DNA of 64,000 nt from an uncultured Planctomycetales bacterium (GTDB lineage: Bacteria > Omnitrophota > Gorgyraeia > Gygaellales > Profunditerraquicolaceae). This document shows positions 1 through 64,000 of the stretch, piece by piece; position 1 is the first letter of the stretch, and each line of letters opens with the position of its first letter. The DNA lies in NCBI GenBank assembly GCA_964354795.1, contig CAYHBB010000040.1, forward strand, positions 12,593 through 76,592, given 5' to 3'. The notes under the pieces are model-generated. The model saw nothing but the letters and a program-made list of their open reading frames with translations, was not told the origin of the DNA and did not search any database. A program made the position numbers and the translations under genes.

Positions 1-176
1 GAAATAGGGTACCAGCTTTTACCAAATAAAAAAGCCAAAGGGCTGACTATCTTAAACACAGCCAGCCCCTCCTTGAGCAAAAAAAGAAATATCAGCACCA
101 CAAAGAAGATAGAAGCCAATCCGCAGATAAGGATCAGCTTCTCAATAATGAACTCTTTAAACTTACGGGAAGTCAT
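1..176 (-). CDS. pstC: phosphate ABC transporter permease PstC, N-terminal fragment (runs off window edge)
   Basis: The minus-strand frame from ATG at 176-174 reads MTSRKFKEFIIEKLILICGLASIFFVVLIFLFLLKEGLAVFKIVSPLAFLFGKSWYPI... This is a TM helix followed by a GKxWxP motif, as in PstC N-termini. The start overlaps the pstS stop (ATGA junction at 173-176). It is not in the ORF track because it is under 60 aa within the window. Confidence 0.5.
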   Translation of the reverse strand, partial: MTSRKFKEFIIEKLILICGLASIFFVVLIFLFLLKEGLAVFKIVSPLAFLFGKSWYPI

Positions 177-1021
177 TTTATGGGAACAAAATCCGTTTTC
201 AAAACGATCTCCTGACCCTCTTTGGAAAGCGCGTAATCCACAAACTTTTTCACCGCATCCTTTGGTTCTCCGTTGCTATACATTAACAAAGGCCTGGATA
301 TGGGGTACTTTCCGCTGATGACATTTTCGATGATCGGTTTAACGAATTCAGATTTATCATCTTTAGCAACTAAAATAGCTTTCTGCTTAACAGAAACATA
401 CCCCATTCCGTAATAGCCGATAGCCGAAGGATTTCCCGCTACCTCATCTGCAATAGCCTGAGAAGAGGAAAGCATCAACGCCTGAGGAGCAAACTCCTCC
501 TTGCTGGCAGGATCATTCTTCCTTAAAACGTGCTCCTTAAAATAAACATGCGTACCGGAATTAACTTCGCGGGAAAGTATGACAATCTTGAGGTCCTTGC
601 CTCCGACATCCTTCCAATTAGTTATTTTTCCTGTAAAAATATCCGCCAACTGCTGTGCAGTCAAGCTACTCACTGAATTCTGAGGATTCACCACCACTGC
701 CAAGCCATCAAGGCCGACTTTAATCTCATAAGGGTTAATGCCCTTAGCCTTAGCCAAATCTATTTCTTTGGACTTGATGTTACGAGAGCTCATGGCAATA
801 TCGCATGTACCGCTGATCAAGCTGGATAACCCGGTGCCCGATCCGCCACCGGTGACTGCCACAAAAGCGCCAGGATTTTCTTCCATGTATTTCTCAGCCC
901 AAGCCTGACCGAGATTAACCATGGTGTCTGAACCCTTGATTTGTATAGAATTCTTCGGTCCTGCAGCAAATGAAGCTCCAGCGAACATCATAAGAACAAG
1001 TATTAAGAAAAGTTTTTTCAT
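173..1021 (-). CDS. pstS: phosphate ABC transporter substrate-binding protein PstS
   Basis: 282 aa with a signal peptide (MKKLFLILVLMMFAGASFA). It is a PBP-fold protein carrying the PstS-family motifs GSDTMVNLGQAWAEKY and TGGGSGTG. It lies directly upstream of the pstC fragment and in a Pho-regulon neighbourhood. Confidence 0.85.
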   Translation of the reverse strand: MKKLFLILVLMMFAGASFAAGPKNSIQIKGSDTMVNLGQAWAEKYMEENPGAFVAVTGGGSGTGLSSLISGTCDIAMSSRNIKSKEIDLAKAKGINPYEIKVGLDGLAVVVNPQNSVSSLTAQQLADIFTGKITNWKDVGGKDLKIVILSREVNSGTHVYFKEHVLRKNDPASKEEFAPQALMLSSSQAIADEVAGNPSAIGYYGMGYVSVKQKAILVAKDDKSEFVKPIIENVISGKYPISRPLLMYSNGEPKDAVKKFVDYALSKEGQEIVLKTDFVPIK

Positions 1022-1033
1022 AGTTCCTCCTTA

Positions 1034-1702
1034 TTAAAAAGATAGTTTAAATTTTGTGCCTAAAACGTTATTCTCTTTCCAAACGCCGGCGCTTTTCGAA
1101 CTCTGCAGCATATAATAAATGTCGCCGCTTAAGTTCTTGAATATCTTCATAGTCAACCCACCTGAGAGCCTGTTCTGATTGAACCCGCTCCATCCGGCAA
1201 ATCTCACAAAGATCTCTTCCGCCATATACGGCTGAATCTCAAGTTTCGTGAATTTCCAGGGTAGCTTCATGGTTAACTTGTTGCGGTATGACCAGGAATC
1301 ATGCTGATACACATAATGCTTATATTCCAGGCGGCTACGGGAATCCATTGCGCACCCCGCGAAATTCCAGTAAACGGTCCCGGTTACAAATGGCTGATTC
1401 TCCCCTTTCCATTTGCCGCTTTTTAGCTCCAGCACCTGGCGGTAACCTGCTCCCAACTGCAGCCATTTCTTAAGCTTGTAAAAATATCCTATATCGTAAT
1501 GCTGGTAAAAGAACTGGTTGGCGTTGTCCCCCCAGCGCAACTCCTGCTCCAGGCCTATCTTGGAATTATCGCTGATCTTGAGCTCTTCGGTATCGGTATT
1601 CCATACCTGAAAATCATGGTTGTCATAAGCATGCGCCCAGCCGAAAAATAGTAAACTTATAGCAGCGATTAGAAAAACTTTTTTTACCATCAATTCCTCC
1701 AT
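1034..1702 (-). CDS. putative outer-membrane beta-barrel protein or porin (signal peptide, C-terminal ...FKLSF)
   Basis: 222 aa with an N-terminal signal peptide. Hydrophilic and aromatic residues alternate as in beta-barrel outer-membrane proteins. The terminal aromatic residue (F) is typical of OMP sorting signals. The gene sits 12 nt upstream of pstS and is probably co-transcribed with it. An SD GGAGGAA lies before the ATG. Confidence 0.5.
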   Translation of the reverse strand: MEELMVKKVFLIAAISLLFFGWAHAYDNHDFQVWNTDTEELKISDNSKIGLEQELRWGDNANQFFYQHYDIGYFYKLKKWLQLGAGYRQVLELKSGKWKGENQPFVTGTVYWNFAGCAMDSRSRLEYKHYVYQHDSWSYRNKLTMKLPWKFTKLEIQPYMAEEIFVRFAGWSGFNQNRLSGGLTMKIFKNLSGDIYYMLQSSKSAGVWKENNVLGTKFKLSF

Positions 1703-1758
1703 TCTTAATATCTTGTAATTAATAATATACTATCTCTGTGATACCGACGTTAAGCCTA

Positions 1759-1780
1759 TGTAAAATCTATGTAAAATCAC
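1759..1780 (-). promoter_or_regulatory. candidate PhoP/PhoB box upstream of the porin-pstS-pstC operon
   Basis: The minus strand reads GATTTTACATAGATTTTACA, which is TTTACA-N5-TTTACA with 11-bp periodicity. It lies 57-78 nt upstream of the porin ATG. A PhoB-like regulator and PhoR-like kinase are encoded 4 kb away. Confidence 0.4.
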
Positions 1781-1840
1781 CTCCCTCCATAGAAAATGGA
1801 GCACCAACTTTTCCGTCCCACAAGGGACGCACTTGGCAAT

Positions 1841-1879
1841 CACTTATGCCAAGGTGCTATAAAGCCAGGTGTTTCGCAG
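1841..1879. repeat. related partial copy of the palindromic element (shares ctataaagccaggtg) fused to a different hairpin
   Basis: Plus strand cacttggcaatcacttatgccaaggtgctataaagccaggtg. The 15-nt core ctataaagccaggtg (1865-1879) is shared with copies A and B. The upstream arm is replaced by a different hairpin, cacttggc...gccaaggtg. Confidence 0.5.
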
Positions 1880-1960
1880 TAAGTGGAACTTATTTTCTAA
1901 GACTGGGTTGTATCATCAGCTAAAGTATAACGAATAGCGATTAAATCGGCTTGAAGGGGA

Positions 1961-1980
1961 TGTAAAATCAAAGTAAAAGA
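1961..1980 (-). promoter_or_regulatory. second PhoP/PhoB-box-like direct repeat (overlaps the greA terminator U-tract)
   Basis: The minus strand reads CTTTTACTTTGATTTTACA (TTTACT-N5-TTTACA, 11-bp period). Caveat: it coincides with the U-rich tail of the greA terminator. Confidence 0.25.
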
Positions 1981-2011
1981 AAACCCCGCTTCTTCTTACG
2001 AAAAAACGGGG
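1969..2011 (-). terminator. intrinsic terminator downstream of greA
   Basis: Plus strand 1983-2011 is ccccgcttcttcttacgaaaaaacggggg. On the minus-strand RNA this gives a CCCCG...CGGGG-stemmed hairpin followed by UUUUCUUUUACUUU (1969-1982). It lies 22 nt after the greA stop. Confidence 0.5.
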
Positions 2012-2032
2012 GTAAATGGGGCTAAAAGAGGG

Positions 2033-2506
2033 TTATACTCGAGAAATACCTAAAATCCTATACTTAAGCGTTCCGGCAGGGATCTTGATATCGACTACAT
2101 CGCCGACCTTATGATTCAACAGACCGCTGCCAACGGGAGAGGCAATCGAAATCTTATTTTGAGCGTAATCCGCTTCTTCGCCAGAAACTAGCATATACTC
2201 CAGCTCTTCATCAGTATCCATATCCTTAAGCTTAACAGTAGCACCTATTAAAACTTCATCGCTTGACATCTCATGATCATCGAGTATGCGCGCACCCGCT
2301 AACTTATTCTCTAGCTCTACAATACGCTTCTCATTCATGCCTTGGGCATCCTTGGCAGCGTCATATTCGGCATTTTCCGAAATATCACCCTGCGCACGGG
2401 CTAAACCTATTGCCTTAGATAACTCCCTGCGCTTAGTAGTCTTTAAATGCTCTAGCTCTTCCATTAGCTTCTGATGGCCTTTCTTAGTCAAATATATTTC
2501 GCTCAT
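2033..2506 (-). CDS. greA: transcription elongation factor GreA
   Basis: 157 aa. The N-terminal coiled-coil and C-terminal FKBP-like domain align over their full length to the GreA/GreB family (LTKKGHQKLMEELEHLK...; C-terminus ...VGDVVDIKIPAGTLKYRILGI). Confidence 0.9.
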   Translation of the reverse strand: MSEIYLTKKGHQKLMEELEHLKTTKRRELSKAIGLARAQGDISENAEYDAAKDAQGMNEKRIVELENKLAGARILDDHEMSSDEVLIGATVKLKDMDTDEELEYMLVSGEEADYAQNKISIASPVGSGLLNHKVGDVVDIKIPAGTLKYRILGISRV

Positions 2507-2533
2507 CTTTTAAACCCCTTTTGTAGGAAACAA

Positions 2534-2562
2534 AACACTGGCTTATCCTATAAAGCCAGGTG
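2534..2562. repeat. 29-bp palindromic intergenic element, copy A (between phoR and greA)
   Basis: aacactggcttatcctataaagccaggtg. The arms cactggctt / aagcca(g)gtg form a 9-bp stem with a 1-nt bulge and an 8-nt loop. On the minus-strand RNA it is followed by UUUUGUUUCC. It is identical to copy B at 26894-26922. Confidence 0.7.
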
Positions 2563-4371
2563 CATTCCTTTACTAATAGTAAACCAAAATTTGGAACCCA
2601 GCCCCTCAATGCTCTCGACACCCACGCTTCCGCCGTGGAGTTCAGCGATATGCTTGACTATTGATAGCCCAAGACCAGTTCCACCCATCTCCCGAGAACG
2701 CGCCTTATCCACCCGGTAAAAACGCTCAAAGATTCGTGGGATATCTTTTGCGGGAATACCTATGCCGGTATCTTCCACAAAAACCTTAAGTACATCCTGA
2801 CTGTCATCAGCATAAATCTTAATATTACCGCCATCTTTATTAAACTTTAAGGCATTATCCAATAGATTCGTTATCACCTGTTCCACTCTATTACGATCTG
2901 CCCGCACCATCAAAAACGCAGGCAAACCGTTAGTAATCTCAATATTTTTCTTCTTAAGCTGCGAGTTAAATCCGAATACTACCTGCCCAACCAGTTCCCT
3001 AAGATTAAAATCTTCCTTTCTTAAAACGATTTCCCTTGATTCCATAGAAGATAAATCCAATAAGTCGTTGATCAGGTTATTCAACCTATCCGCATGATTC
3101 TGGATTATCTTTAAGAACTGCCGGCCATGCTCTTGGTCATCCATGGCCCCCTCTAATAGCGTCTCTACAAATCCCTTAATCGAAGTAAGCGGAGTCTTGA
3201 GCTCATGGGAAACGTTAGCCACAAAGTCACGGCGCATTGACTCCAATTTTCTTATTTCGGTTATATCGTGTATCACCACCAGACACCCAATCACACTATT
3301 CTTTTCAAAAATAGGCGTGGCGTTGAGCTGAAATATCCGCTGGACCGGCCAAACAAGATTAAGCTCTCGCGACAGAGCTTTGCCGCCTTTTAACACCTCA
3401 TTGATGATCTCAGAAATATCGTTATTTGGGATTGCTTGCAGAAATAGCTTATTCTCGGCCTCCTGCCGGGAAACGCTAAATATCTTCTCAATACTATGAT
3501 TGAGCGAGACAATGTGGCCATTTTTGTCAAGAACCACTACCCCCTCGATCATACTATTTAAAATTGCTCCCAGATGCTGGTTTTGCCTAGTGATCTGGCT
3601 AATTTTATCCTCTATATCCTGGGCCATCTTGTTTAAGGTCAAGGCGAGTTCTGCGATTTCATCATGCGAACCATTAGGTATCCTGCGACTAAAATCTCCA
3701 TGAGAGAACTTTTGAGAAACCAGAATAATCTTGTTAATCGGAGCAAGCAAGGCACGCGCTAATAAAGTACCGAAGACAAGAGCAAGAATCAGGCCAAAAA
3801 GGATACCAACAAAAATAGTTTTACGAACCGCAGAAAGGTTGTTTTGAATATTAGTCAGAGGAAGCGATAATCTTAAGACCCCTTTTATCCCGTAGCTATC
3901 TTTAATTGGCAAAGCAACATAAAACATGTCCATTTTAAGCGTCGATGAGTAACGAATACTATCCCCCACCTCGCCGCTTAACGCCTGTCTGACCTCCGGA
4001 CGGAATAAGTGGTTTTCTAATGACTGTCCATCCCGCAACGGATCTTCGGAATCATTAAGAACTACCCCCTTACTATCAATAACAGTAATACGACATTTTG
4101 CCTGTTGACGCAGTTTTTTGATGTAAGCATCCAGCGAACCGGCATTATCAGACCCCGGGAACTTAGCCTTAACCTGATCTTCGATAAGATAAGCCTGGTT
4201 AATAAGGGAAGACCTGATCTCCTGCAGAGAATTTTCTTCGAGTCGCTTATCAAGGAAAAAAGCGACCAAGCTAAAAGCCCCTATGATAACAAAAACATAG
4301 GAAAGAAAAAGCTTGTTTTTAAAACTGCACCTGCGAAAAAACATAGATTTTTTATCTTGACCTGATGGCAA
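2548..4371 (-). CDS. phoR: sensor histidine kinase, PhoR-like (TM-HAMP-PAS-HisKA-HATPase)
   Basis: 607 aa with a TM anchor, a second TM helix, a HAMP domain, a PAS-like segment, an H-box FVANVSHELKTPLTSI, an N-box LLDNALKF, a G1 box VEDTGIGIP and a G2 box GGTGLGLSIV. It is adjacent to phoU, pit and phoB. It overlaps phoU by 20 nt. Confidence 0.85.
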   Translation of the reverse strand: MPSGQDKKSMFFRRCSFKNKLFLSYVFVIIGAFSLVAFFLDKRLEENSLQEIRSSLINQAYLIEDQVKAKFPGSDNAGSLDAYIKKLRQQAKCRITVIDSKGVVLNDSEDPLRDGQSLENHLFRPEVRQALSGEVGDSIRYSSTLKMDMFYVALPIKDSYGIKGVLRLSLPLTNIQNNLSAVRKTIFVGILFGLILALVFGTLLARALLAPINKIILVSQKFSHGDFSRRIPNGSHDEIAELALTLNKMAQDIEDKISQITRQNQHLGAILNSMIEGVVVLDKNGHIVSLNHSIEKIFSVSRQEAENKLFLQAIPNNDISEIINEVLKGGKALSRELNLVWPVQRIFQLNATPIFEKNSVIGCLVVIHDITEIRKLESMRRDFVANVSHELKTPLTSIKGFVETLLEGAMDDQEHGRQFLKIIQNHADRLNNLINDLLDLSSMESREIVLRKEDFNLRELVGQVVFGFNSQLKKKNIEITNGLPAFLMVRADRNRVEQVITNLLDNALKFNKDGGNIKIYADDSQDVLKVFVEDTGIGIPAKDIPRIFERFYRVDKARSREMGGTGLGLSIVKHIAELHGGSVGVESIEGLGSKFWFTISKGMHLAL

Positions 4372-5020
4372 CGACTTTTATGAAATCAGCCGCATCCTCA
4401 ATTTTATCCGTTACCCCTTCAAGATACTCAGCAAGCTGATAGCTCAACAATAGGCTGATAGGCTCTAGTTTTGCGTGAATAATCGACTCTATAAGAAGCT
4501 GCTTCTGGTCATCCGCCTCATGCTCAAAGCGATCAATCTCCTCGCAATCTATAAGCGCCTTCTTAAGATCATTCTTGGCCAGCCCATTGATCGCCTCCTG
4601 CAGCTTAGTAATCGAATCGATGATCGTCCCAGTCGCGGTAGTCATATTCTTGAGAACATTCTCCGGAAGCTTCTGCTCGATAAACCCGAGGATTCTGGCT
4701 GCGCCGTTGGTCCAGTCGGCGATTTTATCAAGAGTTTTGACGAAATGCATAAGATCTTCCCGGTCAGGAGGATTGAGTAGACTCTCGGAAAGCTCTTTTA
4801 CCATTTTAGAGCGCAAGAGGTCAGCCTGATGTTCGCCTTCACGCACTTTTCCAATGGCAACCGCCTTAGCGCTGATATCCCCTTTTGTAAACGCGCTTAC
4901 CGCTTCAGCAAAAAATTTCACTGTCTTACATGTTTCCTCGACATGCTTCTGCGCATCCTTGATGATCGAAAGCTCCTCTGCCATCCCTAACCAACCTAGA
5001 ATATTCCTCATTTCTTTCAT
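4352..5020 (-). CDS. phoU: phosphate signalling complex protein PhoU
   Basis: 222 aa all-helical protein with the duplicated PhoU repeat and acidic E/D-rich motifs. It lies between the PiT transporter and the PhoR-like kinase. Confidence 0.8.
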   Translation of the reverse strand: MKEMRNILGWLGMAEELSIIKDAQKHVEETCKTVKFFAEAVSAFTKGDISAKAVAIGKVREGEHQADLLRSKMVKELSESLLNPPDREDLMHFVKTLDKIADWTNGAARILGFIEQKLPENVLKNMTTATGTIIDSITKLQEAINGLAKNDLKKALIDCEEIDRFEHEADDQKQLLIESIIHAKLEPISLLLSYQLAEYLEGVTDKIEDAADFIKVVAIRSR

Positions 5021-5022
5021 CT

Positions 5023-6009
5023 CTATCCTCCTATTTTAAAAAATACGTAAAGTCCCTTAAGTACCAGGAAACTGATTATGCCTGAGATAAACGGAGTCGC
5101 TAGCCAACAGATGATGATTTCTTTCATAATCGACAAATTTACCACTCTCACACCCTTGACTAATCCTACGCCAAAAATTGCCCCAACAATAGAATGGCTT
5201 GTGGAAACCGGTATACCAAAAATCGTATACACATGTACGTTTATAGCGCTGGCGAGTTGCGCGGAAAAAGCCATGATCGGCAGAAGGCTGGTGATTCCCG
5301 ATCCGATAGTCTCGATGACTTTGTATCCCCAAGTCATAATGCCTAATACTATCGCTAACCCCCCGATTAAAATACTGGCATTGACAGAAAGGACACCGGC
5401 GCCGGCGATAACGCCTACTGAGTTGGCGACATCATTTGCGCCCCAAGTAAAAGCAACGTAACAACCGCTGACAATGATCAAGGCCGAAAGAATAAACCTT
5501 AAGTATCTACGCGGAATAATCCGGTAGAAGATATTCTTAAAAATCCGATAAAAAATATATCCTAAGACCGCAGCCCCAATAGGGGTAAAAATCCAACAGA
5601 CAAAAATATCTCCTATCACCTTCCATTTTACCGGAGCGCCTATCGCCAATCCTCCGCCTGCGACAGCTCCAACGATAGAGTGACTAGTAGAAATAGGCAT
5701 CTTCCAATACGTGGCCAGGACTACCCAAACGCATGCCGCAAAAGAAGCTACCAGCGCAAGATAAATCGACAGATCTTTCTGCAGTGTATCCATCGGTACG
5801 ATTCCTTTACCGATGGTCTTGACGACATTCGACCCCTGAAAATAAGCACCTAAAAAACCGAATATCGCAATCAAAACAATCGCCTGGCGCAGGTTAATAA
5901 CGCGCGAGCCCACTGCAGTACCCATGGAATTCGCGGCGTCATTGGCCCCTATAGACCAGCCAACAGCAATGCCCATCAAAATAGTGATGCCAACCAAGAA
6001 AATAAACAT
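5023..6009 (-). CDS. pit: inorganic phosphate transporter, PiT family (PHO4)
   Basis: 328 aa polytopic membrane protein. It has the two diagnostic GANDxANS signatures, GANDAANSMGTAVGS and GANDVANSVGVIAG. Confidence 0.9.
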   Translation of the reverse strand: MFIFLVGITILMGIAVGWSIGANDAANSMGTAVGSRVINLRQAIVLIAIFGFLGAYFQGSNVVKTIGKGIVPMDTLQKDLSIYLALVASFAACVWVVLATYWKMPISTSHSIVGAVAGGGLAIGAPVKWKVIGDIFVCWIFTPIGAAVLGYIFYRIFKNIFYRIIPRRYLRFILSALIIVSGCYVAFTWGANDVANSVGVIAGAGVLSVNASILIGGLAIVLGIMTWGYKVIETIGSGITSLLPIMAFSAQLASAINVHVYTIFGIPVSTSHSIVGAIFGVGLVKGVRVVNLSIMKEIIICWLATPFISGIISFLVLKGLYVFFKIGG

Positions 6010-6701
6010 TATTCTTCCTCTTGAAAGCGGTAACCGTAATTCTTTACCGTCATAATATACCTGGACTCTGATTTTAGCTTCTTGCGCAGCGACCTAATAT
6101 GCACATCTACGGTGCGGGTCTGGATCTCAATAGCGTGGTCATACCCCCAGATTGTATCCAATAAATAATCGCGCGAAAGCATCCTGCCCTTGGCTTTTAT
6201 TAGAGTCCTTAAAAGTTCGAATTCTTTTGCCGTAAGCGCTACCACCCTATCCTTCACCCGGACCTCTATCTTTGAGAAATCAATGCTCAGATCACCTATC
6301 CTTAAGACTTCCGGAAGTTTATCTTTTTCCTGGGCCCGGCGTAAAACCGCCTTGACCCGGGCAAGAAGCTCTCTAACGCTAAAAGGCTTGGTCACGTAAT
6401 CATCCGCTCCTAGCTCTAACCCAACCACCTTGTCTGACTCCTGACTCTTAGCAGTGACCATGATCACAGGAATACTTGCAGTCTTGGATTCCTTCTTAAG
6501 CTGCTTACAGACTTCCAGACCGTCAATCCCGGGAAGCATAAGGTCCAGTAAAATAAGATCCGGTCGCTCGGAATGCGCCATTTCAATAGCATCTTCTCCG
6601 TCGCGCGCGCAAACAGTTCGGTATCCTTCTTTCTTAAGGTTATACTCTACCATCTTCAAAATATCCTTATCATCTTCAACAATAAGAATCTTTTCTTTCA
6701 T
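6009..6701 (-). CDS. phoB: OmpR/PhoB-family response regulator
   Basis: 230 aa. It has a REC domain (ILIVEDDKDI...DLMLPGIDG...K) and a C-terminal winged-helix trans_reg_C domain (RLLARVKAVLRR...LTAKEFELL...GYRF). It overlaps pit by 1 nt and the queG-like gene by 4 nt. Confidence 0.9.
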   Translation of the reverse strand: MKEKILIVEDDKDILKMVEYNLKKEGYRTVCARDGEDAIEMAHSERPDLILLDLMLPGIDGLEVCKQLKKESKTASIPVIMVTAKSQESDKVVGLELGADDYVTKPFSVRELLARVKAVLRRAQEKDKLPEVLRIGDLSIDFSKIEVRVKDRVVALTAKEFELLRTLIKAKGRMLSRDYLLDTIWGYDHAIEIQTRTVDVHIRSLRKKLKSESRYIMTVKNYGYRFQEEE

Positions 6702-7372
6702 TTATTTTTACCTTTGCAAACATTCACGCATACTCCGCAAATATACTGGTCAACTAGCTTTTGCCTCTGAAAATCTTTGAGCTTCTCAAGACACTTTGCG
6801 CGATCAAAATCCCTGCTTTCTTCTTTTATCGCCTGAGCCGGACAGGCTGAAACGCAAAGCCTGCAGGTATCGCAACCGTCTTTTGCCGGTTTATCCAACT
6901 TTAACGGCATATCCGTAAGAATAGTGGCCAAGCGGAACTGGCTGCCCAACCTCTTGCTCACCAAAAGATTATTCCTGCCTATCCAGCCCAGACCGGCTAA
7001 AACCCCCAAATGCCGGTGGGATAGATGCGCGGTCTGATTTTCCCAATCCACAATAATGGATGCCGGGATTTGTAGTGCCCTGAAACCTTTACTCTGAATA
7101 TAATTACTTACCTTGAGCGCGGACTGATCCAAAAAAGCATTCACTGTACGATAATGATGAAAATAAAGCCTAGTAGGAGCGCTAGTGATTTCTTCCAGGA
7201 TACTTGAGGAAAGTCTGACACCCAGGCATACTGCCTTATCCAGCTTTTTTAAAACATCTTTAGAAACCTTGATGTGCTCTTTTATGCCGGATATATCCCC
7301 TACCCCGAAAAGCTCTATGCCTAAATTCTGGCAGTATTTTTTAAGCGAATTATACGCGGTTACTTTACTCAT
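6698..7372 (-). CDS. queG: epoxyqueuosine reductase QueG-like protein (short form, 4Fe-4S)
   Basis: 224 aa. The motif WENQTAHLSHRHLGVLAGLGWIGRNNLLVSKRLGSQFRLATILTDMPL resembles the QueG cobalamin/DUF1730 core. There is one CxxCxxCxxxCP ferredoxin motif (CDTCRLCVSACP) plus a C-terminal CGVCVNVC. It is shorter than canonical QueG (~350-380 aa). It sits next to mnmG, another tRNA wobble-modification enzyme. Confidence 0.6.
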   Translation of the reverse strand: MSKVTAYNSLKKYCQNLGIELFGVGDISGIKEHIKVSKDVLKKLDKAVCLGVRLSSSILEEITSAPTRLYFHHYRTVNAFLDQSALKVSNYIQSKGFRALQIPASIIVDWENQTAHLSHRHLGVLAGLGWIGRNNLLVSKRLGSQFRLATILTDMPLKLDKPAKDGCDTCRLCVSACPAQAIKEESRDFDRAKCLEKLKDFQRQKLVDQYICGVCVNVCKGKNK

Positions 7373-9228
7373 TTTTCTAACTTTCTTAAATATACCATCA
7401 ACAACGAGATTGCCGCGGGAGTGACTCCTGAAATGCGCGAGGCCTGCCCTAAATTGATCGGCTTAAACTTCCCCAGTTTTTCCTTTATTTCCCGGGAAAG
7501 GCTTGATAGATTTTTATAATCCAGGTCCTCGGGCAGCCGGATCTTCTCCAGATTCTTTAACCTCTCCACATCCTTAAGCTGCCTCTGAATGAACCCTGAA
7601 TATTTTACCTCTATTTCAATATGACGCAAGGCTAAATCTGAGATTTCTAAACATCCTCGATCCACCTCTTTCAAATCAGGCGCGCTCACCTGCGGCCTCT
7701 TCAAAAGCTCTTCCAGCGTAGTGTCTTTAATAAGTGCCGCGGTATTAAGTTTTCCCAGCCGATTGTTGACTTGCATGCCCGGTTTTATCCGTGTGCTCTT
7801 TAAATAGCGCATTCCGACCTCTATTGATCTAGATTTCTCCTCTACCTGCCGGTATTTCTCTTCACTCAACAAACCAACGTCAAATCCGATTTTGCTCAGA
7901 CGCAAGTCCGCGTTATCTTCGCGAATGATCAGCCGGTACTCGACCCGAGAAGTAAACATACGGTACGGCTCATTGGTGCCCTTGGTAGTCAGATCATCGA
8001 TCAGCACGCCGATATAACTGCTGGAACGGTCTAGGACCAGCGGCTCTTTGCCTCTTACCCGTAAAACTGCATTGATCCCGGCGACTAATCCTTGCGCAGC
8101 CGCCTCTTCATAACCAGTTGTGCCGTTGATCTGCCCGGCTAAATACAGACCCTTAATCAGCTTAGTCTCCAGGGTTGGATTTAGCTGTGTGGGCTCAACC
8201 ACCGCATGCTCAATCCCGTAACCAAAACGGATAACCTTGGCATTCTCTAGCCCTTCGATAGAATGGATCAAATCCAGCTGCACATCTTCAGGTAGGCTTG
8301 TAGAGATGCCATTAGGATATATCTCGTCAGAATCCCTTCCCTGCGGTTCAAGGAATATCTGATGCCTATCTTTATCAGCGAATTTTACGACTTTATCCTC
8401 AATAGACGGGCAATAGCGCACACCTGTGGCCTTGATCAGGCCGGCGTAAAGCGGAGAGCGGTCCAGATTATCACGAATAATTTCATGGGTGCGCGGATTA
8501 GTATGGGTGATGTGACAGGGAACCTGCTCCTGGGACAGACGAGAGGTAAAAAACGAGAATGGCTTTGGCGGCTTATCCCCCTCCTGGATAATAAGCTTGG
8601 AGAAATCTATTGAGCTCTTATTTAAACGAGGGCAAGTGCCGGTTTTAAAACGTAAAAGGTTAAAATTTAATTCTTTAAGATTTTGAGCCAGACTTGCAGA
8701 AGCAGGCTCATTGATCCGGCCTCCGGGATGATGATTTAGGCCGATATGGATCAGGCCGTCCAGAAAGGTTCCGGCACAGATAATCACGCACTGAGCGGTA
8801 ATCCTCTCATTATCCTGCGTCAGGACCCCGCATGCCCGGCCGCCTTCTACTATCAATTCTTTTACCTGTGCTTCTTTCACGCTCAGGCCTTCGGTTTCTC
8901 CGGCAAGCCTTACCATGTAGCGATTATACTGATACATGTCTACCTGGGCCCGCGATGACTGCACTGCCGCGCCTTTAGAAGCATTAAGAATACGAAACTG
9001 TATGCCGCAGGCATCTGCGGCTAAACCCATTTCACCGCCCAAGGCATCTATTTCCTTGACCAGCTGGCCTTTACCTACGCCTCCGATAGCCGGATTACAG
9101 CTCATGGCGCCAATCGTGCTCTTATCAAGATTCAGCATCAGGGTCTTGCAACCCAGGCGCGCACCTGCCAATGCCGCTTCCACGCCGGCATGTCCGGCAC
9201 CGACCACTATAATATCGAAATCATTCAT
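7369..9228 (-). CDS. mnmG: tRNA uridine 5-carboxymethylaminomethyl modification enzyme MnmG (GidA)
   Basis: A full-length MnmG homolog. It has the N-terminal FAD dinucleotide motif DIIVVGAGHAG, as in MnmG N-termini, and conserved blocks along its whole length. The ORF track extends to a TTG at 9252, but the ATG at 9228 (MNDFDIIVVGAGHAG) matches MnmG N-termini. The extension would overlap the left IR of the RAYT element. Confidence 0.9.
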   Translation of the reverse strand: MNDFDIIVVGAGHAGVEAALAGARLGCKTLMLNLDKSTIGAMSCNPAIGGVGKGQLVKEIDALGGEMGLAADACGIQFRILNASKGAAVQSSRAQVDMYQYNRYMVRLAGETEGLSVKEAQVKELIVEGGRACGVLTQDNERITAQCVIICAGTFLDGLIHIGLNHHPGGRINEPASASLAQNLKELNFNLLRFKTGTCPRLNKSSIDFSKLIIQEGDKPPKPFSFFTSRLSQEQVPCHITHTNPRTHEIIRDNLDRSPLYAGLIKATGVRYCPSIEDKVVKFADKDRHQIFLEPQGRDSDEIYPNGISTSLPEDVQLDLIHSIEGLENAKVIRFGYGIEHAVVEPTQLNPTLETKLIKGLYLAGQINGTTGYEEAAAQGLVAGINAVLRVRGKEPLVLDRSSSYIGVLIDDLTTKGTNEPYRMFTSRVEYRLIIREDNADLRLSKIGFDVGLLSEEKYRQVEEKSRSIEVGMRYLKSTRIKPGMQVNNRLGKLNTAALIKDTTLEELLKRPQVSAPDLKEVDRGCLEISDLALRHIEIEVKYSGFIQRQLKDVERLKNLEKIRLPEDLDYKNLSSLSREIKEKLGKFKPINLGQASRISGVTPAAISLLMVYLRKLEK

Positions 9229-9235
9229 AATATAC

Positions 9236-9851
9236 CCAGGGACGGTTCTCAAAACAAAGCAAAAGTGTCCCTTTTTGTTATTTATTTATGTTAGAAATTG
9301 GCACCTTGTCCGTCTATTATATTAGGAGGTGGTGAATATGACTAGGATAGCCAGGATAGCTATGGACAATGCTGTGTATCATATTATCACAAGGGGCAAT
9401 CAGAAACAAACGGTTTTTAGAGAACAACGAGATTATACGGAGTATTTATCGCGGCTGGAATTCTATAAGAAGAAATACGCCTTCAAGCTATATTCATTTT
9501 GCCTGATGCCTAACCATGTACATTTAATTATCGAGGTAGATGTTAATTCGAAGTTAAACAAGATTATGCGAGGACTAAATCTTAGTTACACCTTATATTT
9601 TAATTTCAAATATAAGACCGTTGGGCATCTTTGGCAAGATCGTTTTAAGAGTAAAATTATCGAGAAAGATACATATCTCCTAGAATGTATTAATTATATT
9701 GAAGCAAATCCTCTGCGAGCAAACCTAACATCAAATATAGAAGAATATGTCTGGAGTAGTTATGCTTTTAAGAAAAAAGAGAATACTCTTTTAGACAACA
9801 TATTCTCTTTATAGGGGGACACTTTTCGATTGAGTTGAGAACCGTCCCTGG
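9236..9851. mobile_element. Compact RAYT element bounded by nested inverted repeats (REP-doublet-like)
   Basis: A perfect 17-bp inverted repeat occurs as ccagggacggttctcaa (9236-9252) and ttgagaaccgtccctgg (9835-9851). An inner 11-bp inverted repeat occurs as aaaagtgtccc (9261-9271) and gggacactttt (9816-9826). Together they bracket the RAYT gene exactly. The element fills the whole gap between mnmG and apgM. Confidence 0.65.
9329..9814 (+). CDS. REP-associated tyrosine transposase (RAYT) / IS200-like Y1 transposase
   Basis: 161 aa. It has the HUH motif (PNHVHLIIE) and a downstream catalytic Tyr region (YIEANPLRA) typical of the Y1_Tnp (IS200/RAYT) fold. It is the only plus-strand gene in the window and is flanked by nested inverted repeats. 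Confidence 0.8.
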   Translation: MVNMTRIARIAMDNAVYHIITRGNQKQTVFREQRDYTEYLSRLEFYKKKYAFKLYSFCLMPNHVHLIIEVDVNSKLNKIMRGLNLSYTLYFNFKYKTVGHLWQDRFKSKIIEKDTYLLECINYIEANPLRANLTSNIEEYVWSSYAFKKKENTLLDNIFSL

Positions 9852-11135
9852 CTATTCTTTTGCGAGTTTTACCAGGAGGGGCATGATATCTGTTCCGTTG
9901 ATCTGGCCGATGCTCCCAAGCTTTGCGGCTTTTTCTGAGAAGCTCATTGAGCCATCAGGCTTTATATTTCCCCCGCAGACCAGTAAAGGAACAGGATCTG
10001 CGGTGTGAGCCCTAGCTTTGCAGCTGGTAGAGTGATCTGCGGTCACCGCGATTATAGAATTCTCCAAATCAAGGCCCTGCAGCAAGGGCCCGAAGAAATG
10101 CTTGTCGATGGCTTCGATGACCTCGATCTTACGCTTACAATCTCCGTCATGCGAGGGGTCATCCGGGCCCTTGATATGGATATACAATCCATCAAAACTC
10201 TTGATACACTCAACTGCCAGCTTCCCCCATACCGGATAATCTACGTCAAAGTGACCCGTGGGCTGCGGCACATCAATGACTTCTATCCCGGTCAAAAGGG
10301 CAATCCCCTTCTCTACCGGCATCTGCACAAAGGAAGCGAATTTAAGGCCGAAGTTCTTTTCTACGGAAGGAAATTTCGGCAAGGAATCTCCGGCATCGCG
10401 CATCAATATAAGATTTCCCGCTAGCTTCCCCTCCAAGACCCTTTTCTTATTCAGCGAAGACTCATTTAAGACCTTGTTAGACTTTACAGTAAACTCATTT
10501 AACAGCTTTGCAGTCTCCCGAGCCTCGATAGATCCTTCATGGCCGGGCATGGGGATTGAATCTAAAACCAGATTCTCAAACTTCTCCCTTGCCACGCCAA
10601 AAAAACCTTGCCTGCCATAAGCCGGGTCAGTGTTAGTCACCAAACCGGACAATTTAGAGCGCACGCCGCGGATGATCAGTATCCCGCGATGGCCGATAGT
10701 GCTCTTAAACTCAAAAGTCCCGCTACTTAAGGTCACCTTTTGGTTGATCTCTTTGGCCAGCATCGCCGCGTCATCCGTAGCCAAGTCTCTGCCTACGCGC
10801 CGGTCAAGAATGGTGCGCCCGTCATCGCCAGCTGTAGCAAAGTTCACCCGCAAAGCCACATCCCCATCATTAGTAGGCACGCCTTCGGCAAAAGATTCAA
10901 GCGGCCCCCGGCCGGTATAAAACTTAGCCGCGTCATACCCTAAGAGGCTGATCACCGCGATGTCAGACTCAGGAGCGATGCCCTTTGCCACCGGATAAAC
11001 CACGCCGGTTATACCTTTCTGCGCAAGCCGGTCCATATTAGGCGTAACTGCCGCCTCAAGCGGAGTCTTGTTTTTAAGCTCTTTTAAAGGCAGGTCTCCC
11101 AAGCCGTCCAACACCACATATACTATTTTCTTCAT
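9852..11135 (-). CDS. apgM: 2,3-bisphosphoglycerate-independent phosphoglycerate mutase, archaeal type (ApgM family)
   Basis: 427 aa. The N-terminus MKKIVYVVLDGLGD...KTPLEAAVTPNMDRLA and the metalloenzyme core are collinear with ApgM-type iPGMs. Confidence 0.8.
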   Translation of the reverse strand: MKKIVYVVLDGLGDLPLKELKNKTPLEAAVTPNMDRLAQKGITGVVYPVAKGIAPESDIAVISLLGYDAAKFYTGRGPLESFAEGVPTNDGDVALRVNFATAGDDGRTILDRRVGRDLATDDAAMLAKEINQKVTLSSGTFEFKSTIGHRGILIIRGVRSKLSGLVTNTDPAYGRQGFFGVAREKFENLVLDSIPMPGHEGSIEARETAKLLNEFTVKSNKVLNESSLNKKRVLEGKLAGNLILMRDAGDSLPKFPSVEKNFGLKFASFVQMPVEKGIALLTGIEVIDVPQPTGHFDVDYPVWGKLAVECIKSFDGLYIHIKGPDDPSHDGDCKRKIEVIEAIDKHFFGPLLQGLDLENSIIAVTADHSTSCKARAHTADPVPLLVCGGNIKPDGSMSFSEKAAKLGSIGQINGTDIMPLLVKLAKE

Positions 11136-11161
11136 AAATTCTTAACAGCCTATTTAGCGTT

Positions 11162-11196
11162 TAGCCCGTTTGTCAAATTTTCTGACAAACGGGCTA
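11162..11196. repeat. perfect 14-bp-stem hairpin between nrdJ and apgM
   Basis: tagcccgtttgtca-aattttc-tgacaaacgggcta. No U-tract follows on either strand, so it is not a canonical intrinsic terminator. Confidence 0.6.
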
Positions 11197-11221
11197 ACCG
11201 GTTTACCTATATATTAGGGCT

Positions 11222-13510
11222 CTAACACTTTGAATAGCCGCAGGCCTGGCATTTAACACAGCCTTCTTCGTGGCGCAGGGCTCCTCCGCAATCAGGGCAC
11301 ATTCCCACTATATCGCCCAGGTCATTCAGATCCGCCACAGCCGACTCATCAAAGCTAGAATGTTTCATCGCTACCTGCGATATCTCAATAGTCGCGCTCA
11401 CCGGGCTGACGTTCACCAGGCGCTTCTCTACAACGCGCGCGATAGCATCGGCGCAGGAGAATATCCTCTGGCCCTTTTCCCAGCTGGGAGAGGGACAGCG
11501 GATATTGCGCAGCTGCTCGATTATAGACTTGACTTCGATCCCAGAGCGGAATCCCAATGAAACCAGGCGGCCTAAAGCCTCAAGCTGGCTGGCAGCGCAT
11601 CCGCCGGCCTTACCCATCTGGGTAAAAAGCTCAAAAGGCTTACCCTCTTCATCCACGTTGATAGTAATATAAAGATTTCCGCATCCTGTAGCCACTTTAG
11701 TTGTGGTTCCGATAGTTACTTCCGGGCGCGGCCGGGGCGCGATCTCTTTTTTTCCGCCCACAGTCACGGAATCTTTCTTGCACTCGGCGCGGCCGATATT
11801 CAGGACCTGCTCCTCGCGGCTCTTATCGCGATAAATTGTGATACCTTTGCACCCTAACTCAAAAGCCATAACATAAGCCTGACGGACACCTTCCAGAGTC
11901 GCCTCATGCGGAAAGTTGATGGTCTTTGAGGTGGCGTTATGCACGTATTTCTGAAACGCCGCTTGCATGCGCACGTGCCACTCGGGAGTTATATCGTGAG
12001 CGGTCACAAAGACTTTCTTCACATCCTCAGGTATCGCTTTTAAATCATGCAAAGGAGTGCCGTCAGCGATTTTCTCCATCAGCTCGCGGCTATAAAAGCC
12101 CCGCGCCTTGGCCACTTCCTCGAATAACGGCTCCACTTCCACCAACTTGTCATTATCCATGACGTTGCGGAAAAAAGACAGTGCAAACAAAGGTTCGATT
12201 CCCGATGAACACGGCCCGGCAATGATGCTGATAGTTCCGGTAGGAGCGATAGTGGTAAGAGTGGCGTTACGCAGCTTCAAGCCATCCTTTTTATCATAGA
12301 TGCTTCCTTTAAATGCCGGGAAAGTGCCCTTATCTTTGCCTAACTCTAAAGATTTCTTTACTGACTCATCAAGAATAAAAGACATCACCTTTTCCGCCAG
12401 AGCCACTGCCTCATCGCTATTATAGGGAATTCCTAAGCGGATCAGCAGGCTGGCCCAACCCATTACGCCTAAGCCCACCTTGCGCGTAGCCTTGGTGGCT
12501 TTCTCGATCTCAGCTAGAGGAAACTTATTTACGTCAATAAGATTATCCAGGAAGTGCACTGCCAGGCGGGTAACCTCGCGTAATCTATCCCAATCCACTT
12601 CATAACGCGTTCCTATCTGCTTATATAAAACCGTTAAGTTAATAGATCCCAGATCACAGCTTTCATAAGGAAGCAATGGCTGCTCACCGCAAGGATTTGT
12701 GCTTTCAATGGCTCCCAGCTTAGGAGTGGGATTATGCTGATTGATGCGGTCGATAAAGATTATTCCCGGCTCTCCGTTCTTATGCGCCTGCTTAACGATC
12801 AGGTCAAAGACATCACGGGGACTAAGGCGGCCCACCGGCTTATGGGTATGCGGGTCGATCAGGTCGTAATCTTCGCCTGCCGCAAGTTTTTGCATAAAAT
12901 CATCTGTCACCGCAACCGAAATATTGAAGTTAGTGATCTTCTTGGAATCATCTTTGCAGCAGATAAACTCCATAATATCCGGATGGTCCACCCGAAGGAT
13001 CCCCATATTCGCGCCGCGGCGGCTCCCGCCCTGCTTGACCGCTTCGGTGGCGGAGTCATACACCTTCATAAATGATATCGGGCCCGAGGCGACTCCTCCC
13101 GTAGATTTCACTACTGCATTCTTAGGTCGAAGACGAGAAAAAGAAAACCCTGTGCCACCGCCTGATTTGTGGATAAGGCTGGTGATCTTAAGGGTTTCAA
13201 AAATAGATTCCATGGAATCATGGATGGGCAGCGTGAAGCAGGCGCTTAGCTGTCCCAGGTCCTTGCCGGCATTCATCAGACAGGGTGAGTTCGGCAGGAA
13301 CTCAAGCTCAGTCAAAGTATTATAAAAAGACTGCGCTAGCTCACTGACCTCTTTGTCGGTTTTGCCGTAGAGCTTGTCCGCGCTGGCAATAGCATCCGCG
13401 ACACGGTGAAAAAGCTCCTCAGGAGCCTCTATCACCTTGCCCTGTTCATCCTTCAAAAGGTACCTTCTCTCCAGCACCTTCAGGGCGTTTGCGTTAAGTT
13501 TCAATCCCAT
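11222..13510 (-). CDS. nrdJ: class II (adenosylcobalamin-dependent) ribonucleotide reductase
   Basis: 762 aa. It has the N-terminal RNR motif LKVLERRYLLKDE, the catalytic-site block SNPCGEQ, and a C-terminal Cys cluster (CPDCGG...CVKCQACG). The length and collinearity fit monomeric class II RNRs. Confidence 0.9.
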   Translation of the reverse strand: MGLKLNANALKVLERRYLLKDEQGKVIEAPEELFHRVADAIASADKLYGKTDKEVSELAQSFYNTLTELEFLPNSPCLMNAGKDLGQLSACFTLPIHDSMESIFETLKITSLIHKSGGGTGFSFSRLRPKNAVVKSTGGVASGPISFMKVYDSATEAVKQGGSRRGANMGILRVDHPDIMEFICCKDDSKKITNFNISVAVTDDFMQKLAAGEDYDLIDPHTHKPVGRLSPRDVFDLIVKQAHKNGEPGIIFIDRINQHNPTPKLGAIESTNPCGEQPLLPYESCDLGSINLTVLYKQIGTRYEVDWDRLREVTRLAVHFLDNLIDVNKFPLAEIEKATKATRKVGLGVMGWASLLIRLGIPYNSDEAVALAEKVMSFILDESVKKSLELGKDKGTFPAFKGSIYDKKDGLKLRNATLTTIAPTGTISIIAGPCSSGIEPLFALSFFRNVMDNDKLVEVEPLFEEVAKARGFYSRELMEKIADGTPLHDLKAIPEDVKKVFVTAHDITPEWHVRMQAAFQKYVHNATSKTINFPHEATLEGVRQAYVMAFELGCKGITIYRDKSREEQVLNIGRAECKKDSVTVGGKKEIAPRPRPEVTIGTTTKVATGCGNLYITINVDEEGKPFELFTQMGKAGGCAASQLEALGRLVSLGFRSGIEVKSIIEQLRNIRCPSPSWEKGQRIFSCADAIARVVEKRLVNVSPVSATIEISQVAMKHSSFDESAVADLNDLGDIVGMCPDCGGALRHEEGCVKCQACGYSKC

Positions 13511-13605
13511 TTCCCCCTCCTAAAATAGTAAAAAGATTAAGACGAAAGTCCAAACATCAGCAAAAAATTATAACTTGGCAACATTTTATTGTCAAGACAA
13601 AAATA

Positions 13606-13651
13606 CAACAGGTTGTGTATCTTTTTGGTAAGCATACTACAAATTGTGTAG
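13606..13651. promoter_or_regulatory. candidate tandem NrdR boxes upstream of nrdJ
   Basis: There are two imperfect palindromes, acaacaggttgtgt (13606-13619) and ctacaaattgtgtag (13637-13651). Both end in TTGTGTA. The half-sites are spaced 31 bp apart, which is the three-helical-turn spacing typical of paired NrdR boxes. They lie 100-140 nt upstream of the nrdJ start. Confidence 0.35.
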
Positions 13652-13674
13652 GAACAGCTGTTTTATCGAGGAGC

Positions 13675-14697
13675 TTACAGCGCTTTACAGGACTCGCGGA
13701 TGACTAACTCAGCAGGCAAATATATTTTCTTAAACGCGCTCTTTTTCTTGGCGTTCATCAACTGGTTCAGCTCTTTCACTGATTCCTCAGCCATTTTTAT
13801 CAGCGGCTGCCTTACGGTAGTCAATGCCACCGGGCCATACAGGCCGGAAGGATTATCGTCAAAACCCACCACAGACAGGTCCTCGGGAATATTCTTCCCC
13901 GCCTCCCTTACCACGGCCATGACTTCAAGCGCCATGGCATCAGATGCCACAAAAACCGCGGTCGCGGCATCCGGCATCTTGATCAATTTCTCAGCTGCCT
14001 GTCTGGCTTGTCCACGAGAGTAGTCCGTCTTGAATACCAACTTTTCGTTATAGGGGATCTTGTTCTTGGCCAGCGCGCTCTTATAGCCCTCGAAACGCTG
14101 GGCAGCGGCCTGTGTGACTGTGTCTCCTGCGATATGCGCGATTTTTCTGTGCCCCAGCGACACCAGATAATTCACCGCGTTCTCAGCGCCTATGGCGTTA
14201 TCGATAGCGATACAGGGCACATCCAGATCCTCGATATAATTATTGATCACGACACAAGGGATCTTAGTTTGGAGAGCCTCTTCAAGCTGATGCCGGTTAC
14301 CGATGATATCGGCGAAGATTATCCCGCCTACGCCTTTAAGATTCAAGGGAGCCCTGGTGTCAGTCAGGTGCAGCAATAGATCCAGCTTCAGCGCATCACA
14401 AAGTGTGCCCACGCCGCGGATCAACTCCAAAACGTAGAAAGAATAAAACACTCCTTCGTAGCGTGGCACGACCAAAGCCACGACATTGCTTTTTCCGGTC
14501 GCCAGGCGCTGGGCGAAGATCGAAGGCTGGAATTTAAGCTCTTTAACAGCATCCATCACCCTCACGCGGTTTTTCTCCTTTACCGTGTTCATCTTGTTGA
14601 TCACGCGCGAGACAGTAGTAATGGATACGCCGGCGAGTTTTGCTACATCCTCGATGGAAATTGCTCTGTTTGCTGCGGGGTTTCTGGTGCGAGTCAT
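13675..14697 (-). CDS. LacI-family transcriptional regulator
   Basis: 340 aa. It has an N-terminal HTH (ISIEDVAKLAGVSITTVSRVIN) followed by a periplasmic-binding-protein-like sugar-binding core. It heads the carbohydrate locus. Confidence 0.9.
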   Translation of the reverse strand: MTRTRNPAANRAISIEDVAKLAGVSITTVSRVINKMNTVKEKNRVRVMDAVKELKFQPSIFAQRLATGKSNVVALVVPRYEGVFYSFYVLELIRGVGTLCDALKLDLLLHLTDTRAPLNLKGVGGIIFADIIGNRHQLEEALQTKIPCVVINNYIEDLDVPCIAIDNAIGAENAVNYLVSLGHRKIAHIAGDTVTQAAAQRFEGYKSALAKNKIPYNEKLVFKTDYSRGQARQAAEKLIKMPDAATAVFVASDAMALEVMAVVREAGKNIPEDLSVVGFDDNPSGLYGPVALTTVRQPLIKMAEESVKELNQLMNAKKKSAFKKIYLPAELVIRESCKAL

Positions 14698-14719
14698 ATA
14701 TATGAAGACAAGTGAAGCT

Positions 14720-15889
14720 TTATTTTATTAAATCGCCGATCTTGATGGGCACATCCTGCTTCTTGATATCGCAGGCAGACACGCTCTTCGATGTCCTGAT
14801 GACTTCCAAAGCCGCGATCTTATTGCCCTCGCGGTAGACCGAGAACGTGTCGCCGTTTTCTAAGCCGGCGTCATCGCCCATATCGATGATGACAAAATTA
14901 CCTTCCTTATTTATAGCCAACACTCTTCCTGCCTGGCGGTTAGATGCCACACCCATACCCTGCGGCCGCACCACTATCGCAGGCAACTCCACCGAACCGT
15001 TTCTTTTCTGCATCTGAACCTGCGCAGCCGAAGCGCGCGCCGGAGCCTCCGCCGACACTCCGCTTTCTAACCTATCTTTAAGCTCATTGACTTGGGAAAT
15101 ATTCTCGGAAAGCAGGCCTTCTACATCCTTGAACTTGCGCTCCATAGTGCCTTTGTCTTCCTGTATCTGGCGCATTTTTTGCTCCAATTCGATCTTGCGA
15201 GAATTCAGGCCTTCAACCTGGCGAAGAAGCGTGGTGTTCTCGTTCTTAACGATCTTCATGCTATCCTGGATCTTCATCTTGTCGTTCTTTTCCGTGACCA
15301 ACTCAGTCGAGATACGGTCCAGGATCTTCTTGTTGTAATCCATCTGGCGCTTGACGTCTTCGCTTTCACGCTTGAAGCTCTTTATCTGCAACTCTAAAGT
15401 GCTCTTTTCCCGCTGCAGCTGCTCATTAGTGATGGATATGGATTTCAATTCATTACGCACATTGGTAAGCTGCATCTCCAGGTCTAGTTTAGCCTGAAGG
15501 ATGCTTCCCCAATATGCCTCATCAGCCTGCAAAACAGGCCCAGATACCGGTGCCGTGGACCCTGTCCGTGCCGATGTCCGGCGTTCTTTAAATTTCTCTA
15601 CCAACTCTTCTTTAGCCTTATTGACAGCCTCATACCTATCCTGCAAATCTTCTTTTTCCTTCTTGACCATGATCAGGTCTTTATTTAAAGAGGTGATCTT
15701 GGTTTCATAGGAGCGCAGGCTGGTTTCAAAAGAGCCGACTTTATTTTCAAGAGAGATCTTCTCTTTTTGCAGGTCATCGCGCTCGCGAGTCAGATCCTGT
15801 TTGGCTTTTAAAGCTTGGGCAAGAAAAACTGCGCAAATAAGGATAATACCGACCAATCCGAATAATAAAAATCTCGCTTTTTGTTCCAT
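14720..15889 (-). CDS. membrane-anchored coiled-coil protein of unknown function
   Basis: 389 aa. It has an N-terminal TM helix, about 250 aa of heptad-rich coiled coil (many E, K, L and Q residues), and a C-terminal ~90-aa beta-rich domain (VVRPQGMGVASNRQAGRVLAINKEGNFVIIDMGDD...). I recognise no family. Confidence 0.35.
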   Translation of the reverse strand: MEQKARFLLFGLVGIILICAVFLAQALKAKQDLTRERDDLQKEKISLENKVGSFETSLRSYETKITSLNKDLIMVKKEKEDLQDRYEAVNKAKEELVEKFKERRTSARTGSTAPVSGPVLQADEAYWGSILQAKLDLEMQLTNVRNELKSISITNEQLQREKSTLELQIKSFKRESEDVKRQMDYNKKILDRISTELVTEKNDKMKIQDSMKIVKNENTTLLRQVEGLNSRKIELEQKMRQIQEDKGTMERKFKDVEGLLSENISQVNELKDRLESGVSAEAPARASAAQVQMQKRNGSVELPAIVVRPQGMGVASNRQAGRVLAINKEGNFVIIDMGDDAGLENGDTFSVYREGNKIAALEVIRTSKSVSACDIKKQDVPIKIGDLIK

Positions 15890-15931
15890 GGTCCTCCCTT
15901 CAAAGTAAACCTATAAATAATCCCCTAAAAA

Positions 15932-17167
15932 TTACCAAAGCCTTCCGAACGCCTTTTGCATCACAAGGCTTGCCGCGCCCAACGCCACCGCGTTCTCCCG
16001 CAACTGAGAATAAACTATTCTTAGGTCATCGGTGGTTTCGCTAAAGGCCCACTCTTTAACCGTAGCGACTACGTCTTTGAGGAAAGGCTCTCCAGCCTCC
16101 TCGAACCCGCCGCCGATGATCACTGCCTGCGGATTAAGCAGATTCACCAGATACGCGATCCTTACCCCCATCCGCGTCGCCGCTTTTTTAAGGACTGCCC
16201 TTGCCAGCGCGTCATTTGCCCGCGCCGCCATGAATATGCTTTTTAAATCCAGGGTTTCGAAAGTCGCCGACGTAAGGCTGTAGAAATCCTGCGCCTTTAT
16301 TAATTCGTGCGCCAGGGCCGCCTTCATGTCCGCGGTGATCCCAAGATCTATATCCCAGCGTTTCAGGAAACAGGGATTTCCCGCCTCGCAATTAAAGGCT
16401 TTGTCTTCTTTGTAATTGTAAACCGAAAGCTCTCCGGCATACCCCTGGGCCCCGCGGTAAACCTCACCGTTGATCATGATCCCGCAGCCCACACCCGAAA
16501 ACATATAAAGAACGTTTTTAATATTGTTATCTAAATTATGCCAGTGCTCTCCGAAACAGGCGCTGGTCGCGTCATTCTCGATAAGAGCAGGCAGATCGAA
16601 TTCCTTTTCCATCAATTCGCGCAGCGGCAGATCCAACGACTCGTAAGTATAATACCCGCCTACGCGCTGCGGCCAGTGTATGGTGCCGCTTACCTTATTG
16701 ATCAGTCCGGCGATGCCCACACCCACGCCGATGATGTCGGACGTATAATCTTTAGAGCGCCGTAGAATTTCTCTGACAATCTCTAAAAGGCAATCGCCGA
16801 TCTCTCTGACTGACGTATTTGTTCGGGCGATCTGGGTCTTGGTGACGATATTGCCTTTTAAATCCACCAGCAGGCCGACCATGTTCATCAGGTTTAAGCC
16901 TACCCCGACCACGAATCCGGCGCGCGGATTCAGATCCAGCAATACCGGCCTTCTACCGCCTTCCGAAACATCAAGCTCTTTCTCGTAAACCACATTACGC
17001 TTGATGAACTCATCGATGTAATTAGAGATGGTGACTACATTTATGCCCATCTCTTTGGAGATATCGGGACGGCTTATGGGCCCGTGCTTGCGTACGATCT
17101 CCAGTATGTCAATATTACGCCGCTCTTTCTCGGTATAGTCTTCTTTCTGTAAATCTATCTCGCGCAT
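15932..17167 (-). CDS. ROK-family transcriptional regulator / sugar kinase
   Basis: 411 aa. It has an N-terminal winged HTH (ILEIVRKHGPISRPDISKEMGINVVTISNYIDEF). The ROK core carries glycine-rich ATPase-fold motifs (GVGVGIAGLIN; GCGIMINGEVYRGAQGYAGELS). Confidence 0.85.
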   Translation of the reverse strand: MREIDLQKEDYTEKERRNIDILEIVRKHGPISRPDISKEMGINVVTISNYIDEFIKRNVVYEKELDVSEGGRRPVLLDLNPRAGFVVGVGLNLMNMVGLLVDLKGNIVTKTQIARTNTSVREIGDCLLEIVREILRRSKDYTSDIIGVGVGIAGLINKVSGTIHWPQRVGGYYTYESLDLPLRELMEKEFDLPALIENDATSACFGEHWHNLDNNIKNVLYMFSGVGCGIMINGEVYRGAQGYAGELSVYNYKEDKAFNCEAGNPCFLKRWDIDLGITADMKAALAHELIKAQDFYSLTSATFETLDLKSIFMAARANDALARAVLKKAATRMGVRIAYLVNLLNPQAVIIGGGFEEAGEPFLKDVVATVKEWAFSETTDDLRIVYSQLRENAVALGAASLVMQKAFGRLW

Positions 17168-17324
17168 CCGGCTTTTTTCAAGTCTTTCCCCGTGGCAAAT
17201 ATTCTAGGGTTTTAACGCTAAACTTTATATTTGTAACCCTGCGATGAATACAAACATATTGTGGCTTGAATTATTTATACTACTAAATACTGCGTAAGTC
17301 AAGTAAATTTACTGATTTAGGGAA

Positions 17325-18962
17325 TTAACGCACATCGACCATACTGAAATCGCGATCGATGATATCCGGGGGAGAGATAAGGACTATGAAGACCTCTTTT
17401 GTTCCAGGTTCGCTGTAGGTAGTCTTAAATCCGACCTTATCCAGGCCAGGCTTAGTCGAGCCGGTATTGCCTGACCAATGATATTCCATGATCACCTGCA
17501 TGCATCCGGCAGTGTAAGATACGGCGCTGGATGAAATATCCACTTCTTCTTCTACCTTTACCTTTGAGGGCCCGTAGCGCAGGCCCACCTTGGTCATATC
17601 AAAACGGTTGTTCTCCGGCTTAAGAGAAGCATCAAGAAAAGTCTTGAGATTTAATTCAATGGGCAAATTTCCGCTAAGCTCCTGCTGACGGGCATTGACC
17701 AAAGCAATAGTCTCCTTGTAAAGTCCCGCGGCAAGAGTCAGAGCTTTTGCGTAATAGTCTTTTGCCTTTGCCGATTCCTCCTGCCACTGGCTCAACAATC
17801 CCAACTGGTACATCGCCGAGATCACCTGAGGCGATACAATTTCTTTATTGGCCAGCTTCTGGAAATATTCTTTTGCCCCTTCTTTATCGCGCAGGGCATA
17901 AGCGCTGATCAAGCCGATCTTATACAATGCTTCATCAGCATGCGGAGTCTGGGGGAAACGCTTGAGCAACTCGATATACATTTCACGAGCCTGTTTCCAA
18001 AGCTTGCCTTTTTCAAGATTCCAGGCGCGTATATACAACAACTCTTCATCAAATGCCTGCGGGCCTGCGGCAGCCTCAAGCTTCGCGAACATCTTCTCGG
18101 CATATTCCGAATCGCTCATGGAAGTATCATTATAGCTAAAAGACTTGGCAATATTTTTTAAAACCGAAGCCAATGCCTCTTTGTTTCCCTCTTTGTTTAA
18201 CCGCTGGACATAGGCGTCGTACACTTCTTCGGATAAATCCAGGTTGCCCTCTTTATAGAAGCCATCCGCGAGTTTCGCAAGGTCTTCGTTTTTAACCTCG
18301 CCTCCGGTCACTCTGCTGATATAGATACGGTAAAGCTCTCTTGCCCGGGCCTTTTCTCCGGAGGCAAGCAATTTATCGGCGGACAACTTTACCGGCTCTA
18401 GATCCAAGGCACTTTTGGCGTATTCGGTGGTTGACTGCATCAACGCAATAAGCGCATCCATACTGGAGACATCCTCCTGCGCGCTGTAATACTGCCACAA
18501 AAGCAGGCGGGAATAAATGTGCACCGGGTCATAGACCGCGGTAGCCTTGACCGCGGCAAAGGCATTAGCCGTTAATTCCTCGCGGTACGCGCTTCCCTGA
18601 TTAAAATACTCATCCCAAGCCTGGCTTTTTTCAAGGTAGGCCAACTGATAATACCGGGTGAGCGCGGCATAATAATGTAACGGCGCGGCAGCCAGCTGCT
18701 TCTTGGCCAGCAGTGACTTCAAAAAATCCGCTATCTCGTTATACTTACCTTCGCAACAGCAGCAATCCGCAAGATCATTAAACCTTTTAGTTATATCGGT
18801 AACCGGCTTTGTCTCGGCAATATCGGTCTTTAAAACTACGTCGCATTTGGACTGGGGGTCCTGATTGCATTTTTTGTCGCAAGGTAAATTCTGAGCAAAA
18901 CAAAAACTCAACATAAAAAACATGGCCGCAAAACAGACAAAAGTTTTCAGTATGTAATTCAT
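17325..18962 (-). CDS. secreted TPR-repeat protein with Cys-rich N-terminal region
   Basis: 545 aa with a signal peptide. The N-terminal ~60 aa contain 10 Cys, including CCCCEGKY. The remainder is TPR-like helical repeats (many AxxYYxxA/LxxL patterns). The stop overlaps the start of the downstream glycosidase. Confidence 0.55.
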   Translation of the reverse strand: MNYILKTFVCFAAMFFMLSFCFAQNLPCDKKCNQDPQSKCDVVLKTDIAETKPVTDITKRFNDLADCCCCEGKYNEIADFLKSLLAKKQLAAAPLHYYAALTRYYQLAYLEKSQAWDEYFNQGSAYREELTANAFAAVKATAVYDPVHIYSRLLLWQYYSAQEDVSSMDALIALMQSTTEYAKSALDLEPVKLSADKLLASGEKARARELYRIYISRVTGGEVKNEDLAKLADGFYKEGNLDLSEEVYDAYVQRLNKEGNKEALASVLKNIAKSFSYNDTSMSDSEYAEKMFAKLEAAAGPQAFDEELLYIRAWNLEKGKLWKQAREMYIELLKRFPQTPHADEALYKIGLISAYALRDKEGAKEYFQKLANKEIVSPQVISAMYQLGLLSQWQEESAKAKDYYAKALTLAAGLYKETIALVNARQQELSGNLPIELNLKTFLDASLKPENNRFDMTKVGLRYGPSKVKVEEEVDISSSAVSYTAGCMQVIMEYHWSGNTGSTKPGLDKVGFKTTYSEPGTKEVFIVLISPPDIIDRDFSMVDVR

Positions 18963-20254
18963 TTTTTATTCTTCTTAGGCAACGCGACGTTGGGATTCTT
19001 CCAGAACTCGCGCACCACGTAATAGGCCTTGCGCGGGATACGCTGGTTCAGGCCGCTTTCCAGGTTTTCGGAGATGGCTACAATCCCAAACCACTCCTCG
19101 TTCATATTTTTGTTGCCTTCGGCATCAATATCAAAATAATAGCTGCCGTTGGACCAGTTGCTCTCGGTGTCATGCACCTTCCAACCCTCTTCATAGTCCT
19201 GGTTGTGCTTCCACCACTCATCAGTCCACTCGAAACTAGTGCCGCCAATACAGTTGCCAGAACCCTTAGGGTTATTAGCCAGATTCTCGTAAATCTGGCG
19301 CCACTGCGATTCCAAAAAATAAGCCTGCATATTCTGGTCTTCTTTTTTTAATTTTGCGTCATAGCAGTCCGCTCCAAACTCCGCGATCATGATCGGCCGG
19401 TCAAAGGTCGCTCTCAACGAGCGGAAAAGATTACCGAAAGTCTTACCTCTATATATGATGCAGGCTACCAAGTCCACATCCTGGCAGTATTTATTGGCGT
19501 AATCCAGGCCGGCCAGCTCTCCGTTACCAAGAGCCACCGGACGGCTTAAGTCGATTTTATGGATTTCTTTTGAAATATCATTGATATAGGAATAATAAAT
19601 GCAGGAGCGGATATCTTTTTTCTTAACCGGGTCTGTTTCTTTATCCACTTCTTCACTTGACCATGGGTTCACCCGGCCAAGGCAGGAATAATTATTCTCA
19701 TTTCCCAGTATCCAAAGTAGGACCCCGGGCTCATCCTTATACTCTTTCACCATATCCAGAACATCTTTTTTAATCCTATCCTGGAATTCTTTATCTCCGT
19801 AAAAGGGGCACGGATATTCCCAAAAACCCAGCCAGTGCCCGAGGATGGTGCGGATGCCGTAATTATTATACAAGTCCCTGATTACCTGATGTACCTCTTC
19901 TTTATTCTCATGCGCTTGATAAAGACGGATTGTATTGATGCCCATTTCCTTCATCAGTTTGCCATCGACCATCCAGGGCTTAGCCGGGTCGCTCCACCAG
20001 TCATACTCGTGGTTTGTGCCGATAGTGATGGGGTTATAGCAGACACCCTTAATAAGATAAGGCTTATTGTCCACCATAAGCTGGTAGTGGTTGTTCTTGA
20101 GCTTCTTAATAAACACTTTGGGCTTTGGGCGCAAAACCATGCCCATAACCAGGGCAAGGCTTGCGGAAAATAACACGCAAGCCGCAAGGAAGATTACCTT
20201 GCGGCTTGTGTGCTTTACTTTTGAGCTTGAGCTATTATTCGTACTTGATCTCAT
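18959..20254 (-). CDS. membrane-anchored clan GH-A (TIM-barrel) glycoside hydrolase
   Basis: 431 aa with an N-terminal signal-anchor TM. The catalytic domain carries the clan GH-A acid/base strand-4 motif WILGNENNY and GINTIRLY near strand 1. It is a paralog of the C-terminal domain of the 21493..23802 product. Confidence 0.6.
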   Translation of the reverse strand: MRSSTNNSSSSKVKHTSRKVIFLAACVLFSASLALVMGMVLRPKPKVFIKKLKNNHYQLMVDNKPYLIKGVCYNPITIGTNHEYDWWSDPAKPWMVDGKLMKEMGINTIRLYQAHENKEEVHQVIRDLYNNYGIRTILGHWLGFWEYPCPFYGDKEFQDRIKKDVLDMVKEYKDEPGVLLWILGNENNYSCLGRVNPWSSEEVDKETDPVKKKDIRSCIYYSYINDISKEIHKIDLSRPVALGNGELAGLDYANKYCQDVDLVACIIYRGKTFGNLFRSLRATFDRPIMIAEFGADCYDAKLKKEDQNMQAYFLESQWRQIYENLANNPKGSGNCIGGTSFEWTDEWWKHNQDYEEGWKVHDTESNWSNGSYYFDIDAEGNKNMNEEWFGIVAISENLESGLNQRIPRKAYYVVREFWKNPNVALPKKNKK

Positions 20255-21446
20255 CCAGATAGAACGTTATGCCGCCGTTTTCATCCAGCGCTTCGGGAGC
20301 CTGCGATTCCATGTTGGTGGACCAACAGAAACCTCCGAAAACGTAGGACATATCTTTGCCGGCTAAGTCAATAGTATACTGCTTCCATTCCTTGGTCAGG
20401 ATCGCCGGCCCGATCTCAGCCGCGTCTGAATCCGCGAACTCTTTGATCAAACCGCCCACCTTAAAGGTCTGGATGTTTTCTCCACCCTTAACCCCGCGCG
20501 CCCAGAAAGTCACCTTGGTCGCATTGGAAAGATCGTAACCACCGTCGACATCGCCCCAGTTGTTCGCAGGGTTCTGCCAGTAGATACCGGCCCAGCCGTT
20601 TCCGGAGTTGTCTTTGTAGGAGACCTTGATGCAGGTCTCGCCTGACTGCGGCTCATCCTTGGACCTTGCGTCAAACTTTATATCTTTTCCCGTCTCTGCT
20701 CCGGGCATCCATCCGGAAGGAATAAAGTGATTTCCAACCGAGCGGCTGTCAGAATAAACAAAGAAAGGCATGGCCTCCTGCTTCTTACCTTCCGGCTTCA
20801 TGGAGCTATCCGCCTCAAACTTTACGTCGTCAATATAGAAAGTTGCTCCGTCAGGATTCAGGTCCGAATTCATGACCCAGGCGAAACCGCCGCTGACGTA
20901 AGACATGTCTTTGCCGGACAGATTTACCGTATACTGCTTCCACTCACTTGTAAGCTCAATAGGGCCCATCTCAACGCTCAGTGAATCCGGATAGGGCTTT
21001 TTGTCGTCAATACCAATACCACCTATCTTTGCCTTGTCGATGACCTCTCCACCCTTGGCACCGCGCGCCCAAAAGGTAAGCTTGGTCATACCGGTCAGGT
21101 CAAAACCACCCTTCTTGGTGCCCCAGTTCTGAGCGGGATTCTGCCAGTAAACACCAGCCCAGCCTTTGCCTTGAGTCTTTTTAGCAGAATACGTAAACTC
21201 AATGCTGGTGGTACCCGAATGAGGATTATTAGCGCACTGCTCATTCATTTTGATATCGCCAAAATCTCCCATCCAGCCCGAAGGAATATAGTGGTTACCC
21301 TTGGCGTTCTTATCAGCGTAAACCACAAACTCCTTTGCCCCTGACGCACCTGCTGTTTCACTTGAGCCAGCTGCCCGTTCCTGTGCCCTTGCCACCATCG
21401 GCAACGCCAGAACCAATGCTGCCACTACTGCCAATAACTTCTTCAT
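20235..21446 (-). CDS. secreted protein with two tandem ~180-aa beta-sandwich repeats (putative carbohydrate-binding modules)
   Basis: 403 aa with a signal peptide. There is an internal duplication: NHYIPSGWMGD...GWAGVYWQNPAQNWG...KLTFWARGAKGGE versus NHFIPSGWMPG...GWAGIYWQNPANNWG...KVTFWARGVKGGE. The aromatic-rich composition is typical of CBMs. It lies between the two glycosidases. Confidence 0.45.
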   Translation of the reverse strand: MKKLLAVVAALVLALPMVARAQERAAGSSETAGASGAKEFVVYADKNAKGNHYIPSGWMGDFGDIKMNEQCANNPHSGTTSIEFTYSAKKTQGKGWAGVYWQNPAQNWGTKKGGFDLTGMTKLTFWARGAKGGEVIDKAKIGGIGIDDKKPYPDSLSVEMGPIELTSEWKQYTVNLSGKDMSYVSGGFAWVMNSDLNPDGATFYIDDVKFEADSSMKPEGKKQEAMPFFVYSDSRSVGNHFIPSGWMPGAETGKDIKFDARSKDEPQSGETCIKVSYKDNSGNGWAGIYWQNPANNWGDVDGGYDLSNATKVTFWARGVKGGENIQTFKVGGLIKEFADSDAAEIGPAILTKEWKQYTIDLAGKDMSYVFGGFCWSTNMESQAPEALDENGGITFYLDEIKYE

Positions 21447-21492
21447 TGCAACTTCTCCTTTCCTTTATACACCTACTACTCTTTTTTTTATT

Positions 21493-23802
21493 TTATTTCC
21501 TATTCCAGGCCTTCTTGTACATGTAGTATGACTTGCGCAGCTGCCGCAGGAACGGGCTTATTGTCCCGTCCCCCTGGCCGGCTAAACCAAGCCACTCTTC
21601 ATGCATGTAGCCATCCGGAAAAGGCCCGGCCCACAGGCCCTTAGTGTCATGGATCTTCGGCTCATACGCCTTCCACCACTCATCCAGATATTCAAAAGCG
21701 ATCCCGCCGACTGAGTTGCCCGCTCCGCCGTGGAACGCCATATTATGCTCAATATCCTCCCAGGAGCCGCGGTGAAACTGCGCCTGCAAATCTTCGACCT
21801 GCTCAGCAGTTTTCCCTTCGGCATATGCCGGGCACCCATACTCAGTGATAAACGCTGGCCTATCCGCCTCTTCCTTGACACTTTGCCATAAACGGCCGAA
21901 GCCGTAATCCCCGCGATAAGCGTTTGTCCCGAACATATCCACATCAGGAGCGTTCTTGCCGAATTTATCCAGGAATAAAACATCCCCACTGCAGACCGCC
22001 ACCGGATGCTCTGGGTCTATAGACTTGATGACCTTAGCCACCTCATTGACGAAAGCGAAATAGGCATCCGGCTTTTTGTCGGCGTTGCAGGCGTAGCCGT
22101 ATACATTCTCATTTCCCAGAAGCCAGAACAGAATAAACGGCTCATCCTTATATTCATTGATCATAGAAGTGACAGACTCGATCATCTTTTTCTTTTGTTC
22201 TTCATTCTCATAATCCGTGCCCGGGTTCCATGCCGCACCTGACCCAAGCGCGTATTTACCAAGAAAATCCCCCATGATCACCCGTATGCCGTATTTTTTA
22301 TACATTTGGCGAAGAAGCTCTTTGCTCACTTTTTGCGGATGATGATACACGCGGATAGAGTTGACACCCATCTCTCTCATCAGCCTGAAATCTCCCACTG
22401 ACGGCTCATTGGCATCCTGCTTATTATTTTTATTTTTATCCACAAAGGCGTCATACGGCCCGTCGATTTTTCCGTTCTTATTAAAATCGTCATACATCCA
22501 ATCGGTAAGCGTCCCCTCATCCGGAGACTGCCCGACTTTTGTGGGAGCGTAAGTCACCGCCCTGATCACAAAAGGCTTATTGTTCACTATCATCTGCCAA
22601 TCGCCTGTCTCATACTGGATCAAATGCACCTTGCCGTGCCCCAAGCGCTTCTTTATGCTTAAAAACTCCGTAGCCTGTTTAGGCTTTAGTTTATCCCAAA
22701 GAGTAGGCTTGCCCATCTTGACGAACTTTCCCGGGCTGGCGATCACCACGTCATTAGAGACATCATTATCAAAACCATTGACCACCTTGATATCCGCATC
22801 CTGCAGCTTAAGCCCTAGCTGCGGATTGCGGCGTAAAAGGGAATTTATTTTAGCCAAAGCCGCCTGCCCCACATACCAGGGAGTATGCCAGTAGGTCCAG
22901 CCGTAACTGGCCGGATAATGTACCACTATGGCGTAATAACATTTAATAGCATGTTTGAGCAAACCGGCTTTTTCCAGCACAAGGCCGGTATAAAACATCC
23001 TTACTCCCGGGGGCTCTGCCGCGGTAGCCCATTTTAAAAACGCCGCTTCTAGATCCGGGGACTGCGAAAAATCCCAATGCGTTCCCTCAAGCCGTTTTTC
23101 TTTCACCGCTTTTTTAAATTCAGGATCCTGGCGGATAGATGAAGTATTAGGATAGATCCCTTCCCCGACAGCAGCGATCAAACCGGCCTGGTCCTTGATC
23201 AGATACTCGTAATCCTTGGTACCGGCATTCTTGAACTCGCCGTACTTCTCGTAATTGACCACATCTTCTTTGCCGGGATCGAATAAAACGACTTTTGTCG
23301 GAAGCTGGCTGACTTTCTTCTTCTGCTGCTCCAGCTCATTAGTGCCGGTCTCAAGCTTCTGTATGCTCTGCTTGGAAGCCTCAGCTATCTTCCAGTACCA
23401 TCCGCGGGGATCCCATGCCTGGGCATAAGGATATTTATCGATGATCAGTAAAAAGAGTTTTTTAGCATCTTCAACCTTCTGCTGGCGCATATAAGACTCT
23501 GCCTGGATAAAATACGCGGTAGCCACATCATTAAGCACGGTCACCGCCTCTATTTCATCCTTACCCTTAGGGATGCCGGTAAGTATTGCCTGCTGCTTAT
23601 CCGCCTCATCCTTATAAAGATCGATGCACTCTTGTGTATATTTAAAAGTTTCTTCGACATCGCCCTTGCCGTGCACAGTCCAGGCCTTGACTACCAATTC
23701 TCCGGAAGAAGGCTTTTGTACAACAGGCTCAGCCTCCTGGGCATAAGAAACCCTCAAAGCACAAACCGCAAAGATTAAAATCAATAATCTGGCGACTTTC
23801 AT
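21493..23802 (-). CDS. secreted TPR-like + clan GH-A glycoside hydrolase fusion
   Basis: 769 aa with a signal peptide. It has an N-terminal helical/TPR-like half and a C-terminal catalytic domain (GVNSIRVYHH...; WLLGNENVYGYA) paralogous to the 18959..20254 product. The stop overlaps the ABC permease start by 1 nt. Confidence 0.6.
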   Translation of the reverse strand: MKVARLLILIFAVCALRVSYAQEAEPVVQKPSSGELVVKAWTVHGKGDVEETFKYTQECIDLYKDEADKQQAILTGIPKGKDEIEAVTVLNDVATAYFIQAESYMRQQKVEDAKKLFLLIIDKYPYAQAWDPRGWYWKIAEASKQSIQKLETGTNELEQQKKKVSQLPTKVVLFDPGKEDVVNYEKYGEFKNAGTKDYEYLIKDQAGLIAAVGEGIYPNTSSIRQDPEFKKAVKEKRLEGTHWDFSQSPDLEAAFLKWATAAEPPGVRMFYTGLVLEKAGLLKHAIKCYYAIVVHYPASYGWTYWHTPWYVGQAALAKINSLLRRNPQLGLKLQDADIKVVNGFDNDVSNDVVIASPGKFVKMGKPTLWDKLKPKQATEFLSIKKRLGHGKVHLIQYETGDWQMIVNNKPFVIRAVTYAPTKVGQSPDEGTLTDWMYDDFNKNGKIDGPYDAFVDKNKNNKQDANEPSVGDFRLMREMGVNSIRVYHHPQKVSKELLRQMYKKYGIRVIMGDFLGKYALGSGAAWNPGTDYENEEQKKKMIESVTSMINEYKDEPFILFWLLGNENVYGYACNADKKPDAYFAFVNEVAKVIKSIDPEHPVAVCSGDVLFLDKFGKNAPDVDMFGTNAYRGDYGFGRLWQSVKEEADRPAFITEYGCPAYAEGKTAEQVEDLQAQFHRGSWEDIEHNMAFHGGAGNSVGGIAFEYLDEWWKAYEPKIHDTKGLWAGPFPDGYMHEEWLGLAGQGDGTISPFLRQLRKSYYMYKKAWNRK

Positions 23803-24656
23803 TATCCTACAATAGCTCCCTGAGTGACACCCTTGATAATATATTTCTGCATCAGAACATAAACTACAATAATAGGTAAGGCGGCGATAGTAAGTCCAGC
23901 CATGAGCAGCGGATAATTGGTCACGAATTCACCCTGAAATACCTGCAGAGCCACCTGAAGAGGCATAAAACTTTTGGAATCAAAGATGATCAAAGCTAAA
24001 ACGTACTCATTCCACACCGCAAGTGCGTTGAAAACTACCACTACTGCCAACACCGGCTTAGCCAGCGGCAAAGCCACGTGCCACCAGATACCCAGCTTTG
24101 AACAGCCGTCAATACGCGCGGCGTCCTCAAGCTCCTTAGGCATTTTATCAAAGAAAGTCTTGAGCATGAATATGCTAGTGGATAAGCCGACGTTGATCAT
24201 TGCCAGAATGTAACCAATAGGGGTATTACGCAGATGCAGCTTGTTCAATAAAACATAAAGCGCCACAAAACTTCCCGGAATCGGTATCATCATCGCGGCC
24301 ATGAACATCACAAATAAAATGTTTTTCCCCGGAAACTTAAGACGGGAGAATGCGTATGCCGCCATAGAAGAGATGATCACTATACCGCAAACTACCGTCA
24401 CCGTGTAGATGATACTGTTCAAAAAATACCGGCCGAATCCGCCCTCGACCCAAGCCTGATAATAATTGGCAAAGTTAAAGTGCGTCGGGATCAATGACGC
24501 GTCTTTAAAAATCGTATCCTGAGTTTTAAAGCTGGCAGCGATCATCCAAAGCAAAGGATACACGCAGGTCACTGCCACAGCCAGCAAAAATAAATGTATC
24601 AGCACATTAATGGTGGTCTTCTTGGTCTTATAGTACATAACGGCTTTTGGCTGCAT
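23802..24656 (-). CDS. carbohydrate ABC transporter permease (MalG/UgpE-like)
   Basis: 284 aa with six predicted TM helices. It has the EAA-loop region (ELEDAARIDGCSKLGIWWHVALPLAKP) typical of binding-protein-dependent transport permeases. Confidence 0.85.
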   Translation of the reverse strand: MQPKAVMYYKTKKTTINVLIHLFLLAVAVTCVYPLLWMIAASFKTQDTIFKDASLIPTHFNFANYYQAWVEGGFGRYFLNSIIYTVTVVCGIVIISSMAAYAFSRLKFPGKNILFVMFMAAMMIPIPGSFVALYVLLNKLHLRNTPIGYILAMINVGLSTSIFMLKTFFDKMPKELEDAARIDGCSKLGIWWHVALPLAKPVLAVVVVFNALAVWNEYVLALIIFDSKSFMPLQVALQVFQGEFVTNYPLLMAGLTIAALPIIVVYVLMQKYIIKGVTQGAIVG

Positions 24657-24659
24657 ACT

Positions 24660-25547
24660 TTATTGCCTGGCTTTCTTTGAGAAACGGTATTGGATAAATG
24701 AGATGGCCACCAGGATCACGCCGAAACTGATACCTTGAGCGCAGGCGTAGCCAAAACGCGATGACCCGCGCATTGAAGCAAGTATTCTTAACACCGGAAC
24801 CGAGGTGTGGCCGGCGAATTCTCCGCCGACAAGGCCGATTATCAAGACGAATATCTGCATAGTCCCCAGTACCGTAAGTATCGCCACCAGCACGATGACC
24901 GGGACCATCAAAGGAATAGTCACATTCTTAAAAGACTGCCAGGCATTGGCTCCGTCCACACGAGCCGCTTCGTATAATTCACGCGGTATGGTCTGCAGTC
25001 CGGCAAGAAAGATCAGAAATCCCCAACCAAAACCTTTCCAGCAATGTACCAATGCAACGGTAGTCAGCGCGGTATTCGGGTCATTGAGCCAGCTGTGCAC
25101 CAAATTCGGCAGGCCGATACCTGTCAGCATGCGGTTGATCATATTGGCGCCTTCTACGTCGTTAATAATGAAGCGCCAGACCATGCCCACCACGATCTCG
25201 GATAATACCGGTGGGATAAAAAATATCACCCGATAGAAATTCTTCATGCGGATCTCGCGGTCACATGCCAAAGCCAGCATAAAAGCAAAAGCATTCTGCA
25301 AGGTCAGCGCGATAACCGTGATCCAGGTGGCGTTAAACATCGACTGCCACCAGCTTCTATCCTGCAATAAAATCTCTTTGAAATTATTGATCCCGACGAA
25401 CTGGGCCATGCCGAGCGGAACGATCCCGTCCCAGTCATAAAAACCCAGCTTAAAGACATAAATAAAAGGAATAATATAAAAAACAGAAAAAATCAAAACC
25501 GCGGGGAGGACAAAAACGTAATTCTCTAAAGTCGACTTGATGCGCAT
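24660..25547 (-). CDS. carbohydrate ABC transporter permease (MalF/UgpA-like)
   Basis: 295 aa polytopic membrane protein. It has the EAA motif (LYEAARVDGANAWQSFKNVTIPLM). It lies between the substrate-binding protein and the second permease. Confidence 0.85.
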   Translation of the reverse strand: MRIKSTLENYVFVLPAVLIFSVFYIIPFIYVFKLGFYDWDGIVPLGMAQFVGINNFKEILLQDRSWWQSMFNATWITVIALTLQNAFAFMLALACDREIRMKNFYRVIFFIPPVLSEIVVGMVWRFIINDVEGANMINRMLTGIGLPNLVHSWLNDPNTALTTVALVHCWKGFGWGFLIFLAGLQTIPRELYEAARVDGANAWQSFKNVTIPLMVPVIVLVAILTVLGTMQIFVLIIGLVGGEFAGHTSVPVLRILASMRGSSRFGYACAQGISFGVILVAISFIQYRFSKKARQ

Positions 25548-25549
25548 GG

Positions 25550-26869
25550 TTAACGGGCCTTCTTTTTAGCCATCTCCCGCTCTTTTATCTTCTGAGTATC
25601 TAAAGCCACCTGCTCCGGAGTCTTTTCGCCAATGATGATAGACTGAATACCCATATCCCAGGTCTCAATGACCGCTGAGAACTCAGAGACTCCCCAAGTA
25701 TTAGGATGGGTAGCATAATCCATGCCTTTAGCGAATTGAGCCAGGACCTCGGGGATCTTGTTCAGACAGTTCTTGTTGGCGGGAAGATTATTGGTTGATT
25801 CGGAAAGATAAGCCTGCTGATCGCGGCTGGTAAGCCACTGCAGGAATTTCACCGCCTCATCCTTGTTCTTGGAATTGGCATTGACCATGAACGATGAACC
25901 GGCGCCTCCCCAGATAGCCATGGGAAATTTGTCGGTTACCTGCGGAGGAAGCATTGCCCCATACTCGATCTTGGGATTCATTCCTTTATATACGTTAACG
26001 CACCAGGAACCGTTAAAAGCGAAGACCGCTTTCTCATTGGCAAAAAGCTGCTCAGCAGTCTTATTCACCATGGTCACAACACCTGTGCCTATGAGCCCTG
26101 CTTCGCGCATATCCTTAAACACTGTCAACACCTTGATCCAGTCAGGATCGGTATAGGCAACCTCTCCCTTAATGGTCGCAATGACCTTATCTTTGCCCAT
26201 AATATTAAAGGCATAATTATTGGCAAAACAATCTGCCATCCATAATTCACCCCAGCCGGAGACCATGCCCTGCAGGCCGGCAACTTTGATCTTCTTTCCA
26301 AGAGCCAGGAAATCGACAAAATTCTGCGGGGGGTGCACTCCAAGGGACTTCAAAAGATTTTTATTATAGACCATCTGAATGGTCATGATATCTAAAGGAA
26401 CGCCATAAATGCCGGCCTTTGCGCCGTAGCTGTTTCCCTCGGCAAACTCATTTACCCCAAGGGCCTTGGCGAAAAAACTATTGAACCACTCAGAATTATT
26501 AGCCTGCATGTAAGGAGTAAGGTCCAGCACATATTCAGCCTTGACAAAAGAAGCAAAATCCCGCTTCTCACCGAGTATGCCGAATATGTCGGGAAGATTA
26601 GCACCCTGGCCTGCAGCACGTATCTTCTGAGTATAGGCGTCCGAGGGGGCGTAAAGTTCAAAATCTATTTTTACACCGGTCTGAGCTTCGTATTTCTTGG
26701 CGAGTTCCTGAAAGGCGGGCTCGCGGTCGGTCATCCAGTGCCAGATAGTGATAGTGGTTTTTGCGTTGGACTTATTTGCGGGGGAGCATCCTGCGGAAAA
26801 ACCTAACAGCAAAAGTGTTGGAATGATGAATAATGACAGAATCCGAAAACGCTTTCTTTCAGACAGCAT
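25550..26869 (-). CDS. extracellular solute-binding protein of a sugar ABC transporter
   Basis: 439 aa. It has a signal peptide with a lipobox-like LLLGFSAGCS. The rest is family-1 extracellular solute-binding protein fold sequence. It is the first gene of the permease operon and has an SD GGAGGAA. Confidence 0.85.
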   Translation of the reverse strand: MLSERKRFRILSLFIIPTLLLLGFSAGCSPANKSNAKTTITIWHWMTDREPAFQELAKKYEAQTGVKIDFELYAPSDAYTQKIRAAGQGANLPDIFGILGEKRDFASFVKAEYVLDLTPYMQANNSEWFNSFFAKALGVNEFAEGNSYGAKAGIYGVPLDIMTIQMVYNKNLLKSLGVHPPQNFVDFLALGKKIKVAGLQGMVSGWGELWMADCFANNYAFNIMGKDKVIATIKGEVAYTDPDWIKVLTVFKDMREAGLIGTGVVTMVNKTAEQLFANEKAVFAFNGSWCVNVYKGMNPKIEYGAMLPPQVTDKFPMAIWGGAGSSFMVNANSKNKDEAVKFLQWLTSRDQQAYLSESTNNLPANKNCLNKIPEVLAQFAKGMDYATHPNTWGVSEFSAVIETWDMGIQSIIIGEKTPEQVALDTQKIKEREMAKKKAR

Positions 26870-26893
26870 GATTCCTCCTTCCGCAGAAAGCGG

Positions 26894-26922
26894 AACACTG
26901 GCTTATCCTATAAAGCCAGGTG
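26894..26922. repeat. 29-bp palindromic intergenic element, copy B (between PilZ gene and sugar-binding protein gene)
   Basis: This copy is 29/29 identical to copy A. It lies 25 nt upstream of the SBP start codon, the same offset as copy A from the greA start (28 nt). It is followed on the RNA by a second small hairpin, UUCCGCUUUCUGCGGAA. Confidence 0.7.
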
Positions 26923-27060
26923 TAAATTGAAAACCGGCCTTACCTATAATATGAATAGGGTTTTGTTCCGGGGGTTGATTCCGGAGGCAAGTAAATAATA
27001 CTAAAATGTAACATATTTCACAACCAAGGTCAAGGAGATTTGTGCTTGCCCCGAGTGAGA

Positions 27061-27753
27061 TTATGACCTTAAAATCCGTGACAATCCCATCAGGTCAGCT
27101 TTCTCAAGGCTCACCCCGGCGCGATATTCATTCTCACCGATAGGCTTTGTCCAGATGACCTCGCCTCTGGTATAAACAGGCTCTCCCTTGTCAGGTATCT
27201 GCAGCCAGATCTCAACCGTCGTTCGCGGCATTAATTCTTCTTTGGTGCTAAAGCCAATACCCTTAGCGCTTACATCCTGAGTAAGAGCCAAGCCCTCTTT
27301 GCCGCTGTTTAGATCCAGGAACCGCACAGGAAATTTCACCACAAATCTCTGGAAAATCCTTTTATCTTCCATAGACTCTACCGCCTTTTCTTCGGGCTCA
27401 AAATCCTGCCACCAGGTTTTTTCCAGCGCCTCGCGGTGATTCTCGGTTATATAGCGGTAAATCTTTTCCTTGTCGCTGTCTGCGATCCTGGTAAAATACA
27501 GGCCGTAAGTATTCACCCCTTCGCTATGTTTATACCAGCCTACCCAGGCCTCAATATTCAGCACAAAAGTATCTGTTAGCACTAGGGTTAGCTTAATAAA
27601 CTTGTCTTCGGGAAGCTTAAGCGGCAGGGAAAACTTGACCCCCATCATGCTAATATCATCGACATGACAGTTGACGAATTTCTCGGCCCCGGCCAGTCTC
27701 ATCTGCGCCGGCATTCCTACTTTCCATCTGGCGAATCTTCTGCGTACTTCCAT
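27061..27753 (-). CDS. tandem PilZ-domain protein (putative c-di-GMP receptor)
   Basis: 230 aa. There are two PilZ signature pairs: RRRFAR ... DDISMMG (domain 1) and KRIFQR ... DVSAKGIG (domain 2). These match RxxxR + DxSxxG. Confidence 0.65.
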   Translation of the reverse strand: MEVRRRFARWKVGMPAQMRLAGAEKFVNCHVDDISMMGVKFSLPLKLPEDKFIKLTLVLTDTFVLNIEAWVGWYKHSEGVNTYGLYFTRIADSDKEKIYRYITENHREALEKTWWQDFEPEEKAVESMEDKRIFQRFVVKFPVRFLDLNSGKEGLALTQDVSAKGIGFSTKEELMPRTTVEIWLQIPDKGEPVYTRGEVIWTKPIGENEYRAGVSLEKADLMGLSRILRS

Positions 27754-27801
27754 CTGACTTACTCCTTTGCGCCCGCAGCGCCTGCGCGCCCCGACGCCTT
27801 T

Positions 27802-27829
27802 ATCTTACCAAAAATTAACAATTTGTCAA
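27802..27829 (-). promoter_or_regulatory. sigma70-like promoter for the PilZ gene (-35 TTGACA, 16-bp spacer, -10 TAAGAT)
   Basis: On the minus strand, TTGACA (27829-27824) is followed after 16 nt by TAAGAT (27807-27802). This is ~45 nt upstream of the PilZ ATG. An SD AAGGAG lies 8 nt before the start. It sits in the 85-nt gap after the giant-gene stop. Confidence 0.35.
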
Positions 27830-27838
27830 AACCCTAAT

Positions 27839-30800
27839 TTAATTTTCCTCCTGGCCAAGATCCTGACTGTTTCCATCATTATCCGTATCGACATCTACAT
27901 AGTCTTTTCTGATAGCGAATAATCTGATGTTTTCTAATGCCTCACTCTTGAAATACGCCAGTCGCTCTGATAGTTCTTTATACATAGGGTAAACCGCGGG
28001 CCTCTTTTCCCATGAAGAGGCCTTTGCTTTTTCTTTTAACTTAAGTTGCATCTGGGATGCTTTTTCAAGGAGTGCCTTGGGATCATCCAATACCAGAGAA
28101 GGAAAATTCTTCTCGACATATTCCGCCTTTACCTGAATAAGAAATAATGTTTCTTGATCATTCAGCGGCTTCCCGGATATTTTATTGGCACTGTTGCGAT
28201 TAACCAGGAATCTGATATTTTCTATCCGTGAATAAATAAATATACCGTCATTACGGCCGATAAGCTGCCCGGATAGAGAAAGCTTTACCGCTTCATCATC
28301 CGGCATTAAGAAAACTCGCATTCCTGCGCGCGAACCCTCAACCACTATCACCTGTTGGGCCCCTGCTAATTTGGTGGATTTAATCAGCTCCGCTGTTTTT
28401 TTCTGGTCAAATTTTCCGATTGCGATCGGGGATTCAGGGACAAGATACGGGAAGTCGCTGATATCGGATATACCCGGGACAAAGATCTCAATAAGGCCAC
28501 CGATGGCATCAGGATTACCTGCCCCGCGCACAGAGTCAATTTTCGGCAAATTCTCGATCAGTTTCCCGATACAGTCAAGGGAGTCTTTTATGGCCTTAAG
28601 GCCTTCCGCGGCAAAACCCCTCTTATCATTAAGCGTAAGATCGAAATATGACTGTATTATATTAACCCTGTTATTGAATTTATGGATCACCGTCCGAAGA
28701 ACAGCCTGAAGGATCATTTTTGAAACCTTATCTTTCGCCATATTTTCTGCGATGTGTAACGTCTTGATCAAAGCATTACATGCGCCTAATGAACGGCTTA
28801 TTGCGGCACGTAATTCTTTTATTGCTTCTGAGCCTTCATCTGTAAGATGTTCCAACTTAAACCCGGATGTTATCGATCGCGCCTTATCGATATCGTTCCT
28901 CAAAATCCTATCCAGGACCCATCCCAGTTGACGCACAATCTGCAAAGGCGTTTTTTCGCCGCTTGGGTTGCGGATAGAATCTTCACAAGCCTTAAAAATA
29001 TCGCCTTCGCCTTTTTGCGCGTCTTTAAGGACTTTATTTATCCTGCAATAAGGGCTGCAAGAAGAGCTTTCGCCATGCACCAGCATCTGAGTAATGATCT
29101 CTCTACCGGATTCCGTCAACGCGAAATTCGTAAGCAGAGGGTCATCCGGCCAGAAATACGGCATAAAGTAATCGCATAATTCATGGCGAAAATCAGCTAC
29201 CCTCCTGCCTGACGTTACCCTATATCTTCTTAAGCTGCCGTTATGCCTGTCAGGGCTGTTTTCCCAGGCATACAAATAATCCTGATTAGCCCAGGTAAAT
29301 AATTCCCCGACTTCATGAGCCATGGATAGCTTCAGGACTTGCTTTAAGAAAGCGATTTTATCATCACGCGTAAATATAAGCCTCGTCGGTGAGAAGCCGG
29401 TAGCCTTGGCCATATCCACCAACTCCCCAAGGGATCCTTCCGGCATATCCGCAACCGTGATCTCCCCTTTTAATAAACCCTGAAGATCATTACGCTGTTC
29501 GAATATAGTAATGAATAGCGGGATGCTGCTCTCGGCCCGACGATAAGTGATCCCTTCCAGCAAGAATGCCGGCAACAGACTGACTGAATCCTGAATATCT
29601 TTATCGTTAAGAACCCTTATAAAGCCTTTCCTTGGCCCGCCTTCCGGAGCGCTCCTGCCGTATTCTCTGCGGTCTCTTTCTATGGTCCTTTCTACTACCT
29701 CCCTATCCTTACCCTCTTTAAGGGCCAACTCCAGGGAATATCTCTCCGCCTGCCTGAAGACATATCCTTCATCGGGATAAAACTCTGAGCTGGGTATTAA
29801 TAAGCGGCTATCTTTGGGATTAGAGTATAATCTGTTTTTCTTTGACTGGATCGTTGCGGCTAAGAGCGGGATGACGAAAAGCGCTGCTAATGCCGGCGGA
29901 GCATGAATTAATCCTGGGATTAAAATCGGGGCTAAGATAAAGCAAAGCGCCACCAGCACGAGGAACGCAATTAAAGTTTGGCCGGATCTACTAAAATTAG
30001 AACCGTCTCCTTTCTTGATACGGCTGGCAAGCCTGGCCACATCCGGCTTTTGGGGATGGGCCTTGCCATCAGACCGGGTTACGTCACCAAGGGCATCGAT
30101 TATATTTTGGATATCCATTTCATAATGCGTGTATAAACCTCCTAATGTCTTTCCCATGCCCGCTAATTTGTTCTTGAAATCACCCTTGGTCAGCTGGGAT
30201 AATCTTGACTTTCCGGCAGCTTCGAGAAGTTTGCGTATGAGGAACCGCTGGATCCTGACATCAACATTTTTCCAAAAGGTCTTTGGCCTATCGAAGAGCC
30301 TTCTTGCCGCTTCCTCCATTTTCTCCTCTGTCGATCCAATCTCCACCATTACATCGCCAAGGGCATCTACCATCTTTTGGACATTCATCCCATAATGCCG
30401 GCATAAACCTGCTAATGTCTTTTCTGAGCCCATCACCTGTGTATTAAAATCGTGCACAGTCAACTGGGATAATCTTGACTTTCCGGCAGCTTCAAGAAGT
30501 TTGCGCATGAGGAACCGCTGGATCCTGACATCGACATTTTTCCAACGAGATACTTTCCTCTCGAGGAGCTTTCTTGCCGCTTCCTCTATTTTCTTATCTG
30601 TCAATTTAAGTTTCACTTCCACATCGCCAAGGGTATCGATGATACTCGGGATATTCCGCCCGTAATAAGCGTATAAAGCGCTTAACGTTTTTTCCGTGCC
30701 CATTATCCCGGTCTCCATAAAATCAATATCCGTTAGTTGGGATAATCTTGACTTTACGCAGGCGCGCAGGAGTTCACATATAAGGAACCGCTGGATCCTT

Positions 30801-33800
30801 ACATCGACATTTTTCCAGCGATCCACTCCCTCCTCGAGAAGGTTTTTCGCCGCCTCCACTATTTGTTCCGCTGGCAATTCAATCTCCACATTGCCGAGGG
30901 CATCGATGATATTCTGGATATTTTCCCCGTAATGACAACACAGACCTATTAATGTTTTACCTGAGCCCAGCACCTCGATATAAAAATCATACGCGTTCAG
31001 CTGGGATAATCTTGACTTTCCTGTCTCTTCCAGGAGTTCGCGTATGAGGAACCGTTGGATCCTTACATCGACATTCTCCCAAAAGATATTTTGCCCCGCG
31101 AAGAGTTTTTTCGCCGCCTCCACTATTTGTTCCGCTGGCAATTCAATCTCCACATTGCCGAGGGCATCGATGATATTCTGGATATTTTGCCCGTAATGAT
31201 TGTATAGACCTGTTAACGTTTTACCCGAGCCCAATACCTCGTTATCAAAATCGTGCACGGTCAGCTGGGATAATCTTGACTTTCCTGTCTCTTCCAGGAG
31301 TTCGCGTATGAGGAACCGCTGGATCCTTACATCAACGTTTTCCCAGAAGGTTTTTTGTTTCTCTAGAAGTTTTCTCGCTGCCTCCTCTATTTGGCCCTCT
31401 GTCAATTCAAGCTCCACATCACCGAGGGCATCGATGATTTTCGCGACATCCCTTCCGTAATAAATATAAAAACCCCATAGCCTTTTTCCTGTGCCCATTA
31501 TCCTGGTATCTTTAAAATCAGGCGCATTCAGCTGGGATAATTTTAACTTTCCTGTCTCTCCCAAAAGCTCGTGTATGAGGAACCGCTGGATCCTGACATC
31601 GACTTTTCTCCAATGGATATTTTGCCTCTCCAGGAGGTTTCTCGCTACTTCCCCTATTTTTTCCTCTGTCAATTCAAGCTCCACATCACCAAGGGCATCA
31701 ATGATATTTTGAATATCACTCCCATAATGACAAAATAGACCGCGTAATGTCTTTCCTGAGCCCATTATTTTGATAGTGCTAAAGTTAGTTGTGGTCAGCA
31801 GGGATAATTTTGACTTTCCCGAGGCCTCCATGAGCTTGCGTATGAGGAAACGCTGGATCCTGGCATCAACATTACTCCAAGAAGCTATTTTTTCTTCGAG
31901 AAGTTTTTTCCCCATCTCCTCTATTTGTTCTTCTTGCAATTCAAGCTCCACATCGCCAAGCGCATCGACCATCTGTTGGATATTGCCTCCGTAATGATAG
32001 CATAAACCGCTTAATGCCTTTTTTGAACCCAGTATCTTGGCATTTGCGAAAGCATCCAGGGTCAGCTGGGATAACCGTGACTTTCCGCTGGCTTCCAGGA
32101 GCTCGCGTATGAGGAACTGCTGGACCCTTACATCGACATTTTCCCAGAGGGTTCTTTGCCTCTCGAAAAGTTTTTTCGCCGCCTCTTCTATCTCCTCATT
32201 TGTCAATTCAAGCTCCACATCGCCAAGCGCATCGACCACCTTTTGGACGCTGCTCCCATAATGGTTGTAAAAACCCCTTAACGTATTTTTTGCACCCAAT
32301 ACCTTAATATCAAAATCACTGCTTGCCAGCCGGGATAACCTTGACTTTCCGCTGGCCTTCAGGAGTTCGCATATGAGGAACCGCTGAACGGGAACAGGAA
32401 CCTTCGTCCAATGGATCGTGCCTTTTTTAAGTAAAAGGGTCTCTCCTTTTGCTTGTTCGTAATACACCTCATTTATTTCCTCAGGCAGGAATTTGCCGCC
32501 TTTGGGCCAACGCTTAAGCAAACTAACTGCGCCCGGAAAGTCCATCGCTGCCGAGGTCAAAAGCGCATCTATAAAACCCGGGAAGTGTTTCTCTATTTCT
32601 GCCGGGGTTAGGCCTACAGCTCTGTCGCGTCTCCTTTTTAATCTGATCAGATCATCTTTAGACATATAATCGGTAGCCTCAAGCCTGGCGTCAAATTCAT
32701 CAGCCCCTGTCTCCTCATACCAGGCTTTAACTTCCGGCAGGTGGCTTTTTATTTTTGCGACCGAATAATACGGCTCAAGCTGTCCCGATATTTCCGACAG
32801 CCTCTGCGCAAAATCTGACCTGACATGATCTTGTGCATCGTACCACTGGACAAGGAGTAGCTCCAGCTGGTGCCGGGTGCGCGCCGGTAAAAATGGCTTT
32901 AATGTCCTAAGTTCAAATAGGATATCTTCTAGTTCCGGATTTTTGCCGGCCAGATCCGTTTTTCTGACGCGGTCTGATGACGGCGATATTATGGCATCGG
33001 CTGATAAATTCGCTGCAAGATATAGGGCTTCGAGCTGGACAGGGTCAACCTCGGTCGTTTCAGGTTTATTTTTTCCAAGCGGCCTTATTTCTGATTTGGA
33101 AAAGAGAAGATCTTTTTCTTCTATTTCAGGAACCCGGGTTACATCTTTTACCTTCCTCAAGATCAAGACGTAGAACTTCTTTTCGACGAGGCTGCGTAAG
33201 GCATCGGCTGCATCTTTTCCCATATCGGATTTACAGCTGTTATATATTCTGTCGTCGAGCGTATTATTGATGGGAGAGTCGCTTACAATTTCAAACCCGA
33301 GTTCTGTTAATATGGAGAAAAATCCTTCGCATGGCTGACAGTTCAACGGAAGTGTGATCGCGAACTCTCCGGTCCGCTCATTCGGTTCCTCTGATGTGGA
33401 TGCCCTCAAAAGCCTGTTCGCATGAACGAAAACTTTGAGCCTCTCCTTTGGCGTAAGATGAACGAATACAAAGTTCGACACTAAAACGTCGTAGGCGCCG
33501 GCACGGTAGTAATCGCTTAAGGGAGCCTGCGAAAGATCAATCGGCCTATCAAGCGTTGCGGCACTTTCGACCAGGACCTTGTTCGGATTTTGGCCTTCTG
33601 AGTAAGATTCCACGTCCTTTTCAATATCTACTATTTTCGCCATCGGCATGGCTTTGCCGATCTGCTTTATTACTGTATAAAAGGCGGAGCGGCCCGCACC
33701 TATATCCATTACATTTTGCACCCTGCCTTCGCCTATTGCCCGCGCGTAGCGGTTTGCCAAATATAAGTTCGCCAGATGCGCCACCGTGGCATTGATGAAA

Positions 33801-36800
33801 TGATCGTCTACCGCTTCGTTGGCGCGTCTTGTATCGCCTCTTGCCCAGGCGCGGCGCGCCTTCTCAAGGGCCGTTTGGGCGCAGGTGAGTTTATTGTAAA
33901 TCTCATCGAGCGCGGTTATTTCTTCCCGGGTCAGGAGGTCTATCGGGCCCTGTGATTCATACCTCTGGATCGCGGAATCGAGGAACGCGCGCTCATTTGG
34001 TGTGAAGTAAAATTCTGCCATACCTTTACGTTTCATAATAACCTTTAACTTATCCAGCGCCTTCCGGACCTTTATTGCGCTTTCGAGTTTTGCGTAAAGC
34101 GTATCAATAATGCCGAAATCGTCATCGCCCACGCCAGAGCGGGCTAAAAGCTCGTTAAGCGACGCCCGCTCATCCGGTGATAACGCCTGGCCAAAACGAG
34201 ATATATCATCCAGCCTCTTTGCGTATAGCGACGCCTGTTTTCGCTTTTTCGCTATGGCAGCTTCGACAGTCCCTTTTTCCGGAGGAAAATGAGTCGCGAT
34301 GTCATCCCTTCCTATGGAGAATTCGAAACCGCTAAGCCTGTTCTTTATCGTTACGAAATAATCAGGATAGTTGCCGAAAGCGTCCGGCTTTTTCCTTGCC
34401 GTAAAGTTGCCGGGGATATAATATATATCGACCGTGCCGTCCGCTGCTTTTATGACGCCCCATTCCTTAATCGCTTCTTCATAAATCTTCGATGAGCTAT
34501 GGGCAACTATCACATTTTCGCCGATGCGGGGTTTTTCCGCTGCGCTAACCACCGCCCCCAGCACGCAGGCGCCGAGAATTAGCGCCAGCCCGTGCACTGC
34601 GGTGAGTGCCGCCAGCGCGCCGATCGCCGCCGATGCGACGCCGATCATTATCAAAATTGAGCTTGCGCCGAACGTATCAGGACCTTCCTTATCATCAGAA
34701 AGGTCTCTGCTTTTATAGGGTTCGATAAGCGTAGCCTTTTCGGGGTCATTTACGATTTGCCAATTAAGATCCGCGGGTTTGATCTCTTTGGCTATCCAAG
34801 CCATTGTCAGATGCAGATGAGCCGGCGCGCTGGTCAACTTTTGACGAGGATCCGCGATTCTAACGATGATATCCTGCGCCCGGCATATCCTACCTTCCTC
34901 AATCCCCTGCTCTGGCTGGACATGACCGTAAATGGTATAGAGTTGTTTTCCCTCTCCATCATAGACTTCATGGTTGACAAATATAGTATTACCGATAAAA
35001 TCGTCGATTATCCGCACAATCTTTCCGCCGTAGATAAGCGGCACTCCTTGGCCCGGTTGGACATATTGAATCTTACCTTGTGAATCTTCATACGAATAAA
35101 GATCTATCCCTTCATGGCTAAAGGTGCTTAAGCGCCCTTTTTTCTCCCCCCACCAATATTTTTGGGCCTCAAAGAGCATATCCGGTTCAAAGACCCACTT
35201 TTTAAACCAGCCCGGCAATTTGAAACTCATCAGCCATTTTAGAACCGGACATGCGGCCAGTTCTCGCAGCGCCAGGCGCCATTCTTGAAATGCCTTATCT
35301 GCTTCTTCGCTGATCTTCGATTCATTCTCTTCAAGCTCATCCTGAATACCGGCTATTTCATCTATCAAACTTATTAAAATCTTTCTTTGTTTGATGATTT
35401 CCTCGGGATTTGCCTCAAACAACTCCCTCAACTCCTTTACCCTATCCCTTGCTACCGCAATTAAATCATCGATCTCTTTCAGGTCTCTTGAGTTCTCCAG
35501 CACAGAATCTGCAATTTCTCCGATATCAATAGAAATCAAGTCAATTAAGTACAATATCCTGTCTTCCCGCTCACTCGTTATCGATTCTTTGCCATCATCT
35601 TTTAACCTGCCTCTTTTCCCAATGGCTTCTCTTATTTTCTCCTGGACTTTTGGATCATTGTTCGCCCGCCAGACGATTGCGCTTTCCGCAAGCCCCATCT
35701 TGCCTTTGTAGCGCGTTTCTTGCGCGAGGCTTCTTACGCTCACAGGCATACCTTTTCTTTTCAATCTCTCTATGGCAAGCGATATTTCTCTATCATATGA
35801 TGAACCGACAACCAAAAGAGCTCTCCTTAGATCCGGATGCTCGTCAACAAATCTTCTGACTGTATTCTCATTACTCAGCAATAATATCGCGATCTCATGT
35901 AGGCTAACGGGAGAGCCTTGCGCCTGTAAATATGATATCGCTGAACGAATACTTTTCTCGGTTACAAAAGTGAATTTCGCATCGTCTGTAGCGGATTGTA
36001 AAGTTGTGGATAAAAGCGGGAAGGCAAAAAGCGCGGCTAATGCCGGTCCCGCCACATGCAAGGCAAATAACGGCGCCAGCACCAGTCCGGCAAACGCAAA
36101 AATAGCACAAATACCCCACAGCGACTCAATGCGGCTTGAGCCGGATTTCCCTGCAGAAGTATCTATCCCTCTGCCTGACCTTATCCTGGCGCAGATAAAA
36201 CTTATGATTGAAACAAAGATGTAGGATATGACTCCGATACCCAAAACTATTCCTACCGGCTTGAGGTATTTCTTGAGGCTAAGCGGTTTTGTCTCGGTTA
36301 CAGCAGTTACCTTAGCCCAATCTTCGGGCGCAACTCGCGCCCTTATCGCCTCCAGCGCCGCTTGTGCCGCTTGGCGCTCTGCTTTGGAGTGCTTGATTTC
36401 ATTCGCAGATATAAAGCGAAGTGAAGGCACGGCGCTTATATCGCCAAACCGGCTAAGCCTATGAATAGCAGCTAAACGGATGTTCAAATGCTTTACCTTC
36501 AGGCATTTCAGTAATGTGTCCCTGTCCGAGACAGACTCGGTAATAGATATAAGGCTTGAAGCTGCGGAATTACGCACCCCCTCATCTTCGTCGCTCAAGG
36601 CTTTAATTAGTGGCTCTATTGCCCTGAGATCTTTAAGCTCGCCCAAAGAACAGGCTGCAACGGATCTTAATCTATCGTTAGATCTGCTGTTTAAGTTCTC
36701 GATAAAAGCTGATACCGCTTGCTGATCGCCGATCCCAATCAGGATCTTGGCTACAGATTCAGAACCATATATTTTGTATATTTCGATTAAAACCGGGACT

Positions 36801-39800
36801 GCTTGTCTGTCTCCGGTTTTACCTAAGGCGATTGCGGCAGCTTCCATATCCTCAAAGCTGTATAAATCCTTAAATTCCTCAGCGAGGGCAGAGAATGCGG
36901 GAGGGCCGATATCAGCTAAGGCCCCCCAATCTTTCATGCCGATCAAATATGCAATCTTTTCCTGTAAGTCTTGCGGCTTCCAATCTAACTTACTTAATGA
37001 TCTTGCGCTGCAGCCACGGAGAAATTGCTTTTCGTTTTTCAGCACTTCGATCAGGGCCGGAATCGCTTGTCTGTCAGATATTTGGCCTAAGACCCACGCT
37101 GATGTACCGCGGATATTGATTTCTTCCTTTTTGTCCCTTAATAATCCTATAAGGACAGGAACTACGGATGTGTTAATCTTGCCTAAGCCAGCCAATGCTT
37201 CTAATGCACACAAGCGGCATTGCAAATTATCCTTATCTTTTAATGCCTCAATAAGGCCTGGGACTGCGGGCTGTCCGATTTCAATGAGAGCTTTAACTAC
37301 CAGGCTGCTAGCTTTGCCTCTTAAGGCTTTGATCAAAACAGGAACTGCAGGTTCTCCGATCCTCGCTAACTCAGTAATACGGGACTGAATGTCTTCTCTC
37401 CTATTATTAGACCAACTGTAATATTCTAAACTGGATATTATCTCCTCTATTCTTTCTTGTGTGACTTTGACTGTTTGAGCAATCAACGGCTTTGCAGCGT
37501 TATTTGTTTCCTGCGCATAGATAGCAGTGGAACTAAATACAGCCCAAGATAAAGCAGACATAACTAATACGATAAAAAGTGTAGAATTGATTTTTCTTGA
37601 TTTGATTCTGGTGTAAATAAAGCTTATGATCGAAACGAAGACGTAGAATATGACGCCGACACCCAAGATTATGCCTGCGGGTTTAAGGTATTTTTTGAGG
37701 TTAAGCGGTTTTTTCTCGGGCGCAGCCGTGGCCTTGGTCCATTCTTCGGGAGTGGCGCGCGCCTTGATCGCCTCCAGCGCCGCTGTGGCTGAATTACGAA
37801 TTTGTTTTGACTGTTTGATCTCATTTACGCTAATATCCCTAAGCGCTGCGATCACGCTGGTATCTCCTATCTCGCCAAGCCTCCTTATAGCAACTGAACT
37901 GATTTCCGGATGCTTTGCCTTTGTAACTTCGCTTAAAGCAGATAAATTTGTGGTATTTTCCACAGTGGCTCTAAGGCCTTCGGTGGCGATTTTGGATACT
38001 TCTTCGTCTTTATCATCCACCAGCCTGATTAACGCACAGACTTTACGCTCGGAATCAATTCTTGCCAACGTACGTGCAGCCGGCAGGCGGCCATATCTTC
38101 TTGTGTCTTTCAAAGACTGAACGAGCGGCTCAACAGCCGGTTCTCCGATTTTAACCAAAGCCTCTTCGGCAAAAGAAGAATCTTCGCTAAAGCCGCCGAA
38201 CATCTGCATAAGGGGCCCTATCGTTTTCTCCGGCCTTATTTTCACCAAAACAGTGATAGCAAATTTCTTGATCTCCGGGTCCTGGACAAATATATCCCTG
38301 ATCAAATATTCGGCTGCGGCCGGAGCGCTATTAACCAGCCCTTCATAATCCTGCTTTGCGGCCATATAGCGTATTTTATCTTCTTCTGATGCGGGAACCC
38401 ATTCCAGCGAAGTTAAGACTGAAACTACGGATTTTCTTTCCTGCGCGTAGTCATTGGAGAGATGTTTTACTAAGCGCGGGAGGCTCGGCTTTCCTATATT
38501 AATGAGCTTCTGCCAATCTTTACAGGCAATAGCGTAATCGATCTCCTCTGCTTCGCCGCGAGGACACCAATCCTTCTTTTTAAGCGCAGCTATTGCCGCA
38601 GATCGGACAGAATCCCTGCGATCAGTAAGAAGGATAAGGATTGAACCCGGCGCTCGGCTTTCGATTTCAAACAGCTTGGCGGAAAGTTCGTTATAATTAT
38701 ATTTCGCGGTTGTATACGAGATCTTCTCGTCCGAAGTCCGGGGTTTCCATCCAGCCATATCCAGAACCTTTATGGCAAGAGAAACTTTTTCGTTATCTGC
38801 ATCAGTAAGGAGATCGACCATTTGCGGGACAGCCGCATTTCTATTTTCCAGCGTCGGAACGATCCAATTATCCCTCTTGTATGCCAATAAAGGGCTTGCG
38901 TTTTCACTGGAAAACTCTTCAATCAATACGGGGGTCTCCTTAATAGAAGTATTGATTTTAAAAGAAAGAAAGATTATACCCGGCAAGAAAATGATCAGAA
39001 ATCCCGGAAGGCACTCTCTTCTTTCAAGCTTGTCCAAAACCAGCAAGAACGCTACTGCTGTAAAAAATCCCCATATAAGCGTACCCGCGGTAATAAGCGC
39101 GGGATTAAGCAGGTAAAGGACGATAAAAAATGCATTTATCAGCATAAAACCTAAAGAAGGAGAGTTTCCCTTGAGGCCGTCATCCCTGAGCTCGCAAATC
39201 AAGCTTATCGCGAAGAGCAATAGGTTTATCACCATCGCGGCAAGGATAACTTTTGCGAAAAAGGGCGTGGCTACGGCGGAACAAAGCTTTAAAACAAGTA
39301 GATAGATTGCTATCGAACCGAAAGAAAGAATATTAAATATCATGCCGGTCACCCCCCAATTTACGGCGGCAGGGTGTTTTTCGTCGAATATCCTTTCGTT
39401 TCCCATTTTACGCATAAAATAATAAAGAACAAAGACGCCTGCCAACATCACTATTACAACTATTCCTAAGCCGATGCCGTCATTTACAAAGGGGGTACTC
39501 AATGCCAATGGCAGAATGGCGCAATTGGCTTGCGTTATTTTTTTGACATCCTTTCCCTTTAGTTTCTGCCTTACAGTTGAGTTTTTACGGGAAAACACGT
39601 AACTTACTGCTGAAGCAAAAATATAAAACAAGGCAAATACTCCTAAGATTAGTCCTACAGGCTTGAGGTATTTCTTGAGGCTAAGGGACTGCTTGCTTGT
39701 TGCCTTGGCCCATTCTTCAGAGGAAACCCGTGCCTTAATCGCCTCCATTGCCTCTTGCGCTGCCTGGCGCTCTTCTTTGGAGTACTTGATTTCGTTTTGG

Positions 39801-42800
39801 GAGATGAATTGGAGTTTCGGGATTGCGCTTAGATCGCCCACCTTAACAAGACGCTTGAGAGAAAGTAGGCGAAAATCATAATCATTTACCTTCAGTAATC
39901 TTAATAATGCGGGGTTATCAGAAGAAGATTCTACGATGAGCTTAAGGGTTTCGGCTGCGGATTGGCGGTCAAACACCTCGTCATTTTTCATAACTGCGAT
40001 GAGAAATTCAACTGCGGAAGAGCCGATTTTAGCTAAGGCTTCGACTACGGATGGACGGACATGCCCATACTCATCTTTTAAAGCTGTGATAAGAGGCTTA
40101 ACTGCTCTTGGGTCTTTAAGTTCGGCTAAGGCTTTGGCTGCGGAGAATCGGATATCCCAATCGCCATAATCCAAGAATACTACCAACCTTTCTATTTCTT
40201 TTTTTGTAGCTTCATCTGTCTTAGTTGTCGCGGGGTTTGAATTTGTATCCTGCGCATAGGTAGCTGGAGAATAGAATATTGAAGAGGATAAAGCGAACAT
40301 CAATAATATGGTTAAAAGTTTGAGATTGGATCTGTTCAGGCGGGATCTTATCCTGGCGCTGATATAGCTTGCAAATGCAATAATAGCATAGAGCGCAGCC
40401 AGCGCGCCGGCGATTATTCCTGCGGCATTGAGGTATTTTTTGAGTTGAAGCGGCTTTTTCTCGGCTGCGCCAGTTGCCTTGGCCCATTCTTCTAAAGAGA
40501 CGCGCGCCTTAATCGCCTCCAGCGCTCCCTTGGCCGCCTGGCGCTCTCCACTGGAATACTTGAATTCGTTTTGGGCGATAAATTGCAGATTAGGGATAAC
40601 AGCTATGTCGCTAAACTGTCCCAGCCTCTGAATAGCCAAGAGATTGATTCCACCTTCATTTACTTCAATTAACTTTAGTAATACAGGTATATTTTGGGTG
40701 GATTGAGCAATGGATCGCATGACTGAAATTACTATTTTATGCTTAGCTTGATCCTGGTCTTTTAAAAGCTTGATAAGCGGTTCGACTGCTGGCTGTCCGA
40801 TTTTAATCAAGGTATTTGTCACTACCTGAAGGACATCGGGATCGTCGATTGTCAATAAGCTTAATAATGCCGAAACGCTGTTAAGAGACCCTATCGTCTC
40901 CCTTACTTCCTTAAATTCTTTTAGAGCATAGGCGATCGCGCGCTGGACTTCCTCATTCTTGTCTTCCTTCATTCTAATTAAAGTATCAAAATATTTCTTC
41001 AATGCTTCGTGGTCACCTTTGCTATCAACAATGCAAGCGCCCAAAGCGACGATAGTCCGCGCCCTGACTGCAGGAACCGCATTAGTTAAGTGCGTAGCAA
41101 GCAGGTCTCTATTTTTTGTTTCTTCGCATATTTTCTTTAAAGCCGTGGCTTCCTCGCTATAAACAGATAAATTACTATTATCCCATAATCTACGTGACTC
41201 TAATAAAGGAAGGATGGCCCGAGGGTCCCTCTTTTCTCCCAGCACTTTCACAATATTATCTCCCGTATGACCAAATATCTCGCCTTCTTTCAACTCCTCT
41301 ATTAATGGCTCTATGGTTCTTGGGTCTTGCAATGCGCATAAGATCTCGATAGGTTTCTCATCGCATAGATCTTTATGAAGCAGACGAGTAATGCTTTCTA
41401 AATCCAATTCTCCTTTCCTGATCGCTTCGCAAGCTTCTTTTATATCATTATCGCTGCGGCTATCATTACTTGGAATACAGAAAATCCTCCAAACAATAGG
41501 CGCAAGAGTTTTCTGTAAAACATCATTGACTGTCGCCTCGGCGACTTCATCATGCCCTCTCCAACTCCTAAGGTTATAATAATGTATCAACCCCTTCAGA
41601 ACATTATCATCCTCCAGCATCTTAGCTAATTCTTCGACAGAATGCTTTCTGACCTTTTGGTCATCGTCCCATAATCCTGTCAATAACTCATCTCTCTTCT
41701 GGGCATATGCATTAAGTTCTTTTGTTTGTTTTGTGCAGGCATTTGCAAAAAGGAATACTAAAGAAAATAAAGTAAACATTAAGAAAAGGCTCAGGAGCAT
41801 GGAATTAAACCTGCCTGATTTTAACCTGGCGCGAAAGAAACTAATAAGGCAGATAATAGGATAGAATAAAATAATCGCCCCTAAGATTATTCCCGCGGGC
41901 TTGAGGTATTTTTTGAGTTGAAGCGGCTTTTTCTCGGCTGCGCCAGTTGCCTTGACCCATTCTTCTGTGGAGACGCGCGCCTTGATTGCATTCAGAGCTC
42001 CCTTGGCTGCCTCGCGCTCTGCTTCCTTGAACCTAATTTTATTTGAGGCGATTAAATTTAGCCTGCGGATTGCGCTTGTGTCGCTGAACTGGCCAAGGCG
42101 CTGGATAGCGATAAGCCGAATTCTAGATTCCTTATCTCCTGCTTCTGTTAACCTTAGTAAAGCGGGCACATCTTTTAAGTTGCCCGCGAGAGATAAAAGA
42201 GCCCCAAGCGTTGACCGATTAACATCTTCACAAGTATGCCCCAAAGCTTTAATTAACGGCTCTACCGCTCTTTGGTCTGCGATCTTACCTAAAGCTTCGG
42301 CTGCGGATGAACGAAAGCTCCATTCTGTATAGCCTGCATCACCCAAAGCTTTAATCAATGGCTCTACCGCGGTTCGATCGCCGATCTTACCTAAGGCTTC
42401 GGCTGCGAGAGAACGGGCCTTTGGGTCCTTACCACTTAGAACCTTAATCAAAGGTTCTACTGCCGGCTGACCGATTTTTACCAGGGCTTCGGCATCGGGG
42501 GAGCGGGCAAGCCAGTCTTCATCTTTTAATGCCTCATCAAGAGCAGGAACTGCGGCAGGGCCGATTTTGGCTAGGGCTTCAGCTGCGGCTGAACGGACTT
42601 CTGGATACTGGTATTGTAAAACTCTAATAAGTGCTGGAACGGCATCCTTAGCAGCAGGACCGATTTCACCGAGGGCTTTGGCTACGGATATGGATGAGCG
42701 GACATACCAAAGTTTATCTTTCAATGCTTCGCTAAGGGCTGGGACCGCGTCCTTAGCGGCAGGGCCGATTTTACCTAAGGCGTCGGCAGCGGAACAACAT

Positions 42801-45800
42801 TCATCAGAGGAAGCCCTTCTTTTTAGCTGCTTTATTAACTCTGCTATCTTCTGTTGCGTTGTCTGATCTGTCTGCGCGGTAGTTTGGATTGCGGTATTAG
42901 TAGTTTCCTGCGCATATGCGAGATTCGGATTAGTTATAGCTAGAAACGAAAGGATGAAAAAGAACGGCAAAATCCAGAATCTGCGTAGGAGCGAATTCGG
43001 GGCGCGAGGTTTTTGCGGGCTGGATTTGATCTCGGTCCGGGCATTCCCCCCGATTGTATCCAGAATTGACTGCGTAGCAATAAGGTTCTTAAGCTCTGTT
43101 TGAATAATATTTTGTTTTTGCTCTGCTATTGTAGGCGAGTTGCATCCGACGTTAATAGAGACTGCGCGCGGGAAAGATGCCAGAAGCCTTCTCTCCATGC
43201 CGAAACTCCTTGCTTTATTTCCAACAATAATAAGATTTTCTTCGCTCAGGCCTGTGCGGGAAATAAAATCCCTTGCCGCTTCAAAAGGACCAAATCGCAG
43301 GATATTTAGGCTTTCTTCGCCCTGGAAGATGATTTCTGCGGAAAGGCCTTTTGCCCGCAGCGCCTCCTCTATCTCTGAAGCGAATTTCCGCCTTTCCTTG
43401 GCTAATTTGCTGCTGATCTTTATTTTCACTTTATAGTCCTGCCGCTTGATCTTATAAGAAAGGCCTGTGAGAGCATTTTTTACTACTTCCAAGATAGTTT
43501 GCCGGTCATTCGCGCTCAATTCAAAACGGTAATAACCGACTTTATTCCCCCGCTCGTCAAAACCAAACCCCCTGGTCCCGGTGTTGGAATATAAATGCAA
43601 GTTTTTAAGCAGCTCCTTCGGGATCTGCGCCCAGACTCGCGATTCCAGATTATCTTCTGTTTCATCGGTGATGATGGCAATATGCTTACCGCAACGTAAA
43701 AGATTGACAAGATGATCGTTGATCGCCAGGCTGACCGGCTGCTTAAGCGTAGCTATACAATCCTCCAAGCCGAAGATGAAACCATTGATCTTGCTTAAAT
43801 CGATTTTTACTCCCTGGATCGCGACCGCGCTTGAAACTTCCTGCGGCGCCTTTTCCTGTTTGTCAATTTGCGGCTCTATAACCTTAACTTTTTTGCGCTC
43901 TGTAACGACAATGCCGCTGGCCTTAGCCTTGATCAACCTGTCCCTGGCCCAGGAAAGCGTTTCTCTGACCTTCTTGCTGCCCTCAGCCTTTAAAGCCTTC
44001 TCCACCGCGCCTAAGGCGCCGGGATCTCCCAGTTGTCCCAATGACCATGCTGTCTTTTCTCTTACCTCTTCTGATTTATCGACCAATAGCAGTTCGCTTA
44101 AAACCTCTACGACCTCCGCGGTTTTTTCCGCCAGGGAATCCGTCAGGTCGCCTAAGCCTTCGGCAATAATCGCCCTTAAAGTCTCATCCTTGTCATTCAA
44201 GTATTTAATGGCCTCGCTGACCACCGCCTTGCCTCCTACATCAAGATATGCCTCTGCGGCCATCGTCCTGATTATCGGATCCTTATCCTCTTTGATGGTC
44301 TTCAGCAGCACCAGCAAAACTCCGTTATCTTTGATATTGCGCAGTGCCTGGATCACCTCCTGCCGCACCTCGTCGCTCCTTTCATCCTCTAATGACTTTG
44401 CTAATGCGGGTATGGTGGAGGGATCCGCGAATTTCTTCAAAGCCCTGGCTGACACCTTTCTCACTTCAACCGCAGAGTCATTGTGCAGTGCCGCTATTAA
44501 GTCCTTACCTGAATCCTTGAGGCCAATGACCCCTAATGAGGAAGCGGCCCAATACCTTACCTCCCTGCCCTTATCATTAAGCAGCGCCTTTCTTAATGCC
44601 TGCGCGATAGTCTCGTTCCCCGCATAATCGCCTAAAGCGCCGGCAGCATCGGCGCGGATTTTAGCGTTTCTATCGGTAAGCTCATCGATCAGACGGCGAA
44701 CCTTTATTTCATTATAGTTATTGGTAGTGGCGACGGGGTCGGCCTTGGCATCGTCCATTTTCACAGCCTCGGTTTTAGCTACGGGAACACTGCGGGGCAA
44801 CACAGCTTTTTTCCTCTGCGATTTCGGCATCAGGCTTTCCAGGTCCCTCATCTCCAGCTCATACAAATGGTCGGCTAAATGGACGCCGTCTTCAGTGAAT
44901 TTGAAGAAAAGATGCACGATCCTTAAATACTCCTTGTCGTCAAAATATCCCGGAGTGTGCCCGGTATTTCCGGCCATTTTCTTTACGCTGTCAGGCAGCT
45001 CCTTATCCGTCACCACCGTATTTACGAAAATGAATGCCGGACTTTTTAAATCCCTGATATTCAGCACATCGGGATATCCGGCATTCTGCCTGTATTGCCT
45101 GATATGCAATTTCTCGCCCCTGGGATTCCAGAAACGGAAACCATAGAGGCTGGTATCTTTTAGGCCCCTTTCAGAAATATTGTCAAACTCTTTCTGGATG
45201 ATTTTCTTTATCGCTTTAAAATCGTTATTTGCCCTTAAATCCCGGATAAACTTCGCGTCTCTGTATACCAGATGTGCGTACCTTGATTCGTCCTCCCCGG
45301 AAATGATCTCGTTAAGCGCGATCGCAAGATTAAGGTAGCCCTGGTGGGCATCGGGATAACGGTTGTGCTGGGTAGTGTCCACCACAATGACCACCGGCCT
45401 CTCAGCAAGCATCCTGTACAATATCTGGCTGCGCACAAATTTAGGGTCGATATAATAGGGGTTGGTATGGGTCTCGCTGGAGCCCACCTTGGCAAAGACT
45501 ATATCAATGTCATCCAGTTTCAGATCGCCCTCGATGAACGCCGCGGAAAATCTGCCCAGGGTAAAATTCGGCATTATCCAGACATCTCTGCCAAAAGAGG
45601 CGGACTGGACCTTGACTGCCTCAATGAACTCCTTGAGTTTAAGCGCCTCGTAAGCCGCATAGACAAGCTCATGCTCTATTGTGCCGCTATCGGGCAATCC
45701 TGACAGGCCATGGCAACCTGTACCGGAAAAACGGATATAGTCCTTGTAAGAAAGATTCTTAAATTGCATTGCGATAATGCGGCTGTTATCCACAATGCGC

Positions 45801-48800
45801 CTGAAATTCGAATACTCCAGTTCCGTATGCATGGGGTTATTGATATCGAACCTGCCGGCTTTTATCTGGGTCAGCATTGCCTGCCAATCCCTGTATAGCG
45901 CTATCCTGTCCGCAGCGCTCTTGGCCAGATTGATCAGCTGCTCCGTCGGGAACAGGCCGTGCCGGATGATCTCAAAGATTATATCCAGGGCGCCGCTTAA
46001 TGTAGCCTTGCTCATACCCTTAAAGACCTCGTCGTAGAAATTCTGGATGTCAAAGCCCTGCTGTTTCAACCTATACTCGAGCAACCCGATCGACTCGACG
46101 GTCTGCTCGGCATTGATCGGCCGCAGATCTTTGTCGAACTTCTCGAAGTAGGCCCTGAAACTGCCTTTGTCCTGTATAAGCGCGGCATCGCTTAGCTTGG
46201 TAAGGATCTGCTCAACAATATCCAGGTTGACTTTAAATTCGGACAGATTCCCGGAGACATCGATCGCTACGGGGACCGGGATCTCCAGCAGATGCCGGAT
46301 ATCCTTATTCTGCTGATGCATCCGGTAAGCGATCTCGATCACCGCGCCCAGGACTAAGAGGTCTTCACCCTTGGCGAACTGCTTTCTCGCCTGGTTCCTT
46401 ATGTCATCGAATAGCCTTTCTCCGATCTCTTTCTTGAATCTGCGCAGGATATAGAAATGCTCGGGGTTCAAAGCGGAGGAATAATCGTATTCGCGGGATA
46501 TTGACTCAAATCTAAGTGGGAATATTGAAAACCTGAAGGAAAACCTGACTAAATCTACACCTTTGCCAAATAAGGCAACTCCGGAATCAGACTGCAGCAG
46601 GATAACCGGGATCAGTATGGCTGCAAAAAGAGCAAATGCTGCAGCATAGGTGTATATGACATTAAATATGATCAAGGTAACGCAGATAACTACCGCAATT
46701 ATTCCTACAATAAATCCTGCGCCGCCCCTGCTCTCTGTCCCAAACCTTACCACCTTGGCTAATGTATCTTTGTCTATCCTCTCTTCCTTGCCGATCTTGA
46801 CCACCTCGGACATGGTCTTAAGGAAAGGCAAAGCGGCTTTTCCCTGCGCAGGCGGAGCCCTGATCTCCTGGATGAGCCTCTGGATAAGATAGGCTAAGAT
46901 CCCCAGGACAAATATCCCCAGGACTGCATAAATGACCGGGCTTAAGTTTATGGTAGCGATGGAACCAGCAAAGGCTAAAGGAATAACGGGAGCAAAAGAA
47001 TTTAATGAGGTTGTGTTATTCTGATTCTGCGGCCTCTGCGTCAGGCGGGACCTTATTCTTGCGCAGACAAAGCTTATTATCGAAATAATGGCATAGAACG
47101 CAGCCAGCGCGCCGGCGATTATCCCGGCGGGCTTGAGGTATTTCTTGAGGTTAAGCGGTTTTTTCTCTGGGGCAGACGCAGCCTTTGCCAATTCTTCGAG
47201 AGAGACGCGGGCCATAATTGCCTCCAGCGCCTGCTTGGCTGCATCGCGTTCTTTCTTAGAATGCTTGATTTCATTTGAAGCGATGGCTCTTAAATCATCC
47301 ACTGCATCTAATGCGCCTATTTGGCCAAGGCGATTTATAGCGGCCAGGCGAAGATCGGAATCTTTAAGCTTTAATGATCTTATTGCTACTGAAGCGTCTT
47401 TTGTCGATTCAATGAGCAATCTGGTCTTTATGACGGCGAACTTGCGGATGTCACTAGTCTTGGCCTCCAATAATTTTATTAATATCTCTATATCCTCGGT
47501 TGAATCGGCTATAGGCTGAAGGGCGCTACTGATCTCCCATTTCATGCCCTCTTCGTTTTCGTTTAGGAATTTAACAAGGGCAGCGACTGCTCCAGCGTCT
47601 TGAATTCTGCCTAGCATCTCAATAACGGCCCGTTTCCGAGACGACGCTCTAGCATCCCACCTTACAGCCGAAAACTCATCAATAAGCGGCCCCGTAGCCT
47701 GTTTTCCAACCTTTAGCAAAGCTTCCTCTACATCGGAATCCTCTACTCCAAACGCAATAAGGGTCCTTGCAGTTTCTTCGTTGCCGATTTCACCGAGCGC
47801 CCTAATCGACTCTTTACACTTTAACCTCCCTAAAGCTCCCACTGCGGGTGGCCCGATCCTGACCAGCTCTGGCCAATCTTTATTTGCGATCAAATATAAT
47901 ATTTTTTCTTCTTCGCTTGCCGCTGACCAACCCGCTTCTTTCAAGACTGCTACGGCGCCCTCTCTTATACGCAGGCAATCATCCTCAAGAAGAAAAACCA
48001 AGAAAGGCGCTGCTTCATTCTTCAGGCTGCTTAATGCCTTCCAGTCCTCTTTAGCAATAAAATATTTTATCTTTTCCACATCATTTTTCGGCCGCCAACC
48101 CAGCCTGCTTAAAACCTCAACCATACCTTCGCGCATCTTGCTATCCCCCCGGGGAAGTAATTCTATCAAAGGTTTTATCGCCTGAGGGCCGAGGGAAGAT
48201 ATATCATCGACAAAAGAGTCTTTTCCCCTATTTTGGGCTAGTGCATAAGCAACTTTTTCATGATAAGTTCCCGGCTTCCACCTCGCTGCATCAAGCACTG
48301 TCAATGCAAGATCGGATTTTCTTTTATCGCGATCCGTGAGCAGCTCGATCATTAAAGGGCTGATTTGCCGGCTGCTCCTACCCGCCAGCACGGGAATTGT
48401 CCAGTATTTGTTACGGAAATTTGATGGCCCGGAAGACTCCGTTCTTTCAGCTTCTTCTCTTTCTATGTATTCGCGGATAAGCGCATCATTATCTTTAAAA
48501 GCAGTGGGAATCTTGAAAGAATAGTAGATAATTACCGGTAATACAAAAAGAGCAAAGTAGCCTAGTCTTGCCCTCCAACCGAACTCATCTAGGCTTAAAA
48601 TTGAGATAAGAACCGAAAGGGCGAATACAGAAGAGACGATCAGCCAAAATGATATAAGCCCGGGATTAATGATGAAAAGGGCGAGCAACAGGCCGTTTAA
48701 GATCGTGAAACCGATAGGAACAGCACGGCCAAATAGATCTTCATCCTTTTCTTTCATCATCAGTAAAGAGGCTCTTAAGGCTAATATACAATTCAAGGCA

Positions 48801-51800
48801 AACACGGTAAAAATAATCTTACCCGCCAAAGGTATAAATATTAAATTATTGTGAACAACATAAAGCCCCGTAAGCCCCAAGGTGACAAGGATGAATCCAA
48901 TAGCTGAAAACATTAATTGAGGTTTTTCATATGTATCATAACCTTTTATTATCGAATTTCTATGCATCAGCCAGCGTAAAGAACGGTATATAGTTTCTGC
49001 TATAATTGCCGCAACCGCTATGCAGACTAAAACGGTGGTTATGCCGCTGTCATTAAACAAGGGGGCTAGCATAAGGTTGGCCCCATAGAGGTTGCTTGAG
49101 CCATTCTTGTCGTTTATTTTATTCTCAGCCGCGCGGGAACGGGATCTGGATATCAGATAACTTATGGCCGAGGCTAAAACATAGATTAAAGCGAGCGTAC
49201 CTGCGATTATACCTGCAGGCTTAAAGTATTTCCTAAAGTTAAGCGGCTCTTTTTTGGCCTCTCCTGCCACCGTAGCCCATTCTTCGGCAGTTGTGCGCGC
49301 CTTGATCGCCTCAAACGCCTCTTTGGCAGCTTGGCGCTCATATTTATTGTATTTGATTTCGTTGAAAGCAATGGCTTGCAACCTAGAGACCACCTCTATA
49401 TCTCCGACTTTGCCTAAAGCTTCTATGGTATATCTACGGACCGATCCTTCATCATCCTTTAACGCCTCAAGCAATACAGAAACTGCTTCTTTATCTCCGA
49501 GATTACCTAATGCTTGAGCTGCAGAACTACGGACTCCCCAACTCTCCTGCCTTAATGCCTCGATAAGATACGGGAGAGCCTGCTTATCGCCGATCCTGCC
49601 CAAGGCTGTTACTGCGCAGTCGCGCATACGCGGCGTTTTGTCTTTTAATAACCCGATAAGATAGGGTAGCGCCTGTTTTTCGCCGATCCTTCCCAGAGTT
49701 ATTATTATTGACTCGCGGACATCCAGGTCCTCGTCTTTTGTTACCTTTAATTCCTCTATAAGAGCCGGGCCGGCAGGCAGGCCGATCTTAACTAAAGCCT
49801 GCACCGCTGAACATCGCACAGAGCCAGATCTATCCTTTAATGCCTCGATAAGGGCCGGGATTGCTTGTCGGTCACCGATCTTACCTAATGCGTCTGCTGC
49901 GTGGTTGCGGACCCATTCATCACCGTCATTTTTCAATACTTCTATTAATTCTTCTATCTTTTTCTCATTAACTACATCTATTTGGGTAACTTCGGGTTCA
50001 ATGCTTGTGTTTGTACCCTGCGCATAGGAAGCTGTAGAGCTGAACAACGCGGGAGATAAAATAAATGCCAGCAGCATAATTAAAAGCGAAGAATTGAATT
50101 TGCCGGATAGAAGCTTTCTTGATCTTTCCCTGGCGCGGATATAGCTGATACTTAAGACAATCATATAGATTAAAGCAGACACTCCCAAAACAACTCCGGC
50201 GGTCTTCATGAACTGTTTAAACTTATAAGATTTCGAAGTGGCCTTCTCCCATTCCCGAGGGGAAACTTTGTTTTTTATCTGCTCTAATGCTGCCTTGGCG
50301 TTGTTCCTCTGGCCTTCGTTATATTTGATTTCATTTAAGGCAATGGAGTTAAGCGGCTTTACTGCCCTGATATCTCCAATTTTACCTAAGGCTTCCATAG
50401 CTTCTTCGCGGACAGAATAATCTTCTAGTGCTTTGATAAGGGCCTCTGTTGCTTTTGGATCACCGATTTCACCTAATTTACCTAAAGCTTTCACGGCTTC
50501 TTCGCGGACAGAGTAATCTTTCAGTGCTTTGATAAGGGCCCCTATTGCTTCTTGACCGCCAATTTCACCTAATGCTTTTACCAAATATTCCCGTCCAAAG
50601 CCACTTCCTCTTTCTAGTTTTTCTATAATGGTTTTTGTATAAGCTCTCAAGGGTTCTATGGCACGAGGATCGCCAATTTCTTTTAAAGCCTTTGCTGCTT
50701 CTATATTAAAATACGAGTCTTTATCTACAATAATCTTAATAAGCGGCTCAACTGCATCTGGGCCAATCTTTACCAATCCTGCCCAATCATGTTTTGCGAA
50801 AAAATAAGGTATCTTTTCTTGATTAGTTTTTGGTTCCCATTTTAATTTATCTAGAATTTCTGCTATTTTCTCCCTAATAAAGGACAAATTTTCATCATTT
50901 AATGCACTAATAAGCTCAGGAATTGCGGGTTGCCCGATTCCAACTATGATTTCGGAACCAGCTTTGGAAAGATATTCGTTCGAAGATATACGAAGTTCTT
51001 GAAGAATAGGTTTAATCACAGACGGGCCAATATAAATCAATGAATCAGCTGCCTGTTTACGAACATAATAACTTTTTTCTTTCAATATATGGATAAGAGC
51101 TGGGACTGCAGGGGAGCCGATTTTCATTAAGGCTTCTCCTGCGGATTTAAAAATAAAGCGATCCTCATCTTTCAATGCTCCAATGAGACCGGGAACAGCG
51201 GGATATCCAATGTCCGCTAAAGCTTCGGATGCAGTTTTGGAGATATACTGATCTTTTAATGCTTTAATAAGGGCTGGGATAGCTTCTTCGTCAGCGATTT
51301 TGCCTAGCGCTTTTGCTGCCTCCGCCTTAATAAGAATATCTCCATCATTTAATGCTCTAATAAGAACCTGGACAGCTCGCTTATCCTTACTCTCGCCCAA
51401 AACCCGAATTTTTGATGAAAGATCAAGAATTTCTTCTATAGACCTCTGGTCATCATATTGGGCATATGCCTTTCTCTGATTAGGTAAAATATTCGACAAG
51501 AATACAATGATTAAAATAGTTATTAATGATTTTGTTTTGCTTTTTGCATATTTACTTTGGCTTTGCTGTCTGATCTGTTTTTCTTTTCTAACTGAATCAT
51601 TCTTTTTTTGCAACCCTGTGGATTTTGTCCTTACCAGAACATAGCTTATAATTGAAGTAATGATGTAAAATAGAGCAAATACTCCGCCAGCAATAGCTGC
51701 GGGCTTGAGGTATTTCTTGAAGTTAAGCGGTTGTTGGGCGGTAGCCTTTGTCCATTCTTCGGCAGGAGTGCGCGCCTTGATTGCTTCAAGAGCCTGCTTG

Positions 51801-54800
51801 GCAATTTCTCGCTCTTGCTTTGAGTGCTTAAATTCGTTTCCGGCGATGAATTGAAGCTCGCTGGCTACATCTATATCGCCAATTTCAGCAAGCTTCTTTA
51901 TGGCTTGCAGATTGATATCTGATTCTTCAACATTTAATAACGCCCTCAATCCCGCTATATCCTCTGTAGATTCAGAAAATATTTTCAGACTATTTATCGC
52001 AACTTCATGCGTATCTTTATTTTGTAAAGCGTTGATTAAAGGCCCGATTGCCCGAGGGTCTTTAATCTTTGTTAAGATTTCTGCCGCTAATACACGAAGG
52101 ATGACATCTCTATCCTTCAATGTTTTTGTTAAAGAATCGACTGCGGGGGGGCCTATTTTAACTAAAGATTCTGATGCGATCTGGCGCACGGTAACGTCCT
52201 TGTCTTTCAAAGCATCTATTAACGGCTTGACGGCCCTTGGGTCATTGATTTCTCTCAGGGCTTTTGCTGCGGCTTCGCGCACCGGCATTTCTTCATCTCT
52301 TAAAGCTTTGATTAGCTGTTCAACTGCTCTTGGGTCTTTAAGCTCGCCTAAGACCTTGGCTGCGGATTCACGAACGAATAGGTAATCATCGGTTAAAGCT
52401 TTAATAATAATTTCGGATGCTCGCACATCTTTGCTCTTACCTAAAGCTTCGATAACGTGACTACGAAATCCTCCGTGTTTATCTCCCAAAGCCTCAGCTA
52501 GCGCTTCGAATGCTCGAGGGTCTTTAATTTGGCCTAAGCCCCGCACAGCATTCTCGCGCACCCAGAGATTCTCATTTTTTAAGGCGCCGATCAGAGAATC
52601 AACTGCCGGTTGTCCAATTTTAGCTAAAGCATCTGCCGCAACCTGACCAACCTCATTATGATAACTATAACGGGCTCTACTATACGCATTTGTATATCCA
52701 TCTCCCAAAGCCTTAATTAGAGGAGAAACAGCCTTTGAATCCCTCAAAACACCTAATATTTCAGCTGCTGTCTTACGGACAATATAAGATTCATCCCCCA
52801 AGGCTTCAATCATAGAAGTAACTGCTCCGGGATCTTCGATCTTGCCAAAAGCTCTTACTGCTTCCTTGCGAACATTCCGATCTTCATTATTCATTAATTT
52901 GCGTATCAATTCTTTTATCTTTTTCTGGCTGGCTTCGTCTGTCTGTGCGACTGACTGGATTTGTGTGGAATTCGTGTCCTGCGCATGGGTAGTCTCAGGT
53001 AAGATGGCAAAATAAGGTAAAGCGGATACTGCTAAGATAGACAAAAGTTTGGGATTAGTTTTTCTTGATTTTATCCTTGCGTAAATAAAACTTATGAGGC
53101 AAGCGACAGGATAAAGTAAAATAATTATTGCTGCAATTATGCCTGCGGGTTTGAGGTATTTTTTAAGTACAAGCTCTTTCTCGGGTGTAGCCGATTTCTT
53201 TGCCCATTCTTCAGGAGTGACTCTTGCCTTAATCGCTTCCAGCGCCTGCTTAGCGGCCTGGCGCTCTTCTTTGGAATATTTGATCTCGTTTTGCATAATA
53301 AATTGAAGCTGAGAAACCGTATTTATATCCCCGGCTTCGCCCAACTGCACTATTTGCTGTATAAATTGGCCCCTATTGCTCAATATCTCATCGGCCCATT
53401 CGTTTCTGAGCTTCTTTTCTTGCTCATAGTCCCGGCTTAAAACGTAAGAATGCCTTGTTTCCGGTAAATCACGCAGCCCATAATTAGAAAAGCCATCCTG
53501 TTCATCCTTCTTAGGCTCTATTATAAAGTACGGCTGTCCTTTACTTAATTTCTCCAACAGAGAAGATGTATCGCTAACAGCCATATTGAACTTGGGGTAC
53601 CAATATAGGCAAAGATATACACTAATAAAGACAGGAACAATCCAGATGAAAGGAGTAAGGCCGATCTTGCCTTCAAGAGTGAAAGATGAAGCCGTCCATA
53701 AAGAACGGGTTGCTTCTAGGCATTTGGCAAAGCATGGGCAAAGTAGAGCACCCCAAATAATGACGCCCCAAGATAAAAGAGCCGCATTTATAAGATGCAA
53801 GGTAAGGAATAATACGCCCCAGAAAATGACACTTTTTGCATGGCATTTTATAGCAGTATACCTTTCAACCTGCCTAGTTTCACTTACAGCTTTTATCAGG
53901 ACAAATGATTGGAACAAAATGTTTGCTACTAAGGTCATGGCTATGATTGCCGCTGCCAAGCCGCCAACAATATTTCCTGCTGTAAATTTATAGACAAATA
54001 GCGCTACGAAACAAGCGTAGGCCAGAAAATTACCCGCCCATGCCAAACCAACAACAGGACTTTCCTGAGCACCTATCTTCTTTATGGCTATTTTCGATAT
54101 GCCATAGAATATGCCTGCTAGGGCAATAAAAGCAAGAGCAGCATAAATTAAATCTGTATTTACTGTAGCGAATTTGTCCATAAAGGCCAAAGGAAGGAAA
54201 ATATTCAGGCAAGTTGTGCTGGTAGGGCCTTGTCCTTTTTGTTTCTGAATGAGGCCGCGCTTTATTCTGGCCCGTACATAACTGATGGCCGAAACAATAA
54301 TGTAAAGCGCCGCTGATATTCCTGCGATCATGCCTGCGGGCTTAAGGTATTTCTTAATATTACGCGGCTCTTTTACCGGAAATGCCTTTGCCCATTCTTC
54401 GGCAGGCGTGCGCGCCCTAATAGCTTCCAGCGCCTGCTTAGCGGCCTGGCGCTCTTGTTGGGAATGCTTAAATTCGTTAGCGGCGATGAATTGAATCCTG
54501 GGTAACGCTACAATACCCCCCACCTGGCCAAGCCTTCGAATTGAAATCAAATAAATCTTTGCATCCTTACTGTCTAAAAGCTTAATCAACAAAGACACAT
54601 CTTGAGTAACCTCGATAATATTCGTAAGGCTTGAATAAACAACCTCGCGAGCTCCTTCAGAATGTCCGTCTTTTAACAACTCGATTAAAGGCTCTACTGC
54701 CCGGGAATCTTGAATCTTTCCTAGGGCTTCAATCGTAGTCAATAAAACAGGCAAATCTTTTCCTTTCAGCAATTTCAGCAGCTCAGGGACTAACTCTCGC

Positions 54801-57800
54801 GTATCTGGACCCAACTCACCTATACAGAAAATCACTTGTTTTTGGAGCTCTTTGTCTTTATTGAAAATGTTCTCGCTAAAGACACGAATGGCTTTCTTGT
54901 CTTTCAATTGTCCGAGAGCGCTTAATGCCTTGGCCCTTACTCTAAGATTATCCGATCTGGCAAACTCAACTAGCATATCAAAAGAAGGAGAACCTGAAAT
55001 GTATTTAATAATCGTATTTTCTGATGCCATACGCACAGACTCATCTTCATCAGAAAGAGTCTTCAATAATATCTTTGTGATTTGGAGGTCTTCAAACGTC
55101 TCGATTGCTTCAATAGCCGCGACGCGGATCTCCGAATCAGGAACGGCTAGGATTTTCATGATCAATCCGTTGTTTTTAGAAGACCTGATCTCGTCTTTCA
55201 CCGAATCTCTGACTGAATCATTAACAAATCCTTTGCCTGCGCTTATTAAGCCAATAATGGCTTCCCATGATTCCGGAGTTCTCAACCCAACCAAAACTTT
55301 TATAAAGTTATCGGATGAAGAAAAGCCCGGCTTTAAACTTATTGCGTCAATAATATACGGAATTGCCTGATTGCCTGTTTCAGATAATCCTTTCCGATCA
55401 CACTTTGCTACAAAATATAATATCTTTAGCTCTTTATCGCGAGGCGTCCACGATAATTTATCCAATACTCTTACAGCAAAAGTCCGCGTTTCGAAATCTT
55501 TACTGCTCAACGCCGCTTCCAGATATGGTATTGCTGACTGACCGAACCCAAAAACTGTTTCCTCTAGATTTATCTTGCAATCTGAAGAAGCCTTCCCTGA
55601 AATCTTAATAATCTCGGGGACAATAGATTCATCGAATTGGGCTAACGTATGAAATATAGGGCCGAATCCTTGATCATACAAACTATGGTAAGGCCATCCT
55701 ATGCCACAAGTGAAATATCTTGACGAACTCAATGCTTCAATAAGGGCCGGTATTGCTTGTTTATCTCTAATCTCTCCAAGGGCAATTATCGCGCCCTCCC
55801 TGATCGAGGAAAACTTATTTTTTAAAGCTTCTGTCAAAAGCGGAACTGTCAATCTTTTATCCATCCTAACTATAGTTTTAATTGCAACATCACGGGGGCT
55901 GCTTAAGCCTCCTGTGAAAACTGGAAGATTATGCCCTGTGTCCGCTAACAATTCCAGTAACTCATTCAGGGCTGGTGTAGCCGGAGGGCCAATCTTAGTT
56001 AATGCTGCGGCCGCATCTTGGCGGACACGCGGATCTTGGTCGATCAATTTTTCTATCAATTCTTTGGTTATCTCTTGGATAGCTTTGTCGATTTGATTAG
56101 TTGCCGGATTTGCCTTGGTATCTTGTGCGTTGACAGTTAAAGAATAAAGTGCTGAAAATGGCAGGATAAACGCAAACAATAAGGTTAAGAAAGTAGGATT
56201 TGATTTTCCGGCTCGAATCTTCCTCAGGCTTATCCTGGCGCGAATATAGCTAATAAAGCAAACAACAGGATAGATCAAAATAAGCACCGCTAAAGTTATG
56301 CCTGCGGGCCTGAGGTATTTCTTAAGGCTAAGCGGCTCTTTTGCCGTAAATGCCTTTGCCCATTCTTCCGCAGGCGTGCGCGCCTTGATCGCCCCCAACG
56401 CTTCTTTAGCGGCTTGGCGCTCTTCTTTGGGGTGCTTGATTTCGTTCTGGACGATAAGTTGGATGCGGGGGATAACATTAGAACCGCCAACATTACCAAG
56501 CCGTTTAATAGTAATTATGCGTACGGCTTCAAATTCTCCTGTTATTGATATATTCCTTCTGGTATCTAATATTCTTAATAAGGCAGGGACATCTTGGGTG
56601 GATTCAGCAATTGATTTCAGGCTTGAAGCAGCAGCTGAGCTGACATCGACATCAGCATCTCTTAATGCTTCAACTAAAAGCCCTACCGCTGTTGAGTCTC
56701 TGAATTCACCCAAGACTTTAGCTGCAGCTAACCGCGTGTCTTTTCTGCCTTTTGTCAAGGCTACTGTTAATAATTCGATTTTTTCATATCTCCTGATGTA
56801 CCATTCAGGTAGAGCCTGGTCAAAATAGCGCAAGGCTTTGACTGCGGATTGGTGGACGATTTCAGAACCATCTAGCGCTGCAATTAAAACGGGGAAAGCT
56901 TCTTTCTCGCCGATTTCACCCAGGGCTTCAATTGCGGATTCGCGGACATGCCGATCTTCATCTTTCAAAGCTGTTATCAGTCCTTCTATCTTTTTCTTTG
57001 TGGCTTCATCTGTCTGGGTGATTGCGGGATTATTATTTGTATCCTGTGCGTAGGTAGTCGCGGTAGAAGATATGCCAAGGAGAAAAGAAAGGAATACCAA
57101 TAAGAATGCTGGAGCTTTTACATTCTTACTAACCGGAGGCGCTCTTGTATTCTGGGTGAGTTTCCGGAGGCTAAATAAAATTACTATGCCAAGTACAAGA
57201 AGACCTACGCAGATAAGGTTGGCATCAGCTGGGATGATATTGGTCATAAAGGCTAAAACATGGGCGGGAATGAGGGAATTTAACGAGTTTGTGTTTGCTT
57301 TGTCTTGCGGCCCCTGCGTCAAGGGGGACCTTTTTCTTGCGCGGATAAAGCTGATGAGGCAGATGACGGGATAAAGCAAAATAAGTATTCCTGCGATTAT
57401 GGCTGCGGGTTTAAGGTATTTCTTGAGGTTAAGAGGTTGTTTTGCTGTGGCCTTGGCCCATTCTTCGGGCGTGACGCGTAATTTTATCGCCTCCAGCGCT
57501 TCCTTGGCTGCCTGGCTCTCTGCTTTGGAAAATTTGATTTCATTCTGAGCAATTAACTGAAGTTTGAAAAGTGCGGTTATATCTCCTACTTCGCCAAGCC
57601 GAGTAATAGCAGCTATACGAAAACCTCCCTCATCTAAAAGCCTAACCAGCGTTGGGACATCCTGGGTGAATACAGTAATGGATTCAAGAGCCTTGGCTGC
57701 CTTTTCGCGGACACGACTATCGGATGATTGATATAATAATGCCTCAATAAGGGCTGGAACGGCGTCTTTGGCTGCTGGTCTAATTTGGCCTAAGGCTTCG

Positions 57801-60800
57801 GCTGCCCTCCAGCGTACCTCGTAACGCCCATGCTTCAATGCCTCAATAAGAGATGGGATTGCGGGAGGGCCGATTTTGCCTAAGGCTTCGGCTGCGCAGG
57901 AGCGGACATTACTATACTCATCCTCTAATGCCTCAATAAGAGATGGGATTGCGGGAGGGCCAATTTTGACGAGAGCTTCTGCTGCGGATAAACGGATAGA
58001 TTCATCTTTTAGCGCCTTAATAAGTAAGAATATAGCATCTTTGGCGTCAGGGCCAATTTGGCCTAAGGCTTCGGCTGCCTTCCGGCGGACAGAATCATCT
58101 TCATATTCATCTTTTAATGCCTCAATAAGTTTTGGCATTGCGTCTTTGGCAGGAGGACCAATTTGATCTAAAGCTTCTGCTGCGCATAAACGGATAGATT
58201 CATTTTTATCTTTTAATGCGTTAATTAGGGCTGGGATGGCGTCTCTGGCGGTAGGACCAATTTGGCCTAAGGCTTTGGTTGCCGCATAGCGAACAATAAA
58301 TTTTTCGCTTTTTAATGCTTCGCTAAGGGCCGGAACTGCATCTATGGCTGCTGGGCCGATTTTGCCTAAGGCTTCGGCTGCGGATTCGCGACCCCACCAA
58401 CCCTTATCTTTTAAGATTTCAATGAGGGCCGGGATGGCGTCTTTGGCGTCAGGGCCAATTTGGCCTAAGGCTTCGGCTGCGGTGCCGGCACCCGGGCGTC
58501 CAACTTTCAATGCCGCTATCAAAGCAGGGATTGCATCTTTAGCCGCAGGGCCGATCTTACCTAAGGCTTCGGCTGCCCTATGGCGGACAAACGGTTCTTT
58601 ATCCTTCAATACCTCGATAAGGGCGGGGACTGCTAAAGAACCGATTTTGCCTAGGGCATCGGCATCATAGCCATGAACATCTTTTAGTTTCCGTATCAAC
58701 TCTTCTATTCTCTTTTGTGTAGCCTCATCCGGTTGGAACTGGGTTATAGTGGTGTTGGTGGCGGGTTCCTGGGCAAGGGCAGTTGTAGTATTGGGCTGGC
58801 CGGTCAGTGTTGCTAGAAGGGCTAGAATAAAGGCTAGTGCTTTGGCAGGAGGAGCTCTTTGCTTCTGGGTAAGCTTGTAGAGGGCATAAATCAGGATAGC
58901 TAAGCTTGCCAGAACAAGGCTGGTATAGACAAGATAAGGACTAAGCAGGATAAGCTTATCGATGGATGCTAAGGGAAGGATCGGGAGTACAGAATTCAAC
59001 GTAGTGGTATTTTGACCTTGGCCGGGCTGATTCTGCGCTTTTTTCGATATTATCCTCGCGCGGATAATACTTATGATTGAGACTATGGCATAGAGTGCAA
59101 CCAGCGCGCCGGAGATTATGCCTGCGGGCTTGAGGTATTTCTTAAAGCTATGCGGCTCTTTTACCGGGAACGCCTTCGCCCACTCTCCGGCAGGCGTGCG
59201 CGCCTTGATCACCTCCAAAGCCTTTTTCGCTGCTTCGCGCTCTTCCTTGGAGTATTTAATTTCGTTTTGAGAGACGAGTCTGAGCATGAGGGCTGCATTT
59301 GTATCTGCGGTTACTGAAAGCCTGCGGATTGCTGCTAAGCGAGTCCGTATTACATCTGACCTAGCCTCTTTAATATATTCTTTTCTGGAACCACACCCAA
59401 AATTCTCAGAATTACCGACACGCCAGGTGTTTATCTCCAATATTTTTAATAAAACAGATGCATCATCCGTGGATTCCATAATCTTCTGAAGACTTTCTGC
59501 TGCATAACTTCGAACCTGAGGATCTAACAAATCTTTGATAAGAAGATCTACTGCCCTTGCTTCTTTAAGCTCACCTAATGCTATAATTGCGCCTCGATGG
59601 ACCCTCCAGGTGCTGTCTTTCATTGCCTTCAATAAAGGTTCTACAGCCGGCTGACCTATTTTAGCCAAAGCTACCGGAGCTTCAATAAAACCGACATTCC
59701 CGCTTTCATCGTCTAAGGCGCTCATTAAAGGAGCTATCGCCCTTGGATCCCCGATTTCGCCTAAGGCGTAAGCCGCGCTATCACGAATGAAAATAATTTG
59801 ATCATAATTAACCCCCCTCAAGACCCTGATCAAAGGCTCAACAGCTGCCGGGTCTTTGATTTCAGCTAGGGTCCTAATAGCTGTTTCGCGAACGCGCCAA
59901 TCTTTATCCTCTAGCTTTCCTATCAATTCTTCTATTTTCTTTTGCTTGGTTTCGTCTGGCTGGGTGATTACGGGTTGTGTGTCCGTATTAGTATTCTGAG
60001 CAAAGACCACTGCGGGAGCAAACACGCAGGAAGATAAAGCGAATATTAAAAATAAAGCTGTGAATTTGGAATTGGATCTGCCTGATCTTATCCTTGCGCG
60101 GATATAACTTATAGCTGAGGCAATGACGTAGAGCGCTGCCAGCGCGCCTACGATTATGCCTGCGGGCTTGAGGTATTTCTTAAATTTAAGCGGCTCTTTT
60201 GCCGGAAATGCCTTTGCCCATTCTCCCGCAGAGGTACGCGCCTTTATGGCTTCCAGCGCTTCCTTGGCGGCCTGGCGCTCTTCTTTGGAGTTCTTGAATT
60301 CGTTGGAAGCGATAAACTGCAGTCTCTGCACTATGGATATGTCACCCACCTGGCAAATACGGTTAAGTGCGGATAGACTTACGCCTGACTGCCTGATTTC
60401 CATCAGGCGCAACAATAGGGTTATGTCTGAAGTATCCTTAGCAATCGTTTGTAGTCCGAAGACAGAGGCCTCAACAAGAGACTGATTAGAGCCATTTAAA
60501 GACTCAATTAAGCAATCGGCTGCCGGATCGCCTATTTTAGCCAAAGCAGAGACTATGGATTCGGCTTTTTCTGCGGGTAAAAAAGAATGTTCCTTTAATT
60601 CTTTGGCGAGAGCGGGAATGGCGCTTTTTGCTTCAGGGCCGATGTTCCCCAGCGCCGTTACCGCCTCCTCTCCTGCGCCATAATCATTCAAGGCTTCGAC
60701 AAGAGCAGGGACCGCATCTTTGGCCGCGGGGCCGATGCGGCCTAATAATCTCGCGGCGTATTTATGGTCGTCATAATCATTGTTTTTCAGTGCCGCGATA

Positions 60801-63800
60801 AGATAAGGCACCGCTTCTTTTGTCTCGGGGCCGATACGAAGATCTGCTAAAGCCTCCAGGTCGCCCTTCGCAACCGCATACATGATCATTTCCTTCGGAT
60901 TCTGCGGCTTCCAGCCAGACTCATCGAGTATCCTTGCCACCACGGCCTTGTCGATATTTTTATTTTTTAGCTCTTCTAAAAGCGCAGTGATCGCGGGAGC
61001 GCCGATATCAGATAGGACCTTTGCAGCATGATTACGGCAGTCGCTTTTCTCGTCTTTCAACACATCTATAAGGAATGGGACTGCAGGGCTGCCGATCTTC
61101 ACTAACGCGTTGGTAGCCGATTCGCGCTCTCCATACGAATTAAGCGCTTTAATAAGATGCGGCACCGCATCTTTTGCTTCCGAGCCGATATTACCCAAGG
61201 CCTCTGCCGCTTTATAGCAAAAACCAATATACGTCTTGTCTTCAAGTAATTTAATGAGAGATGGAACCGCATCTTTGGCTGCGGGTCCTATTCCGCTTAA
61301 GACATCCGCAACTTCATAGCAAGCCTTTTGATTGTTTAACAATTCAATAAGCGCCCTGACTGCGTCCTTGCCCTCAGGACCGATTTTCTTTAGGGCTTCA
61401 GCTGCGCAATGGCAGACCCAATAATCTGCGTCTTTTAATGTTTCGATAAGGGCGGGGACTGCATCTTTGGCTGCGGGTCCGATTTTGCCTAAGGCTTCGG
61501 TTGCGGATGAGCGGACATCCTTCTCTTGATCTTTCAATGCTTCAATAAGTGCTGGGACTGCGTCTTTGGCAACGGGCCCTATATCACCCAAGGCTTCGGC
61601 TGCGGATGAGCGGACATACTTCTCTTCGTCTTTCATTGCCTTTATAAGGCCAGGAATCGCATTTCTGGCAGCAGGGCCGATTTTACCTAAGGCCTCGGCT
61701 GCGGATGCGCGGACATACCACTCTTTATCTTTTAATGCTTGAATAAAGTTCGGGATTGCCTCTTTAGCAGTGGGGCCGATTTGACCAAGAGCTTCTATTG
61801 CCCCACTTCGAACCTTATAATTTTCATTTTTTGACGCTTCAATGAGGGCAGGCACAGCTGGTGAGCCGATTTTGGCCAAAGCTCTTATTATAGGATCATC
61901 TGTCGTATACGTGGTAGTCAGGGCTTCAATCAGATAGGGAACGGCGGGTAAACCAATGTCTTTTAATCTATATATCGCTAATGCACCATCATTGGGAAGC
62001 CAATAGTTTTTTCTACGTAAATCTTCTATTAGTTTTTCGATCTCAGCTTTCTTTTCTGTTTCCGTTATTCTTACTTCCTCTGCATAGGAGGCTGTGGAGG
62101 AAAATGCGGCAAAGAACGGTAAGGCCAATAATATAGGTACGAGGATGGCGCTTAAAGCCTTATTTATCAGAGGCGGGCCGCGGCTGAAAGCGCCTTCGTT
62201 AACCCCTAAGGCCTTCCGCAAAGCTTCTGCGATGCTAGCTATATCCGCAAGCACGATATTCTCCAAATCCTCCTGCCTAAAACCTTCCGTGGCCAATTCA
62301 AGAGTTAAGCTGTTATTTGTCTTTGCGGCATACAACTTGGCTCCGATACCTCCGTGATTTAATACAATGAGCTTTTTATTAGCCTGTAGCGTAGTTACCG
62401 CCTCATGCATAGTGCCGCCGGATCCATTTAAAACAATCACTATATCCGCTACCTTTCCCACTCCGATCCTTCTCTCAAACATTCCCCGGCCGATGTGCGC
62501 CACTTTTACATCTTTATCCCCGGCCGCCTCCTGATACTTCCTGTCCGGCGTAAGCCCTTCCGGCAATAACGCAAAGAATCTCTCTCTCCCAGCTTTATTT
62601 TCGCTGCACATGCCTTTAAATACATCCGCGCCTACTCCGCCCACGCCGCCGGTAAACACAAAACCTTCGGCTCCCAGATATTGCGACAACTTTCTTCCTA
62701 GCTCCTGGCCTATTTCAGCAGAATAACCTTTTGAAGGCATCGTCGCGCCTATCACCCCGATCTTTATGCCCGGGAATTCGCGCCTGATGGCTTCGGCCCT
62801 TACGCCTAATTCCTCTGACCTGTCTTTCTCGGTCTTGGCACCAAGCTCTTCTTGCGGTTTATTTTCCAAAAGGACACCCTTGTCCTGGCCTTTACCTTCA
62901 CCCTTATCCTCAATCTTCATCCTTATCCGGATCAAGTTTATCAGCTCACCCAGCACATAATCTCCGCCCCGCCAGCCGTGGAAAGGATAAAACTCGATGC
63001 CAGCGCGCAGATGCCGGTGATGTATCCTACCTCCGACGGAGAAGACTTTCGCGCCTTTTACCATCATCTCCCTGTCGTCTCCGGACTCATCAAAGCTATT
63101 GCCTAAGATCACAACCTCATTTGGTTTTGGCACGGCGCCGAACCTCCTTAGGCAGACCTTCGTCAGATGATGTTTCACCGCGAGGGATTTATCTACCTCT
63201 TTCATGGTCATACGTATGGAGGAATGCCCGATTTCTTTAAGCTCTATTAACAGCTTATCTTTCTCCAGCTGCTCTTCCAGGCGTTTATAGACCTGGCGGC
63301 GCAAAAAGGCCCTTTCTTTCAGGCGCACGATGATCTGGCTGCCGGCATCGATGATTTTCACCGAATTATAGATGATCTCGCCATTATCATCCGCGACCGG
63401 TTTGGTCAATCCGTATTCTGCCAGCAGATCATCGATGATCTCCCTCCATTTATCCAGCTGCGCGTCGCTCATTATGGCTTTGGCGGTATCGTAAAGCGCT
63501 TCTTTAAGCGGCTGGCCGTTTTGATCAAAGCCAAAACCCTGGCTCCCTGTGGCAGGATAAACAGTCAAATTATGCAACAATGATCTATGCTGCAAAGGAA
63601 CGGCTTTAATAAGATATTTTTCCACTTCTTTATAGCTTTGGGTAGTGACTATGGCCACCTGCACGCCAAGCTGCAGAAGATAAAGCAGTTTCTGCATTAC
63701 TGATTCCGGGACTTCTTTCAGGGTATGCGCCAGAGTGCCGTCTAGATCAGAAATCACCGCTTTAAAAGGAAGCCTCCCCAGATTCTGCGGCCTAGCGGAT

Positions 63801-64000
63801 ATCGAAAGTGCCGGATGATAAATTGATTTTATCCTTCTGTAGGACCTATTTATGCTTTCTTCAAGAGAGTCTGATAAACTTACTCCGGAATTATCCACAT
63901 TAAAGATAAGATTTTGTATGCGCGAGGTATCGTCAAAATAAGCTGGCGTATGCGAAACATGCTTGCCCTTCGTCGCCCAATCGCGTATAAATACCGGGAT
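27839..64000 (-). CDS. giant (at least 12,019 aa) multi-module membrane protein: HAD-like + LOG-like N-terminus, ~15 TM-anchored HEAT-repeat modules, 3 polytopic blocks, M23 peptidase + SAM-MTase-like + 9x88-aa repeat C-terminal region
   Basis: The frame is uninterrupted from the stop at 27839-27841 to the window edge. The first in-window start codon is GTG at 63898 (ORF track), but upstream codons to 64000 have no stop, so the feature is given as 5' open. Recognisable domain motifs and codon-level conserved repeats appear throughout (see the domain features and findings). Confidence 0.85.
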   Translation of the reverse strand: MPVFIRDWATKGKHVSHTPAYFDDTSRIQNLIFNVDNSGVSLSDSLEESINRSYRRIKSIYHPALSISARPQNLGRLPFKAVISDLDGTLAHTLKEVPESVMQKLLYLLQLGVQVAIVTTQSYKEVEKYLIKAVPLQHRSLLHNLTVYPATGSQGFGFDQNGQPLKEALYDTAKAIMSDAQLDKWREIIDDLLAEYGLTKPVADDNGEIIYNSVKIIDAGSQIIVRLKERAFLRRQVYKRLEEQLEKDKLLIELKEIGHSSIRMTMKEVDKSLAVKHHLTKVCLRRFGAVPKPNEVVILGNSFDESGDDREMMVKGAKVFSVGGRIHHRHLRAGIEFYPFHGWRGGDYVLGELINLIRIRMKIEDKGEGKGQDKGVLLENKPQEELGAKTEKDRSEELGVRAEAIRREFPGIKIGVIGATMPSKGYSAEIGQELGRKLSQYLGAEGFVFTGGVGGVGADVFKGMCSENKAGRERFFALLPEGLTPDRKYQEAAGDKDVKVAHIGRGMFERRIGVGKVADIVIVLNGSGGTMHEAVTTLQANKKLIVLNHGGIGAKLYAAKTNNSLTLELATEGFRQEDLENIVLADIASIAEALRKALGVNEGAFSRGPPLINKALSAILVPILLALPFFAAFSSTASYAEEVRITETEKKAEIEKLIEDLRRKNYWLPNDGALAIYRLKDIGLPAVPYLIEALTTTYTTDDPIIRALAKIGSPAVPALIEASKNENYKVRSGAIEALGQIGPTAKEAIPNFIQALKDKEWYVRASAAEALGKIGPAARNAIPGLIKAMKDEEKYVRSSAAEALGDIGPVAKDAVPALIEALKDQEKDVRSSATEALGKIGPAAKDAVPALIETLKDADYWVCHCAAEALKKIGPEGKDAVRALIELLNNQKACYEVADVLSGIGPAAKDAVPSLIKLLEDKTYIGFCYKAAEALGNIGSEAKDAVPHLIKALNSYGERESATNALVKIGSPAVPFLIDVLKDEKSDCRNHAAKVLSDIGAPAITALLEELKNKNIDKAVVARILDESGWKPQNPKEMIMYAVAKGDLEALADLRIGPETKEAVPYLIAALKNNDYDDHKYAARLLGRIGPAAKDAVPALVEALNDYGAGEEAVTALGNIGPEAKSAIPALAKELKEHSFLPAEKAESIVSALAKIGDPAADCLIESLNGSNQSLVEASVFGLQTIAKDTSDITLLLRLMEIRQSGVSLSALNRICQVGDISIVQRLQFIASNEFKNSKEERQAAKEALEAIKARTSAGEWAKAFPAKEPLKFKKYLKPAGIIVGALAALYVIASAISYIRARIRSGRSNSKFTALFLIFALSSCVFAPAVVFAQNTNTDTQPVITQPDETKQKKIEELIGKLEDKDWRVRETAIRTLAEIKDPAAVEPLIRVLRGVNYDQIIFIRDSAAYALGEIGDPRAIAPLMSALDDESGNVGFIEAPVALAKIGQPAVEPLLKAMKDSTWRVHRGAIIALGELKEARAVDLLIKDLLDPQVRSYAAESLQKIMESTDDASVLLKILEINTWRVGNSENFGCGSRKEYIKEARSDVIRTRLAAIRRLSVTADTNAALMLRLVSQNEIKYSKEEREAAKKALEVIKARTPAGEWAKAFPVKEPHSFKKYLKPAGIISGALVALYAIVSIISIIRARIISKKAQNQPGQGQNTTTLNSVLPILPLASIDKLILLSPYLVYTSLVLASLAILIYALYKLTQKQRAPPAKALAFILALLATLTGQPNTTTALAQEPATNTTITQFQPDEATQKRIEELIRKLKDVHGYDADALGKIGSLAVPALIEVLKDKEPFVRHRAAEALGKIGPAAKDAIPALIAALKVGRPGAGTAAEALGQIGPDAKDAIPALIEILKDKGWWGRESAAEALGKIGPAAIDAVPALSEALKSEKFIVRYAATKALGQIGPTARDAIPALINALKDKNESIRLCAAEALDQIGPPAKDAMPKLIEALKDEYEDDSVRRKAAEALGQIGPDAKDAIFLLIKALKDESIRLSAAEALVKIGPPAIPSLIEALEDEYSNVRSCAAEALGKIGPPAIPSLIEALKHGRYEVRWRAAEALGQIRPAAKDAVPALIEALLYQSSDSRVREKAAKALESITVFTQDVPTLVRLLDEGGFRIAAITRLGEVGDITALFKLQLIAQNEIKFSKAESQAAKEALEAIKLRVTPEEWAKATAKQPLNLKKYLKPAAIIAGILILLYPVICLISFIRARKRSPLTQGPQDKANTNSLNSLIPAHVLAFMTNIIPADANLICVGLLVLGIVILFSLRKLTQNTRAPPVSKNVKAPAFLLVFLSFLLGISSTATTYAQDTNNNPAITQTDEATKKKIEGLITALKDEDRHVRESAIEALGEIGEKEAFPVLIAALDGSEIVHQSAVKALRYFDQALPEWYIRRYEKIELLTVALTKGRKDTRLAAAKVLGEFRDSTAVGLLVEALRDADVDVSSAAASSLKSIAESTQDVPALLRILDTRRNISITGEFEAVRIITIKRLGNVGGSNVIPRIQLIVQNEIKHPKEERQAAKEALGAIKARTPAEEWAKAFTAKEPLSLKKYLRPAGITLAVLILIYPVVCFISYIRARISLRKIRAGKSNPTFLTLLFAFILPFSALYSLTVNAQDTKANPATNQIDKAIQEITKELIEKLIDQDPRVRQDAAAALTKIGPPATPALNELLELLADTGHNLPVFTGGLSSPRDVAIKTIVRMDKRLTVPLLTEALKNKFSSIREGAIIALGEIRDKQAIPALIEALSSSRYFTCGIGWPYHSLYDQGFGPIFHTLAQFDESIVPEIIKISGKASSDCKINLEETVFGFGQSAIPYLEAALSSKDFETRTFAVRVLDKLSWTPRDKELKILYFVAKCDRKGLSETGNQAIPYIIDAISLKPGFSSSDNFIKVLVGLRTPESWEAIIGLISAGKGFVNDSVRDSVKDEIRSSKNNGLIMKILAVPDSEIRVAAIEAIETFEDLQITKILLKTLSDEDESVRMASENTIIKYISGSPSFDMLVEFARSDNLRVRAKALSALGQLKDKKAIRVFSENIFNKDKELQKQVIFCIGELGPDTRELVPELLKLLKGKDLPVLLTTIEALGKIQDSRAVEPLIELLKDGHSEGAREVVYSSLTNIIEVTQDVSLLIKLLDSKDAKIYLISIRRLGQVGGIVALPRIQFIAANEFKHSQQERQAAKQALEAIRARTPAEEWAKAFPVKEPRNIKKYLKPAGMIAGISAALYIIVSAISYVRARIKRGLIQKQKGQGPTSTTCLNIFLPLAFMDKFATVNTDLIYAALAFIALAGIFYGISKIAIKKIGAQESPVVGLAWAGNFLAYACFVALFVYKFTAGNIVGGLAAAIIAMTLVANILFQSFVLIKAVSETRQVERYTAIKCHAKSVIFWGVLFLTLHLINAALLSWGVIIWGALLCPCFAKCLEATRSLWTASSFTLEGKIGLTPFIWIVPVFISVYLCLYWYPKFNMAVSDTSSLLEKLSKGQPYFIIEPKKDEQDGFSNYGLRDLPETRHSYVLSRDYEQEKKLRNEWADEILSNRGQFIQQIVQLGEAGDINTVSQLQFIMQNEIKYSKEERQAAKQALEAIKARVTPEEWAKKSATPEKELVLKKYLKPAGIIAAIIILLYPVACLISFIYARIKSRKTNPKLLSILAVSALPYFAILPETTHAQDTNSTQIQSVAQTDEASQKKIKELIRKLMNNEDRNVRKEAVRAFGKIEDPGAVTSMIEALGDESYIVRKTAAEILGVLRDSKAVSPLIKALGDGYTNAYSRARYSYHNEVGQVAADALAKIGQPAVDSLIGALKNENLWVRENAVRGLGQIKDPRAFEALAEALGDKHGGFRSHVIEALGKSKDVRASEIIIKALTDDYLFVRESAAKVLGELKDPRAVEQLIKALRDEEMPVREAAAKALREINDPRAVKPLIDALKDKDVTVRQIASESLVKIGPPAVDSLTKTLKDRDVILRVLAAEILTKIKDPRAIGPLINALQNKDTHEVAINSLKIFSESTEDIAGLRALLNVEESDINLQAIKKLAEIGDIDVASELQFIAGNEFKHSKQEREIAKQALEAIKARTPAEEWTKATAQQPLNFKKYLKPAAIAGGVFALFYIITSIISYVLVRTKSTGLQKKNDSVRKEKQIRQQSQSKYAKSKTKSLITILIIVFLSNILPNQRKAYAQYDDQRSIEEILDLSSKIRVLGESKDKRAVQVLIRALNDGDILIKAEAAKALGKIADEEAIPALIKALKDQYISKTASEALADIGYPAVPGLIGALKDEDRFIFKSAGEALMKIGSPAVPALIHILKEKSYYVRKQAADSLIYIGPSVIKPILQELRISSNEYLSKAGSEIIVGIGQPAIPELISALNDENLSFIREKIAEILDKLKWEPKTNQEKIPYFFAKHDWAGLVKIGPDAVEPLIKIIVDKDSYFNIEAAKALKEIGDPRAIEPLRAYTKTIIEKLERGSGFGREYLVKALGEIGGQEAIGALIKALKDYSVREEAVKALGKLGEIGDPKATEALIKALEDYSVREEAMEALGKIGDIRAVKPLNSIALNEIKYNEGQRNNAKAALEQIKNKVSPREWEKATSKSYKFKQFMKTAGVVLGVSALIYMIVLSISYIRARERSRKLLSGKFNSSLLIMLLAFILSPALFSSTASYAQGTNTSIEPEVTQIDVVNEKKIEELIEVLKNDGDEWVRNHAADALGKIGDRQAIPALIEALKDRSGSVRCSAVQALVKIGLPAGPALIEELKVTKDEDLDVRESIIITLGRIGEKQALPYLIGLLKDKTPRMRDCAVTALGRIGDKQALPYLIEALRQESWGVRSSAAQALGNLGDKEAVSVLLEALKDDEGSVRRYTIEALGKVGDIEVVSRLQAIAFNEIKYNKYERQAAKEAFEAIKARTTAEEWATVAGEAKKEPLNFRKYFKPAGIIAGTLALIYVLASAISYLISRSRSRAAENKINDKNGSSNLYGANLMLAPLFNDSGITTVLVCIAVAAIIAETIYRSLRWLMHRNSIIKGYDTYEKPQLMFSAIGFILVTLGLTGLYVVHNNLIFIPLAGKIIFTVFALNCILALRASLLMMKEKDEDLFGRAVPIGFTILNGLLLALFIINPGLISFWLIVSSVFALSVLISILSLDEFGWRARLGYFALFVLPVIIYYSFKIPTAFKDNDALIREYIEREEAERTESSGPSNFRNKYWTIPVLAGRSSRQISPLMIELLTDRDKRKSDLALTVLDAARWKPGTYHEKVAYALAQNRGKDSFVDDISSLGPQAIKPLIELLPRGDSKMREGMVEVLSRLGWRPKNDVEKIKYFIAKEDWKALSSLKNEAAPFLVFLLEDDCLRIREGAVAVLKEAGWSAASEEEKILYLIANKDWPELVRIGPPAVGALGRLKCKESIRALGEIGNEETARTLIAFGVEDSDVEEALLKVGKQATGPLIDEFSAVRWDARASSRKRAVIEMLGRIQDAGAVAALVKFLNENEEGMKWEISSALQPIADSTEDIEILIKLLEAKTSDIRKFAVIKTRLLIESTKDASVAIRSLKLKDSDLRLAAINRLGQIGALDAVDDLRAIASNEIKHSKKERDAAKQALEAIMARVSLEELAKAASAPEKKPLNLKKYLKPAGIIAGALAAFYAIISIISFVCARIRSRLTQRPQNQNNTTSLNSFAPVIPLAFAGSIATINLSPVIYAVLGIFVLGILAYLIQRLIQEIRAPPAQGKAALPFLKTMSEVVKIGKEERIDKDTLAKVVRFGTESRGGAGFIVGIIAVVICVTLIIFNVIYTYAAAFALFAAILIPVILLQSDSGVALFGKGVDLVRFSFRFSIFPLRFESISREYDYSSALNPEHFYILRRFKKEIGERLFDDIRNQARKQFAKGEDLLVLGAVIEIAYRMHQQNKDIRHLLEIPVPVAIDVSGNLSEFKVNLDIVEQILTKLSDAALIQDKGSFRAYFEKFDKDLRPINAEQTVESIGLLEYRLKQQGFDIQNFYDEVFKGMSKATLSGALDIIFEIIRHGLFPTEQLINLAKSAADRIALYRDWQAMLTQIKAGRFDINNPMHTELEYSNFRRIVDNSRIIAMQFKNLSYKDYIRFSGTGCHGLSGLPDSGTIEHELVYAAYEALKLKEFIEAVKVQSASFGRDVWIMPNFTLGRFSAAFIEGDLKLDDIDIVFAKVGSSETHTNPYYIDPKFVRSQILYRMLAERPVVIVVDTTQHNRYPDAHQGYLNLAIALNEIISGEDESRYAHLVYRDAKFIRDLRANNDFKAIKKIIQKEFDNISERGLKDTSLYGFRFWNPRGEKLHIRQYRQNAGYPDVLNIRDLKSPAFIFVNTVVTDKELPDSVKKMAGNTGHTPGYFDDKEYLRIVHLFFKFTEDGVHLADHLYELEMRDLESLMPKSQRKKAVLPRSVPVAKTEAVKMDDAKADPVATTNNYNEIKVRRLIDELTDRNAKIRADAAGALGDYAGNETIAQALRKALLNDKGREVRYWAASSLGVIGLKDSGKDLIAALHNDSAVEVRKVSARALKKFADPSTIPALAKSLEDERSDEVRQEVIQALRNIKDNGVLLVLLKTIKEDKDPIIRTMAAEAYLDVGGKAVVSEAIKYLNDKDETLRAIIAEGLGDLTDSLAEKTAEVVEVLSELLLVDKSEEVREKTAWSLGQLGDPGALGAVEKALKAEGSKKVRETLSWARDRLIKAKASGIVVTERKKVKVIEPQIDKQEKAPQEVSSAVAIQGVKIDLSKINGFIFGLEDCIATLKQPVSLAINDHLVNLLRCGKHIAIITDETEDNLESRVWAQIPKELLKNLHLYSNTGTRGFGFDERGNKVGYYRFELSANDRQTILEVVKNALTGLSYKIKRQDYKVKIKISSKLAKERRKFASEIEEALRAKGLSAEIIFQGEESLNILRFGPFEAARDFISRTGLSEENLIIVGNKARSFGMERRLLASFPRAVSINVGCNSPTIAEQKQNIIQTELKNLIATQSILDTIGGNARTEIKSSPQKPRAPNSLLRRFWILPFFFILSFLAITNPNLAYAQETTNTAIQTTAQTDQTTQQKIAELIKQLKRRASSDECCSAADALGKIGPAAKDAVPALSEALKDKLWYVRSSISVAKALGEIGPAAKDAVPALIRVLQYQYPEVRSAAAEALAKIGPAAVPALDEALKDEDWLARSPDAEALVKIGQPAVEPLIKVLSGKDPKARSLAAEALGKIGDRTAVEPLIKALGDAGYTEWSFRSSAAEALGKIADQRAVEPLIKALGHTCEDVNRSTLGALLSLAGNLKDVPALLRLTEAGDKESRIRLIAIQRLGQFSDTSAIRRLNLIASNKIRFKEAEREAAKGALNAIKARVSTEEWVKATGAAEKKPLQLKKYLKPAGIILGAIILFYPIICLISFFRARLKSGRFNSMLLSLFLMFTLFSLVFLFANACTKQTKELNAYAQKRDELLTGLWDDDQKVRKHSVEELAKMLEDDNVLKGLIHYYNLRSWRGHDEVAEATVNDVLQKTLAPIVWRIFCIPSNDSRSDNDIKEACEAIRKGELDLESITRLLHKDLCDEKPIEILCALQDPRTIEPLIEELKEGEIFGHTGDNIVKVLGEKRDPRAILPLLESRRLWDNSNLSVYSEEATALKKICEETKNRDLLATHLTNAVPAVRARTIVALGACIVDSKGDHEALKKYFDTLIRMKEDKNEEVQRAIAYALKEFKEVRETIGSLNSVSALLSLLTIDDPDVLQVVTNTLIKIGQPAVEPLIKLLKDQDQAKHKIVISVMRSIAQSTQNIPVLLKLIEVNEGGINLLAIQRLGQFSDIAVIPNLQFIAQNEFKYSSGERQAAKGALEAIKARVSLEEWAKATGAAEKKPLQLKKYLNAAGIIAGALAALYAIIAFASYISARIRSRLNRSNLKLLTILLMFALSSSIFYSPATYAQDTNSNPATTKTDEATKKEIERLVVFLDYGDWDIRFSAAKALAELKDPRAVKPLITALKDEYGHVRPSVVEALAKIGSSAVEFLIAVMKNDEVFDRQSAAETLKLIVESSSDNPALLRLLKVNDYDFRLLSLKRLVKVGDLSAIPKLQFISQNEIKYSKEERQAAQEAMEAIKARVSSEEWAKATSKQSLSLKKYLKPVGLILGVFALFYIFASAVSYVFSRKNSTVRQKLKGKDVKKITQANCAILPLALSTPFVNDGIGLGIVVIVMLAGVFVLYYFMRKMGNERIFDEKHPAAVNWGVTGMIFNILSFGSIAIYLLVLKLCSAVATPFFAKVILAAMVINLLLFAISLICELRDDGLKGNSPSLGFMLINAFFIVLYLLNPALITAGTLIWGFFTAVAFLLVLDKLERRECLPGFLIIFLPGIIFLSFKINTSIKETPVLIEEFSSENASPLLAYKRDNWIVPTLENRNAAVPQMVDLLTDADNEKVSLAIKVLDMAGWKPRTSDEKISYTTAKYNYNELSAKLFEIESRAPGSILILLTDRRDSVRSAAIAALKKKDWCPRGEAEEIDYAIACKDWQKLINIGKPSLPRLVKHLSNDYAQERKSVVSVLTSLEWVPASEEDKIRYMAAKQDYEGLVNSAPAAAEYLIRDIFVQDPEIKKFAITVLVKIRPEKTIGPLMQMFGGFSEDSSFAEEALVKIGEPAVEPLVQSLKDTRRYGRLPAARTLARIDSERKVCALIRLVDDKDEEVSKIATEGLRATVENTTNLSALSEVTKAKHPEISSVAIRRLGEIGDTSVIAALRDISVNEIKQSKQIRNSATAALEAIKARATPEEWTKATAAPEKKPLNLKKYLKPAGIILGVGVIFYVFVSIISFIYTRIKSRKINSTLFIVLVMSALSWAVFSSTAIYAQETNNAAKPLIAQTVKVTQERIEEIISSLEYYSWSNNRREDIQSRITELARIGEPAVPVLIKALRGKASSLVVKALIEIGQPAVPGLIEALKDKDNLQCRLCALEALAGLGKINTSVVPVLIGLLRDKKEEINIRGTSAWVLGQISDRQAIPALIEVLKNEKQFLRGCSARSLSKLDWKPQDLQEKIAYLIGMKDWGALADIGPPAFSALAEEFKDLYSFEDMEAAAIALGKTGDRQAVPVLIEIYKIYGSESVAKILIGIGDQQAVSAFIENLNSRSNDRLRSVAACSLGELKDLRAIEPLIKALSDEDEGVRNSAASSLISITESVSDRDTLLKCLKVKHLNIRLAAIHRLSRFGDISAVPSLRFISANEIKHSKAERQAAQAALEAIRARVAPEDWAKVTAVTETKPLSLKKYLKPVGIVLGIGVISYIFVSIISFICARIRSGRGIDTSAGKSGSSRIESLWGICAIFAFAGLVLAPLFALHVAGPALAALFAFPLLSTTLQSATDDAKFTFVTEKSIRSAISYLQAQGSPVSLHEIAILLLSNENTVRRFVDEHPDLRRALLVVGSSYDREISLAIERLKRKGMPVSVRSLAQETRYKGKMGLAESAIVWRANNDPKVQEKIREAIGKRGRLKDDGKESITSEREDRILYLIDLISIDIGEIADSVLENSRDLKEIDDLIAVARDRVKELRELFEANPEEIIKQRKILISLIDEIAGIQDELEENESKISEEADKAFQEWRLALRELAACPVLKWLMSFKLPGWFKKWVFEPDMLFEAQKYWWGEKKGRLSTFSHEGIDLYSYEDSQGKIQYVQPGQGVPLIYGGKIVRIIDDFIGNTIFVNHEVYDGEGKQLYTIYGHVQPEQGIEEGRICRAQDIIVRIADPRQKLTSAPAHLHLTMAWIAKEIKPADLNWQIVNDPEKATLIEPYKSRDLSDDKEGPDTFGASSILIMIGVASAAIGALAALTAVHGLALILGACVLGAVVSAAEKPRIGENVIVAHSSSKIYEEAIKEWGVIKAADGTVDIYYIPGNFTARKKPDAFGNYPDYFVTIKNRLSGFEFSIGRDDIATHFPPEKGTVEAAIAKKRKQASLYAKRLDDISRFGQALSPDERASLNELLARSGVGDDDFGIIDTLYAKLESAIKVRKALDKLKVIMKRKGMAEFYFTPNERAFLDSAIQRYESQGPIDLLTREEITALDEIYNKLTCAQTALEKARRAWARGDTRRANEAVDDHFINATVAHLANLYLANRYARAIGEGRVQNVMDIGAGRSAFYTVIKQIGKAMPMAKIVDIEKDVESYSEGQNPNKVLVESAATLDRPIDLSQAPLSDYYRAGAYDVLVSNFVFVHLTPKERLKVFVHANRLLRASTSEEPNERTGEFAITLPLNCQPCEGFFSILTELGFEIVSDSPINNTLDDRIYNSCKSDMGKDAADALRSLVEKKFYVLILRKVKDVTRVPEIEEKDLLFSKSEIRPLGKNKPETTEVDPVQLEALYLAANLSADAIISPSSDRVRKTDLAGKNPELEDILFELRTLKPFLPARTRHQLELLLVQWYDAQDHVRSDFAQRLSEISGQLEPYYSVAKIKSHLPEVKAWYEETGADEFDARLEATDYMSKDDLIRLKRRRDRAVGLTPAEIEKHFPGFIDALLTSAAMDFPGAVSLLKRWPKGGKFLPEEINEVYYEQAKGETLLLKKGTIHWTKVPVPVQRFLICELLKASGKSRLSRLASSDFDIKVLGAKNTLRGFYNHYGSSVQKVVDALGDVELELTNEEIEEAAKKLFERQRTLWENVDVRVQQFLIRELLEASGKSRLSQLTLDAFANAKILGSKKALSGLCYHYGGNIQQMVDALGDVELELQEEQIEEMGKKLLEEKIASWSNVDARIQRFLIRKLMEASGKSKLSLLTTTNFSTIKIMGSGKTLRGLFCHYGSDIQNIIDALGDVELELTEEKIGEVARNLLERQNIHWRKVDVRIQRFLIHELLGETGKLKLSQLNAPDFKDTRIMGTGKRLWGFYIYYGRDVAKIIDALGDVELELTEGQIEEAARKLLEKQKTFWENVDVRIQRFLIRELLEETGKSRLSQLTVHDFDNEVLGSGKTLTGLYNHYGQNIQNIIDALGNVEIELPAEQIVEAAKKLFAGQNIFWENVDVRIQRFLIRELLEETGKSRLSQLNAYDFYIEVLGSGKTLIGLCCHYGENIQNIIDALGNVEIELPAEQIVEAAKNLLEEGVDRWKNVDVRIQRFLICELLRACVKSRLSQLTDIDFMETGIMGTEKTLSALYAYYGRNIPSIIDTLGDVEVKLKLTDKKIEEAARKLLERKVSRWKNVDVRIQRFLMRKLLEAAGKSRLSQLTVHDFNTQVMGSEKTLAGLCRHYGMNVQKMVDALGDVMVEIGSTEEKMEEAARRLFDRPKTFWKNVDVRIQRFLIRKLLEAAGKSRLSQLTKGDFKNKLAGMGKTLGGLYTHYEMDIQNIIDALGDVTRSDGKAHPQKPDVARLASRIKKGDGSNFSRSGQTLIAFLVLVALCFILAPILIPGLIHAPPALAALFVIPLLAATIQSKKNRLYSNPKDSRLLIPSSEFYPDEGYVFRQAERYSLELALKEGKDREVVERTIERDRREYGRSAPEGGPRKGFIRVLNDKDIQDSVSLLPAFLLEGITYRRAESSIPLFITIFEQRNDLQGLLKGEITVADMPEGSLGELVDMAKATGFSPTRLIFTRDDKIAFLKQVLKLSMAHEVGELFTWANQDYLYAWENSPDRHNGSLRRYRVTSGRRVADFRHELCDYFMPYFWPDDPLLTNFALTESGREIITQMLVHGESSSCSPYCRINKVLKDAQKGEGDIFKACEDSIRNPSGEKTPLQIVRQLGWVLDRILRNDIDKARSITSGFKLEHLTDEGSEAIKELRAAISRSLGACNALIKTLHIAENMAKDKVSKMILQAVLRTVIHKFNNRVNIIQSYFDLTLNDKRGFAAEGLKAIKDSLDCIGKLIENLPKIDSVRGAGNPDAIGGLIEIFVPGISDISDFPYLVPESPIAIGKFDQKKTAELIKSTKLAGAQQVIVVEGSRAGMRVFLMPDDEAVKLSLSGQLIGRNDGIFIYSRIENIRFLVNRNSANKISGKPLNDQETLFLIQVKAEYVEKNFPSLVLDDPKALLEKASQMQLKLKEKAKASSWEKRPAVYPMYKELSERLAYFKSEALENIRLFAIRKDYVDVDTDNDGNSQDLGQEEN
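30085..32430 (-). repeat. nine tandem in-frame 264-nt (88-aa) repeats in the giant gene
   Basis: The repeated protein unit is NVDVRIQRFLIRELLE(E/A)(T/A)GKSRLSQL...GSGKTL.GLY.HYG.NIQNIIDALGDVE(L/I)EL.EEQIEEAA(R/K)KLLE. The nucleotide motif gaggaaccgctggatcct recurs on the plus strand at ~30241, 30508, 30781, 31048, 31309, 31576, 31846, 32107 and 32380. Copies 5 and 6 are nearly identical at the nucleotide level (264-nt offset, 30851 vs 31115). Confidence 0.85.
33200..33780 (-). other. class I SAM-dependent methyltransferase-like domain within the giant protein
   Basis: Motif I VQNVMDIGAGRSAFY (hh-D-h-G-x-G). An acidic residue follows at the end of beta-2 (IVDIEKD). Downstream there is a YDVLVSNFVFVHL motif-II/III-like segment. 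Confidence 0.45.
34790..35165 (-). other. M23 (LytM/lysostaphin-type) metallopeptidase domain within the giant protein
   Basis: FSHEGIDLYS (HxxxD) is followed ~80 aa later by YGHV and SAPAHLHLTMAW (HxH). Spacing and beta-rich context (GKIVRIIDDFIGNTIFVNHE) match M23 peptidoglycan endopeptidases. Confidence 0.65.
43080..43810 (-). other. second, degenerate HAD-like domain inside the giant protein (internal duplication of the N-terminal domain)
   Basis: GFIFGLEDCIATL ... HIAIITDETEDNLESRVWAQ ... NTGTRGFGFDERGN aligns with the N-terminal VISDLDGTLAHTL ... VAIVTTQSYKEVEKYLIKA ... ATGSQGFGFDQNG. The nucleophile Asp is replaced (DxDG becomes GxED). Confidence 0.5.
57450..58740 (-). repeat. HEAT_2 (PBS-lyase-type) tandem repeat array with high nucleotide-level identity
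   Basis: The 31-aa unit (...VR..AAEALGKIGPAAKDAVPALIEALKD...) repeats ~12 times. The plus-strand motif cctaaggcttcggctgc recurs at ~57790, 57880, 58060, 58365, 58470 and 58565. Shadow ORFs on the plus strand (57876..58166, 58344..58670) show the same periodicity. Confidence 0.8.
62300..62800 (-). other. LOG/SLOG-like Rossmann domain within the giant protein
   Basis: IGVIGATMPS...FVFTGGVGGVGADVF...IVLNGSGGTMHEAVT resembles the LOG-family glycine-rich motifs (GGGxG ... PGGxGTxEE). Confidence 0.4.
62900..63780 (-). other. HAD-like phosphatase domain (HAD-IIB-like) at the N-terminus of the giant protein
   Basis: Motif I VISDLDGTLAHT (DxDGT). Downstream blocks VAIVTTQSY and ATGSQGFGFDQNG follow, and a late GNSFDESGDD motif-IV-like segment. 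Confidence 0.55.

What the first reader, a model, noticed from the sequence alone, without database searches (positions are those of the whole stretch)
43080..63780. Internal duplication of the N-terminal HAD-like domain (second copy catalytically degenerate): the giant gene appears assembled from tandemly fused multi-domain units
The N-terminal domain (motif I VISDLDGTL; VAIVTTQSYKEVEKYLIKA; ATGSQGFGFDQNGQ; ILGNSFDESGDD) reappears about 6,700 residues later (nt ~43080-43810) as GFIFGLEDCIATL; HIAIITDETEDNLESRVWAQ; NTGTRGFGFDERGN; IIVGNKARSFGME. The second copy has lost the nucleophile Asp (DxDG becomes GxED). Each copy is followed by a TM segment, HEAT arrays and KKYLKPAG modules. This points to an ancestral [HAD-(LOG)-TM-HEAT modules] unit that duplicated in tandem and fused, with one enzymatic copy decaying to a structural or pseudo-enzyme domain.
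Basis: seen in the sequence. Interest (0 to 1): 0.7.

Follow-up and report, generated by a model that had tools for sequence, protein, structure and literature searches.

The report
Two HAD domains, one dead, in giant gene
A giant membrane-protein gene of an uncultured Omnitrophota bacterium carries two old, diverged copies of a phosphatase-like (HAD) domain, one of which has lost every catalytic residue; this is real, but it fits the known habit of these giant genes of stringing together repeated units.

Summary
The HAD-IIB domain at aa 44-304 (nt 62987-63769) recurs at aa 6702-6930 (nt 43109-43795): BLASTP E 8e-9, Smith-Waterman z 15, profile comparison 98% over 212 columns. A structure model of the second copy matches HAD-IIB enzymes. 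The second copy has lost the nucleophile Asp, the second Asp, the motif III Lys and the motif IV Asp.

- The ORF runs off the window edge, so the first copy is not N-terminal.
- The two copies belong to separate paralogue classes (C and D; class D 100% bootstrap, class C 85%). The split predates the sampled Omnitrophota, so this is not a recent in-place tandem duplication.
- Eight class D orthologues keep the motif I aspartates and motif III lysine, and seven keep the motif IV aspartate. The loss is therefore specific to this lineage. The rest of the domain is as conserved as in the orthologues.
- Each HAD sits at the C-terminal end of a cassette [helical region, uncharacterised X domain, HAD, sometimes SLOG]. 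It does not head a HEAT block.
- Both cassette-bearing proteins exist as complete 2-5 kaa genes elsewhere.
- The 15 HEAT/TM modules show no block correspondence across the second HAD; their closest pairs are mostly neighbours.

This is an ordinary member of the known Omnitrophota giant-gene class, with some new details.

The parts
27839..64000 (-). Giant ORF: at least 12,053 codons inside the window, stop codon at 27839-27841, 5' end beyond the window edge.
   Evidence: One search lists 27839..63898 (12,019 aa from an internal GTG). One search shows the frame stays open to nt 64000. Orthologous ORFs carry 2,450-3,300 aa upstream of the equivalent HAD (L002; P0012 and P0014).
63818..64000 (-). 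C-terminal tail of a first X domain ('SHTPAYFDD...NVD..GVSLSD'), cut by the window edge.
   Evidence: The X-domain profile matches here at E 1e-14, profile positions 708-764 of 795. BLAST pairs it with aa 6311-6347, 46% identity. It aligns with the N-terminal parts of P0001 and P0002.
62987..63769 (-). HAD-IIB domain, paralogue class C (aa 44-304). Catalytic residues intact: D51, D53, T55, T85/86, K237, D275.
   Evidence: Pfam Hydrolase_3, 30.8 bits against a cut-off of 20.9. NCBIfam HAD-SF-IIB and Cof hits lie below their cut-offs. 59-61% identical to P0001 and P0002. It clusters with L001_C, L003_C and P0014_C at 100% bootstrap.
62219..62767 (-). SLOG (LOG-like) domain, single copy (aa 378-560).
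   Evidence: Pfam LDcluster4, E 4.3e-10, 39.8 bits against a cut-off of 26.3. No second copy appears in the self-scan.
62084..62158 (-). Signal-peptide-like hydrophobic segment ending 'ASYAE' (aa 581-605). It marks the start of HEAT module 1.
46589..62083 (-). Ten HEAT-array modules (M01-M10), each ending in the conserved 'W.KA..PL.LKKYLKPAG' + TM + 'RARIRS' anchor. Most begin with a signal-peptide-like TM. Three modules in the whole ORF carry roughly 7-TM blocks.
   Evidence: Pfam HEAT_2, E 1e-253. Hydropathy. Anchor HMM copies. Identity matrix and tree.
44801..46588 (-). preX helical region plus a complete X domain (aa about 5771-6366). X is an uncharacterised alpha/beta domain with conserved PN..G, GS.E.H, VVD(G)T, RYPDA.GY.N, FWN and H.P.YFDD.
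43919..44716 (-). HEAT array of about 265 aa inserted between X and the second HAD (aa 6395-6660). It is conserved in class D orthologues and absent between X and the class B and C HADs.
43109..43795 (-). HAD-IIB domain, paralogue class D (aa 6702-6930), catalytically degenerate: G6710, E6712, C6714 (motif I), P6871 (motif III Lys), E6902 (motif IV Asp). The motif II Thr is retained.
42908..42991 (-). Signal-peptide-like segment 'RRFWILPFFFILSFLAITNPNLAYAQ' (aa 6970-6997). It marks the start of module M11 and is not part of the HAD unit.
   Evidence: It resembles the N-terminus of the stand-alone protein P0015.
36014..42907 (-). Five further HEAT/anchor modules (M11-M15).
27842..36013 (-). C-terminal ~2,700 aa without HEAT repeats. 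It holds an M23-peptidase-like segment (aa 9615-9707), a weak methyltransferase-like segment, nine tandem 89-aa repeats (aa 10489-11273) and two TM pairs.
27061..27753 (-). PilZ gene immediately downstream of the giant ORF.
   Evidence: Pfam PilZ, E 1.4e-24. West-Roberts et al. report pilZ genes directly downstream of most Omnitrophota giant genes.

Best explanation
The window holds the 3' 36 kb of a giant inner-membrane protein gene of a Candidatus Omnitrophota bacterium. The polypeptide is a chain of units that occur elsewhere as separate proteins.

The commonest unit (15 copies) is a signal-peptide-like TM, a HEAT-repeat array and a conserved 'KKYLKPAG' TM anchor. At two places an enzyme cassette lies between an anchor region and the next signal-like TM: a helical preX region, the uncharacterised X domain, then a HAD-IIB domain. 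A SLOG domain follows the first HAD.

The two HAD domains are ancient paralogues (classes C and D) that diverged before the sampled Omnitrophota lineages split. In other genomes they sit in different complete genes:
- the ~4.4-kaa 'HAD-A, X-HAD-B, X-HAD-C, SLOG' proteins;
- the 2-5-kaa 'HEAT, anchor, X, HEAT, HAD-D' proteins.

Here both lie in one ORF. The likeliest route is end-to-end joining of such genes plus local duplication of HEAT modules.

The class C copy keeps all four HAD motifs and is presumably an active phosphatase or phosphomutase. The class D copy has lost the nucleophile Asp, the acid/base Asp, the motif III Lys and the motif IV Asp, only in this lineage. The rest of its sequence is as conserved as in active orthologues. 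It is therefore most likely a pseudo-enzyme kept for a non-catalytic role, such as ligand binding or packing against X and the HEAT array.

Shown: homology, paralogue classes, loss of catalytic residues, unit boundaries, and stand-alone homologues. Inferred: direction of change (fusion), cytoplasmic location of the cassettes, substrate class, and the non-catalytic role.
For: Homology of the two copies:
- BLASTP E 8e-9, Smith-Waterman z 15.2, hhalign E 1.9e-13 over the whole domain, and a HAD-IIB fold for the model.
- The ORF part in the window holds exactly two HAD copies, one full X domain, and an X tail at the edge.

Taxon and locus type:
- The closest genomic loci are Candidatus Omnitrophota MAGs.
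- A PilZ gene lies directly downstream and GH2 genes lie nearby, as reported for Omnitrophota giant genes.

Paralogue classes:
- NJ with 200 bootstraps gives class D 100%, class C 85%, class B 95%, class A 100%.

Orthologues of the second copy keep the catalytic residues:
- L008 and P0006-P0011 and P0015 have DxDx(T/V), K and FG.DRR. The only exception is P0011 at motif IV.
- The window copy is 35-54% identical to them.
- Its HAD/X identity ratio is 0.88, against 0.81 for pairs among the orthologues, so there is no general acceleration.

Stand-alone genes:
- P0015 (2,018 aa), P0014 (4,408 aa) and P0007 (4,899 aa) are complete genes flanked by unrelated genes.
- The L003 ORF ends with a stop about 250 aa after SLOG, with no HEAT tail.
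- In P0007, HAD-D is followed directly by SLOG.

Unit boundaries:
- There are 15 anchor copies.
- There are 12 internal signal-peptide-like segments ending [YFNLH]A[QE], against 3.2 expected.
- Module similarity is mostly between neighbours and shows no block correspondence across the second HAD.

Literature:
- Repeated Pfam domains occur in 65% of Omnitrophota proteins of at least 10 kaa and are attributed to old duplications (10.64898/2026.06.07.730766).
Against: - The direction of change is not established. The giant form could be ancestral, with the 2-5-kaa genes as fission products.
- Several comparison contigs (L001, L008) carry frame changes, so some gene boundaries there are unreliable.
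- The trees are distance-based on about 250 columns and rooted on a single distant sequence (P0003).
- Membrane topology was judged only from hydropathy and charge, so the side on which the cassettes lie is inferred.
- No substrate is known for any of the HAD classes, and the X domain has no confident structural relative.
- The 5' part of the gene is outside the window, so the full architecture is unseen, including the expected HAD-A and HAD-B copies.
Confidence: 0.72

Rival explanations
1. One reading: an ancestral [HAD-(LOG)-TM-HEAT modules] block duplicated in tandem inside this gene, the two halves fused, and the second enzymatic copy then decayed.
For: - Both HADs are followed by a hydrophobic segment and HEAT/anchor modules.
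- The HEAT array after the second HAD finds its best match in the array after the first one: aa 7003-7157 against aa 700-857, 51-56% identity.
- HAD-D followed by SLOG exists in P0007.
Against: - The HADs fall in different old paralogue classes, each with orthologues elsewhere.
- Anchor modules show no collinear mapping between the two halves.
- The aa 700-1000 array is closer to aa 1800-2050 (62%) than to aa 7000-7226.
- In complete homologues the HAD is the C-terminal end of a unit, and the following TM is a signal-peptide-like start of the next unit.
- Orthologues of the second copy are catalytically intact, so the decay is recent and unrelated to the duplication.
Confidence: 0.08
2. The giant arrangement is ancestral. 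The shorter 2-5-kaa homologues in other Omnitrophota arose by gene fission, or are artefacts of fragmented or error-prone assemblies. On this view nothing was fused here.
For: - L001 and L008 show the homologous region split over several frames.
- L002 is a 9.3-kb contig that is one ORF open at both ends.
- Many public Omnitrophota long ORFs are truncated at contig ends.
Against: - P0015, P0014 and P0007 are complete genes with unrelated genes on both sides, in contigs of 26, 18 and 97 kb.
- P0015 starts with Met followed by the same signal-like segment that occurs internally in the window ORF.
- The L003 and P0001 orthologues end at the same stop after a conserved C-terminal domain that the window ORF lacks.
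Confidence: 0.15
3. The second HAD copy is still an enzyme that uses a shifted or alternative residue set, for example E6712 or D6713 in 'GLEDC'.
For: - Two acidic residues remain in the motif I loop, and E6902 replaces the motif IV Asp conservatively.
- The overall domain sequence is under constraint.
Against: - From established knowledge of the HAD superfamily, the Asp nucleophile at the end of strand 1 is essential. It is Gly here, while all 8 orthologues and every other paralogue examined keep Asp.
- The motif III Lys, which stabilises the phospho-aspartyl intermediate, is replaced by Pro.
- Four independent catalytic positions changed together.
Confidence: 0.05

Closest known systems
Giant membrane-associated genes of Candidatus Omnitrophota (West-Roberts et al. 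2023, bioRxiv 10.1101/2023.11.21.568195; 2026 preprint 10.64898/2026.06.07.730766)
   Same: - Omnitrophota origin, an ORF above 10 kaa, and many TM segments.
- HEAT_2, HAD and Lysine_decarbox/SLOG-type domains are among the frequent domains.
- A pilZ gene lies directly downstream and GH2 genes lie nearby.
- Repetition of a domain within one polypeptide is the rule (65% of such proteins) and is attributed to old duplications.
   Different: - No SecA_DEAD, C39 or dockerin domains were found in the 12,053 aa visible here.
- As far as my term searches of the two papers show, they do not describe the X-HAD cassette, the four HAD paralogue classes, the lineage-specific dead copy, or the regular signal-peptide-like starts of the HEAT modules.
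HAD superfamily, subfamily IIB (Cof-type phosphatases, eukaryote-type phosphomannomutase, trehalose-6-phosphate phosphatase, ISN1 IMP nucleotidase)
   Same: - Copy 1 passes the Pfam Hydrolase_3 cut-off and has all four motifs.
- The model of copy 2 superposes on 4bnd, PMM1/2, ISN1 and T6PP at E 1e-12 to 1e-9.
- The cap lies between motifs II and III, as in C2B-type enzymes (secondary structure).
   Different: - Motif IV carries an insertion: G(N/D)xxxxxG.DR in place of the usual GDxxND.
- Both copies are embedded in a giant membrane protein and are always preceded by the X domain.
- Copy 2 lacks the nucleophile, so it cannot be filed as an active HAD phosphatase.
SLOG/LOG superfamily, LDcluster4 (own knowledge: Burroughs et al. 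2015, nucleotide-centric systems)
   Same: aa 378-530 score above the Pfam cut-off for PF18306, with the typical GGxGxG...G(G)xGT.E signature visible in the sequence.
   Different: It is present once only, after the class C HAD. In P0007 it follows the class D HAD instead. Its function here is untested.
Type I phosphoribosyltransferases (HGPRT, UPRT), as the nearest fold for the X domain
   Same: - The strand-loop 'P(V/I)IIVVDGT' resembles the PRPP-binding loop in position. This is an inference from the sequence and was not superposed.
   Different: - There is no sequence-profile hit to any PDB or Pfam family.
- The domain is about twice the size of a PRTase. This is a resemblance, not membership.

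Membership tests
HAD superfamily, subfamily IIB: first copy (aa 44-304) | Profile score above the curated cut-off. | tested here: met
   PF08282 Hydrolase_3, 30.8 bits against a cut-off of 20.9. NCBIfam TIGR01484 scores 24.8 against 41.8, below its cut-off.
HAD superfamily, subfamily IIB: first copy (aa 44-304) | Four catalytic motifs: DxDx(T/V), T/S, K, and an acidic motif IV. | tested here: met
   D51-L-D53-G-T55, T85/T86, K237 ('VDKS') and D275 ('GDDR') are conserved across classes A, B and C.
HAD superfamily, subfamily IIB: second copy (aa 6702-6930) | Homology and fold: Rossmannoid core with a C2B-type cap. | tested here: met
   hhalign 98%, E 1.9e-13, 212 columns. Model pLDDT 70.9 with Foldseek hits to PMM-like, ISN1 and T6PP structures at E down to 9.5e-13. 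Alone against Pfam and NCBIfam it gives only sub-threshold hits: S6PP E 0.045, TIGR02471 E 4.8e-4.
HAD superfamily, subfamily IIB: second copy (aa 6702-6930) | Catalytic motif I nucleophile Asp and Asp+2. | tested here: not met
   G6710 and E6712 stand in place of D and D. All 8 orthologues have DxD.
HAD superfamily, subfamily IIB: second copy (aa 6702-6930) | Motif III Lys and motif IV Asp. | tested here: not met
   P6871 replaces K (8 of 8 orthologues have K). E6902 replaces D (7 of 8 orthologues have D).
Pseudo-enzyme (catalytically dead homologue retained under constraint) | Dead active site while the rest of the domain is conserved like active orthologues. | tested here: inconclusive
   The HAD/X identity ratio is 0.88 for window pairs against 0.81 for other pairs, so there is no global acceleration. 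There are no close relatives for a dN/dS test and no activity assay.
SLOG / LOG-like (LDcluster4) | Profile score above the curated cut-off. | tested here: met
   PF18306, 39.8 bits against 26.3, aa 378-530. Single copy.
Omnitrophota giant genes (West-Roberts et al. 2023) | Omnitrophota genome, ORF above 10 kaa, numerous TM helices, pilZ directly downstream. | tested here: met
   The closest loci are Omnitrophota MAGs. At least 12,053 codons. More than 40 hydrophobic segments. PilZ at 27061-27753. Paper text.
Omnitrophota giant genes (West-Roberts et al. 2023) | SecA_DEAD helicase-like or C39 peptidase domains, which most full-length examples carry. | tested here: not met
   Pfam finds none in the 12,053 aa inside the window. 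The 5' part of the gene is outside the window and could not be tested.
Type I phosphoribosyltransferase (for the X domain) | PRT fold with a PRPP-binding loop, plus significant sequence or structure match. | tested here: inconclusive
   [not shown]
   The copies fall in classes C and D, each supported separately. The modules show no collinearity.

The most novel reading that the evidence does not exclude
The giant ORF is in effect an operon turned into a polyprotein. At least 15 complete exported, tail-anchored HEAT proteins and two or more enzyme-bearing proteins are joined end to end. Each keeps its own signal-peptide-like start with an AxA|Q-type site. Signal peptidase, or another protease, would cut the chain at these sites during membrane insertion, and the pieces would assemble in fixed stoichiometry. 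The dead HAD would be a regulatory or ligand-sensing subunit next to the X domain. This would give concrete cleavage points for Omnitrophota giant proteins, which the literature says are unknown.
Probability: 0.15. Interest if true: 0.75.

Novelty: new member of a known kind. Interest (0 to 1): 0.42.

Why it matters
It shows how one Omnitrophota giant gene is built. The building blocks are recognisable units with clear borders: a signal-like TM at the start and a conserved TM anchor at the end. Counterparts of the two enzyme-bearing units are ordinary 2-5-kaa genes in relatives.

This gives a practical way to cut such proteins into meaningful pieces for structure prediction. It also gives candidate processing sites that proteomics could test.

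The dead HAD copy is a clean natural case of very recent pseudo-enzyme formation, with active orthologues available for comparison.

The X domain is a rare, uncharacterised, confidently folding domain. It occurs in Omnitrophota and in several DPANN archaeal and one Gracilibacteria contigs, all lineages described as ultra-small or host-dependent (my own knowledge for the last two).

The HAD duplication itself is not surprising for this class of genes.

Tried and rejected
- Word-indexed homologue search with the internal HAD segment found nothing. The same search with the N-terminal 600 aa found 3 proteins and with the X region found 1. The exhaustive phmmer search was needed.
- Sequence searches of the PDB gave only marginal HAD hits for copy 1 (best E 0.012) and none for copy 2 or for the X profile.
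- The first attempt to scan genome contigs with the six-sequence alignment failed because it had no conserved stretch. A three-sequence alignment worked.
- I considered a recent duplication. No nucleotide similarity exists between the copies.
- I considered more hidden HAD or SLOG copies. Profile and self-scans find none in the window.
- I considered global relaxed selection on copy 2. The identity ratios do not support it.
- I considered that the substitutions are sequencing errors. They are multiple separate substitutions in an unbroken frame.
- A Biopython bootstrap run timed out and was replaced by a faster script.
- The 5' end of the gene could not be recovered with the tools and caps available.

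Full report
WHAT IS IN THE WINDOW

A single reading frame on the minus strand runs from the stop codon at nt 27839 to the window edge. The ORF tool lists it as 27839..63898, 12,019 aa, from an internal GTG. Translating the last 300 nt shows the frame stays open to nt 64000.

THE OBSERVATION

All quoted peptide strings are at the stated places. The evidence for homology is:
- BLASTP of aa 1-340 against the rest of the protein gives one significant hit, aa 49-129 against aa 6708-6785, 32% identity, E 8e-9.
- The Smith-Waterman score is 110, against 33 +/- 5 for 500 shuffles.
- A six-sequence profile of the family aligns with the internal segment over 212 columns, aa 45-288 against aa 6704-6915, at 98% probability and E 1.9e-13. 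The similarity covers the whole domain.
- Pfam calls the first copy Hydrolase_3 (HAD-IIB) above its cut-off. The second copy alone gives only weak sucrose-phosphatase-type hits.
- An AlphaFold2 model of the second copy (five-sequence alignment, pLDDT 70.9) matches phosphomannomutase-like, ISN1 and trehalose-6-phosphate phosphatase structures at E 1e-12 to 1e-9.
- A family profile finds exactly two copies in the visible ORF.
- The two coding regions share no nucleotide similarity.

THE DEAD ACTIVE SITE

The first copy has all four HAD motifs: D51, D53, T55, T85/86, K237 and D275. The second copy has G6710, E6712 and C6714 in motif I, P6871 in place of the motif III Lys, and E6902 in place of the motif IV Asp. 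Its motif II Thr is kept.

Eight orthologues of the second copy were recovered: L008, P0006-P0011 and P0015.
- All eight have DxDx(T/V) and the Lys.
- Seven have the motif IV Asp.
- The window copy is 35-54% identical to them.
- The ratio of HAD identity to X-domain identity is 0.88 for pairs with the window, against 0.81 for pairs among the others.

The domain as a whole has not drifted faster than its active orthologues, but its catalytic residues have been replaced. This pattern fits a recent pseudo-enzyme. One relative (P0005) has lost the domain altogether.

ORGANISM AND GENE CLASS

The closest genomic loci are Candidatus Omnitrophota MAGs: L002 at 44% and L003 at 58% identity. The ORF is followed directly by a PilZ gene. 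Further downstream lie an ABC sugar transporter, GH2-like genes, and ROK and LacI genes. Two papers describe this class of locus:
- Giant Omnitrophota genes with many TM segments, and HEAT_2, HAD and Lysine_decarbox among the frequent domains, usually followed by pilZ (10.1101/2023.11.21.568195).
- GH2 flanks, and repetition of a Pfam domain within one polypeptide in 65% of proteins of at least 10 kaa, ascribed to old duplication followed by divergence (10.64898/2026.06.07.730766).

THE REAL REPEATED UNIT

Comparison with the contig carrying the homologue P0001 showed that each HAD copy there is preceded by a region matching aa 6077-6346 of the window protein.
- The 34 codons at the window edge plus aa 1-27 match the tail of the same region: 'SHTPAYFDD...GVSLSD' against 'GHTPGYFDD...GVHLAD'. 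BLAST gives E 8e-6 and the profile gives E 1e-14.
- I call this the X domain. It is about 400 aa and is preceded by a helical 'preX' part.
- It has no Pfam or PDB sequence match.
- It has only 185 relatives among 1.84 billion representative proteins.
- It forms the C-terminal domain of stand-alone 800-1,300-aa proteins in Woesearchaeota and another archaeal MAG, and a 362-aa match lies in a Gracilibacteria contig.
- It folds with high confidence, pLDDT 91.3.
- In the internal cassette a ~265-aa HEAT array lies between X and the HAD. Class D orthologues share this feature.

PARALOGUE CLASSES

An alignment of 26 HAD copies from the window and relatives gives four classes in an NJ tree with 200 bootstraps: A (100%), B (95%), C (85%) and D (100%).
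- The window's first copy groups with L001_C, L003_C and P0014_C (100%).
- The second copy lies inside class D.
- The two copies therefore separated before these lineages diverged.

In other genomes the classes sit in different complete genes:
- P0012 and P0014 (about 4.4 kaa) have HAD-A, preX-X-HAD-B, preX-X-HAD-C, SLOG and a C-terminal domain.
- P0015, P0009 and P0010 (2.0-2.4 kaa) have a signal-like TM, a HEAT array, an anchor, TMs, preX-X, HEAT and HAD-D.
- P0007 (4.9 kaa) adds SLOG after HAD-D.
- P0015, P0014 and P0007 are flanked by unrelated genes on contigs of 26, 18 and 97 kb.
- The L003 ORF and P0001 stop about 250 aa after SLOG, at the same C-terminus, with no HEAT tail.
- L002 shows at least 2,450 aa in frame upstream of the HAD-C orthologue.

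In them the HAD is the last domain of the unit, or is followed only by SLOG and C-terminal domains, and never by HEAT modules.

THE HEAT MODULES

An HMM of the 'W.KA..PL.LKKYLKPAG + TM + RARIRS' region finds 15 copies, ten before and five after the second HAD.
- They are 35-61% identical to one another.
- The tree pairs mostly neighbours (M8/9, M11/12, M14/15, M4/5), with two distant pairs (M3/6, M7/13).
- No ordered correspondence links the two halves.
- The array after the first HAD is closer to aa 1800-2050 (62%) than to the array after the second HAD.

Twelve modules begin with a stretch that looks like a signal peptide: basic residues, about 18 hydrophobic residues, then '..A.(Y/F/N/L/H)A(Q/E)', a Thr/Asn-rich linker and 'KKIEELI..L.D.DW.VR'. 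Chance would give about 3.2 such sites. The hydrophobic segments after both HADs (aa 581-605 and 6970-6997) are of this kind, and P0015 starts with the same pattern. The segment after each HAD thus belongs to the next unit.

MECHANISM

The evolutionary account is well supported: concatenated units, old paralogues, and a lineage-specific dead copy.

The functional account is inferred.
- The short basic loops between an anchor TM and the next signal-like TM suggest that these loops, and by extension the enzyme cassettes, face the cytoplasm, and that the module HEAT arrays lie on the other side.
- This rests on hydropathy and charge only.
- PRT-like X, an ISN1/PMM-like HAD and SLOG together suggest chemistry on nucleotides or sugar phosphates. 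No substrate can be named.

WHAT REMAINS OPEN

- The direction of change, fusion or fission.
- The 5' part of the gene.
- The topology.
- Whether the chain is cleaved.
- What the dead HAD does.

VERDICT

The case belongs to a known class in which such repeats are common.

Noticed in passing
window 63899-64000 (minus strand): The giant ORF is open to the window edge, so its true start lies outside the window. By analogy with P0012, P0014 and L002, some 2,450-3,300 further residues, including more HAD and X copies, are expected upstream.
   Followed up: partly
window, giant ORF aa 581-605, 1275-1299, 1684-1708, 2259-2283, 2566-2590, 3614-3638, 4121-4145, 4601-4625, 6970-6995, 7374-7398, 7857-7881, 8770-8794: Twelve internal signal-peptide-like segments end in [YFNLH]A[QE], against 3.2 expected by chance. 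Each lies at the start of a HEAT module. They are possible signal-peptidase-type processing sites, whereas the literature says cleavage points of Omnitrophota giant proteins are unknown.
   Followed up: partly
[not shown]
   Followed up: partly
window 30080-32434 (aa 10489-11273): Nine tandem repeats of 89 aa, about 60% identical, with a weak DUF4290-like Pfam signal (E 6e-13 for the protein, no single stretch passing). Function unknown.
   Followed up: partly
window 34778-35056 (aa 9615-9707) and about aa 10050-10250: An M23-peptidase-like segment with visible HxxxD and HxH motifs (Pfam E 0.0018, below the cut-off). A weak SAM-methyltransferase-like segment ('VMDIGAG', E 0.066) lies in the C-terminal non-HEAT part.
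   Followed up: partly
window aa 3246-3430, 4952-5130, 8141-8315: Three roughly 7-TM blocks follow anchors M05, M09 and M13. aa 4995-5420 and 8190-8604 are collinear at 27-39% identity. No family was assigned.
   Followed up: no
L002 (JAGVOB010000133.1), 1-9300: The whole 9.3-kb Omnitrophota contig is one ORF open at both ends, and its last 13 codons repeat its first ones ('SVNGNTYQPRTQT'). It is either a collapsed tandem repeat inside a giant gene or an assembly artefact.
   Followed up: no
L001 6674-12937 and L008 1-6992: Homologous X-HAD regions in two relatives are split over two or three reading frames with overlapping ORF ends. These are either sequencing errors in long-read assemblies or real frameshifts or pseudogenes.
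   Followed up: no
P0005 and P0011 (relatives): P0005 lacks the class D HAD entirely: the HEAT insert joins straight to the 'NPNIIQTDIKNL' tail. P0011 has Gly in place of the motif IV Asp. The class D copy may be dispensable in several lineages.
   Followed up: no
window 27061-27753 and 13675-26869: A PilZ gene lies directly downstream of the giant ORF. It is followed by an ABC sugar-uptake system, two GH2-like genes, and ROK kinase and LacI regulator genes. This matches the flanks published for Omnitrophota giant genes.
   Followed up: yes
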